Positions 1-64,000 of a stretch of 64,000 nucleotides of DNA are shown here, piece by piece (positions within the stretch are counted from its first letter, which is position 1; every line of letters begins with the position of its first letter). A program made the translations under genes and the position numbers. The notes beneath the pieces are model-generated. The model worked only from the letters and a program-made list of their open reading frames with translations. It did not search any database and was not told the origin of the DNA. Origin of the DNA: Phoronis australis (Eukaryota > Animalia > Phoronida); assembly GCA_002633005.1 (NCBI GenBank), contig NMRA01000086.1:989602-1053601 (forward strand), in the 5' to 3' direction.

Positions 1-743
1 AAACTCAGTCACGACATGGCGGATAGAGCGCGCGAGCTTTACCACTACACCACCACGATTTAACTACTAAGCTTGTGCTAAGAGACCTACATGTTTGCGG
101 TCCACAGCGTTTGCGCACGAAACCTACTTCTTGTTGTAATGCTTATTACACGTTTTATATTTTGTGCAATCGGTTGTTAACAAATTTGTTGTATTTAAAA
201 TAGTCTTCAAATGCCCAAAAAACCAAATCCGTTTTTCGTGTTGGCAATAAGGACGGGATTGCTTTGGAAATCGTCTTAAGTTAAGGTTTGACAAAGAGAG
301 AATTATGAGTTTCTGGGTGATTCACCAAGGCTTCGATTAAAATTCACATCTTACCAGCAATTTCTGTTTTTTCATCGTCACTCAGGTTCCATTTTCTTTA
401 AAAAATGAAGTAAATTTTCTTCATTGCACAGTGTAGCAGACGACGGAAACGGAGTCGTAGTGCGCAGCGCCATTGCCGGTCGCCTGGGATATCGCAAGAG
501 AGCTTATGCTTAGCCATAGTTCCGTTACGAATGCGCCGTGTTCCGAATATGACACTTAATTGGATCTGAGACCTCCCCCCAAACACTAAAACTGCACACA
601 CTTAAATCTTGTTTCATCCGTGTAATTTTAATTACCGGGGTTAATTAATAAACTAAACATTTCCCTACGCTCTTGCTGTTTTATTTTTTGCGGCAGCCAA
701 GAGGGGGGGCCTGGCCCCCTGGGCCCCCTTAAATCTGCCTATT
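1..743 (+). mobile_element. ~1-kb non-autonomous TIR element, copy 1 (cut by window start)
   Basis: Near-identical to ~2030-2765; ends ...ccccttaaatctgcctatt. Confidence 0.85.
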
Positions 744-1361
744 CATCTACTAGGTATGGACATGTTATCATTGTCCAGCACGTGGCGAGCGAATACGGTA
801 CAGAAAAGTATACAATTGTAGTATTAAAGGGTTTGATACATTTCATGTTTTTCTACCTATTTAAAAAATCCACTTTTTCAAGAAGTTTTGGAACTAGTGT
901 TTGATATATTTATTTTGTTAACGTGGGTAGGGAACAGGAGTTTTTTATGTTTGTACATGTATTGTGGTAAAAACACAAATTATCGTCGCTGCTATGTGTT
1001 GAATTTAGGTGAAGATGAACATCCGTACAACTTTTTTTGTTTGGAATTCAAAATTCTTCTTTGCCACTGATCAGACTTTGATCCTGAATTGTCGCCGACT
1101 GATCAAGCAGCTCAAGTTACAGACGAGGTAAACACTCCATCCTCTATTGTCTGGGTTGAGCTGCATGCCTACGCGGTAATACACAGTGTTTTTGGAAAAA
1201 CCAGTATTTATTAAATAAGCAACCAAGACGTTTACTTTTGAGCAATGGCTGCAGCTGTGAGGCCTAAGCACACCTGATGCACCGCAAAAGGCACCAGGTC
1301 ACCTGCCTATTTTTCAAAGAGGTCTGGAACGAGATAAACTTTGACTGAATTGCAATATCAT

Positions 1362-1503
1362 GTGCAGCGCAGCACTGAAATAAGTGAGAGGCTATAACCC
1401 CCAACCCCCTACGGTGCGCCGCCTATGCTGACCACAGGCGGCGCAGCGGTGAAATAAGTGGGAAGCTATAGCCCCCCCAGTCCCCTATTGTGCGCCGCCC
1501 ATG
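1362..1503. mobile_element. Two tandem ~70-bp mini-TIR elements
   Basis: Unit cacaggcggcgca...gaaataagtg...gctata...tgcgccgcccatg occurs twice; termini are inverted. Confidence 0.6.
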
Positions 1504-1744
1504 AAAATTGAAAGTGGTTGTCTGCCACTGAAACAGAGATCGACCTGCTCACCAGGTAATTTAGGCGATTGTTCGTATATGTTTTTAATCTCTTTTGAAA
1601 TCAAAGCATTTCCTTTTAGTTTCAAATTAAAAAAAACCGATCTGTCAAATGCTGGCCACTTCGTCGATTTTTCTCCCACAAGGCAAAGCACGTCTCCGCA
1701 TTTAGTATATATATATATATATAGAGCAAGATATAGGTGTAGCA

Positions 1745-2765
1745 CAGTGGCGGATCTAGGATATCACAAGGGGGGTCCAACATTTTGTCCGGCTGTAAAC
1801 ATTTGCGCACACTGAACCACGATTGTAGATGCGCATAGCACCGAATGGGGGAAGGTCGGGAGGGGGGCAAACCCCCCTCCCGTCCAGGAAATTTTTCTGT
1901 TTTTACCTCTAAAAATCAAGCATTTTCCTTGATTCCTGAAGTATTATCCAGGAAAAAAAGGCAAAAAAAAAATAAAAAAATAAAAACGGAGTACGTGTCC
2001 AACAGGAAAAACATCAAATACCAAAGACTCGAACTCACGACCTTGCGCATACCGCGCGCGTGCGATACCACTTCACCACCACGATTTAACTACTAATCTA
2101 TTAATAAGAGACCTACTTGTTTATGGTCCACAGCGTTTGCGCGCGAAACCTACTTCTTTTTGTAATGCTTATTACACGTTTTGTGCCATCAATTCTTAAA
2201 AAAATTGTCGTATTTAAAATAGTCTTCAAATGCCCAAAAGACCAAATCCGTTTTTCGTGTTGGCATTAATGACGGGATTGCTTTGGAAATCGTCTTAACA
2301 TAAGGTTTGACAAAGAGAGTATTGCGAGTTTCTGAGTGATTCACTAAGGCTTCGATTAACATTCACATCTTACCAGCAGCTTCTGTTTTTTCATCGTCAC
2401 TCAGGTTCCATTTTCTTTAAAAAATGAAGTAAATTGTCTTCATTGCACAGTGGAGCAGACGACGGAAACTGAGTCGTAGTGCGCAGCGCCACTGCCGGTC
2501 GCCTGGGATATCGCGGGAGAGCCTGTGCTTAGCCATAGTTCCGTTACGAATGCGCCGTGTTCCGAATTTGACACTTGAAATTGGATTTGAGCCCCCCAAC
2601 CCCCAACACTAAAACTGCACACATTTAAATCTTTTTTCATCCGTGTAATTTTAATTGCCGGGGTTAATTAATAAACTCAACATTTCCCTACGCTCTTACT
2701 GTTTTATTTTTTTTTGCGGCAGCCAAGGGGGGGGGGGGGCCCTGCCCCCCCTAAATCCGCCTATG
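1745..2765 (+). mobile_element. ~1-kb non-autonomous TIR element (hAT-like MITE), copy 2, full length
   Basis: TIRs CAGTGGCGGATCTAG / CTAAATCCGCCTATG; three copies in the window; no clear TSD. Confidence 0.85.
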
Positions 2766-3576
2766 CAGCATATTTCCCTGATATAAAAAAATGTGACTGA
2801 CCTCAAGAGACTTCAAGCAACTGACTGTGAGCGCATGCACGCATTTATCATAAGTGGAAGGGAGACTAGAAACCTTGTGGTAACTAAAGAATTTTTCCTT
2901 CGCGCGTATTTAAAAAATCAAGAATTCTGTGATTTTTTTCTGGACATTTTCTTACAAGGTAAAATGAATTACTGTGCTAGACTTTGCGAGATGGTACTTT
3001 CGTCAAGAATGGTTTAAATGATATCGTTGACGAGCTTTCGCATTCCAGGCCTCTTTAAGACCTTGACTTCAGACTCTCTAATGTTTACCAAATACAACAA
3101 CGATTCTCCAAATGAAACGTGCTGCTCATTAACTTAAAATACCGGCACTTAGTGATATTCCATCAGACCTCAAAATCAATACCAGTTCAAAGTTCACGAA
3201 GAACATCTAAGCTCGCAACTCAATAAAACATATATATATACATCCCATTAGACTTGATAGAAATATTTTGCTATTGAATGCATAATTTACAGTTTACAAA
3301 ATAATGTATTATTAAACTCAAGGTTATTTACAATGTTCAAAGTAATTTCACTGTGGATATATTTGAAAATATAACACTGAATTTGAAATCGGGTAGAAAT
3401 TCCGTGCGTTCACGATGGCACACGTAAGAATCCCAATCCAAATCCAAATAAAAATTAAAAGAAGCAGATTTTAAGCCGATTTATCCAAAAGTACATATGA
3501 TACTAAGGATTTTCTCACGGTGTTCGTCCTATTTCACTCCCCTTGTTGCAGCACAGTTCACAGGCACCATTTGCTG

Positions 3577-3795
3577 TTAGTGGCCAAGCGCTCCGATGCC
3601 ACATATGACCGTCAAAATGACGAAGAGACAGCACAGCACGCGGTCTATCACCTTAGCCATCATCTGCCATTCGCCGGACGGTTTCGACCCAGACTTCCCG
3701 GTGTTGCTCTCAATGTCATTTAAGGTGGCCTCTTCGCTTTGTCGCGCAGGCCTCCTCCCCTCTACGCAGCAAAACGTCGCCAACCCGAAAATCAA
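3577..3795 (-). CDS. nAChR-like exon 9 (short intracellular loop, M4, stop)
   Basis: tttcag|LIFGLATFCC...GEWQMMAKVIDRVLCCLFVILTVICGIGALGH*; EWxxxAxVIDR is the nAChR pre-M4 motif. Confidence 0.92.
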   Translation of the reverse strand: MIFGLATFCCVEGRRPARQSEEATLNDIESNTGKSGSKPSGEWQMMAKVIDRVLCCLFVILTVICGIGALGH

Positions 3796-6700
3796 CTGAA
3801 ATGTAAAGAAAATAGTAGAAAATGATGCAGCCTGATTATGTTCGATCAAGTTAGAAAGAACCATAGGAAGAGGTGAACATTGCATACGAAATAATTCAAC
3901 TTCCCCCCCGGCGTCTTCATTTAGATGAGGCCAAAGTCCGAGGCTTCTGTCAAAAAATAAGTTTTGATTTAGGCCACATTTCGCTAAAAATTGATTTTAT
4001 GTTTTTCCCCAATCTGTTCAGAAGTAATAGCTGGGATCGAAAAAACCGAAAATCCGTTATTTGTCAATATCAAGCTCACATTTGTCCCAAATTTTAAGAC
4101 CTTGATTTCTAGCATCGACGAACTTTCATTTTTATAGATTCCCTGAAACTGCCTCTTAGTAGACTAAGGACAATGTGAAGCCAATTTCATACTTGTTAGT
4201 GGCTTAAGTCAAAACTTATTTTTTGACAGAAAACAAGTGGTTAATCCTTCTGTAAGTGAACTGTTTTCCTCACCACGAATTGATATAACGGATCATCAGG
4301 TGACTCGTTTTTGACCGATGTGCTAGTTGCGCGTAAAGGGAGGCAGAGTGACCTAGTAAGATAAGTGTCCGCTTCCTTTATTCAAGGTCGTGGGTTTGAG
4401 TGCCACTGGGGCACACTGATAAACCTTTGAGTCAGATCTCTAGCTCTTCAGACCAGTTTTTGAGCCTAGAAATTGTTCCAGGTGATCAGTGCATAAATAT
4501 ATGCCTTCGTTACCAGTGGTCATTTAGTAACATCGTCGAAAGTCGGAAGTGAGATTCGTCCAGGAACGGTTGTATGATTGGGCTAAAGTGTGTTTAACAA
4601 GGAATAAACTACGGTAATCCTATACATTACAAGAGGGAGATTCAACGCCAATTAAATAATGCACAAATTGCTATACATTACGAATATTTTCGCAAATGGC
4701 AAAAATTACAAAAACAAAGTTTTGCCAGGAAAAAATATATGGAAAACGTGAGTCTCAGTCGGCAACCCATGGCCGACGGCCATTGAACTTATTGGGTCTA
4801 CTGCCGTTACTTTTGACTAGAAAAAATTATCAGGGAGACAAGGGAACACGCGTGCACCGGGGGGGGGGGGGGNCTACCAAAATTCGGCGAATGCACAATT
4901 CATTGCTCTGAATGTACCCAGTGAACCTTAGTAAAAGGTCTACATTCTCAAAAATTCGAGCCCCATTTTTAGCTGGGTGCGAGCGTGAGAAATCCTAAAA
5001 ATCACAAAAAATTTTTTAAAAAGATTTGCAAATCTTCCAGAGAAGCAATCAGATATTCTGCGACAGTGCCGGCGGGCCGGCTATACCGAACAATTGGACA
5101 TCGGATCTAATTCTTATTTCTAATTAAGAACGTTCTTAATTTATGAAAAATATCAAATTAGGGTTTTCTAAATTGAATTACGGCTCGTTCATTACCGCAG
5201 TAATCACGACTGTGTCTTTGGGCCCTTAGGCCAAGCATAAGTCTGGACTTCATATGTCATATTTTCGAGAATTTCCTTTTACACTTGTGCACGTACATGT
5301 ATCAACAGTATTCATTTTCTAAATTTCTTGGAAACTAGGAGCAAAGACTGCTTTGATCATTTTAGATTGAAAGAGCACATTTATTATACACTATATTTGC
5401 TTCCTGCTTGCTGCGGTTACAGTTTGCGTCAAGTTACGTCGAAACTTTCAGAAAAATTAAACTGAAATGCAACATTTTGGAAACTCCGAAATTCGTTGTT
5501 TCCTGAAATCTATAATATTTTTTCAAATTAAAACTCTTCTCAAATAACAGGCCGTTTGAGATTCCACATAGTATCTTATTATAAATAAGAATGAATTTTA
5601 GACTGATACCTGTCTCATTTTATCGGGAATCACGCTTGACAAAGATGAATTATACCACATGTTAAGCACCAGCACTGAACACGTGATCGAGATGCTAACC
5701 AATAACAGGTTGATTTCCACGAGTCTTCCTGAAAATATAAATGATTTTTGATATTTGCAAACATTCACCAAACACATGTATGGGAAGTAGTTGAACAGCA
5801 GAAACATCAAAACGATGTCAGATGGCAGGCATCTCTACAGCGCCGATCAATTACCACACGATCGATTCTTGGGTTCCTCGTTAAGTCATGTTTAGTCACG
5901 TGATTGTAAAAGTGATATTGATTGATAAAGTCGGCTGCAGGTTATAGAGACATTGTTCAGGCTTACCTGAAGTTTATCTGATAATGTAGTTACACTTGTA
6001 TCAATTATGAAAATTCAGATGCGAAACAGTGCCTTTTTCAGTGAATTTTGTAAACTTAAATGAGAAATGAGCATACAAAACAAGTAATAAATTAAGTAAA
6101 CAGACACTTGACGTCATTCCACTTTAAGGCACGTTGACTGGACTCCTGCTAATCAACACTTTATAGTTCCTTGTTTGTATTGTATATTTTTTGTTGAAAA
6201 ACATGTTTGTCTTATTAACATAGAGGCACGTGAAATGTTATTATTGGCACTTCGTGAAGTGGGCTTGCATATATTCAACTTCTCATGTTAACACTCCCCA
6301 TGCAAAAATAGACTGGAGTAGAGAGCTCTGTTTTGCACCGTTTTTGCTGAAATCGATAATCACTTTCACAATTTAAATAAATACTGATACAAAGACATGC
6401 TGAAATTTGCTATCCTTTTCTTAACTTGTATAAAAGAACTCTAAGCAAATGGGTCGTGTTAATCAAACTCTCACAATTCAACAGGCATTTACGAAAGTTT
6501 CGAAAAGTAGACACACGAACAAATAAAGAGTTGACCGTTTGAGTCGAATCAAACTTACAAAATGACGAAATCAAATTGGTGGTTAGTAGAAGGAATGCAA
6601 CCTCTTTACATCCGGAACATGAACATCGTGAATTTGAATGATTAACAATGCAAAGGTATTAATCCCAGACCGTTCATTTCCATAACTGACATTGGTTTCG

Positions 6701-9700
6701 AACATACAACAGTTGGCACCACCAGTGATTGGTATAAATGAAGCCAATATTTAACTTATGGTTGACTTCATTTGCTTATACGCCCAAGGGAGGATATTCT
6801 TTTCTATATGACTATGAAGAAGTTTGAGACTTCTTTACTATGACTGAGTACATCGGTTGTAAGTTGCATTTCAGGCGTTGAATAAGAATAAAGTTTACTG
6901 TAAAACAACGCTTACCGAGTTTCCCGGAAGTAGCGTTGTTCCTCAAAGCAGCCAGCATTATCAACACGCCAACACCTACAACAGATGGAAAGATTTGAAA
7001 GTATACGCGACAACCTGTTTCGGAGGGTAGCTACACAAATACTACTCCTCTCAGGGCTGATAAGAAATCTAAGATTCAAAAAAGTGTTCAGTTTCTGAGG
7101 GAGGAGTCATGAATCATACCCGGTGCTTACGAAGAAACGCACTTTTGCTACGCCTGCCAAAGTCGAGGGTATAGTAAATTATCATCTTTTATTCCCATCA
7201 ACCTTTCACTTAAATTGTTCAGACGAAGGGGTCCCCTGCCACTTGTAACGACCTGCCTTCAACTCGGGTGGGCCGTTTGATGCCAGAGACATGCCAGTCT
7301 ATAAATTTAGCAACCATTGTGTGGTGTTCAGGATATCTGCTCTTACGGAGATGTTGCATTGTACTGTTTTAAAAAATAAACCAAGCCACCCTAACAACAC
7401 GACTGCCGTACTCAAAAACGTAGTTCCTTCATTTATAAACACGGCTCACGTACTCCAATAACTCAGTTCCCCAAATGACAAACCTAACTCGCACGACCGC
7501 CAGGCACGTCTCACTAACCACTAAACACGGTGCCAGACTCACAAAACGCGGCTTATGCACCCCAAAAATCGTTTCCGGACTCAACAGAACAGCTCACTCT
7601 GTACCGTGTTTGTAGAGCAGTTTTCATTCGTAAAGAAATTATGTTTATCATGAGTTTGTCAGTCGTGTTGTTCGGGTGGCCTGCAAATAGCATGCCTTCC
7701 TTTGTCAGTCGAGTTGTTCGGGTAGCCTGTAAATAGTATGCCTTCCGTAGCGCGAAAGTTATATTGCGACATCCGCCATTTTGTATGAGCAAAGGTGTAT
7801 CAACTCGTCCTACGGATATTGTCGCTCGAACAACATGTGTCGAGAACGACAATATAAGTCACAAGAAGGCATCAATAAAAAGCGGTCACATAATTTTAAA
7901 TAACTCAAGGACAAAGCATTAGCTCACGAAACAAAATATATATTCATAAACCTCATCTGATAAGTATTAGGTTTGAAACAAATTCAAAGCAAAGTATTGT
8001 CACTTTTTAATAATAAACCTGAAGACGTATTTATCACAGGGAAACGATCTTGATTCCAGGAAATATCACCTACTGATACAACTGTTATCAGGGCATTTCC
8101 TGTACTCAGGTGTGACCTCCGTGGCGCTCAGCTATTCTAAAACCTCGTCAGAGTGCATTTCAGCTGGCTCATTCGTGTACATGTATGTACAGTATATCGT
8201 GGACTGCTCGTTTTTACAACTTTGTCAGTTCAGCTGAAAACTATGTGCACCTGTGCAAACGGTGCAGTGATATCTCAAACTACTGAACTAAGTCCTCTTG
8301 ACAATATGTTGCTAATCATCATTTAGCATTGTTTCGGGTTGGCAAATTTTGAATTTTTATATCCTTCTATGAAAAAAAATCCTTTCTAAAATCTTTCGCG
8401 TGACTTTTGGGAGTTACTTAAGCAGGCCCGTAGGAAAGTTAGCAATAATGCTGGCATAAAGTAATTCGACTTCACCAAACGTCTCCCCATGTGATCCTAA
8501 GTTTCTAGATTCTCGACCCTGTCGCCATTACTTCCGCCCCCAAACTTTAACTAGATCAGACCACCTTCAGACTAGAACGCGTTACGCGTACAGAACGCGT
8601 TACGCGTATAGGACGCGTTACGCATATAGGGTATGATTTTGACCGTAAGGTCGCCAAAAGATGGATTTCCCAACCAAAATCATTGTTTAGGTTTGCTTGT
8701 GCAAAAGTAATACGAGAAACACCCACTGAGGATTGCGAAATCAAAACGTGAAGTAGAATCACGAGCTCGAAATTAGGTAGACGCAACGTCGTCTCGCAGG
8801 TCACTGAAGCACAATTAATTTCATATAAGACAAGCCTCCACGATTGTCTAAAATCGTAAACAGTCGATTTTCATAAAGACATGAACATGAAGAAAAAAAA
8901 CCACGTAACCTTTGTTACGAGAAGAAAATAACCTTGACACCTTGGTCCGGCATATGGCAAACATTACTATATTTAAAGGCACACACGATGAGTTTTTTAG
9001 TTAACTGGAGGTTGTTATTTTTACAAGATATTTTTGAAACGGGTAATTCAATGTATATGTCATGCGCAAAGATACATGTACTGTACTTGGTGGGTCAGAG
9101 CAAGGGAAATCGAATTTTTTTCGGAATTATTTTCATGTTAGAGTGAATTGTAGTTCGTTCCAGTGAGTAGCCTGTTACTGCTTAATGCCCTTCAGAAATC
9201 TCTATTTACGATTGCCAGTACGTGTATTTTGAGCACCTCAATCCGTTCGAAATGTACGCTGCACACGAATCATAAAAGTACATGTATCCCCAACAATCTG
9301 GTTGACACGTGATAACGACCTTCAAAAAATATTTTTTGAATTCTTTGTAATGGGTGTAAATATTTTAACTGTTGTAAAACTACCATTTACAAGTAGCGGT
9401 TCCCAAGTTCTTCAAACTCTCATTCGTTCGATGGCGTTAAATGCTATCGTCCGAATGAGGGTTTCTTGATGTGAAAGGCTATATCATTGAACATCTGGAA
9501 AAGAGTCAGTTAATACCATCAAGAGGGGAAATTTCTTAACATAAAATTTAACACGATTTTAGAAAAAACAGGAAACGTGAGGAAATTGCTTCTATGGTTG
9601 AGACCCCCTCCATGAGCGGTCCTTAACAAAAAAGGATACAAATACTGAAAAGCAGGAAAATGTTTGCCATGTCGTATGCCATCAACGGGACCCCTTCAAC

Positions 9701-12700
9701 GGCTGGGATCTCTAAATACGAAAAAGAAAAAAATTCCAAATGACCATAAATTGGTGCCATCATCAACACTCCTCTCCTCTCAGTCTCCCAAATTACATTC
9801 ATCGCCAGAAAGGGTTCGCTGGAGAAATGCAAAAAATCTGGACCAGTTTGCTCTCGATAACCTGTGCATGGCAAGTTTTATCGGACATTTTTTGAAGCAC
9901 ACGTGTATGCATGTAACGATCCCCGTTTTAAATACAATTTTAAGTCAAAGAATGCAGTCAATGTTTACATTTACCTAAAGTCACCTTTTCCCTTGATTCT
10001 GGAGGCAGTAGGAACACCGTGGGGATCAAGAACACGAGGCAGGCCACAACGATAAGCTCTGAAACTGAACTGGCTTCTGGTTCTTTCGATTTCGATGCCT
10101 TCACCTTGTTTTTTCTCAGATGAAAATCGTACGTGATATCTTCGTACGGCTCAGGGCAGCATGAGTATCGAATCACATGTTTGGTGCCTTTAGCCTTTAA
10201 AACGGTCCAACCTGGATGGGCATTGAATTCCTCCATATCAACATGTGGAAGATTGTTGTAGTGAGAAAGCGTCACCTATTGGGAGAAGTTCAAACTGTTT
10301 GCAACCTATCGAACACTACTACCGTTTTCACTCCTTCAGGGCTCTACGGATGTTCTCACGAGTTGTATATCATTTCCCATCTACAGCAGTCACTTTCTTG
10401 CGAACAAATTTCTTCTCTCGTGAGTTACAATTCTCAAAAGGCAGGAGCAAACAGGAGCTTGGTACAGAATTGGTCATAAACAGCTGGTCATGAATGACAA
10501 CACTGTTTGAGTTGTTCTTTACAAGGATAGAATAGTGTTTACAAAAAATAGTTGTGCCGCGTGAGAAGAATATGCATATTGCGTTCATGAATAAAAATCA
10601 GTGCTGGTGAGTGAAAAAGCTCATGTCGTTCGTGAGGTAAAATGACTAACATTTCTAAAAACGCTTGACAAACATTTTTATAGAAATTTCCTACATAGGT
10701 ATTTTCGTTAATCAGGCAGTTGTGGTTTTGGTCAGAAATAGTTCCGTCATTCAGTCATATCACATTTTAACCCTAGGTTCAGTGTTATAGAATTAAACAA
10801 CGAACTTCATGATTTACCAAATTCCCGTTGTAGACCCACGATCCAAACTTCAAATGACATTTCTGATCATCTTTAACATTTCCTTGGTCATCCCTGTCAA
10901 TAGTACAGTGCGCGTGCAGCGAAACCCGTGGTAAGTACATGATTGAACCATCATGGCTGACTACCACCATTGTATTCATCACACCATGCTCTGGCTCGAT
11001 GCTAGGGCAAGATAAAGGAGGGTCATTACATCGTGTTAGACCAATCAGAACATTCGAAATGTAGGTCTATACCGGACACATTTTCCGCATATACGACCGG
11101 ACAGTACATTTGGGAATACCATAACTTTCCCTTACTTTCTTAAAGGCGAAGGCAAAACCTTTTTTCGAGTCAGTCAACATGCCACAGTGTTGCTGCGTTC
11201 CGGGATGTACTAATTATCGTCTCACGGATAGAGGAACAACCGTCCCACATGCCCGAGTGTCCCGCGACACACTCTCACAGACTAGTGACCTGAGCACACA
11301 GACTGGTTGCACCCTGCCGTGTGACTGCCTAGCCACACACCTGACACCTTCTTATTAGCTCCAATACTTTAGACATGCCCACAATAAACTTATCTAAGTT
11401 TGGCTCACCGATCTGTTCATTGAACAACGAACTGTCCTCTTTAGTGGGTGTCGAACGGGGCCTGTATTCACTCCCACTACTCAACATCGCAGCAGGGCTG
11501 CTTATAGGCTTTGGGCCATGATAAGTATAACCCGGTACGCAGCAACAGTGTGGCATGTTGACTTACTCGTAAACAAAAGCAAACGACGACCGAACTTATC
11601 AAAACCGAGGTAGATCAATGACTGACTCGGCAGCTCTCACAGGCAAACTATATGAAAAGAAATTGGCACGAAATTCTTGCCTCCCAAAACGTCACTTCCG
11701 GAGTAGAGATCGAATAATTAAGTAAATTACAAAAAGCCGTAATTAAGTGAAAAATATGTCTGGGATAATCAACGAACCTTATTTTTGCTAAAAATGACAC
11801 GATTGAGAAAGGTTGCCTTCGCCTTTAAGAAATGGACAGCAAAAGCGCAAACAAAGAAAAATTTCTACAACAAACTACATCCCATACGGATAATCATGCA
11901 TAAAAATGCTGTGTATTGATCCTCCTGGTTTCAGCTACAGTATTGATAAACCATAGCGTATATTGGGTATATTCGGTACTTCCAATCATACACCAGGGCT
12001 TATCTGCCAAAAACTACGGTAGTTTATGTCATCACGTCTTAATCTTGCGTCTGATCGATTTACATAGTCTGTTACTCTATAATAGAAATGTCGTCTTCCA
12101 ATTTGTCTTTCAGAGAGTTTCGATTTTCTTCGAAGATCTTCCATCTATTCCATGATTTAAATCAAAGGGCAGAATAGATCCGTGACGAAAGAATTATTCG
12201 ACAGAGAGACTAATTATTAAGTGCTAAACTTGTTTGAGTGCTCTTAATCAATTATTAAGTGAATGAACCAAATTCTCATGAAATAACCCAATAGCTAGAT
12301 TAAAATCGATTGTTGCTGCCGTCACCATTTTCTGAGCATAAATCAAACAGGCTGTCTGGCTCGATGCCAGAGGGTTTATACTGCAGCTTGACAAAAAGTT
12401 TCATCAGCCCACTTAAAGCTGCAGCTTTGTCCTGGCGTGTTTCAAGGAGCTAGCGTTTTCCAGAGATACCGGTAATAAAGTGTTGTCGGTTTTTATAAAG
12501 GCGTCACTAACTTTATTTTTGTTTATGCTCTATGTTTGATGCAAATAGTGCCAATGCTGTTGTCGTTTTAATCTGTCTTGATTTAATGTTCCCATCCATT
12601 CTAGCATACTGTAACTGTACCTGTTATACAACTTGATGTCAGGGAGCCAAACGTCGCTGTTGGGAACCATTAAGCTATCGATGTCGTCGTATTCGGAAAC

Positions 12701-15700
12701 GTTCCAGCGCAACGAAGTATCAGTCCACGTCTGACATGTAATTTCACACACAAAATATGTGAACGTTAAGGATTTGACACCAGCTTCTCAAAACACAAAA
12801 TACGAAAAAATATAATAAATTCAACGATGAATTAAAACTGTCTACAACTCTCTTTTAAGAGAGTTTAAAAACACGAAACCACGTTTAAGTGTCCTGAATA
12901 TAACAGAAAAGCACAACATACAAAATGGGTTTTATTGCGTTTGCATTTCTCTTATTAGTTCTGAAGATTTGACCTATCGGATCATCAGATGGGACCTGAA
13001 ATACACCAGAGAGTCGCACTTTGTGTAACACAATTCTTTGGCCTACAAAGGTTTGACAAAATTCGGTATAATTTTTCGTCTCTCGTCTTTGTTACCTCAT
13101 TATGGATGCCTTTTTGGAATGATAATAGCGATAATCTCGTTTACATAAAAATGTGCCGACAAAACCCACAGCACAAAAAGACTGCGAACATAAACCATTA
13201 CATGTATAAAGCGTATCGCACAGTGCGGTCGATTGTCACAGAACACAAGCGTGAGAGAATGAGATTTGACAAAGAACGACATTGACATACCCTTATGCGT
13301 GCATAACGGAAAGGTATTTTGTTGTGCTGACTTCTTTGATGCTCCATTAAATATACATACATGTACGTACAGTATAGCCAACGTCGGGAATAAATCTACT
13401 GAAAAATTATACTGGTGCGTTCAATGAAACGCATTTAGGCATGGAGTTGATCACTTTGTAAACTGGAGAGCAGCACTCAAGATTATGTAGGAGATTATCT
13501 ACAAGTCTGCACAGTACAATTTGCAAAATATCTAACTAAGTATACAATTTTGATTCTGCAAAAGTGCATATTTCATGAAAGCAGAAATTCCGTAGAATTT
13601 GAATGTTGACTTTATACCAATCTGCCACTAATTACGTCATGTAACCCTGTCCTTTTAGGAAAATTTAGCGAAAAGGAAGGTACGTTCATAGCAAAACATC
13701 ATGATAAATGACAAGACCAAATTTCATATGAAATAAATGCTCAAGACAAAAATCTCAAAAATGCTGTTACAGTTTTCAAAATGATCATTTCGTTTTCGTT
13801 TAATGAAATTTTAAAAAATGTTCAAAAACATCAAAAAAGTCCTGGAAAATTTCAAAAACAATCCCTGGCAGCTTTTGGTGGAATAGTGTATTGAACATAA
13901 TATCTGAAACTTTCATGTGGGGGATCCAATCAGTATTCCTGAGATACGATGTTCTAAAGCTAGTCAAAACTGGACATTTTGGAGAATCCTACACCACCTT
14001 ATAACCCCACACGTGTGTTGTTACCGTACCATTTGAATCCACGCGTGCAGCACCAGTGATTGTTGTTCGGTGTTCTGAAAATAAACATCAAAACAAAATG
14101 CTGTTAGAGACGTCAGGACCATAGAATTGCTTTTAATGGGTTAAGCAAATATTATTCATTGGTGGCGTATTGTGTGTACTCTAAGTCATTTTTTGTTCTC
14201 AAAAATCAACGTCAGTGTGACGGACATGATGATTGGGGAAACGTTAAAAAGGCAAATCGGTATAGTGTCAGAAAGGTCAAATGTGTTATAGATATTCTAC
14301 AAATCACAGTATAAGCTAGTAATGTGCCCGTAGACACATCAGACATTGAAATTCCGACCTGGATAAAAAAGGATAAAAGAACCTATTTCTTCAGAAGACT
14401 GACCGTTTTATGAATAATGGTTTACCGTTAGAACATAATTAGAGTAGCCAACATGAAGATTCCAATTTTTGCATTTTAATAACCACAAGTTACAGAAATG
14501 AGAGCGGTGAAGAATTCATGAATATCTCGAAACAAAGACATACTTTCGGTACATGAAGGTATACACACGTGTAGCGATAATGAACAAAAATACACTGACA
14601 AAACGTTTACACGCTTGTTGAGCACGGGCGCAAATTCTCCAACCTTAGTGAGATTTCCACGTGATCCTCCGATTCGCACATATTCGCACCAGTTTGATAT
14701 AGACTATCCAAAGAACACAGGCTAGTGATCAGAATTAAACGGCATTTGTTTCATCTCATTTCATTACAACTCTCTAGACCGCCCCCCCTTTATTAAAGTC
14801 AAAAGCTTACCAGCGCTTCTAAATTGACAACTTTGAGTCGAAGTGATAGCTGAACGGGCTTGTGCCTGGCGGCTGGACGAATGTCTCTACTGTAATCGTT
14901 CAAAAGATCTCTCAGAAGTCGTTTTTCAGTCTTCACATCGTCGCAATGGGCTACTAGAAACAGGGTGAGTTCTGTTAACTGTAGGCCAACTGATTAGAAA
15001 TAAACATGTTAGTCGCCGATAGCTGACCATGACGTGCAGGGAGTGTGAACAAAACGTCTGCCGCACTCATGAAGATAAATCCTAATTTTTAAATAGGGAC
15101 TCGAATTACGTTTCCCATCAGCTCAGATCACCGACTCATGAGCTCGTGAGCTTGTACCTTGTTGTACAGTCAATGAGCACCGTTTGGGAGTCGGAAGCTG
15201 TAAAGTTTTTTGATAATGGGTGAACCGAGTTCACTGGCTCCGAAGCCGTGCTTATAAGTAAAGAATTAAGTTCACTAGTGCGACAATCGTGTTGTTGTCA
15301 GGGCTTGTCACATGCCTGTTTTCTGACCTAAAGAAAAATTTTGCGAAATCTACATGAGGTATATACTTTCAATTCGAAACTAAAAGACATATTCTGATGG
15401 ATAAGTGATAGATGTGAAGAAATCATGTAACTCTCACATCCTTCAGTTACAAACGCAGACGTGTTTTAAAAAATTACCGTTGCGTGGATTACCGTCATTC
15501 ATGGTTGACACCGTCTATAAGACCTGTAATGAGTGTCACTTGTATGCACAAGTATGTGCGGCTATTTGGAGCTCAAGTAGGCATAACGAAAATGTAATTT
15601 TGTGACAGGTTATAAACATAATATTTGATTTGTAACCCGTGACAAAACAAATACAATCCAACCTATAATTTCGTTACAATGCAGTTGGTAAGTCATACTG

Positions 15701-17885
15701 GCTTTTTATCAACAAGTCGTATTGCATTTTAGTGATATTATTGTACCGTTAGTGTGCGTATGTTTCTAAAGGCTATCGTATAAAAACACAAGAACAATAA
15801 TATCAAGCAAACAGTGTTTATTAATTACAAACCGATTACTGGATTAACGTAATTATGCAGCGACAGCAATTGTTCCTTTTGAAGCTGAGTGATTGACGTT
15901 TACGCTTCATCGAAACCGTTCAGAATTCTCCTTTGAGTCAAGACTCATGTCATTAAACATGGTCAAAGGCTTTAATGAACAGGCACTAATATCCAGGTGA
16001 GGCTAAACCGTGCTCTGGACCTCCCTCCGACAGGTATATACCAGCATCCAGTTATACCAATATTGTACTGTACATGATTTACAATTGTCATGGCCCCAAC
16101 AGGTCAGTGAGAGATGGCTCCCTAGTAAACGCAGCTATTCTCGGNNNNNNNNNNNNNNNNNNNNNNNNNNNNNNNNNNNNNNNNNNNNGGTTATTAAACA
16201 CTTTTGTTGCTCCTTGCCTCTTGTTGGTCATGAACTTAAAAGTCAACAATGCAGTGTAAAGTGAGGAGACTGGATGGTTTTTTGAACTTTACGTCTAAAT
16301 CAGGCCAAGGAAGAAGTTCGAACGAACAAGAACGCTCACTGAGGAAGAATTCGTCGAAGTTTAGGCACGTTTGCCCCAATTGTCAAAGCTGTAAATTAGG
16401 TGACCATTAATATTCGTACGCGGTACATGGTAGAGAAAATTGCATAAGTTTCGTGCATGATTATGGACACTAGTCCCATTGAAAACTGGCAAATACGAGA
16501 CAACACAGTTATGCGCCTTTATACACTGATGCGTCAGCACTGGGCAAATTTGTTAATTAGTGCGAACTCATTTAATTCGCGTAGAGCCATTGCTTTTTTC
16601 ACTGTGAAGCATAAACGCGGGAATTTAAATGTGTTGTGAGTGAGACCGCCGAAGCCTGTTAGGACCAGGGAGCATCAAAACGTCATTGCGTGTGGGCAAA
16701 AAATACTAGCCGTCCATATCAAACACAAACCTCAGAAATTTACACAAAACAGGGATTCAACAAACCATGAACAACTGTTCTTTCTCCTGATACCATTCGA
16801 GTGAGTTCGCAACAACTAACACAAAAATCTTCACAAAAAGCCGACGCATCGCTAAGTATCACCACAGTTGTGGTTTCGCTGGGGCTGAGACACACTGCGT
16901 TGCTCATATAACCAGAGACCAGGCAATAAATGTGACAGCCCCGCTTTTCGTCTAATACTCTCGTAGACACGTTGTGGTAATGCGTGTAAAAGGGAAAAAC
17001 GTGAACTACTCAGGTACATGTGTCAAGTAGTTCCGTACGAGAAAACTTCAAAACTTTTTAATCAACTACACCTTTTCTTGAAAGTCAGGGTTTCATGTAC
17101 ATCTTTTACGAAGCCACACCATCAAACTAAGGTGGCAGAACGTAAATAAGTAAATTAATAAACATGAGCACTGCGCCAGAAATTGCTTTCGCATAATATC
17201 CAGGTTCTCATTCACTCCCCTGCATACGCTCACTGGTACGACTGAGCTCAGAGGAGCAGGAGACACATTTGTGCTATGCTCGACTGTCTGCTAGTAAAGT
17301 CAGGATCCGAACCCGGTCTCCCAAGCAGGAGCCCGGAACTCAAACCACTGGGCCACACTGGTAGAACATCAGAGGGTAAATAACATGAATAATACATGTT
17401 TCTTTATTTATTTATTATTGTGATATTTAAAATGAGGGTGACCTCTTCAGTGATAGCCCCGCTTTTCGTACCTTCTGCAATCACACAATGCCCGGTAACG
17501 AACTTGGTGACAACATCCAACATGTCTACCGGCGATATGTCCAAATGTATATTATGAAACATATAAATTCAGTGCTCTGCAACGCATCATTTCCACTGTA
17601 GAAAATGCATTTACATGTACAGGTGCACTAGAAAGACTAAGACTAAATTTAAATTTAAAATCGAGGGGCGACACGATGTGGATATCATTCGGTTTATTCT
17701 TGGCTAACAGAAAGCAGGTCGGCGCTGTCCACAAGAATGATTGAAAAGTAATCCTAGACTAACTGATTTGCTAACAACTTTTGGAGCTATTTGGTATGAA
17801 GTTGTCTAAAAAGAAACTTACACGATAGCCCAAGGATCACGACCGCTGAAACCACCCAAGCGCTTTTCTGTAATACCATATTCAT
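3577..17885 (-). CDS. Divergent nicotinic acetylcholine receptor alpha-like subunit (Cys-loop pLGIC), 9 exons, 414 aa
   Basis: Exons 17885-17822, 14953-14811, 14074-14030, 12730-12621, 11001-10818, 10275-9975, 6975-6916, 5728-5610, 3795-3577. All introns are GT-AG with compatible phases; total 1245 nt ending in TAA. Motifs: signal peptide, EKRLLRDLLNDYSRDIRP, WTDTSLRWN, WLPDIKLYNS, KFGSWVY, YSCCPEPY, LPPESREKVTLG, EWQMMAKVIDR. Confidence 0.93.
4338..4416 (+). mobile_element. tRNA-derived SINE-like head (degenerate)
   Basis: A-box-like gtgacctagtaag and B-box-like gggtttgagtgcc at tRNA spacing; no intact cloverleaf. Confidence 0.35.
5610..5728 (-). CDS. nAChR-like exon 8 (M3)
   Basis: ttttcag|(G)RLVEINLLLVSISITCSVLVLNMWYNSSLSSVIPDKMRQ|gtatca; M3-like SxxxxVLVLN followed by an MX-like segment. 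Confidence 0.88.
6916..6975 (-). CDS. nAChR-like exon 7 (shortened M2, 60 nt)
   Basis: tgtag|(G)VGVLIMLAALRNNATSGKL(G)|gtaagc; phase 1-1, joins exons 6 and 8 in frame. Confidence 0.75.
8574..8627. repeat. 18-bp tandem repeat x3
   Basis: agaacgcgttacgcgtac / agaacgcgttacgcgtat / aggacgcgttacgcatat. Confidence 0.85.
9975..10275 (-). CDS. nAChR-like exon 6 (loop C, linker, M1)
   Basis: VTLSHYNN...RYSCCPEPYEDITYDFHLRKNKVKASKSKEPEASSVSELIVVACLVFLIPTVFLLPPESREKVTL(G); phase-1 gtaaat donor. Confidence 0.95.
10818..11001 (-). CDS. nAChR-like exon 5 (Cys-loop, loop B)
   Basis: IEPEHGVMNTMVVVSHDGSIMYLPRVSLHAHCTIDRDDQGNVKDDQKCHLKFGSWVYNGNL; ccctag acceptor, gtaaat donor. Confidence 0.92.
11144..11824. 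mobile_element. Non-autonomous Kolobok-like element with THAP N-terminus remnants (nAChR intron 4)
   Basis: TTAA|AGGCGAAGGCAA...TTGCCTTCGCCT|TTAA; perfect TTAA TSD; MPQCCCVPGC (+) and MPHCCCVPGY (-). Confidence 0.8.
12621..12730 (-). CDS. nAChR-like exon 4 (110 nt; loop A)
   Basis: TWTDTSLRWNVSEYDDIDSLMVPNSDVWLPDIKLYN(S); canonical 110-nt exon. Confidence 0.95.
14030..14074 (-). CDS. nAChR-like exon 3 (45 nt; loop 2 and loop D)
   Basis: tttcag|NTEQQSLVLHAWIQM|gtacgg; matches the 45-nt exon typical of nAChR genes and carries the loop D Trp. Confidence 0.9.
14811..14953 (-). CDS. nAChR-like exon 2
   Basis: tttctag acceptor, (L)AHCDDVKTEKRLLRDLLNDYSRDIRPAARHKPVQLSLRLKVVNLEAL, GTAAGC donor. 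Not in the ORF track. Confidence 0.92.
17165..17362 (-). mobile_element. tRNA-derived SINE-like element (nAChR intron 1)
   Basis: Minus strand has A box TGGCCCAGTGG and B box GGGTTCGGATCC, followed by a non-tRNA body; 3' limit approximate. Confidence 0.5.
17822..17885 (-). CDS. nAChR-like exon 1 (signal peptide)
   Basis: MNMVLQKSAWVVSAVVILGLS, then GTAAGT donor; phase 1 matches exon 2. Confidence 0.75.
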
Positions 17886-20800
17886 TCTTAAGGCGACCGA
17901 CGTTCTATGACCCACTGAAAACACTGAGCAACTATATAAAGCGATTGTAAAAGAGACGTTTTCATGAATGAATGTGGCCGCGTTTGCTAAAAGTGTGCAT
18001 TTGTTCCGAATGACCAAAGTGTTTTGAGGGGGACTCTTTAATAATATTGTTTGCCTCGCGACTTTTTATTTTGGCATATCGTGTTGTGCATGCGTGTAAC
18101 GTTTGACATATTGTGATATACTGTTACTTGTGTTAAACATTTTTTCATCTACGGTATACCAGTTTGTGACTTTTGTAAAACCCTTGTTATCTGTGTGTTG
18201 TTGTAAGAACCAATCACAACAAATAAACAAGTCTTTAAAAAACGCGAAAACTTTAAATTAGGTTGGATACGATAGCGATCATGGATAAAGGCGTGTATAT
18301 AGGTTACATTGACCGAAAACAAGTTTTCACCGAAGAATTAACCGAAGACCTTGGGACTTTCTCGGCTCTCTACAGTATATGCTTAATCGACCTTTTCTCG
18401 GCTTCGGCAACGAGCCTAATTTGAAATTAGAAACACGAGTTCTCGAAAACAGTTCCGTGGGCTTCGATGAAACTTTAAAAACTTAATATTTATTCATCAG
18501 TCGCAAATACTATGTCAGGACTTTCGATATCAACGCCAAGTTTTTGCGTAGTGTAACAAACGAATACGACTGCTATTTTTTACGAAAATACCTTACGTTT
18601 TGCGAGTTGATTTGTCATAGACACCAAACTCAGATACTAATAAAAATTTCTCACGATGTTTTTGAGGTAATCGATGAAGTTTTCATTTAAAACTGTTTCA
18701 TTAAAATCGACCGTGGCGTTATTTTCTATGAATGTATCTTTCTTAAAAATTTTAACTTAAAATGTGTTAATGTAATAATAATAAAAGAAACGTAAATACA
18801 AAATATATTTTTATAATCTCTAATCTTTTGTCTTTTGGAAATATATAATTTTACCAGTTAAAAGAGCCTGCTTTTATATACTTGTTAGAATGGGGGCCAC
18901 TACACAAGGTTTGAGACAACCTTCAACAGACGCTCTACCACATTCTATTTCAAAGCAATGATTTGAACATCGAAGCTCCGTTAAATTTCTTCTGAGATCA
19001 ACACATTTTAACCTTCAAATATTTAGCCACTCCTCATCATGTGTAGGTAGCAACAATTTCTTGCTTTTGACACACTGCTCTCCCATTCTTGGAAGGCACA
19101 GTCTCTGACTCTTTCAGTGAACATTTTAACACAAGTAGTAATACACTTTAATACTCAAGTGCATGTATACCGGTTCTACAAGATTGCGCTGCAGCCAAAC
19201 CTAACCAAACTTGTATTTGTACAACCATTCTTTGTAGTCAATGTTTTCCTACTGATGTCGTCTACCCATGATGGTAATTATAAAGTGCACGAGTCCTCTG
19301 TTGCATGTTAACCATATTTCACGTCGACCAGCATGTTAATAAATCTTAGCCAGCAGTCATAGACTCCGTACAGCAGAGGTGAAGGGTGTTTGTTTTCCCC
19401 TCCATCCCCAGGTTTAATTGCCAACCTCACTCATTATTCCACTCCACCGAAGGTTGTATTGTCGTGTAAGTATACAATTACTTTTGCTGTCTGTCTGTTT
19501 TACGGGCGAACGCATTCCAGAAACAGTACGTGGAATTTGTAAGAATTATTACTCTCCATACACTCCATATGTTGGCCACACTACGTGATTGACATGTAAT
19601 ATCTGTAAAGATTTGTGTCCGGATCAGGGTACTTATACGCTATCAACGAGCAGATTTATAACAACACAATTGATTACAGGAAATTGAATGTGAAACATAT
19701 GGATGTGCACCATGTTTTACCAGTTTAACTTCATGTTACGTTTAATCTTCTTGCCCAACCTTGAGTAAACCTGGATCTGGTCTGCACGTATACTGAGGCT
19801 AATCTAGGAGTTGTTTTAACTCATTTACTCGCTTTTTAATGCCAAACCAATTCAGAATAGAAACAGTTTGTTAAGTCTTCGTAATTCTTCATTTAAATTA
19901 GTTCAGTCAATCCAGTAGGCTAACTTATAGAGTCGTTTTGTCACCTCTTTCGTGCATTTGGCGATTGGAATCTATTTCGAAGTTGATCGCCCGAGAAAAT
20001 CGTATGTCCACCAAGTCGTGCGTGTGGCGGCCCCCTGTTGTAATTGTGCATTGCTGGGTAGCGACTGAGAAATTGGCTGCGATTTCAGGTAGCCCTCAAA
20101 CAAGCCAGATTGGCAAAAAACTAATTGGTTGACAGTACTTTTGGATCACATTTTTGGAATCGTTTCGGGAGCGCCATTGCATTGTTATTCGTACGACTTT
20201 GTTTGGTGAGAGCCCTTCCGTTTCCGCCTCGTTGTGTTGTCGGCTGCGAATTAAACTCGTTAACTTACAACTCTTTGTCTAGTTTATCTGGCGTAGGATA
20301 TTTGCTTTCAGAATGTAATGTTGGCTTTAGTCGAGCATCGGCAGGGTAATGGTGGTTTTGCGGTGAAAAGTGCCGATTTTGCGTTTTTTGCCCCTTTTTT
20401 CTTGGTCTACCTTGCTTTTCAGTTGGAGGGAAAAAGTCGAAAATACGAGAGAGAATAAAGTTGCTGTATTTTTCTGTAGGTCTTATGATGTGAAATGCCT
20501 AAAAAGTTTTCGTTCTTTGCATGCAGGTTTTGGCAGAGTGAAGAACGGGTGATGAGTCTATTGACGTGTTTTCTGATAGACAGACCCTGTGAGAACTGTT
20601 CTGTGCCCCCTTGAAGTTTGGTTATGGGAAATACCTGCTGCGCAATGATAGGCCGCTTACTTGAATTTATTAAACACAGATTTTAATTATTTTCACGGCC
20701 GGTGTTGCAGCCTTTCATGAAGCGAAAGGCATTGTTTTGGCTATGGTTTGAAATAAAGGTTGTAGGCGTAATCAATTCTTTTTTGTTAATAGTATCATAG

Positions 20801-22329
20801 GAATTATATTTTTCGAATCAAAATACACCATTTTTGCAATAATTTAGATCTAAATTGCTTCAATATACCTGTTAGCTTTCATTTTAATATTATATTGCAG
20901 AAAATTTCAAAGTTGGTATAACTTTATATCACTCGTGATATTCCGGCGATTTCCGCGTAAGAATGTGCCAGAATTCTGACACACTTCCTTTCCCATGACC
21001 AAGCCTCAAATGGCTACACAGAACAGCGCTATCTTGAGGCTGATAAACAGCTATGCTTTCTTTGACCTTAAAGATGTATTCGCATAGTCCTAACTTTGCT
21101 AATGTATAGCAGGAACTTAACGGAAATGCTATTTGAACATCATCCACTCTGAACAATGTGCAGCTGTATTCATTGACAACTCGTAAATGTGAAAACAAAA
21201 AATTCTGGTAATAGGTGTCCTTTGCGCTAATGACGTTCGTTGGGAGGCTCATATACCCCGAAGTGTTATTCCCCAAAATCACGTCGCGGTACTTACTGGA
21301 TACGATTGAGTGATCTACAGCGGATCATTTTCGACACAAAAATCGTTCTTAAAAACATTAGGAAATTTTCAGCCTTCTTCATGTAACAGAGCAAGTCTCC
21401 ACTGAACCTCAAAATATGTATTTTCTCTCATCAGGCATTCGTTTCAGTTCAATTTGCACATAATAACGATCAACTTTCCATGAAAGCAAAAGAAGGAAAA
21501 CACCCTTCTCCTAAGCCTGTCGCTAGCGAAGTGCCCGACACATACAGTCGCGCCCACATGCCCACGTAACAAAGGCGCACTGAGACGCAACAAAGACATT
21601 AGCATAAGAATAAGTGAACATTTGCAACTAAATAAGAATAACAATAAGCGTAAAGTTACGAACGTCCCGTCACATTCATTTGTACATCGTCGCTATATCC
21701 TAACTAATTTGACCAAGCAATCACAGAGACAGAAAATCAGCGTGCGAGTTCCACTTTTAAAGTGTTACGGTCGCCAACGCACCTTTTCCACACATTTGAT
21801 CACGCTAAAAACGCCTAAATAAAAATGTCAGAAGTATGAAGTACCAGGGTTTTTCGGTTTTCTCTACGAATCAAAACATGTCGAAAACGATTCCGGTTTC
21901 AAACAAAAAAGTTGTGTTTCATCTATTAAAACAGCTTGTTTACATAAATAGTTTCATGACTGGCCAATCAGCAGGATACACAAACTCAGTTACTGTGCTA
22001 GTTAGGTACGCACATATTGCCTCTCTGCACGTATGTTCAACTTTCTCTTTGTTCGTGTGGCTCTTTGGGGTTTGAATACACCAGGACTGGTTGCGAAATG
22101 TGCGCTTGCTGATTGTGCAGGTTTTGTTAGGAGTTTTTAAATTTGCGCAGAACTTTGGAATTTGACATTTACTGTTTGGGCAATTCGCATGTATAATTTT
22201 GGGCATGGGGTTGTAACTGAATGGCTCCTTACTGAATGCAGGCAGGCCAAGTGAGTTTGCTGTAAACCATAACCCAAAACTATGTATATTATTGGTTTCC
22301 ATTTAAAAGATGAAAATGTTGAGTGGAGA

Positions 22330-22500
22330 TCCCTTTTGGAATATGCCAGAGATCTACATCACCAGGTCACTGATGAGGACTTCAGTATACAGGTATAAAG
22401 TCTGTACCCAGAGATGTGGAAACGCAGCGTACGGGAAGCTATTGAGACCCAAGTCCACAGACCAAGTCTGAACATAGATCCTCGACTTGATCTTCCTTTT
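22330..22500 (+). mobile_element. Penelope-like retroelement fragment (GIY-YIG endonuclease C-terminus)
   Basis: LLEYARDLHHQVTDEDFSI ... WKRSVREAIETQVHRPSLNIDPRLDLP resembles the Penelope W..R..KEAI.I....PSLNRD.G..LP tail; disrupted. Confidence 0.65.
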
Positions 22501-22765
22501 ACGGGAATCCCCCCGACATTAAGGAATCCCCGCTATTGTTTTTGTTGTTTTATTCTACAACGACAGAGGGCGCACCCGGTGGTGTACAAGTCCGTGAGAT
22601 ATGGACGAAACGACTGTACACTAAGCACATCAAGGTACGGTTGTTTGGTTCCAAAAGGGATATTCACTTTATATTTTCATAACCCTGAAAGTTGTCGGTG
22701 TAACTGCAGTGTCGTAATATTTTCAGGAACACCTCTCAACACTCTCCGACACATACTTCTACGCA

Positions 22766-23493
22766 ATGAAGAGCTGCGAAAAATCTTGCACATTTAATAT
22801 GAGCCAAACAAAGGCTTTGTTCCAAAAAGTACAATTGCGTGCTCGAAAAATGGAAGTCACAGACGTCGATCTTGTTTTATTAAATGCCATCCAAACAATT
22901 AAAATCGAAGTTAACCGGCGTTCGCAAACTCCAAAACTGGGCAAGCGCAAACGCCTGATTGCCAAGACCACGCTTCTGAGTATTTTGATATTGTCCGTTC
23001 TCGCCATTTCACTCTGGTACTGCCAGTGGCATATTTCCATTCTGAAATTTACGAAACCTGTTTTAGAGCCATTTTTGAATAATGATGCTTGCGTGATTGA
23101 TCTTCCCGAGAATTACCTTTACATCTTTCGTCCCGTTGCCGACTGTGACTTCTGCCGCAATGTATCCGGAATTGTTCGCGTGAATAATATTTCATCAGAC
23201 GATTTTGAAGAACGTTTCGTGAAGAAAGGACAAATGGTTCTCATAGAAGACGGGCAGTTTAATTGGGAATCGTTTGAAACAATGGGATTCGACAAGTTGA
23301 AGAATATGTATGTCGAGAATGACGAAAATCCCTTACTTGACCAGAGCTTATCGCCGGAATCTCGGTATAATATTCCAACGGCTTGCCATATTTCAAGATT
23401 TACAACAGGTTTTAAAAACGTGAACGATTTGGTCCGATACTCTTCGCGGGAGCTCAACTCAACAGACGGCAACAACAAGTGGTTCATAGGCTG
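22766..23493 (+). CDS. JmjC/cupin gene exon 1
   Basis: 243-aa ORF with basic patch GKRKR, then TM LLSILILSVLAISLW, a CxxC, ending GGC TG|gtaagg. Confidence 0.9.
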
Positions 23494-25556
23494 GTAAGGG
23501 AAGCGTTGAACGTCATGGAAAGCACTACATGCTATAAGCAAACTATGTGTTGTAGACATCAGTGCCCGGTTGCATGAAACAGTCTGAGATAGGCACTGCA
23601 CTAACCTTCCTAAATCCTCTGTTCATTTCTATACTTGTGGAAACACCACTTCTTATATCTTGTGATGCTGTTTTACATTAATTACTAAGTCAAAGTTTAA
23701 CAAATACAAATCAATGTGACTAGCAATCTTTTCATGCAACGACCCTTCAAAGACCAAGTCCCTTATTCCTTTTCATCAATATAGGGACTCAATTTTTGGA
23801 TATATAATTAGAAAATTATAGTAGCCAAAGATAGGCTTATAATTGAGATGGTATGATAGAAAAGTATAACATCTGTGAGTAAAGAGCGATACAAATACGT
23901 AGAAGATTTAGAGACCTTAGTTGAGACCCTTTTGGTGACTGTTTCATGCAACTGGGCGCAGGTGACATAAATGCGTGCTCTTTTTCAAAAGCAGTATCCT
24001 TAGGTTCCGTGATATATACTTTTTGATTTTCAGCTGGTCTAAATTTAAATAAAAATAAATTTGAAAACAGAATTTTGTCGTCAGTTAAAGCATAGAACTC
24101 TAGCCCTGGAATGCCAACTTCGATCTCGCGACAGCTGAGGTTGCGCCGCGCATGCGTGAGAGTTGTCTGCATTAGTTTGTTCCGGTGTATGTAATTGCTA
24201 TGCAGTTTATTGTCATTAAAACTTTTTGCAACTCCGCCATTTTTCAACCAAATTGCATAAGATTCATACCATTAGAGAGCTCTTTGTCAGTTCTTGATCG
24301 TTGTACCAGAAGCAAAGTACAAGTAATTTAATTCATAAGTAATAGACTATAAATGTGATTTCGCATACGTGACTGGTTTAAAAATATTTTTTAATTCTAA
24401 AAACCAAGAATGTTGCCAAAATGCCAAAAATAACAGCGTGTATTAGTAACCTAAAAGTAATTGAACCAGAGAAGTTATATAAAGGACTAGTTAAGACACT
24501 GGGTAAATAATTTCAATGATTCAAAATACTTCTGCCCCATAAAGACTAAGGTTTTAGAATATGGATTTCTCACAATTGCTGTAAATAATTTAGTCAGGCA
24601 TTTATCCAAAGTCATACATCTTTATATATTATGATTAATTGGACCTTTGGTGCCGTTTGAAACAATTGCATTCTTCAGTAAAACTGAACATAAATGTTCC
24701 CTGATAGATAAATACGCCCAAATAGCTTTGAAGTGTACTGTGAATAGCTCATCACATTGGTTGCAGTGTAGGATTATCCATAAAAGTTTAGAATTAAACT
24801 ATTTTCTTCCGAAAGTTTGTGATCCTGATACATGTAGTGTGCATGCATGTTACCGTGAACATGATAAATTGGATCACAGTTTATTGTTATGTTACTAAAG
24901 AAAGTGGACTCCGGAAAATTCGTATACTTATAATAAGAGATAACGTTATTTTGAACACATGGTGCATAGTTGTCACGGTTAATATTCAAGAACGAAAAAA
25001 CAACGGAACAACTAAATTGAAAAGCGGAACTTCAAGATAAAAGTCGGACATATGGATCTAAGCCAAAACGTTAAGGTGAAATATTCGCTGCAACACACAA
25101 GACGTGCCGAAAGCGTTTTTTGTCGTACGGGGTATGTAACAACCAAAAATGCCCGATAGTGTTTTTGTAGTTGAACGGGAAATTGCGGGTGCCCCCAGAA
25201 CCCACAATACGTCCATTTTTCTATTTTGTCGAACGAAGAAATATGGCATGAAAAATTACAATAGTAAAAGATAATATGGCCCTGTGTCAAAAAGCAAGAG
25301 TGGGGCAACTGGCAAATACACTGTACGCTGCCAGCAATAACGAAGTACTGGGCTGGATTCTTTTACAAGGTAAACTTTTCATTTTTTTAACTTTTATTTC
25401 ACGGTTATAGGTAAATATTACAGATAACAATAAGAGCACTTCGCAGAAGTCGAATTAACAAAAAAACGGTATCTGGGCAACAGTTAAACGTTGCAGAAAT
25501 GAATTATTATAGAAACAACTGAAAACAGCACGCATGCTCACACACAAACACACACA

Positions 25557-25607
<51 letters not shown>

Positions 25608-28600
25608 AGTTAAGAAATTACAAGCAATTCTTCGAAAGTCACCTGTTTTTAGGCCTAATGTAACTTCTTTCCGTAAAATACTGTAACATGATTTTAACAC
25701 CCAAAAATATCTTGTCGAAAAACTCCTGGCATGTAGTAGGATAGGTTGTCAAAAGTGGTACTACGACTTAGCTGAAAAGTTATAAGAGGGCTAACTACTC
25801 CCAGCATCCACCAAAGAGCCACAGGTCGGTTCTTATAAAAATGTCCAGTGTAATTGCCGGTTTTGACTAATTTCGCCGCGAAATCGATGATGGTACGGAA
25901 CCGTACCTCAAGAGTCTCGCTTGACAAACAATAATAAAAATGAAAATGAAACGATGAAATTAGACCTTTGATTTGATAAATACAGTTCTCGGTCAAAACT
26001 CAGTTGCGCATATGCAGCCGGATATTCTCAGTGAAAACTCTCGCTGCTGGTCTGAGGGTTTCAAGCTCTACTAATATATATTGGTCACGTGCAGGAGTTT
26101 GCGTTCCAGGGCTAGAGTTCTATGGTTAATGGTGAAAGGGGAAGGCAACCACTTTCATGTCACTTTTAGCAAGATTCGTTGATTATCCCAGACATATTTT
26201 TCACTAAATAACGGCTTCCCATAATTTCATTAATTAGTCGTGCCTTTACTCCGGAAGTGACGTTTAGGGGATTAAGAATTTCCCTCCATTTTGTTTTCAT
26301 ATAGTCTGACTGTCGTTTGTGATAAGTGCGGCTGTCGTTTGTGTTTGTTTGTCAAGGTGCCGCACAGTTGCTGCGTACCGGGGTGTACTCATTACCGTCT
26401 CGAGCACTTTGGGTATGCCATTACACCACTTTCCGAACGATGACACGCTCCGCCGTATTTGGCTCGTTCGTGTGGAGAACGCAACTTTAACGTCCACGCA
26501 ACATACAAAGCAGTAGAGAATTTCCGAGTGTGTGGCAAGCATTTTCTGCAGTTGTATTACGAAAGAGATATGTAAATGGAATTGATGAACGTTTCTGCAA
26601 AACAACGCCTGAAGAAGGGTGACATACTGTCGCTTTTGTGCCCAGTCGTCACCTCCGTGAAGTGCATTTTTGAAGCAAGTAGCATCGCGAGCTGTGGCCT
26701 CTACAGTGACTAGAGGCGCCTCATCTACTGTCACCCGTGCCTTCGAACGTACCCCAGAATGTGCAAGTCCGTGAACTAGTAGTGATTCCCCCTGTGTTGG
26801 ACATCGTTGTCTCCAGTCCAGAGCCTGTAAGCAGCCCTGCAACGATGTTGAGTAGTGGCAGTGAATAGAGGCCAACTTCCACACAAATGGGGAGGACTGT
26901 TCGTCTTCTAGTGATCATGCCGGTGAGCCAAACTCCGATAAGTTTATTGTGGACTTTGCTAATGTATTGGAGCTATTTAGAAGGTGTCAGGTGTGGGGCG
27001 AAGGAGTCACACGGCTGGATCCAAGCGGTTTGGGCGCTCAGGTCACCATCCAGTGGGAACAGCATAGGAATTCCATTGAGGTCGGCATAAAAGTGCACAC
27101 CTTGGATTTAAACTAAGACGTCCCACCACGTCTGTCCTCAGTCTGTGCCTCATCCCTCTCAACAGTTGTCTGTATTCTGCCTCATATATCCACCGACTCC
27201 TAGTACAAGATAAAAGATTCCTAAATTCAACGTAATTGAGTTCTCTAACAACCTAGCTTGTCGTAAAATTCTCGTCCTTGGGAAGTGGGGGCGACAATTT
27301 TAGGAAACCAGCACAAAAATAAAAGTAGAACGTACACTGTATCCTCACAGTAACTCGAACGCACTAGAAATGAAATTGCGGGGAATTCTTGCCCCCTAAA
27401 CGTCACTTCCGGAGTAGTGCATGACTAATTAATAAAATTACGGGGAGCCGTACCTAACTGAAGCATATGTCTGGGATAATCAACGAACTGAATTTTACTA
27501 AAATTAACATGAAAATTTGTGCCTTCGCCTTTATTACATTACCTATTCTCGACTCCACTGGCTAAGGCCACGACTAGACTAATAGTATCTGAAAGTGTCA
27601 TGTGAATTCAGATCCGAAGTTAGCCAATTTTGGACCTGTATCAGGTCCCTAGTTAACCTAATACACAACGTAGACTGGAAAGACTGTAAGACCGTGCACT
27701 ACGTAATTAAAAAGAATAGTATGAATCCTGCTCTATACTTTCGATTCTTCAGTAGAGGTGTGATTATATTTCCCCAACTAAAGCAGTTACAAACATTCGC
27801 CCCCTCAAAGAAGCTGACATTTGATCCAGATCAACACAAAAAATAGGTCTCATCATTTTCCTCACTCACTGGGACTTGATTTATGGTGGTACAAAAAACT
27901 GGCAGATCGGGTTTGCTCGAAAAATGCTCCACTGATAACGCGACACGCCGTCACAAGTCAGCCTGTAGAGCTCGGTCTCAAGCATTGGCGAACTGTCCAG
28001 AAACCGCATTGGTTTTGGCTAAGGAAGACTTGAGACCAATTTCATTACGGAAAAAGTTCCGAATCAAACGTTGTTTTTGTTATAAAAAGGCGGGTTCAAA
28101 GACGCTTTAATTTCAAACTTTCAGGGGAAATTGTGACAACAGAGCGCAGAGAGTTCTTGACAAGAAGTTTCCACTACCGTACTTCCTGAAAAACCGAAGA
28201 CAGCCGGCTCGTTACTGGTTCCACATGAGCAGTAGGGGGCATGGTTCACCATACCACGTATGTTGCATCCCAACACTGAACATTACGCGCCTTATTATTA
28301 ATTTACCTAGAGTAGGGCATGTTCGCAAACCAATGACTTACAGGTATAAGAGGTCATTGGCCCGCATTCCCATCTGGGAGTTTCCCCCTACATCACGGAG
28401 GGTGGTACAAGGCCGACACCCTCGAAAACAAATATGTAAAATGGCATTTTGCCCAATTGTCACTTTGTTCGTTAGGTGGTAATAAGAGTCGCTTGTCTTT
28501 AGTTATCATTCTCCAAAATTATACTGCTAATTTTGTAAAAAATCATCCCGTCAGTAATATACATGTACTCTACAATGTATCTAAGCCTCACGACTTCGAC

Positions 28601-28812
28601 ATGCTGAGCCAAACAGCCTCGTTGTGGTGACAAAGATCTGCAGCCAGATAAGCCCCGTTCAATCGTTCGTGATGTTTGGGATTTGATCCATGAACGACAG
28701 CGCCCACAGTCACAACTTTTGCTTCTCTGACTTTGGTATCTACCTCATAAAGTTTCCGTATTTAAAGTGCTCATAACACGATTTTTTTCTCACCGCAATT
28801 AATAATAATGAC

Positions 28813-28851
<39 letters not shown>

Positions 28852-29978
28852 AATAATGTTTATTGTACGCAATTAATAGGAAATAGACAATGCCCCATTC
28901 ATGAGTTAAAACATCACCTACCCGAGTTCTGAGAATGTTTCCACCGACAAATTTCATCACTTCAGTTCTTACGAGAGACGAGTCCGATCCTGTATAGTCT
29001 GGGCGCCTTCCCAACCCCTGTGTTGCCACGCGGCGACACTGTGGGGGTCTTGTCGTTGGAGAAGCTGTGTATTGACAATTGAAAGCTGTGGTCTAAGCAT
29101 GCTAGGTAGCACTCATGTCGCTTACCACGTTACACGCTGTACCACCGCCAACCTGTTGCAACCGACACACGTCTTACAACCCAAATATTCCAGTTCAGCA
29201 TTTTGTTTAACGTGTCGTTCAGTCTTAAGAAAGATTTTATCGTACCAGTTAAATTTTTTCAATTATATTAAAAAACATTAGGTTATTTTATTCAAATGTA
29301 CGAAAGTGGACATCGAATAGGTGTTAATCAATAAACTTTTCACAGATCGATGGCGTCGACTACATATGGCAAGCGCAACTTCAAGGTCAGAAGAGGTGGT
29401 TTGCTCAGCCTCCGCCAGAGTGCTATTTCCAGTGTAAATCGTATTACATGGAAGCCGTTGTCAATCCCGGTGAAGTTGGTGAGTATTGCACAAGAATAAG
29501 TTAGCGTTGAAAACGAGTTGTGCTGTGGTAAAGATCTAGATAAAGAAGTCACGCTAACGGAGGGATTAGCTTAACTGATGATCCATAACCACAAACAATT
29601 ACCCGGTAACCGAAACTACACTGAAACGAGAACAGAACACCGAGTGCTGTTTTAGCAAACGTTTAAATTCCACTGGATCATTTAGTGACAAACTGAACCC
29701 AATCCCGCCTTCAAGTTCTCGGAAAGTAGGGAACAAAAACATACAGAACACCGTTGCACTTCTGGATTACTTTACATTTTGAGTTGTGTCCAACTTAAAT
29801 AAAAACAAACTCCACTCACCTGCGTATTTAAAACGCAATTGATATTAAGTTACACTGTTCGTTTCACCGTTTGTATTTTCTGATTCCAGTGTTTGCTCCA
29901 GTGTCAATTTGGTTTCACGGGACTGAAACGATTGGTAGAGACTTCAGCATTGCCATAAATGGGCAGTATATTCCATAA
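22766..29978 (+). CDS. Type II membrane-anchored JmjC/cupin-like protein, 4 exons, 360 aa
   Basis: Exons 22766-23493, 28125-28257, 29346-29478, 29890-29978; GT-AG, phases 2/0/1 consistent, 1083 nt. Motifs RPVADCDFC, WFIGWGNCD, PYFL, YH|ID (HxD), WQAQLQGQKRW, PPPEC, PGE, WFHGTE, SIAIN. Confidence 0.9.
23562..23959. mobile_element. Harbinger-like MITE (JmjC intron 1)
   Basis: TIRs gcccggttgcatgaaacagtc / gactgtttcatgcaactgggc; related copy at ~39650-40085. Confidence 0.65.
24091..26124. mobile_element. P-like non-autonomous TIR element (JmjC intron 1)
   Basis: Perfect 21-bp TIR CATAGAACTCTAGCCCTGGAA; 7-bp TSD GTTAAAG / GTTAATG. Confidence 0.75.
25539..25606. repeat. (CA)n microsatellite
   Basis: Seen directly. 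Confidence 0.95.
26137..27530 (+). mobile_element. Kolobok-like element with degenerate THAP domain (JmjC intron 1)
   Basis: ~150-bp TIRs (agg-gaaggcaa...ttgattatcccagacatat...ctccggaagtgacgttt); degenerate TTAA flanks (TGAA/TTAT); frameshifted PHSCCVPGC..HHFPNDDTLRRIW..NFRVCGKHF. Same family as 11144-11824. Confidence 0.8.
28125..28257 (+). CDS. JmjC/cupin gene exon 2
   Basis: tttcag|(W)GNCDNRAQRVLDKKFPLPYFLKNRRQPARYWFHMSSRGHGSPYH|gtatgt. Confidence 0.88.
28799..28858. repeat. (GAT)n microsatellite
   Basis: Seen directly. Confidence 0.95.
29346..29478 (+). CDS. JmjC/cupin gene exon 3
   Basis: cacag|IDGVDYIWQAQLQGQKRWFAQPPPECYFQCKSYYMEAVVNPGEV|gtgagt. Confidence 0.92.
29890..29978 (+). CDS. 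JmjC/cupin gene exon 4
   Basis: ttccag|(V)FAPVSIWFHGTETIGRDFSIAINGQYIP*; distal His and terminal S-I-A-I-N strand of the JmjC fold. Confidence 0.88.
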
Positions 29979-30770
29979 TGACATGTGATCCACTGGTCGT
30001 GATTAAATCGACGAAAATACATTCGCCTGCTAAAAAATTTTAATGCATTATTTGCATGCTCAGTTGAGCTTCATTGCCCGTAGACGTACAGTACTTTAAG
30101 GAATAGTGCGTGTTTTTTGTGGTCATATATACATCGGTGTGCATATTGTCATCGTCTCCTCTACTTTCGGCGGACGTCTGTCCTGCGACCATCCTGTGTC
30201 CGCTCATTCACATGGCGTCCACATTTATATCCTCTAATTACCTTGTAGAGCTTCGCGAATTTTTGGCAGGTGTGTTCAGATGAAAGTAACACTAGTTGGG
30301 AGATGACTTCGTTTAAATCAAAATACCTGAACCAATCTCATTAGAGCCCTTTTATTGGTCAGTGGGGTTGAGTTTAGAAGGTAACTCATGTTTCGTGATT
30401 GTGCATGGATGGAGAGAGAATGATTTAATCTAGCAATTCATTTATTACGTAACAGCCACTAACCAACGCATGTGGGGCCTGTTGTAACTTAACATGGCGT
30501 GAATACTGCGTACAATTTTATCGTTAAGCGTTCATTCGTGCCCTCTGACGGTCAATCCTTTGTGCATCTAACGGCATAACTTCATGTCGATCGACTACAG
30601 TGCTTTTCAGCGAAGCAACTGAAATCAATCTAATTCTGACAATGTAGTGAGACGCTATTCAGTGAAAATGTGCTAGGACTGTAGAAGCAAGTTCGTTATG
30701 CGTGAATACATCATTGCGTGATCTTGGATAACAGTCGAAGTTCAGACGCATTTGGCTTAAGAGTTTTCAA

Positions 30771-32140
30771 AGGAGAATGCCACAAAAACAACGTATTTTG
30801 TATCAGTTTGGATCGTCGAGAAGTTCCACTGGTAACAGCAAGTTCAGCTCTTCTGCCTAACACCAGGCGGCAGACGAAAGTGCTGAAATTAACCAATGAC
30901 GTCACAGGTTCTAACACAGTCGATCTGCTCAGCAGTTCACAAGATGTTCACTGGTGTCAGCTTATTGCTTGAATTCATCGTTTTACATCAATAAATCATC
31001 AGCATTGGATGTTAACCAAATACAAAAAGCACTGAGTTTTTAAACAAATGGGTCGTTTTATTTCGCTGCTAAGGTTAATAGAAGTTTTGAACCTACCGTA
31101 GCCCACAAAGTTCGGTAGGCCAACTTACCGTGGTCGGTCGAGGCAAATTGGAGTCTGTTCTGTAATACTGTAAATTAGCAATATTCTTCCGTGAAATACA
31201 GACAGTAGAGCATAATCGTGTGCTGTAATTTTAGACTTGTCATTTTTTTCTGTTGTAAACACAAAAGGCTTGTTATAACCCAATGGCTTGGAACCCCATC
31301 AGGCCCGTCGCGGCCGGACTGGAGACTTTACTGGGTTAGTCGGCTGCAAAAGTTGAAAATTAAACTTCCAGTCACGAAAAGTCTAGGCAAGTGAATCAAA
31401 TAAATAATGTGCACGTGAATAGTTCGGTGAAATCGCCGAGAAATTGCAAATCTACTTACTCATTGGGGGGCCGCGAAGCCAAGTTCCCCTTCCAAAGAAA
31501 CGTACAGGGAAAAGTTGTACAATAACAATGATTTGAATAATGTATATATATCTAAATAAAGATTCCTCTAACATCTGACCATAGCATAAAAAATCGAGTC
31601 ATAGTTTCGCAACAGCTTTCTATCAACAAACACTGAATTAGCATGCGCTCTCACGGCGGTCAATTAGTTTTACTGCATCTGAAGCCTGGAAAAGCACTAT
31701 GATTTATCATTGTTGATTTCTCAAAACATTTGCACTCACGAACACTCCCAAGGCATTGCATCTAATGAGACAGACTTTGACATTTTTGTTTCAGTTTGAT
31801 ATTAACATTGGTTAAGTTGACAACAATTTTTGTTGAAACACAATACTGGCCACGGACACTAAGATATTTCACGGACTCATACTTGGTATTAGCGGTGTAC
31901 TTTTCGTTGTGTACTGCCGGGAACCACTTCCGAAAACGATGTACCCGCTTTCTTTGCATCTTCATGGTTCGCATAAGCAGGAACAATACGGCACACCATA
32001 GCAGCGCACACTCAACTGAAGAACCACTGCTTCGCTTCCTCACAGGTTTACGCGACACCTTTTGGTGAGGTGAGATTGACTATACATGTACGAGGTGGTG
32101 TGGATATAGACCGACTAATTAAATCGGGCGGCGTTCTCCT
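30771..32140 (-). mobile_element. Kolobok-like family 2 element with decayed THAP ORF
   Basis: TIRs AGGAGAATGCC / GGCGTTCTCCT; degenerate TTAA flanks (TCAA/TTAC); minus-strand NEKYTANTKYESVKYLSVRGQY is homologous to the THAP in copy 32634-33760. Confidence 0.7.
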
Positions 32141-32633
32141 TTACAGCTAACAGAGGCAAAACGAAATAACCTGATTCAGACACCATGGTAGCATGCTATG
32201 AGCACACTGACAATAACGGCATGTAGCTAGGCTAGCGCTCTCTGCAGCGGAAAATTTCAACTAAATCACGATTAAAACAATCAAACGTCTTATCGATTAT
32301 CCGCGTTCTACGATTTGACGCTCCTTAAACGACGCTCCCATTGGCCAATTCTGAAACCAACCGCTCACTCAGTAGAACTGCATTTCGAAGTTGGTCAAGC
32401 CTTGTATGAGTTACACAGCCTTTCGTAACGCAACACGAGTCGACAGAATCTCACAACCCACAACGCATTTTGCCACACCAAGCAGGAAGTATTGTTCTCG
32501 GCAGTATGTTAAGGTGTTTTTCAAACGATATTTCACTTGTACATGTACATGTTAGCTAGCAAAAATCACATGATTTTATTTAATAATATCATTAACAATG
32601 CCATCTTGTCCTAAAACATCATGAGGTCGTTAA

Positions 32634-33760
32634 AGGAGGATGCCATTAGTCTATTTTACCGTCTTAACCGGTCTATATACACAACGCCTCTTATGCGGTC
32701 GACCTCACCTTGCCGAGAGGTGTCGCGTTAACCTGTGAGGAAGGTGAGAAACGATACAGCGACGTCAGTGATTCGTCTCCAGAGTGAACACCGCTATATT
32801 GCGATGTCGTTCCCCCTTGTCCGAACTATGAAGCTGCGAAGAATGCGACTACCTCGAGAGCCCGAAATGCTTAGGATGTGGATGAATGAAAGGTACGCTG
32901 TTAATAGCAAGTATGAGGCCGTGAAACATCTCCGTGTTTGTGGCCGGCATTTCGTCGACAGTGATTTCTCTGACGAATTCCGGCGTACCAACGAACCATC
33001 CATACCCTGCCTTCCGTTACCTGTGCATATTCACGGCGCCTCTCTAATGTTTCTTGATCAGTGTATTCCGGTTCGATCTGATAGCCTGTGAAACCTAACG
33101 ATCCGACCCGTGAAGACCTTCGTCGGATGAGCTCTTGACTATGTCGGGATAAGCGCCGGGCGAGTTGCCATGTAGACGTTAATTATTCTGCGTTAATTAT
33201 TCTCATCCTAACCAATGCTTATATGAAACTGAAACAAAGCCTGTCTCATTAGATACATTTTGTAATGCCTTTGCAGTATTCGTGAGAGCACATGTTGAGA
33301 AGCCAGCAATTAATAAACCACTGCGTTACCGGCTTTTGATGCGGGCAACAAAGGTAATTGACCGGGAACTGAGGCCGTGTGAGCGCATACTAATTCAGTG
33401 TTTGCTGACAGAAAGCTGTTGAGAAACAATTACTCGATTTTATATGCTATGGTCACATGTTAGGGGAATCTTTACATTATTCAAATCATTGTTACTGTAC
33501 AACCTTTGCCCTGACGGTCTGTGGAAGGGGATCCCGACTTCGCGGCCCCCGACAAGTAAGTAGATTTTCAGTTTCGTGGCTAGTTTGCATAAATAATTAC
33601 GTGCACATTATTTCTTTGTCTCGTTATTATAGTCTTTTCGTGACTGGAGGTTTAGTTTCCAACTCAAGCTGGTTTATGTTCGTGCCAGTCCCGGTGGCCG
33701 CGACGGGCCTGATCAGGTTCCGAGTCACTGGGTCTGGATAACAAGCGTTTAGTGGTTTTG
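32634..33760 (+). mobile_element. Kolobok-like family 2 element, inverted copy with THAP remnant
   Basis: TTAA|AGGAGGATGCC start; RLPREPEMLRMW...KHLRVCGRHFVDSDF...PSIP is a THAP C-terminal half; diverged reverse complement of 31262-32140; 3' truncated. Confidence 0.75.
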
Positions 33761-34857
33761 AAGTCCGACCAATTGTTAATTCCCCATCCCTTGAATCCGT
33801 TCAGTAACAAATTTCTTACTCTTCGTTTTACCCCACAATTAAACGTAGTGATAAAATTTTGCAAATTATTCCCGCGGATCATGCATTCAATATATCTATC
33901 CTGAGCATCACAATCCACTGTTCAAACATTCTCACTGAGTACAGTACATTATAGGTAAACTAATTTAAAACACACTCTTCTAATACTAATTCCCTGGGAA
34001 TCTTTGGTCCTGATTTTTATGTTGCATTCATGGCGAGTCACAAAACCAAAAACAAGTGCCGAGGAAGGAAAGGACAGTCAACGGCTTTACTTCCGTTTCA
34101 CAACACAAGACTAAGTAAACTCGTGGAAAACAAAACCTGAAAATGTGAACACCCCAATCAGGGACAAATAATTGAGTGACTTTGTGAAAAAGACTGTAAA
34201 TGCCTGAAAGCAGATGCACAACTGAATAATTTTTATTTATATATTGACGGGCAGGGGGATAATTTTCTAGACTTTGTTAATACAAGTTCAACGTTAAAAC
34301 CGCACCGGGATTCCACTTGAATGCACTGATACTCCGTAAAATGTAACAATTTCGTAAAATGTAACAGTTGTTACATTTTACGTTGCTAAGCCTCTCCTAA
34401 AATGTTACAAATTGTTATATTTTATGTACTTGCTACATTTTACGTCGAATGCACATGCGAGAAATGTACCATTGTTACATTTTACGAAACCAATGTCACG
34501 TTACAAAGAGAACGACCAAAATCAAGAACAAGTGGAATCTGACACGGCCGGGGCGTACTTGAGTATTTTGGACGAAGAGTACCGCCCGAAAAAATTGTAC
34601 AACTGCCGCTTTAGAGAGTGGGCTCGGACAAAAAAGTGACTCATTTAGAGACTAATTTTGTGTAAAAATTAACATTTTCGCACAGTCGTGTTTCAGTAAT
34701 TCAGAAAAAGCATCCTTTTAGAGAGTATTTTGTCAAAAATGACATCATGATTTTGGAGAGTATTTTTACTGTAAAAACACCCTTTTGGGCGGCACTTTTC
34801 GTATACCTTTTCTATAGGAATGCCCACCGGGCTGACACGGCATGAATTTGGCAACCC

Positions 34858-34979
34858 ATCATCATTTTTATTATTATTACATTACTATTACTACTATTAC
34901 TGCTATTACTACTATTACTACTACTGATATCACTACTATTACTTCTTTCACTACTATTCATCGTTATCGGCATCGTTAA

Positions 34980-35019
<40 letters not shown>

Positions 35020-35030
35020 ATTAATATTTT
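34858..35030. repeat. (TAT/TAC)n low-complexity tract
   Basis: Seen directly. Confidence 0.9.
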
Positions 35031-36367
35031 TCAATTTATTTAACGAGGACACAGTGCAATGCACAAAATACAGGACTTAGCAAAGTGCTAATACACCATG
35101 GTCCTCAAAGATTTTAAAATCATCTCATTTATGGTTCAGTGTTTTCACCGGGCATCCCATAATGGACAGCGAGTGCTATTTCAAATGGATTTTAACGGTG
35201 TTCATATGTTCCGCCTTAACGATATTGTGAGAAACGTCTTGATCGCTGTGAATGCAGAGTAAGCCTATTTTTTGAAACGAGGAGGTTGAGATTCAAAATC
35301 TTGTTTAGACGTGCGCCAATTAAACTTCAAAAATATATTATTTCCGAACTATCGACAAGCACGGTATTGTTTGTAATGTAACTATATCCCTTTGTAGTTT
35401 GCCACGAAGAACTGAATTCACACTGTAATCTTTCACTTGCGACTTACATTTAAACGTGTTCCTTTCCAAAGAACTGGGGCTCGTTCCACGATGATGGGTA
35501 AGTTCAAAAATTGCGTTATGTTGAACACTGGAAGCAGACATTCTTCGATTACTGACAGCTAGTCCGATATGGCTGCTGTCACCGGGTCATTAGAATAGCT
35601 GGTAACGGACGTAAAAAACACGCAACAGTTTTACGTAGAACGGGAGACTATATTTTTAGAAGAACACAGTGATTTTAACTAGGTTTCATTGAAAGTGGGT
35701 TGCATGGAATAAACGTCGACGTCAGCAATGTTTGATATGCACTTTTTATGCGATGTAGCAAAAGGGTTAATTTATCCCATACACGTTGAATCAGTCGAAT
35801 GCAATACGGCCATGTAATATTGTTTTCCGTATTCACCTCCCGCACTACTTCAACAGTGACCTCTGACATGGAAAGTTCAAAAGGTTGGTCAATGTCGACT
35901 CGGCCTCGTTAGCTGGTTCGATCATCAAACATTCCGAATATAGTTTAAATTAATACAATTGCAGCTGTGGTCATAACGATCAAAATGCAATCAGGTCCCA
36001 ATCTTTAGATCTGGAACAGAACTGCAAATTATTTGACAGTTCTGTCTTAGTTTTCAATTGCTAAAAAGTATATCGTCTGCAACTCAGGCGCCGATTTCTC
36101 GGTAACAAATATTGTTGTTGTTTAACTATTTCCAGGAGATGTTTCAAGTTCAATGCACAGTTACCGTTGTTTTCATCTTCGTTATCTCTTTTCAAGTAAT
36201 AAATCGTTATATTTAAAACTGTTTCTTTTACAAGAGAAAACTTGCAATCTAACGCACAAGTACATACATATAGAATGGCATACGCCACGTGAACAGTCTG
36301 AGTGAAGTATTTAAAAATCTGCTGAAGAAATGGAAGAAACTTAGGAATTTGAAGCGTATGGGATAAA

Positions 36368-36515
36368 TACAAAACGTACCTCGATTGGCGTAGATGAAGT
36401 AATATCCCACTCGACATTATTCCGCGTATCCACCTCGACCTTCGGTCTCCGTCGATACGCGGAATAATTTCTCGTGGAATATTACTTCATCTAAGCCACT
36501 CTCGGTACGTTTTGT
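36368..36515. mobile_element. ~150-bp palindromic MITE nested in the 6-bp-TSD element
   Basis: acaaaacgtacc..tagatgaagtaatat..attattccgcgtatc is mirrored by gatacgcggaataat..atattacttcatcta..ggtacgttttgt. Confidence 0.8.
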
Positions 36516-37007
36516 GTATGTACCGAAATTCCCTTATCTGCTTACAACCACGCGTGTTGCTGACAGTGATCTGCAACACAAAAAATGGCGCCTCATGAGA
36601 CACGTGACTTCACGTCTATTAATACTAGAATGTCCTGTCTCTGTCTTTATTTATATGCGCTTCGGACTAACGAATATTGTTATAATGACAATTTTAATTG
36701 ATATTTTATCTTTAAAGATTATAGACACATCTATAAAATCGAGAGCAATCGGAGAAAAAAGTCGTTAAGGGCGTGAACCGTTTTCCTAAGTGTGAGAAAT
36801 ACCGCAAGCTCATGAAAAAAGATGTCGCTTTCGTAAAATGTAACAATGGTGCATTCGACGTAAATTGTAACAATTACATAAAATGTGACAACTTGTTACA
36901 TTTTAGGACAGGCCTAGCAACGTAAAAGGCAACTGACGTAAAATGTAACTTTTTACGAAATTGCTACATTTTACGGCGTATCAATGCACCCCGATTTCAC
37001 GTTAGCG

Positions 37008-37250
37008 CTGATGGGACGCAAAAAGGTAACAATTTCGTAAAATGTAACAACAGTTACATTTGATGTCATTGTTACATTTTACGTTGCTAGGTCTCTCCTA
37101 GAATGTTACATTGAATGTAATTGTTACAATTTACGTCGAATGCACATGCAAGATATGTACCATTGTTACATTTTACGAAAGCGACGTCATATTTCGTGAG
37201 TTTGCATGGTATTTGTCAAACTTAGGAAAATGGTTCACACACTTAACACC
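37008..37250. mobile_element. Third TIR arm of the 6-bp-TSD family
   Basis: Diverged reverse complement of 36765-36983, ~25 bp away. Confidence 0.7.
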
Positions 37251-38553
37251 TCGTCGAATTTACAGATGTGTCCCTATGTGCTTTTCATCATTTCTTTACA
37301 CGAGTAGTGTTGAGATATTGCCAAAATGTACAACGTACATCTTCCAGGATAAGGTAACAAGTTTCTTATTTTTACGTGTAAGTCGTTCTTGCAATTTTTT
37401 GTTGACACTGACACGTCATAAACCAGTTGTGTATCCGGCATTAAAGTAAACTCACTCCACTTGGTAAGCACAACAATGACATCGTATTTGGCTATTATTT
37501 ATGGTATGTTTTCGTGAACAAACGACAATAAAAAATTTTTTTGATGGAGAATTAAAAAAATTAAACCTTTACCAACAAACCATAAAAGTATCTGGTGGCA
37601 GAGAACTACACTGTACTTTGATTAAAAACAATTTAGCCTGTTCTTCCCGTTCTATGCCGCATTGGTATTGGATGAAATTTTTTTGCTCACACATAAATAT
37701 ATGTATGTGCACATTATCCTCATCTCTGTTCGGCTTGGGTCTGTCTTATTTAGATCCACAGACAGTCCGAATTCGACACTTTTCAAGTAAAATATTACAA
37801 TCATGCGCACACCCAGCCTAAAATATAGAGGGCTCGAAGTTTTCGTTATGCGGACCTTTTACTGGAAAAATCAACGAGCAGTAAAAAAATAAGAAAACGG
37901 GGCCACTAGGTTAAGGCCTACGAATTGTGCATCCGCGCCAAATTCCTGTGGACTTTGTGGACTTTTGTCTCGTTTACTTCTTGTTTCATTTAGGGGAACC
38001 TTTTTTTCCCAACTCCCCAAATTGGGGGCCATTCGAGCCCTCCCCCCCGGCTGCGCCCATGATAATACAATGTATATTCGAACTGACAGTAAATATCAAC
38101 GTCGTTTTCACAAACTAACGAATAAATTATTGTGGCGAGCCGTTTCTAGTGTCTGCAGACTATAATACATGTAAGACCAGTTCGGAATAGAAACAAGTGT
38201 GCTTTGGTCGGTGACAGAATTGTCTTGATTTTGACTGACTGCTTTTGAGTTGAGGATAGAGCAGCATCACCTTGCGAGAACAACACGCTGTATGTTGCAA
38301 GGAACCGTGTGGCTATCGTCTTGGACGAATTTTCGCAAAAATGTATCAAAATTCAACCGTTCCCTTAATGTTGCCCGCAGGTATATCATCTCTGTTCTTT
38401 AATCTCTAAATAGAACGATGGATTATCTATATTGTCGTTCACGACCCTTATGCCCGGCGATGTTATCTCCCCACTTTTGACCTCTGTTTAGCTGTCCTAC
38501 TAAATTTGGTAGGGCAAAAGGATAGCAAACCACCGTGATCACACGTCAGGGAA

Positions 38554-38990
38554 ATGATTTTTGTCACATTTTCCCTTGCTTGTGTATGCTTCCTCCAAAC
38601 TCCATCAACTGGTTACCCCATCACTGCGTCATGGTTTAGGAACCGTTACTCAGCAAGCGAATGGGATGAAGCGTTGGATGCCTTCAAAAGCATAGGTGGG
38701 AACCGGGTTATTTTAGAAGGCGGAAAGATGGCTTTGAAGTCAAAAGATATCATATTGAAGGACCCTGATTTTCAGATGTGTACGTCAACTTATGGAACAG
38801 AAGAGGTTTCTTGTGTAAACGAGACGGAGAACTATCTTTTACACACGAAGAAGTTAAATATAACAGCTTGGATGACGTACCAGTTCAACGAAAAGTTCAA
38901 CGATAATGTAGTAATGCGTTGTCCGAAACTGGATGCAAAGTTCACGAAAAACGGACATACTTTCTACCGCGTTGTTGTTCCTCGAAAAAT
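38554..38990 (+). CDS. DUF4434-like gene exon 1
   Basis: MIFVTFSLACVCFLQTPSTG signal peptide; ends AT|gtaagt. Confidence 0.88.
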
Positions 38991-41900
38991 GTAAGTATTT
39001 AATAATTTATGTTAGGAATTAGGATGGAAACACGTTGATCAAAGAAAGTGCAAACAAACACACGACCAGACTCAATATATACAGTAACAGAACAGGGCTT
39101 TTACCGTATGGTGAGCTGTTTTACTTGTCTATGTGGGAATCTTTTTCAAAAGGAATGATGCTAAGCCAAAGTGAACAGCAAATTGTCTCATATAATTGTT
39201 TAGCCGAGTCATTTTCGTGTGTTCAAAGAGTTGTATTACAAGTCTGATGCACGAAAAGGAAAGCATTTTATAACGCGAGCAATAAAAATGAACATCAGTT
39301 GAAAAAACGGCATTTAAACCCTGCCATGGCTCGAAGGCAAGGTATTGTTTAACCTACGACATCCATGCAGCAAGCGAAAGCGCGTCACATGGTCATCACC
39401 TATGGGACGCTACCATTGTATTCCTTGTTGCGTTCACATCATCTAAAGTCAGTACTTCCGTAGGCGTAGAAACATGTATAAAGTGGTATCCGCTATCTCT
39501 AAAATGCTGTCAGCGCGGGGCCCCAAAGGCGCGGGTCCATAGCATTTACTTCTTCCGCTCATTGTTAATCCAGCATTGATAAATTCTCACTCAAGTAATG
39601 CGACATGATTGATTAAGATTCGTGTGTGAATTTGAGTCGTGTCTAAGTTCGAAAGTTGCATAAAACAATCCCAAATAGGAACGCAACTAAATTCCCTAAA
39701 TATTCCCTCTTATTTTTGAGCTTGTGAGAACACTGCTTGTCCTTTCTTGTGATGTTTGAATCTCGTTACTAAGGCAAATTTTGGCTTTGATACAACGCGA
39801 GATTGAAGTCTATATTGAATTCTCAATAATATTGAAAATAAGTTGGGATCTTCAATTCATGCAAATCCCCTAATTTACGGACTAAGTCCCTAATTATTAT
39901 GACTCAATTAAGGCGTCAGTTTTTACGCATATTATTAGAAAATGGCGTTAGTCTAAGGGGAGTTCATAATGAAGATAAAATGATAGAAAAAATATTTCAT
40001 CTATGAGAAAAGAACAAAACAACTACGCAAAAGATTTAGGAAACTTTGTTGAGTCCCTATTTGGGACTGTTTCATGCAAGATGCACTGGATCCTACGCCA
40101 GGAATGCAAATTTGAGTGCCAAAGCACACGCTTTCGGTGATTTGTCACGTTCAGTCACTCATTTTTGAATTTTGCTCGCGTACCGATCTAAATTAGTACC
40201 GAATTCAGATGAAGCATTTGATCAGAAAACGTTTCGAACGCTTAAAACGAGCCTTCCCAAAATCGTCCTATTTGGGAACAAGTCAGATATAGGTACATGT
40301 AGTTCGCCAGTTAGGATTCACAGACTGAGATCAGCCTGGAGTGCTCGGAAATCTGAAGGATAAATTGCTGTTTTTGTTGCGAATCCAAACACTTGTTGAA
40401 CTCCAGTGACACCACTTTTCCACTTCATTTCTTTCATTTTAGCGCATCTCGTACCGTTTCGCGAAGTACATTTATACGGCTAAGGTCTGCATGTTTGACA
40501 AACGGATTTTTTTTCACGGGGCTAATATGAACCCAGTCTGACCAGCGTTTGACATTAGACGCACACCGGAAGACAACCTGGAGACCGAACTCCTGCCGAA
40601 GTCAAATTTTTATGGTCGAATATGTTAAGGTAGCGCGAAAAGTGACATCAACCACTTCCCATGAATTTATTGCGCAATAGTTAAAGATATAAGCAAACTA
40701 CTTACCTCCATTAACCTGCTGGTTTAGCACGGAAACCACTTTTTCGTCCATTTTCGAATTATTCGAAACAGAAACGAGTTGATGCCGTGTTGTTACCGTA
40801 CACGGCCGCACAAGCGTTAGCATGACTTAAGGAAACAGTCGAAAAAATGAAGAGTAGATTTTTTTGCTGTCTTATTTGTCGCCCAAACTTATGTTGAAAG
40901 GTTTATTCAGTCTGTTGTTGTTGTTGCATCACCGAAGTCATTCTCAAAAATGAAACCGTATTCTTGTGCATTTCTTAACATCAACTGGTTAGAATATCTA
41001 ATGTTATTTTCCCAACAATCAGAATGTTCAAAAAACTACTTACAGTAGTTCAAATAACCAATGAAAAGATTTGTAACTTGATTTTTTCACTGCTCTACCT
41101 TTCGTATCACTGGGAAACGTAAAATCTGCAATGTGGTGCAAGCTCGGACGACACGAAGGCAGATCAGACGAGCGTTCTCACGTATCAGACGTCCGATCTG
41201 CATTCTGTTTGTACGGTACGTGAACTCTGTATTACTCTCGTGGGTCGTTGGAATTGATGTGGTTTTCAGTCGAATGGAAATCGACTGGTTTCGCTACCGG
41301 ACGCTTGATGGAATTGCTAACTGGAGTACTTTTCAATATTTTAGGGATTACGACTGTCAAAAAGACTTTCTGCCAGGGTCCGGGGTTGTTGTAATTCTGA
41401 CCAGTTTTTACGGTGCGGACCCTCAAGAGTTAGTGATGGCGAGTGCCAAACATCGTAACATGTCTGTGTATTTGGGGATTCCTCGTGTGCCAGAACTTCC
41501 CAAGACCATGGATAACCAAACAGCCAAGAGCATCGTGTCGGCTTATCTGTTCTTTTTGACTGACAGGTTAATGTTAAATCACCTCCGAAAGTACGGCCCA
41601 CCCGACTCAAACAAGCAAGAACACGACAGGCTAAGATGGTACATATCTGTATTCTCAGAAGACGTCATATGCAATATTTCCACCTCTAATAATATGGGAG
41701 TTGATTTTCATCTTGAATCCGGACTCCCTGCAATGGCGGCACCTCTAGCCGGATATTACTCAGCGGATACGATGCCATTGACAGAACTGCAGCAAGATGT
41801 CGCTAGCGATCTTCTTTATATATCATGGCCGTGTTTCTACGCTACTTTAAACGTCTATGTGAAAATGGCGTGGTTTTTAAGTGGTGTCAACATGGGATTT

Positions 41901-44900
41901 GTTCTCTCACCTTCAGTAGATATGCGTAAAGAGTCTCCAAAATCTTCAATAGATGATCACGTTCGTGGGATGAGGTTCCTCGTGGATAACATGGTGATAG
42001 TTTCATTCGGTCGCTATATCATAGCAGTGCACGAAGGAAGAGGGTGTGGCCAATCTGCTTACTATTGGCCGACGCAATCTATGGCATCAATAGCGGACAC
42101 AGATCCAACCTTGGCAAAGATTTTGAATATCAATTCATCAGTGACTTTCGACGACGTGTACACGGGAAGTTTGCAACAGGTACATTTGAATCGCCAATGA
42201 AAGTTTGAGGCTTACAAATTTCAAATGTAATGTTTTAATAGTTGTTGGGTGTGACATTATTCACGATAACAGTAAACATTCTGTTTCAGCTGGTTACGGA
42301 ACTGACAAAACTAAGAAACACCCGAGAAGACTTTTCATTGATGATGGTTTTAGAAGCATATGAGGGTTTAACTGATAACCCCTGCGAGGAATCGGGTAGG
42401 CAAATCTTGTAGAACGATTAAGCTGTCTTCAAAATAGCCTTCGGTAATTGTCGGTACTGACCTGCCCAGATGTTGGAAGCGCTTAGACCTTTGAAAATAC
42501 CATTGAAGAAAACCTCTTCGGAAAATTGTCATGCCAGTGTAGGCGGGCCTATCCGACTACGCGATTTTCAAAGATAACTTACTTAATTGTTTCGCCTGTA
42601 GGCAAATGCGCGCAAGCTTCAACTACAGGTATAGCCGGTTGCCCTTTGTATATGTGCATTCAACACATTTCCTTTTTTGACACAACCACGTCCATATTAA
42701 AGGAGAATGTCACCAAAACAACTTTATTGTATTCATTTAGATCGAGTAGCTCCACTCAATAACAGCAAGTCCAGTTCTTTTACCTAACACCCGATGGCAA
42801 ACGGAGGTGTTGAAGTTAAACAATGACGTCACAGGTTTTAACACAGTCTGCTCATCAGTTCACAAAACGCTTACTGGTGTCAGTTTATCTCTTGAATTCA
42901 TCGTTTTACATCAATAAATCATCATATTGTAATATTGTTTTGTTTTGAGTTCAGTAACGGCGTAATTACGCTTTGGAATGGCGACTTCAATGGACGTACT
43001 CTGTCGGAAATTCCGGAATACCGTTAATTTATAGATGGCGCTGTTATCAAATACAGTTTCATTTGCATATGGAGAAGATTCCCGGAGTTTCTAAAATTTG
43101 CGTTAACTTTTTTACTTACTGAAAATAAAGCATTATCAAAGTACGACTATAATATCAATAATATACCTGAAACCTATTCGAAAAATGCTATTTATTGATT
43201 AAACGTCAATTTTCTGTCACACTTGTGCAATATATACCGAATGGGCGAGATAAAGAAATGACTAGTCAGAGAATTTAGTTTATGAGATAAAAGCTCTCAA
43301 AGCTTACGCCTAGGGTTTCACCTTTGGAAGAACTGTCTTTTGTAAGGAAATATTGTCATATTCAAAGCGCCACAGCTCCGCTAGGTTACATCTTCAGCGA
43401 CCGAATTTGTGTCATTGTGTAGGTTACAATGACGCTAAAAACTCTTTTGGTCATTTCAACCTATTAACTCCCGTTTTGTCCCCCGTTGATGTACCCTTGG
43501 GGACTCGCTTGAGTGATAAAAACATGATTCAATAAAAACAAATATTTATGGAATGCATGATTCTTGATGGATGGTCTTTCACTTCATTTGCCGTATAACT
43601 CACATACAATGTAAACCGTAAGTCGCGCTTGCTCCGCGTTCAGTAGACTTTGTAAGGGGTTTTCAAAATTTGCTCCCAACGTTTGACGGTTGACTGTTAT
43701 TTTGTTTGAAAAAGCTGGGTGACAAAGTCGTCGTTAATATCTGTTATAGGCAAAACCGGGAATGATTTCCTTTTACGACTTCATCTTTCTTGGATGGTTT
43801 GTTCATCATAATTCGCGTAAATATGTGTACCCTCTCGCAAATGCTGTTACTTAAAACATGCATTTTAAAAAAAGCTTGCTTACCCAGTTTCGTGGAAATT
43901 AGGAGCGTTTACATTTGTTCTGGGAAATCACTGAGCCCTACCGTGCTTAGCCAGAAGTGAAAGTGAGACGACCAGACTTGCTCTGGGGATCACTGATCCT
44001 TCTGGGTAGAAGATTATAATGAAATGACCAGACAAGCGGAAGCAGTGGTGTTTGTGGACGCCATCTATGGACAATTATATAACGTTGTTCAAATACCTAC
44101 CGTAGCAGATGAATGTGGCTTACTTGGGTACGGACTTCGCAACTTCTTTCTAAAGAGCGTAATGACTATACTTACATAAGAGAGTTCTCATGAATTTTAA
44201 ATCAGGTGTTTTGTGCAATTGGGCTCTACCTTGGTGGCTTGCGCACGTCTGATGCTATTCAGGTATCGGACCGTCTGCAATGTTTTTTCAACATTTTTGA
44301 GTTCTTCACTAAATACACGTTTACACTTGTAGTGGTTCCTTCCACCTCATTTACTTTTGATCGGACTACCAAATCACGCCTTGATCGCGGTCTAAGTGCC
44401 ACGGGTTTCGGACCTCAGATGATAGGCGCATCGTCATGGGACCCATACTTCCTTTGTACAAGTGGCGGATACAAGAAGAACCTTTACCAAGAGATAGATG
44501 CAACGATGGGTGAAACACTCATAATCTCATATTGCGGGTTCCATTCTCCAAACAACATGTCCGTTGTTTTAATTGGCTTCAACGTTGACAAAATGTACAC
44601 TCGTTATCAGGTAATTAAACAGGTGTTGAAAATCGCTCGGACGTCCACGTATCAATTTTGACAACATGAGGGCCCTGGGTCTTAAATTTACATTGCTCAA
44701 CTGAGTGCAGAATAAGAAAGGTTGACGCCAGATTGCACTGCATTACTGACTTCAAAGTTTGCCTTTTCAGTCTTCAGAAAGTCTGCTGTTAAATTGACAA
44801 CAAAGTAGAATGTGATATCTGTGACTGATTTATGTGCTCAAGATGTCACTTAGCCCAGGCTCGTTGCTGACGTGTTGCGCATAGTGATGGACACCTCAAA

Positions 44901-45944
44901 TAAGAAAACTTACAATGAAAAAAATGTCGATGAAAACAATTGCACCATTGTATTTGGCGGTTGATTTAATAATTTCATTACCACTCAATTGTGAAACAAT
45001 GTCAGAAAAGTACTTCGTTTGCTCAAAATTTTTATATTCTTATTTTTTCTACGTATTTTGGAAGTAATGTGTACAATAATGGTTTTCAAAATGGCGTTTG
45101 AGGGCCATATTGCATTGTATCAGTATTCAATATTGAAAATATTGCCACAAAATTTCTCCTCGTATTTGTATCGTATTGTATCGTATAGACGATGTGTTTC
45201 ATTTGAATTTGGCTTTTCAGTGTATTGTTGTTAAATCCTCTTATTCAAAATGACGCCTGGTCTCATTGGATTTTGTTGACACCAGTGTTAGAAAACTAGT
45301 CCTCGAACTCGACGATATAAAATGCGTTGTCATTCGGCTAAATTTCGGATGAAATATTAACGAGATGCGTAAGTTCGAAATTTGACCTGGCGGCCATATT
45401 GGATTTTTCCCCTAGCGACCAAGTGCAGGTGATTTCGAATGATTTTTGAATGTTAGAGACTAAAAGATGGATCTCTTTTCTGCTGTTCCCTTGTAGCGGA
45501 AACTACGTGTATATACAGAGCCAGTACTAATTCTTTTGTTGCCGCACCAGTACGTGAAGGAGTTGCCTATTTGAAACCAGAAAAAAATTCTGTAACTGAA
45601 ATTTGACTTGCCCCGCGAAGAATTTAACTAAACCGGATCAGCTTCAGTTGCTATACAGAACCACGTAGCATAATGTTCTCATACGTTCCCCCGTTTTTCG
45701 TCATTATCACATTTTTTCTTTGTTGTAGGTTGTTTGGACAGACTATTCCAAGACTGAACATCAAGAGCATCTTTATGTCTACTACGTTGAGGCAGATTAC
45801 GGTAGACAGCATGGTCTTGTAGATGGCCTCGTCTACGTCATGCTTTATGACTTTCAGAACGTTCGAAACATCCAACCGGGAAGCAAAGTTGTGGTCAGTG
45901 TGCCAGGCACAGAACAGGAGTGCATCTACGAAAGTTATTCTTAA
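38554..45944 (+). CDS. Secreted DUF4434-like (putative glycoside-hydrolase TIM barrel) protein, 5 exons, 623 aa
   Basis: Exons 38554-38990, 41345-42179, 42290-42395, 44333-44610, 45729-45944; GT-AG, phases 2/0/1/0 consistent, 1872 nt, AATAAA just after the stop. Signal peptide, then PITASWF, EWDEALDAFKSIGGNRVIL, ELVMASAKHRNMSVYLGIP, LAGYYS, FVLSP, IIAVHEGRG, VLEAYE, SWDPY. The gene model is firm; the family call is from motif memory only. Confidence 0.8.
39650..40085. mobile_element. Harbinger-like MITE (DUF4434-like intron 1)
   Basis: ttgcataaaacaatcccaaatagg / cctatttgggactgtttcatgcaa inverted ends; similar to 23562-23959. Confidence 0.6.
41345..42179 (+). CDS. DUF4434-like gene exon 2
   Basis: ttttag|G GAT TAC...; 835-nt open frame inside ORF 41133-42200; CAG|gtacat donor. 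Confidence 0.88.
42290..42395 (+). CDS. DUF4434-like gene exon 3
   Basis: tttcag|LVTELTKLRNTREDFSLMMVLEAYEGLTDNPCEES|gtaggc. Confidence 0.82.
42701..42925 (+). mobile_element. Kolobok-like family 2 terminal fragment
   Basis: TTAA|AGGAGAATGTC; matches 30771-31000 (caatgacgtcacagg...gaattcatcgttttacatcaataaatcatca). Confidence 0.75.
44333..44610 (+). CDS. DUF4434-like gene exon 4
   Basis: ttgtag|(V)VPSTSFTFDRTTKSRLDRGL...SSWDPYFLC...YTRYQ|gtaatt. Confidence 0.85.
45729..45944 (+). CDS. DUF4434-like gene exon 5
   Basis: ttgtag|VVWTDYSKTEHQEHLYVYYVEADYGRQHGL...ECIYESYS*; beta-rich C-terminal domain. Not in the ORF track. Confidence 0.85.
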   Translation, partial: VVWTDYSKTEHQEHLYVYYVEADYGRQHGLVDGLVYVMLYDFQNVRNIQPGSKVVVSVPGTEQECIYESYS

Positions 45945-45952
45945 ACATCTGG

Positions 45953-45958
45953 AATAAA
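45953..45958 (+). promoter_or_regulatory. Polyadenylation signal of the DUF4434-like gene
   Basis: AATAAA 9 nt after the stop codon, followed by a GT/T-rich tract. Confidence 0.55.
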
Positions 45959-48900
45959 GAAGAAATGTATGTCAAATTTTGGTGATTGTATTTGCTTATC
46001 GGGTTACATGACTTTCGTGTTAAATGAATAATATTTTATTTAATTGACATGCCATATTAAGAAGCATTGCATATTGTGAGTAAGTCTACATCATACACCT
46101 GTATGTATGCAGTTTCTCCTTTGTTTGGTGGGCAGAAAAGATGGGAGCCGAAGACCGTGCCACTTGTAGTTGAAATACCTTCGATGGTCGGAGTCTATTT
46201 CTTCAGTGCGTATTAAACACGACCCGTTATTCGGTTGAGAGCCCTACTTTTCCATGTCTGTACTTCCTGAATACAGATTTACTCCATGTCCTTTCGCGTA
46301 ATTGAAGCGGTTGATGACAACTTCGGCATTGCCCGGCTAACTCCTTGTTGTTTTAGTATTAACTTGTGACCCGATGCTTGTCAATGCATTAGGCAATAAA
46401 TGCATGCATATTATTAAATATATTGTGCTCTCATGTTCAGTATTCCTCGCCCCAACTTAAGTGTAATAAGACTGCGTGACCTATCAGAAGCGCTTCTCGT
46501 ATATTTACGTAATTCGTGATAAATATATTGTCCGCGACTTTGAGCAAAATTGGAACTAAAAGCAAAAGCCGGCAACATCCATTTTAGGCGCTCAACGTAC
46601 TTTAGGGGGTCCTTGTGTGAAACATATGGGTTTCCATTCTCTTTTCCTGATCGCTTACAATGCAAATATTCTTTTGTAATAATTAGTTTACCCTTAAAAT
46701 AATATTTTCTTTCACGTGTTTCAGGAATTTCTGCGAGGGCAGAAAGTAAATACTACCAAGAAAAGTGATTTATTTTCAGATCGCTTTGCAGAGTTCATTT
46801 ACGTATTCTTGACTTTTATGTTAGGCAAATGATTTTCGCTGACAATTCTTTTCAATACCGATATTCCACTTGCTTCCCCATTAGAGGGCGTCCGTGTAGC
46901 CATCTATGTTTTTCATTGCATTCACCCAAACGACCCTTCCACAACACCCTTAAATGGCGCAGTGACTATGGACTTTTTACCTTTAAGAGCTCAGTTTAGG
47001 TTCTTTAACGAACGTTATTTTAACGGACTCACGATATGTCGTTAATTTCCACATGTCGTCTGGCAGCTTGGGCAATCAAAATTCTGTGGTTACTACTTGT
47101 GTTAAAATTTGATTGGATAAATTATTTCGAAATAATTACTATTTGCTTAGGAAAGAGTTGTAAAAAACAGTTATTTATTTAGGAGTAGCTTTGTTACTGA
47201 ATTTTGAAATATTTATTACCTCATAACTTATATACATTTCAGTTTGCAAAAATTGCCATGTTGTATAATGTTATGATATCTAAAGTGACGTTTCTTCATT
47301 ACATATACGAGTAACCTTTTCGTGAAAATCATGATAAACACTGACAAACTGACCAAAACAAACCTGTCAAAATTGATGACATTTTCACAGTTTTTACTCG
47401 CCAACGCAGTGAATGGTCTGATTGCGAATGAATCTCGTTTATGACATGGCAAGGTCAAAGATACACTTTGTGTGGCTGATTAACCGGGTTAACAATTGCG
47501 TTTTTGTGATGAGATACGAATGTATGTCCCATTTAATCACACGAATTTATTTTATCTGTCCCGGTCCCAAGATTGTGGAGTTAAACTTTGTAGAAATGAT
47601 CTGTATGACACCCGCAATAGCTTTATCTACATTTACGTAGTTGCCAACGCTACACCAGCTAAATGCCTCGTATGATTCCGTCGCCTTTTGGCCTATACAT
47701 GTATGTACAAGTACATGTACCTGTCTCGCAAGTTTATAGGAAAACAGGTGGCCGTGAACCACCGTGATAATAAGCCACGGGACTTGTTTTGTTTCATCTT
47801 TGTTCTTGTAAGTGTGTTCTTCTTCATATATTTCCCTCCGTCTACTGGCTATCCCATCCGGATGCTTCATGGTTTAGAAGCAAACACTAGTACATGTTAA
47901 AGGAAAATGGAAATTGCCATATTGAAAGCTCAATATTTCAGTCGTAGAAAGACGAATTCTTGTTGCCAGTGGCCCTGGAAAATGTGGATCGCAGTACTAA
48001 GCTACCATGAGAAAATGTGCAAGTGGATTGTTTGCGTGTGAAGCGGAACTATATCTGACTGCTACACCAGCCAGCCTCGTTGGTGAGGACGTCCTTTCAT
48101 ACTAGGCAATGAGTCATGTGTGGACAACAATGGTTTATTTCCTTTCCTGGAAGAAACATGAGGGACTGAAGCTAAAGAAGACCTTGTAACACTCTTGTCA
48201 AGTTCAGGGTCAGATTTTGGTCACAAAGCGAGTCACGTGATATGCTGTTGTGTTTACCTTCAAGGATCTAATTGGGCATGTTAATGAGGCTGAATTAGGT
48301 TACATGAAGAAAAGCCAGGTGCCGAAACTGGACCTTTTTACAAGCGCTTCTATAGGCCATTGAAACTAGATTTCAGTGAAAAGGAAAACCAAAAGCATCT
48401 GGTATAAAAGCTTTTCCTTTCAGAAGAAAGGCTTCATACTAATGGTAAAAACTTTCCAATTTGGTACGCATTATGCGGAAATGACATCCAGTGGTTGCAT
48501 CGATTGTCTTATTGTCAGTAAAAAGCCCGTTAATGTTACAGTTTGATGATCAAATAAATGTTAATTCAACAGGCAAGTTTGTCACTATTTATTCAAACCA
48601 CATTATTTCTTCACTGTTAAAGCCCCATACAGTGCAGCTGTGCTGCTTCTTTATAAAGCTGAAATGATTACCGATTACGCTTGCGAATTGTCATTATCCT
48701 GTTGACCTATAGAAATGACTGACAATCAAAACGAAGTATTCTCTTTGTTTGAGTTTGACTTGTTTATGTGTGTAAATTTTTTTAGTTTTCTTAAGACTTC
48801 GTTTGAACAGTTGTAAGTTTTGTGTTAATTTGTATATAACAAAAGTTGCACATGCAAGGAAAGTATGTTTTCAATCATTACATAGCTAGCTGGGTAAGAA

Positions 48901-50489
48901 TCTGCTATGCACAAGATTCGAGAATAAACAATAATCAGTGAAATTAAAAACAAAATGGCCAACTGAACAACCACATACATACAAAGGAACAACATTGTTG
49001 AAATCAATTGTAATTTTCCCAGTGCAACAGAGTCCACAATCAGGGGTATCAAGGGCTGACTTTCTGAACTGAGAGGTTCAATTCTCTCAGGTTATTGCTG
49101 AAGGACTGCTTTTGACTTTGTCGAATGGTAAAATAGACGGTTAGGTGACTGGTTTCAGTCGTTTTCTCTAGCTCACCTGTAACAGATTAGTCAGAGAAAT
49201 ACTAGCAAATTATGAAAGAAAACAAAAGAAAACTACTTTCGTAAGGCAGAACCTACTTGACATTCCATCATCATGTTTGTCCGGTACATGTACATAGAAA
49301 CTAATAATCTTCGCACCCCAGCCTTATTTAAGCTCTTAATTAAAATATGTGAAACAGGCTAAAAGTGATTTAAGAATATGTATTTTTCATGACAACTAAA
49401 ATGTGTTTCTGATTTCAACAAATAAAATTCATGCTAGGTGTCAATATTTATCCCAATGCAATGTTACGAATTTACTGAATAGCTCATTCATGATAATTCG
49501 GTAACTAATCTGGTAGTTGTGGGGGTGGGGTCCGTTATAAAATAAGGAAAATTTTATTGGACATAGCATAGTTTTGAAGAGTAACTGCTGTGAAAAAGTC
49601 ACCCTTGACGTCTGTGCGGCACGTCCCATAGGACCTTCACCTTTTATATGGGAGCACTACCACCCAGAGCAATATGTGAATATTTGCTGCTAGCCTACCA
49701 TCCGGGTACCGGGTGAGTTTCTGCAAAGACAAAACTTAGTTCCACTAAATGAACCCGTTATTCAGTGGGATAACTGGTGGGGATAACATCAATGAGCGAT
49801 GTCGATAGAAACTAATTGCTAAAAACTTACCAAGTAACGTGATAACGTAGTCTCCAGAGCACACACGGGACGTGAGGCTTCAGCATCCAAGCACTCTTTA
49901 TCAATTGGTTAACCCACCTGTCGAAGATTTTCACCCGGGCAATAATAAGGCTTAGCGCGACGACGAATTTCGACAACAATTCCGTCTTTTCATCAGCTGT
50001 TTACGTGCAGACAGCGACGCATGCGCAATTTAATCACCACTTGTACAGCAGCGACACCGCGAGGATAATTCGTCGAATAGCCCCATTATGAGGTTTAGTG
50101 ACCACACTAAACCTCATAATGAGCCGTGTTCTTAGGTGCATAAACCGTGTTCTGTGAGCGAGGCACAGGGACTGTTGCCCCAGATTTGGAAAAATATGGA
50201 GAGTTGCAGCAAAATAAGAAATTATTCGAGGACCACACAGAAAGACTTAGGAGAAGCCGCATGGAATCAGAGAGACCAATTCTGTATTTTTCCTGGGAGG
50301 GCCAAGCTCTCCTCGAAACTCCCCGACTCTCGATTACGAAAAGTGCAGGCATACAAGTGCATATCTTCTAAATTCACCAAGAGTTTTACGGAAAACTAGC
50401 TCGCAAACAGGTCGCATAGAGATCGGTAAATCGGCGTATTTTGTTTTCTTTGTTATAATAAAGATAATGAAAAGCATTTATCGGTAAGC

Positions 50490-50625
50490 GGTTGACACCA
50501 ATGGGACACTATCATTGTTTTCCTTTGTTGCGTCTTTGTTGGATATAATAATACAGGTCGCATGGATATCGTACCTTGGACACATATCAAAGGAAAACAA
50601 CGATAGTGTCCCATTGGTGTTAACC
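50490..50625. mobile_element. Foldback MITE with ~38-bp TIRs
   Basis: ggttgacaccaatgggacactatcattgttttcctttg / caaaggaaaacaacgatagtgtcccattggtgttaacc. Confidence 0.75.
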
Positions 50626-51275
50626 ATACGCCCGCCTCTTGGATGTCGCAAATTAAACAATGCGACGTCATTTGGCTTGGGCGAAAAATATAAATTTTCA
50701 GAAAAATCTTGGGTTTCAACATGCAGAAACTTCAAAGGTGTCTAGTAGCTTTTATACTGAGCTGCTGCAGATGAGATGGGTCAACAGTTACCAAGGGTAC
50801 ATTGCTTTCTGATTTACGTGTTTTGTGTCTGCCAAAATCCACAGAAATTTCTAATTTATGAAATGTTTTGTCAGCCTTAAGTAACACTTTAATAAATTGA
50901 TGTTTCAGTGCATTTTGACGTGGGCTGGAGAAACTCGGTCAAATCTGTATCATACGATACTTACCCCTACAAAACAAAGTTCAGACACGTCAATGATTCC
51001 GCGTAAATTATCAAATTTCAAGTAAATATGTTGAGTTTAATCTCTCATAATATAAGGGGTGTTGGACGTTAAAATATTAGGATCAATGTAGGCATCGTTC
51101 GTCGATGTCTGATTAAATACATGTATATACATTTTGCTTCTATAGTCCAGTACCTCGTCGCGGGGTGTTCGCATTTGGCAATCTAACTGGCATTAAATTC
51201 GTGCTTCGTGACCGCTTACCGTTATATGGCGTTAGTCATGTTCACACCAAAAGTTGCATTAGAACAGTTTACCAA

Positions 51276-52360
51276 GTAGCCGAGCGTCCACTCACTTTCT
51301 GTAGTCTTGCGCGGATAATGGGCAAAGACGTAGCTGAATGCATTGTGAGCACCTTGGATACAGTGTAGGCTCCTTAGTGTCCAGGCAATCCTTAAGTACG
51401 TGTATTTTCTCTTTTCGCTTTATACACCCATTGCTGCTGTCATTGCTTAAAACCTAGTGATTACCTGCGCGAATAGGAAACCAGAAACACTTTGGATAAA
51501 GTAAAATCCGATGTTTACTTTCTATGATAAATCCAAAATGAGAACATCACCTGACTGAAGCCCATGAAGAAAAGATCCCGAATCTGTGGAAAAACCCTTA
51601 TTGATGTGTGCAGACATCATTGGTTGAGCGGCAAGGCTGATGCTTACTCTAGACTTTTAATCTTATGATTTGTGATATCATTGGCAATAGCGCTAGAAGT
51701 AATTGCGTTTGGCCAAATCAAGGACGACTCCAGTAATGACGTGACCTCAGGCTGGACATTGAAGTATACATAGATCAGAAACAAGAGGGTTGCTTACAGG
51801 ACTCACTTTCTTAGATTTTATAATTGTATTCTGGACAGTGTATAACTTCCTTTCTCATCTTCAGGACATCACAGGCAAATTACGCGGCACAACAGTTGAT
51901 ATTTTTCAGTGCTGTATTGGTAAAATTAGAGGAAAGTAGGCGCCCAAGGCCCACCGCATCACCTTGAGCACTGAATGCAACTTACGGTACGTAGGCGCTA
52001 CGTTCAAATGCCAAAAGGTGGTTGGCTGCGCCTACGTGTGCCTACGCCCCACTACAGCACTAATATTGTACAAGAGTACGGAATGGTGAATGAGATTCAC
52101 TACCTGTATGAGGAACTTCGAGAGACTGCGGATGAAGTTCTCGATGGCAAGTATTTGCCATGGCTCGCGAGGCTGGTGAGGAACCCAACATGACGCGACA
52201 AACGCTTCATCAAAGACATCGAGCAATTCCTCCAAGTTCGAGTGTCAAGCATTTGAGAGCAGGGCGATACCGAGCCTAGATTACATTATATCCGAGCTTG
52301 GAGCCCGTGTTTTGAGAACTACGGTTATGGCCTCCTCGCTTTGGATCCATGCTTAACTCT
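51276..52360 (+). pseudogene. Fossil hAT transposase (P52rIPK/THAP12/ZMYM1-like)
   Basis: Frameshifted blocks VAERPLTFCSLARIMGKDVAECIVSTL, ALYTHCCCHCL-NLVI (CxxH), KPLIDVCR..W, TRGLLTGLTFLDFIIVFWTVYNFLSHLQDITGKLRGTTVDI, EEPNMTRQTLHQRHRAIP, AIPSLDYIISELGAR. Confidence 0.85.
51907..52062. mobile_element. 156-bp hAT-type MITE inserted in the fossil transposase
   Basis: TIRs CAGTGCTGTATTGG / CCACTACAGCACTA; 8-bp TSD ATATTTTT / ATATTGTA; removal restores VDIVQEYGMVNE. Confidence 0.75.
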
Positions 52361-53863
52361 GTCTCATCTCAGAAAATGTAGCTGGGAGTCACCGACGTGT
52401 ACATGTACATGTATAAAGCCGATCTGTCCTTACCCTAGCCACTTCAACAGGAAAATATGCGATGGAAGCTCAAGTGGATAATGTCAACAGAATGCGAACT
52501 CAAGACTATGCCCTGCACTATTATAGATTGAGTCCAAACTTCGTACAGATTGTCCACTAAAACAAAAAAGACAGTTATTAATAGTGTTTCGAGAATATAA
52601 ATCACAGGAGCATAACATTTGGAAGTGTAGTATGTAAACTTAGTGTGAATTTTGTAGTTTTATTGCTACTAAGTCCTCAAGTGGAACTTACGCCGTGTAT
52701 TTTGAGTTAATGTTCCTGTACCCATGTGCGCTGAATCTCTTGACAACAAAGTGTTGAATAGTTGTTGCTGCTGCCGTACAGGGTCGACGTCAATTTTTGC
52801 GAAAGATCAGCAAAGGTACACCGTTCTAGTAATTTGAACCACCCGTCGCGTAATCCTGGCTACAGCCGGGACTAAATGGCAATTGTGTCTACCTTGTCTT
52901 GACGTTTGCGTCCAAACTACGACTCTTCAAGAAGTCGCAATATTGGTTACACATGTTTCTTTACCCCAGAGCAAGAAGCGTCCACAGTATCTTTACACCT
53001 AGCGGCAAATTGTTGCAGGAGTAACATGTTTTTGGGCAACTCAAAGCATGGACGGCGCTTTAGAAATGAAATACAATACCTGCTGAAATTATAAAAAATC
53101 AGCATACGCGCAGCTCCTACAGGCGCCAAAAAACGGCAAATACAGTCCTATTGTAGTGCAAAAACTGTGTTTTCTTGCATGGTGTACATGTAAGTCCTAG
53201 AGAAAAATCGAATATCCGTGTCACATTAATAAATTGTTGCTAAATGACTATATAGAACCATTTTGTAGTCATACAGCGACACCTATAATATATATAGTCC
53301 ACACATTGTTTGGATGGAAATTCCAAGCAATGAGATGTTAAAAGGTTTTAGTCCTTGCCGGTCATGAGTTGCCATCAAATTACAACTTTTGTGTATCGAG
53401 ATATCTCGATTAAAATGTATTCTTCGCAAAACGTTTGGGGTGGGAGAGAAATAAGTATCCGTTTAGTGTTGATAGTGCGTAACCAACTTGTCCACCACAC
53501 CTAGAGATTGGATACACCAGAGGTCGCTTTGTCAAGTAATCATTTTAAAAGAAATTTGGAATGTTTTACCTTCACAGATCTAGCGTAGCTTACATAGTTT
53601 ATGGATATTTCAACTAACAAAAGAAAGTTTCGATTTGCGAAAGTAAGCCAGCTTGTGTTCCACTAAGTCTTTCCTTTAGCCGCGTGTGTAATCATTTACA
53701 TACGGGTTACGTGTCTAGTCAAACCACGTGACTCGACTCTGATGAGGCTTTCACTTCCTCTTCCTCTCACACGAAAATCAATTCCTTCCTGAACATTACA
53801 CTATCGGAAATTTATTTGATAAAACTAGTGTCTTTGTTGTTGACACGCGGATATGAACTCTCT

Positions 53864-53864
<1 letters not shown>

Positions 53865-53930
<66 letters not shown>

Positions 53931-53976
53931 TCCCTCTCNNNNNNNNNNCCCTCCCTCTCTCTCTCTCTCTCCCTCT
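53865..53976. repeat. (CT)n microsatellite with assembly gap
   Basis: Seen directly. Confidence 0.95.
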
Positions 53977-55567
53977 AATAAATAATAATTTGGTCACGGT
54001 TTTTTGGCCTTACTTATTTTACAAAATCAATGGAGGGCAGACATTTGAGTAAAAAATTGCATAGATTTGTGCTTCACGTAGACGTTCTAACCCGGACACA
54101 CTGTGCAAACAGTGACTTCCAAAAGGGTCGATCATGAGAAAAAGTACAACAAAATAAAATACACAGATCCCTAGAATATTCACAATAGAGATAAAATGCT
54201 AAAATGATCGCAGACGTTCTTGGTTATTTCATAGTTTCACGAGGCCATAATTGATCAATATATTATACATATTCAATGTATGTTCCTATGTACCTGTACA
54301 TGTACGTGAACGACGATGATGAATAGCGGAGCCGTGAAACGATGGACCTATTGTGTTAAAATATTATAAATAGTTAACGTCGGGTTTCCATTGTTTTATT
54401 TAATTGACTTATATCTCTGAAATTAATCTATAAATCATAAATGAGTCACACCATTACGGTAGTCCATCATTAATGGATCCTTCTTTTGTGATCCCGTCTG
54501 TCTTTATCTGATTGCAACAATATTATTTTACCTCGGGGTGTTACGACTAAAGCATAGGCTTTGAATACGCGTTTTCGTCTCTGCTGAAGCTTGCATCATC
54601 CAATTGACTCTCCTAGTGTGAAACAGGGTTACTTTTATCTTCTCCACGCAGCACTTCTTGCTTTTCGCTAAATTCAGCTCACGTTTGCACACTGGTGAGA
54701 TCTTTTATAATAGTTCCTGGGGGAGATAAACTCGATTAAACACTGACACTGTTGATCGAGAATTATTAGATTTGTCTACAAACAATTAGCAGGAGATCAC
54801 CTTACAAGCTAACAACTGCCTCGAGATAAAACTCTTCCTTTATTGACTGAGCTTGAAAGAAAAAGTTACTCAAGCAAATTTTGGTTCACCGGATGTTTTA
54901 CCAAGAGTCTATGATTGAGACAACATTTACAAGTGCAATGTACTTCACTCTACTGTCAGATATGTTGACCAAATATGCTATCACTAATTGAGTTCTATGA
55001 AATGCATTGGATGTGCATTTGTGTGCTTGATGTCGGCAAAATGCGAGTATACTATTGCTTAGTTTAAATCCCTCAAACAGACCAGGGCCATGAAGCAAAG
55101 CTATTTACCCTTTCGGACAGTTGCAGTCTAAGTACAAGGAGTACATGAAATTGATGTCGCTAAGTCTTTTTTGCAACCCCATTTCGCTGCTAGATTAGGG
55201 TAAAATTAAATGCATTATCGCAGAACTTGCAAATACTGATCTCTAGATTTCAACAGATATTATCAGACCAGTTTAAAGGTTATGATATCTTAACTATGAA
55301 TACCGAAACTTCGCCATACATGTATGCCTACAACTCAACAACATAAAAGCACTGCTTAAACTGACCTGGAAATTTCAACATATCGCCTGTCAGTTTTCTA
55401 CGATGCAGGTAGACAGGTACAGGTGTTCCAGTACCATTGCTAATGTTAATGATGTTTTCGCACAATATCATGTTCATTAAATACAGGGTGCAACTCCTGC
55501 AACATTTTATCTGTTCATTGTGAAAGTAACGCGCAAAATTAAAATACATTTCTGAGAACAAAGATTC

Positions 55568-56100
55568 ATGGTCGTGGTGGTGGTTGTGATGGTGGTGGTG
55601 GTGTTGGTGGTGGTGATGGTGGTGGTGGTGGCGGTGGAGTCTGATGAAGATGATGACCGATGACCGATGATGGCGGATGACGATTGTGATAGATATTAGT
55701 CCAAGGTGATGATTATGGTGGTGGTGGTGGTGGTGATGGCGATGGCGATGGTAATATATATGACAATGATGATGATGATGGTGGTGATGATAATGATGAC
55801 GATGAGGAGGAGGAGGATGACGATGATGACGATGATTGATGATAGTGACGCTTGTTTGAAACGATGAAGACGATGCTGATTATGATGATGATGATGATGA
55901 TGATGATGACGACGGTGGTTAGAATGGCGATGGTGACAATAATAATGCATGTTGATAGTGACTATGATGATGATGATGATGATTCATAACGATGTCGGTG
56001 GTTGACAATGATGATGAAGAAAACTTTGATAATGATGGTGACGGCTGCGATGACGAAAGACATCTTAGACGGTGTGCTGATGATGATAACGAAGGCGATA
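55568..56100. repeat. (GGT)n/(GAT)n compound low-complexity region
   Basis: Seen directly. Confidence 0.92.
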
Positions 56101-56499
56101 ACTTTAAGCTCAGTAGCTTTGATCTGTCACTTTTGGGTGTCTTTATGTTGACCCGGAGTCCTTTCCGTGGACATACGTATAATTAATTCACTTGTGAGTT
56201 AGGCTAGCTTGATTACCTACTTTGACTGTAATGTGTTACAATATCTTGTGCCTAATTTTCTTTTTAGCAAGCGTCTCAGAAACACTGTCCTTGGCATACT
56301 GGCCGGTACAGCTCCACTGTATAAACAAAAGATTTCCCTACTGGAATGCTTAGTTTGCAGAATTAATTGCACAGTGGCTCATGCTAACAAAAAATATGTA
56401 TGCAAAGGGCAAATACATTTCTATTACAATGTGGCTTCTTGCTTTCGAAAAATAAGTATGCACAACAATAGTAAATAAACCACAAGGTGAGAACATCTT

Positions 56500-56895
56500 T
56501 CATGAACAGAATCTCCTGCAAAAATACCCCACTTTGAATCCTACACGATAAGTGAAGTATTTGAAAACTTCCTCCATAAAGCGCCCCTTTCTACTCGAAA
56601 TTCACCTCTTTAAATCCAATACAATACGTGAGGTCGCAAAGAACATATCTCATAAAAGTTGTTTTCTTTACAATTCATCCCTTTGAATTCAACACGATAC
56701 GTGAAGTCAACCACCACAAACTGCATTTTCTTAAAGGTAACGTCGCTTAGAGCATATCTCTTAGACAGTCTTCTTCTACAAAGTTAAAGAATTTTGAATC
56801 CGACACGATAAGTGGTGTCGCTAAGAATTTATCTCACGAACAGCCTTTTCCACAAAAACACTTCACTTTGAATCTAACGCCATAAGTGATGACTG
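56500..56895. repeat. Degenerate ~75-bp-period tandem array
   Basis: Motif tttgaatcc-acacgata-gtga recurs near 56533, 56608, 56681, 56793, 56867. Confidence 0.65.
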
Positions 56896-59800
56896 GCAAC
56901 ATAGACTATAGAAAACAGATTCGCAACAATCGACATTTTCTTGGGAAACATCCTAGAGGAGGCGCCACCCTCTAAACATAGCAATCTCAGTTTCTGGTTA
57001 GTGTGTTGTGACGGGAAATCCTTCCATCTATTTTACTGTCTTGTACAACGAAGAAATAACGATTTCGGTATTGAAACGTTGTTCAAGGTCTTCCAACAGT
57101 TTTGAGCGGCAACGACGTGCATTTGAGCTTCAACTGAAACGTCAAGTAAACAACTGCTGAAGTACGAGATTGGTTTTTGAGTAGGCCTGGTAATAATCTC
57201 TGGAGTATTAATACAGTGCTGATCGAATCCAACGTCCTATCGAACGCGGCTAGGCCGCGTCCGGATACGGGTTCCAAACCGCGGTTGGACCGAGGCTAGC
57301 TCAGGTCCGGACTTCGTCTGACCGCGGTTAATCCGAAGTGAAGTCGCGTCCGTGCTGTGCCTTGGCTTTGTTTTTACTTCGCTCGGAAAGCTGGAAATAC
57401 TGGGGGGTTACTGTAAGTAAGCGTATGATGAGGCGATTAAATGCTCTGTGGCACATTGTACAACAGTTCATTATCAGATTTCGGTCGGGGTTACAGACGT
57501 ACGTGTGGGATATGTAAAGTTACTANACATTGTAAAACAGTTCATTATCAGATTTCGGTCGGGGTTACAGACGTGCGTGTGGGATATGTAAAGTTACTAA
57601 TTTGTTACTTTTAATCTGACGTATAGCCAGTATCATCGACGTTGTACCTTTCCTGATCTCCGGGCCTGATTGCGATTTCATAATTGAACTTTCAGTTAAC
57701 AGACTTGAGTCAGAAGTGGTTATAACAGCGTGTGGCTGAGTTGTGTGTGAGAGGCATACATGTACAACATGTAGTGGTTAATAAAATAATTATTATAACT
57801 CACTTCTTTGGCACATGGCATCTATTGTACTTTGGACAAAGTACAGTAGTTTGTTTTCCAGATAGATGATTTTGAAAGTGTTTTGCGTAAACGACATCCC
57901 CGTCACAGATTACTTATTAGTTTCATCTCCAGTAATGTTTCTGACGTGGTGTAAATTAAAAAAAAATGTCTACTCTTGTACCACGGACTATCTAGTGCAA
58001 TAGGCGAATCTCACAATTTTTATTTTCAATTTTGATATTTTCTTTTTCTTTAAATCGCGACACTACAATAAATAGGGGGGCGTGCGTGTAGAGTTTGAGC
58101 GAACTGATCAAATAATTATTATAGGGACGATCGGATCTTAAGTCGTTGTCAGGTCCTTCACTCCGTGTAGTAACAAATCTGGGTCACTAAAAGTGCTTAA
58201 TATAGGCAAGTCATCATGAATACCCACAGTTGCAACAAAGAAACTAGGCCATGGATCTTATCAACAGCAACAACAAAAGCAATATTGATCAACTGACCCG
58301 CAGTTATAGGCACACTTTATACACGTAGGGGGAAATCTGACCGTGCACCGAAAACGCGACCTCTTACAGATCCTCCGTACGAATAAGGTGAATTCTGGAC
58401 CAATGGTACACAGAGTAGGGGTTCGCGGGTATAGCCTACGGCATGGCCGTATATAGCGCCACTAAAGTCAACAAGCGCCGGTCCAATCGTTATCTATAGC
58501 ACACCGTACATTGTAGGAAGAAACGTGTTTTAAAACACTACTGTGAAATAACGTGAAATGTACGAGAACCATTGTGCGTTGAAACCCCATCGACAACTTT
58601 GTGCATTTAGACAAATATTTCCAAAATTATTGAATTTTTAAAACACAATGAAAAGAATCTGTTTTTAACGTACCGGTCAATCTCCGACAACCATTATCGG
58701 AGTTAATTGATCACGAACTCTGTTAAATTCGAAAAAAGAAAGAATACTACTGCATGTGTACGCATATTGCATCCATATTCTTATTTTTGATCGTATTTTA
58801 TTAATTTACCAAATAATCACAATGAAATCTAAAAAAGTTATTTCAATTTTTCGAATTGTCATTGTCGATTTTGTGCAAATTTTTGTAAGAATCACAAGTT
58901 TAAATTCGTTTTAATAAACATGCGGTCTAATACGCTTACAAGGAACTGAGGATGTCACGCATTTCTAAAGATATGCGTGAATTTTCACCTTTCGTCCTTC
59001 TAAGCGGCTTTACCAGAATCAATGAGAGCGCGGCACCGGAGTTTGAAACAGTTNCGTTTTAATAAACATGCGGTCTAATACGCTTACAAGGAACTGAGGA
59101 AGTCACGCATTTCTAAAGATATGCGTGAATTTTCACCTTTCGTCCTTCTAAGCGGCTTTACCAGGATCAATGAGAGCGCGGCACCGGAGTTTGAAAGAGT
59201 TGTGATGACCGCAATTAAGTGCATTTACCGGACCATAAACGTTAGTAAACATCTCTGCCTGTACAAGATGGCAAATTTTCAAATTGCATGAACCAAAAAA
59301 TGTCGTTAAAATGAACACCACGCTGTATTTAGCTGGAAAAAGCGACCACGTATGGTTTTCGTTTTTTTAAAAATCGATGAACTAATAAGCTAAAAACTAC
59401 AAACATTGAGTACAGTTGAAGATAAACGACCGTGCGTATTGATATACTCGGTGGATTGACACACACTGATCAGAGCTTACAATATCACATGCATTTATCT
59501 TTTAGTATTTTTTCAATCTATTTTAACCAGATTGTTAACTTGTTGTAATTTACTTGTGCCCATTCTCCATTTTTATGACTGACAAAAAGCTAAATTAGTT
59601 TTGCAGTCAGTACAACCGAAATTTTCCAGAGATTACAAATTTCATCTTGGCTATCACCATATTTACACTTTCGTATATTTTAGGCTAATAAAGATCAAAC
59701 TTGAAGTAATGACTAATGTTTAGTGTAACTAAGTTTCGCTGACGATCATAATTTACCACTGTTTCAGTACTTCAAGTTTAAAAATAAAATGTAAAAGTAT

Positions 59801-61835
59801 CAATCCGTTCCCAGTATGAGAAAAACTAAGTAGACAGGAGTGTTAAAAAAGAAATCGAATACCAAAAACTGGTGTTAAACAATTTTTAAAACCATCTTTC
59901 CTTTTGGGAAGTGTCTTTTTGTGAAGATAAAAACGAATTAACATTCTTAGTCATATTGTGTACCAAGTTAAAACTACTCTCCACAGCTGCAGGATGTAAC
60001 TCTGTGATAATGCCAGAGAAAACCTGTTTGGGTGTAAAAACAAACACGATTGTTGAGACAGTAGTGTAGGTTATTACCTTTAGACTTCATGAGTTCAGGT
60101 CTACATCAATACAAAGGGCGAGCTGAATAGGCATCGTTAAAGTTGTTTGGGGCTAAGAGAATCTGAGCGGTGACCAGTGTAAGCGAGAAAATTTCCTCAT
60201 AAATGCTCAAACAAGAGTGGAGAATCTTAAAAACTCCGTAAAATAGCGTTTTGGACAATATCTGCAAGAAGCCTGCAATATACTTAACAAAAAGCAAATC
60301 AGCTGTGTCTCAGGTACTATTTTAAAAGTTAGCTATAAGTTTGAACATGGTATATGATGTGAAAATTGCGCATTCAAGGTCAGGCACGCTATTCAGTTTC
60401 CCCGGGCCCATGGCATATGGACATAATACAGAGCGTATTTCCATGGCGTAGTCTCGAAATTCTCCATTTTTCTTTTGGTCGAGTCCGTGCAAGCGGGGTG
60501 GGTGAGGCGGTACTACCGTATTCGCCGTAATAACAGCCCATGCCCTATAGACCCTATTCACGCGGCGGCCATTAAGATCCAAAGCGAGGCTCGCTGCGAT
60601 AAAAAAGCGAAAGTAGACATTGCGTGAGTTAAATAGCCGGTCTTTCGATGTGTCGACAATTAACCACAGAGACGTAGAAAATTACATTAGAGANACCGAT
60701 AGCGACTGTTTGCAGTCTTGTCAGGAAATTGAGTTTCCGACTTAAGACTCATTTTGTCGTGGTGGGTCACATATGACCAAATTGCGGCAATCGTAGTCGT
60801 GTTACGGATTAGGCATTATGCTGAATGCAGGGTTACGTTTTTTCTTGTAAATTGTTGAACAAAATACTTTCTACGCGGACCAGGTCATCTGCTCGTATTG
60901 TTGACGAGTTGCAGACATATTCGACAGTGGTGGCTGTCATGTGCAATCTGGTTTAATTTGTTGATCAAGAATATTAACATCAAGCATAGCCTGATCCTAG
61001 CACTCACTGGGACTAACAGTTGATTTTTCATTGATCTGAAAGAATAATTGGAGATGTTATTAAATATATTTTTATTAAAATAATAAACCATGCTCGTAAT
61101 TGAAAATAAAAATTATTTGACCATCAATTCTGCTTTCATGGTTGTAATAATTCTTACGTCTATTTCATGTGTTAGATTTCAAATATCAATCTGGACCAAG
61201 TTGAATTTTAAAATTNCCGTATTCGCCGTAATAACAGCCCATGCCCCATAAGCGCCCCCACGCGTTATCAGACTTCGCTGAAATAAGCCCCCAGTCCATG
61301 AACGTGTACATGCGAACAATGAAGTGCGCAAAGTCCGAAAACTCGGTTACAGTAACGTCTTCAATTTATCAAAAAATGTTTGCGCGGGTCTTCTAGACCA
61401 CCCGCGGCACTGCTACATGTACGTTTGTCTTTAGCCGTGACTATACGCTCCAAAGTAACGCCACGCTTCAAAAAAAAAGCAATTTTATAGCGTTGCTACT
61501 CTCGCGACGAACGTGTCCCGCTTATGGTCTGACCTATCAGTACAGGCACATCGACGGTCTCATGAATAAAAATAACTTGGTGTTCAACGCACGTGGCCAG
61601 GAAGCGCGTGCTTTATACATGAACCTGTCATCAAAGACATCAGTCGGGAACTATCACGACTCATAAGTATGTCGCACGCGCTGCCCCAGAAACAAAACAG
61701 GGTTACATATATCACCTGCAGTCTTTTGTGTTTGGTTAGCGAACAGTTAACGGGAACTTCGTTGCGCACCAAAGGATATTACGAATAATCAGTCAAGGCG
61801 TGTCGTTACACGACAAATATATACCTTATTTCCTA

Positions 61836-61955
61836 TCACAAAGTTTTGCGAGTCGCTTCTGTTCATGGTCAGCAACATCTCTGTTTATGCTCGCGTCACA
61901 AAGTTTTGCGAGTCGCTTCTGTTCATGGTCAGCAACATCTCTGTTTATGCTCGTG
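61836..61955. repeat. 60-bp direct tandem duplication
   Basis: tcacaaagttttgcgagtcgcttctgttcatggtcagcaacatctctgtttatgctcg x2. Confidence 0.9.
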
Positions 61956-62923
61956 TCAGCAATAACTATCACAAATCTGCGCGCAAGTTCAAGCCGTCTA
62001 AAACGGCAAATCGAAAATTTGTCGACACCCGATCGCATAAATTCTAAGATTTCGGACACCGTCAATTTTTGCCGACTTTCTCGGCACATTTCATGAGTTT
62101 CGGACGGCCAATATTGGCTATTTCTAAAACTTCGGACAGGTTCTGACTTTACAAGTCGATGCTGAAGTTTATTACCCGATTTTAAATGCTCGCGCGGAAA
62201 GAGTTCTCAGACAATTAAAAATGGTCGACATTCTTTCAATTACCGTAATTGGCAAATTTATCGAGAGAATGATGTTCAAGGGATCTGAATGGAGAATGTC
62301 CATGTTTGAAACGTTTATTCAACAAAACTGAAAAAATAGGACTCAAGCCGTGTAACCTGCGTACTAATGCCTCCGAACGCTAAATTTTCACCAGTTCTTT
62401 GTTTCTCGCAAGCTGTGCATCAATTTTTGCCAATCGATGACTGTATATGATCGGGTTTAATCAAGACTTAGCAACATGGAACTAAAATTGATTGAATAAA
62501 TTCCTATGTAGTTATAAAGGTGAATTCTACTCTGATGTGTTCTCAAGGCCTTGTCAATGATTACGTAATACTGCACAAGCGATTTGTGTGGTTGGCTGGC
62601 TCTCCACTGAGCTATTGTTAGGAAGGCTTTGTCATGAGGCACAGCCAGCAACTGGGTAAGGGAAGCAGTCGCCCCTGAGGAGGCTGACCCTCATTAAGTT
62701 CATGAAACAGGTAGCATAGCATTGGTAAGAAATGACTATTGGCACTTATTTCCGACAATTTCTAATACTATAAAAATGTTTGCGTTATTTCTGAGATGGA
62801 TTGTTTGATAAACCATAATTGGTGCTTTTAAGCCAAATATCCGATAGATGGCAACTGACAGTGAATGCTTACACAACCTTACACTGAAAAATAACTGTCA
62901 GATAGTTACATACGCATCCAGCT

Positions 62924-64000
62924 CATAGGCGGATTTAGGGGGGGCAGGGGGCCCGGGCCCCCCCTTGGCTGCCGCAAAAAATAAAACAGTAAGAGCGTAG
63001 GGAAATGGTGAGTTTATTAATTAACCTCGGTAATTAAAATTATACGGATGAAAAAAGATTTAAATGTGTGCAGTTTTAGTGTCGTGGGGGGGCTCAAATC
63101 CAATTTCAAGTGTCAAATTCGGAACACGGCGCATTCGTAACGGAACTATGGCTAAATATAGAGCCGCAAAAAATAAAACAGTAAGAGCGTAGGGAAATGG
63201 TGAGTTTATTAATTAACCCCGGTAATTAAAATTATACGGATGAAAAAAGATTTAAATGTGTGCAGTTTTAGTGTCGTGGGGGGGGGCTCAAATCCACTTT
63301 CAAGTGTCAAATTCGGAACACGGCGCATTCGTAACGGAACTATGGCTAAATATAGGATCTCCCGCGATATCCTGGGCGACCGGTAGTGGCGCTGCGCACT
63401 ACGACTCCGTTTACGTCGTCTGCTCCACTGTGCAATGAAGAAAATTTACTTCATTTTTTAAATAAAATGGAACCTGAGTGACGATGAAAAAAAACAGAAG
63501 CTGCTGGTAAGATGTGAATTTTAATCGAAGCCTTAGTGAATCACTCAGAAACTTGCAATACTCTCTTTGTCAAACCTTATCTTAAGACGATTTCCAAGCA
63601 ATCCCGTCATTATTGCCAACACGAAAAATGGGTCTTTTGGGAATTTGAAGACTATTTCAAATACGACAAATTTGTTAAGAATTGATGGCACAAAATATGA
63701 AACGTGTAATAAGCATTACAAAAAGAAGTAGGTTTCGCGCGCAAACGCTGTGGCCCATAAACAAGTAGGTCTTTTAGTATTAGATCGGTAGATATATCGT
63801 AGTGGTGTAGTGGTTACGTACGCGCGCTTTATACGCAAGGTCGTGAGTTCGAGTCTTTGGTACTTGCATGTTTTCCTGTTTGACACGTTTTCCTCTTTTT
63901 TTCTTGGATAATACTTCAGGAATCAAGGGAAATGCTTGATTTTTAGAGGTAAAAACAGAAAACGTTCCTGGGCGGGAGGGGGGCAAACCCCCCTCCCGAC
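62924..64000 (-). mobile_element. ~1-kb non-autonomous TIR element, copy 3 (inverted, with ~190-bp internal duplication)
   Basis: Starts CATAGGCGGATTTAG; reverse complement of copy 2; block 62971-63160 repeated from 63163. Confidence 0.85.

Follow-up and report, generated by a model that had tools for sequence, protein, structure and literature searches.

A predicted four-helix Cys-loop receptor subunit of Phoronis australis with a predicted uncoupled binding domain: a likely membrane-tethered acetylcholine-binding protein

A gene on the minus strand of the analysed window, a 64,000-nucleotide stretch of Phoronis australis DNA, encodes an expressed, predicted four-helix subunit of the Cys-loop family. 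Its ligand-binding and membrane domains are predicted to have lost their coupling to one another, and the reading that we hold, with moderate confidence, is that of a membrane-tethered acetylcholine-binding protein (AChBP). Judged from its sequence, the protein is most likely a variant of the Cys-loop family not previously described, an AChBP-like subunit tethered to the membrane. It would capture and retain ligand on the outside of the cell and open no pore, the membrane half acting as anchor and assembly module; this role, assembly into a pentamer and acetylcholine as the ligand would all be expected from homology. Likely jobs would be ligand buffering or service as a decoy for nicotinic toxins, of which the sequence favours neither. 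If true, the full-length scaffold would here be put to a use other than that of a channel, and such proteins probably carry wrong annotations as ordinary receptors in invertebrate genomes.

Gene structure, expression and constraint

Splicing by coordinates joins nine exons (Table 1) into a single open frame of 414 codons, from an ATG at 17885 to a stop codon ending at 3577 and with GT-AG at every intron, which reproduces the uninterrupted frame proposed in the initial annotation. For exon 2 a second possible acceptor at 14989 would give a protein of 426 residues, and the RNA reads are compatible with either. Confirmation of the junctions by RNA had been called for, and run X3 supplies it for six of the eight (3-4, 4-5, 5-6, 6-7, 7-8 and 8-9, with 3-6 reads each), junctions 1-2 and 2-3 having no support in X3 at the three-read threshold for listing. 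With exons 6-7-8-9 joined by reads and no stop after beta10, the transcript runs on through M1-M4. Expression is low and comes almost entirely from one of three raw-read runs, and no indels are listed in the reads across the gene.

The use of other exons restoring a canonical M2 would have undermined the initial proposal, and none is found among the listed junctions; introns 6-8 hold one 19-residue hydrophobic frame, which ends in a stop, and nearby splice sites that are possible on paper have no listed reads. Gene calls from other genomes (P0008, P0006 and P0066) stop where exons 6 and 7 stop. No paralogue of the gene occurs within the window, and neither a bacterial promoter scan nor an Rfam scan of positions 1-25000 found anything.

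Variants among the reads, six synonymous and five nonsynonymous, give a pN/pS of 0.24 (binomial p 0.02, for 11 sites covered by 3-9 reads and partly linked). Exon 2 holds four synonymous variants and one conservative change, while three of the five amino-acid-changing variants fall in the pre-M1 linker. The synonymous excess speaks against a pseudogene, a case raised earlier as a possible refutation, to the degree that 11 variants allow.

Table 1. Exons and selected features of the gene, in window coordinates
Feature	Position	Strand	Support or remark
Exon 1: ATG and a hydrophobic segment resembling a signal peptide	17822..17885	-	low depth in X2, X3
Exon 2: N-terminal helix, beta1	14811..14953	-	PF02931 E 4e-4; alternative acceptor 14989
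Exon 3 (45 nt): loop 2, loop D Trp81	14030..14074	-	exon 3-4 junction, 3 reads
Exon 4 (110 nt): WxPD motif, loop A Tyr119	12621..12730	-	reads across both junctions
Exon 5: beta5-beta7, Cys loop, loop B Trp176	10818..11001	-	reads across both junctions
Cys loop: 15 residues between cysteines, polar, without Pro or aromatic residue	10857..10907	-	spliced translation, census
Exon 6: loop F, loop C, longer pre-M1 linker, M1, M1-M2 loop	9975..10275	-	both junctions read
Loop C: both Tyr and vicinal Cys pair	10144..10167	-	spliced translation
Polar pre-M1 stretch R236-E255: 20 aa, 6 K/R and 3 E	10057..10116	-	net +9 aa
Exon 7 (60 nt): short M2, M2-M3	6916..6975	-	5-6 reads at both junctions
Exon 8: M3, beginning of short intracellular loop	5610..5728	-	reads across both junctions
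Exon 9: intracellular loop, M4, stop codon	3577..3795	-	junction in 5 reads; PF02932 E 0.006

Pocket residues kept in the ligand-binding half

The beta-sandwich ligand-binding domain (PF02931) is matched by four exons, two of them alone above the curated cut-off. The aromatic box is complete (W81 in loop D, Y119 in loop A, W176 in loop B, Y219 and Y226 in loop C), each motif quoted in the initial annotation being in place, and is joined by the vicinal pair C221/C222 of loop C, so that the two features that mark a nicotinic acetylcholine receptor (nAChR) alpha subunit are both present. The WxPD motif and the K172/Y219/D228 triad, which we take to be that of the K145/Y190/D200 type, are also kept. 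Among solved structures exon 6 is best matched by alpha6 (E 2e-10), and exon 5 matches Aplysia AChBP and also nAChRs (E 3e-6). A cage that looks intact is no guarantee of acetylcholine binding: Alpo4, as described in PMC10338036, has the cage aromatics yet showed neither binding of acetylcholine nor a response to it.

An altered interface between the two domains

Five interface elements had been described as changed together, and three of them, the Cys loop, the pre-M1 segment and M2/M2-M3, prove exceptional, whereas the other two show ordinary variation: loop-2 Glu is absent in 11 of 31 aligned relatives with intact PxD, and exact GEW occurs in only five of these 31, its Trp being kept in the present protein. 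Identity to relatives is 5-27% in the Cys-loop interior, linker and upper M2 as against 33-50% in beta7-beta10.

A census of 282 proteins yielded 187 Cys loops, of which 171 combine [FYW]PxD with a length of 13 residues; the loop of the present protein lacks the motif and has 15. From the loop-C cysteine pair to the end of M1 the protein has 51 residues, compared with 42 in 198 of 223 scored proteins, a net insertion of nine. In the census, loops that have lost the motif tend to be accompanied by longer linkers: all 155 [FYW]PxD loops with a measurable M1 show a spacing of 39-42, and PxD-less loops with long linkers occur in the present protein and in seven Solemya-type rows (68-74); the remaining eight PxD-less rows comprise seven in which no M1 was found and one mis-spliced urchin model. 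The census is redundant, some 100 rows being vertebrate alpha3/alpha6, and two long-spacing rows were removed from it, P0068 as an apparent intron read-through and P0075 as a pattern mis-hit. Pre-M1 length is not strictly fixed in the clade, as sea-urchin relatives with PxD have a spacing of 39-40.

The linker had been given as 20 charged residues; a polar stretch of that length exists, but only nine residues of it are a net insertion. K237 and V258 stand in columns occupied by Arg and Pro, respectively, in 90% or more of the 56 rows aligned; the pre-M1 Arg is replaced by Lys, and the M1 Pro is absent. In an AlphaFold model of the exon 6 fragment alone, beta10 and M1 are separated by a coil of 13 residues (predicted coil 238-250), and a Foldseek search with this fragment returned nothing at E < 0.001.

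On the membrane side, 47 residues separate M2 0' from the end of M3, compared with 54-56 in all 31 others, so that the shortening, given earlier as nine residues, amounts to 7-9 and is nine against the commonest length; absence of the M2-M3 Pro stands as described. M2 is polar from 15' on, with a mean hydropathy over 13'-20' of -0.70 against 0.46 to 2.81 in comparison rows, and exon 7 carries an N-glycosylation sequon at N296. The intact receptor P0020 likewise has no M2-M3 Pro in the segment scanned.

M1, M3 and M4 stand out clearly as peaks of hydrophobicity, M2 is hydrophobic at no more than 14 positions, and the PF02932 match to exon 9 lies below the cut-off. Each cytoplasmic-side motif listed in the initial annotation is in place, and lower M2 keeps E-1', K0', T2', G6' and I9', and over residues 273-288 identity with the intact receptor P0109 reaches 69%. 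The residues that face the pore are, in order, E,T,G,I,A,N,N,S.

Probable uncoupling and its alternatives

The case for uncoupling leans on published work on alpha7, in which, according to the accessible text of PMC11601209, one or two inserted pre-M1 residues silence the receptor while binding persists, and the 37-residue pre-M1 segment carries an indel in none of 72 functional subunits. Since such an insertion abolishes coupling and spares binding, uncoupling is a likely outcome here. The engineered mutants resemble the present protein in their longer inter-domain linker and untouched binding site, but are laboratory constructs in which one or two residues were added and the interface is normal in all other respects. 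The Cys-loop Pro is reported, in the part of PMC4795631 available, as the only absolutely conserved residue of the pentameric ligand-gated channels (pLGICs), the Cys-loop Asp pairing with the pre-M1 Arg; an expressed four-helix subunit that breaks both this invariant Pro and the otherwise untouched pre-M1 length would be a natural counterpart of the engineered uncoupled receptors. The proposal that the membrane domain has been kept but no longer answers to the binding domain finds strong, if indirect, backing in the alpha7 experiments, the census, the RNA junctions and the Solemya proteins described below, with three of the five changes originally cited counting towards it. No natural four-helix subunit of this design was found in the literature searched, mostly main texts of open-access papers; supplements, such as those of PMC6896357, could contain such sequences.

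Other accounts start from the same conserved parts. A silencing or tuning subunit, forming heteropentamers with intact paralogues, would offer binding faces but no gating force and lower or reshape the current. The principal (loops A, B and C) and complementary (loop D) faces are both kept, and the M1-M2 loop, lower M2, post-M3 segment and M4 motif are similar to those of intact clade members, a conservation that, for lower M2, a mere anchor would not obviously need. Whether all five linkers must have normal length is also an open question in PMC11601209, one for which the present protein would be a ready reagent. However, the subunit has no known partner, no paralogue accompanies it in the window, and an M2 some two turns shorter may fit poorly beside normal subunits, which leaves this account unlikely. 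A ligand-independent pore, serving as a cation leak or under its own control by lipid, pH or allosteric drugs while the binding domain rides along, is suggested by the retention of only I9' and A13' as hydrophobic rings; the cation-filter Glu at -1' is kept, the 16'/17' rings are polar, and work cited in PMC11601209 has M2 helices forming gated pores on their own. We regard it as rather doubtful: a complete aromatic box would go unexplained if binding had no effect, the uncoupled alpha7 mutants are described there as giving no robust currents, and the Solemya M2, complete and hydrophobic with Ile at 6', indicates that an open pore is not common to this anatomy.

Decay is improbable. A still-transcribed duplicate from the invertebrate nAChR expansion, drifting after loss of channel function, would accord with the lack of an orthologue among the sequences searched, long terminal branches, low expression and the large, structurally varied lophotrochozoan nAChR expansions reported in the text available from PMC6896357; yet the frame is open through nine exons in a protein about 30% identical to the closest relatives, with in-frame indels only, every cage residue is kept, the read variants show a synonymous excess and the damage is limited to the interface. 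It is very improbable that the protein still works as a ligand-gated channel through a remodelled interface, with the +9 linker offset by the shorter M2. The insertion and the deletion (against the commonest length) are equal in size, triad and filter residues are kept, and functional subunits do tolerate indels in three of the regions concerned, namely Cys loop, M2 and M2-M3 (PMC11601209), but the insertion and the deletion here belong to separate elements and the surfaces on either side are left polar, and both the pre-M1 length and the Cys-loop Pro are reported as invariant in the surveys cited above. A tethered binding protein remains our preferred reading.

Relationship to known receptors and AChBPs

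The protein shares with nAChR alpha subunits (alpha6/alpha3/alpha7/alpha9; PF02931 and PF02932) the fold, the five cage aromatics, the vicinal Cys, WxPD, four hydrophobic segments and the M1-M2 motif, and departs from them in the interface features above and in its short intracellular loop. The nearest BLAST matches are divergent invertebrate receptors at 26-31% identity, namely Lineus XP_064630377.1 (P0020), Tubulanus XP_074662439.1 (P0106), P0109 and the short sea-urchin alpha-like P0163-P0173. These have the same short intracellular loop but all possess [FYW]PxD and 39-42 spacing, and searches found no characterisation of them. Trees group the protein with P0020 (support 84/87 and 94/77, unstarred) on terminal branches of 1.2-1.95. 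A starred grouping with sea-urchin P0032 (100/92) was rejected, P0032 being mis-spliced and its complete relatives keeping YPYD/FPYD, and it was gone after removal of P0032 and the interface columns. Orthologues sharing the five changes, the search for which had been recommended, were not found, the best exon-6 identity being 48% among the 150 matches listed; metagenome scans returned nothing or three distant intact receptors, and atlas look-ups generic receptor fragments only.

Soluble AChBPs (Lymnaea, Aplysia, Bulinus, Biomphalaria, Capitella and spider AChBP; ACCBP) likewise combine an intact cage with a polar Cys loop without FPFD, the loop being of variable length (PMC4569296, in the text available), but are secreted and have no membrane domain, whereas the present transcript has M1-M4. 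Of the intermediate position between nAChRs and AChBPs suggested in the initial annotation, the likeness of the binding half in cage and Cys loop holds, while in the trees, which took in predicted channel-less proteins only and no characterised AChBP, the protein adjoins intact invertebrate receptors.

A similar anatomy in Solemya

A comparable design appears in hypothetical proteins of the protobranch bivalve Solemya velum (KAL5007574.1, KAL5006793.1 and KAL5007578.1) and their unnamed relatives P0010, P0155, P0156, P0158 and P0018, which are unannotated predictions and not a described family. Like the present protein they have no PxD, a long charged pre-M1 linker, loops A, B and C and four membrane segments, and the M2-M3 Pro is absent in the two rows scanned. 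They differ in a shortened Cys loop (8-9 residues), a linker of +26 to +32, a retained M1 Pro and a hydrophobic M2 of full length, that of the present protein being short and polar above. In a model of P0154 the linker is of low confidence, and no superposition on whole receptors was obtained.

Of three trees, two join the Solemya family as sister to a bivalve protein that lacks the channel. Sinanodonta KAL3841423.1 is predicted to end before M1. It is possible, though we put it forward tentatively, that uncoupled Cys-loop receptors, in effect membrane-tethered AChBPs, evolved repeatedly in animals when the Pro loop was lost and the pre-M1 segment grew longer while the membrane domain was kept. 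They would represent an intermediate stage towards soluble AChBPs, exemplified by the present protein and by protobranch bivalves, in which the tethered forms group as sister to a mussel protein with no channel. If true, the order of events in the origin of AChBPs would be uncoupling first and loss of the membrane domain later. The Solemya anatomy probably arose independently of that of the present protein, which stands apart from the family in all best trees; a single origin appears in none of 200 bootstrap trees of the binding domain, with AU p values of 0.24 and 0.29, and 0.09 for the membrane domain, none of which rejects it.

Gene structure and expression

The gene encodes a nicotinic-receptor-like alpha subunit in a stop-free frame of 414 codons, its nine exons joined exclusively at GT-AG sites, in a window of about 0.39 GC. 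Use of an alternative acceptor at 14989 would lengthen the protein by 12 residues, RNA reads favouring neither form. Four exons match PF02931 (Pfam), and exon 9 matches PF02932 (Pfam) weakly. Three raw-read RNA runs (X1-X3) carry the same species label, and about 19% of each was aligned to the gene region. X3 reads span six of the eight exon junctions (three reads each at 3-4, 4-5 and 5-6, five at 6-7, six at 7-8 and five at 8-9), and in each of these reads the first mate maps to the plus strand, the pattern expected for minus-strand RNA in most stranded libraries. Exon cover is thin in X2 and absent in X1, so expression is low; reads cross the junctions bordering the polar pre-M1 linker (R236-E255) and those of the short M2 exon, so that neither peculiarity depends on guessed splice sites. 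The reads list 30 differences, 11 of them coding (six synonymous, five nonsynonymous); pN/pS is 0.24 over all coding sites (binomial p 0.02), and three of the five amino-acid changes (R236S, A242P, S245A) fall in the linker (Fisher p 0.06 against the rest of the protein), values that are suggestive, not firm, the sites being few, shallow, partly linked and from other individuals.

Features of the gene and its surroundings (window positions)
Feature	Position	Strand	Basis or remark
Exon 1	17885-17822	minus	splice reconstruction
Exon 2	14953-14811	minus	splice reconstruction
Exon 3	14074-14030	minus	splice reconstruction
Exon 4	12730-12621	minus	splice reconstruction
Exon 5	11001-10818	minus	splice reconstruction
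Exon 6	10275-9975	minus	splice reconstruction
Exon 7	6975-6916	minus	splice reconstruction
Exon 8	5728-5610	minus	splice reconstruction
Exon 9	3795-3577	minus	splice reconstruction
N296 sequon	6932-6940	minus	N-glycosylation motif, shortened M2-M3 loop
Intron 4 dispersed repeat	11162-11827		inverted ends 11162-11217 and 11518-11573; further copies near 26100-27500
Window-end repeat	9-2767; 62924-64000	opposite orientation	700-870 bp, copies ~88% alike
Open frame	22718-23497	plus	259 codons
Open frames	38539-44661	plus	151, 372 and 155 codons

Ligand-binding site and domain interface

The aromatic box is intact, as the initial annotation had it: the cage residues W81, Y119, W176, Y219 and Y226 and the vicinal Cys pair are all kept, as are WxPD and, behind loop C, the Lys/Tyr/Asp triad of K172, Y219 and D228. 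In PMC10338036, Alpo4 has the cage aromatics yet does not bind acetylcholine, which advises caution in inferring a ligand from the cage.

Five gating-interface elements had also been proposed to be altered, and three of these changes, in the Cys loop, before M1 and in M2, are borne out by counts that, coming from redundant comparison sets, show rarity rather than probabilities. The Cys loop has 15 polar residues and no Pro, whereas of 187 such loops identified in 282 proteins, 171 are 13 residues long and carry [FYW]PxD (hereafter PxD). M1 ends 51 residues after the loop-C Cys pair; among the 223 of 290 proteins scored, this spacing is 42 in 198, 43 in 2, 36-41 in 12 and above 43 in 11, namely the window protein, seven Solemya-type rows, P0018 and two artefacts. 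K237 stands at the conserved Arg column and V258 at the M1 Pro column, and a fragment structure model runs from beta10 through a 13-residue coil into M1 (pLDDT 56 in the coil block, pTM 0.39). The claim for M2 holds as to length and polarity (the stretch from M2 0' through M3 is 47 residues long, and 54-56 in every one of the 31 others; hydropathy of 13'-20' -0.70 against 0.46-2.81), but the M2-M3 Pro is also absent in 3 of the 31, one an intact receptor. The loop-2 and GEW variants are unremarkable, the loop-2 Glu being missing in 11 of 31 PxD-bearing rows and exact GEW in 26. A glycan at N296 would block residual domain contact, but the sequon may lie too near the membrane for use.

According to PMC4795631, absolute conservation is confined to the Cys-loop Pro; the Asp of that loop forms a bridge with the pre-M1 Arg, and no helix position is more conserved than the M1 Pro. 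PMC11601209 reports that one or two residues added to the alpha7 pre-M1 linker abolish currents and make the domains independent while ligand binding is retained, with no pre-M1 indels across 72 functional subunits.

Relatives and the Solemya family

Sequence searches, metagenome scans included, found no orthologue. The closest full-length proteins, 26-31% identical, are intact invertebrate receptors (P0020 from Lineus, P0106 from Tubulanus, and P0109 and P0053). With interface columns removed, the binding-domain tree pairs the window protein with P0020 at 84/87 (40 rows), and at 94/77 in the 27 rows that remain once 13 that were long, fragmentary or redundant are taken out, the pairing being starred in neither; the membrane-domain tree groups it with P0109, P0020, P0106, P0034 and the Solemya rows (84/89). 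A starred pairing with urchin P0032 in an initial tree is artefactual, the P0032 gene model being mis-spliced. The P0020 prediction, XP_064630377.1, carries three galactose-binding F5/8 type C domains ahead of its nicotinic-receptor-like subunit, a fusion that may be real or a merged gene model. Sea urchins (Strongylocentrotus, Lytechinus; P0163-P0173) have an expanded family of short alpha-like subunits, about 350-370 aa, with PxD kept, pre-M1 to M1 spacing 2-3 residues short, the M1 Pro missing in most and the intracellular loop almost absent. Three intact, intronless nicotinic-receptor-like genes on short metagenome contigs (L001-L003) share 25-30% identity with the window protein.

An unannotated family lacks PxD as well, comprising three Solemya velum predictions (P0041, P0154, P0157), P0010, P0155, P0156, P0158 and, more distantly, P0018; all have a short, Pro-less Cys loop and a pre-M1 linker 22-32 residues above normal length, and retain loops A, B and C and the membrane helices. 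The S. velum genes lie on equally long contigs, possibly one chromosome. The AlphaFold model of P0154 was made without an intact control, and junk C-terminal sequence lowers its scores; the binding domain and helices are predicted with confidence, the linker has a pLDDT below 50, and pTM is 0.51. Alignment to whole nicotinic receptors covers about 450 columns, but at an rmsd of 25-36 A, and the two halves are therefore undocked in the model. The family stands apart from the window protein in the best trees, but the AU test does not reject a single origin (p 0.24 and 0.29 for the binding domain, 0.09 for the membrane domain). Two trees make the family's binding domain sister to P0139, a channel-less prediction from Sinanodonta (97/94, 98/93), a grouping that the 40-row tree does not resolve; the membrane domain of the family is sister to the intact receptor P0034 (98/93). 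P0139 may be a truncated gene model; its top solved-structure matches are nAChRs, not AChBPs.

Functional interpretation

The subunit plainly descends from the nicotinic alpha family; it differs from canonical Pro-loop channels in lacking PxD and in its altered pre-M1 region, and from AChBPs in having a membrane domain. PMC4569296 and PMC3423370 present AChBPs as soluble proteins whose Cys loops vary and for which functions in buffering, in protection from toxins and in biomineralisation have been proposed. According to PMC6896357, lophotrochozoan nAChR expansions are large and structurally varied, some of their binding domains having no Cys loop or being joined to another kind of membrane domain; PMC4586589 cites a functional AChBP-5HT3 chimera. 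In the literature searched, no natural four-helix subunit of such anatomy is described. The anatomy is surprising, RNA-backed and directly testable; we infer the function, and the age is without orthologue support.

The uncoupled, tethered receptor of the initial annotation is the reading we somewhat favour, with three exceptional interface elements (Cys loop, pre-M1, M2) and loop 2 and GEW ordinary: the ligand-binding half would be uncoupled from a membrane half that holds the subunit in the membrane. The protein might instead silence heteromers, which seems unlikely; PMC11601209 asks if every one of the five linkers is required. A ligand-independent pore is a little less likely again. Low expression and the missing orthologue speak for a decaying paralogue, the stop-free frame and the low pN/pS against it; it is improbable, and a rebuilt working channel appears more improbable still.

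Other features of the window

The intron 4 repeat is heavily covered by diverged RNA reads originating from other copies, and part of it presumably resembles the start of a THAP-type zinc finger. The 259-codon frame has a hydrophobic segment and CxxC motifs but no Pfam match; similar entries in the Atlas are hypothetical proteins of eukaryotes, a Cupin_8 domain being present in some. The three long plus-strand frames resemble exons from a single secreted protein; a weak DUF4434 match (E 0.024) falls in the first of them (151 codons).
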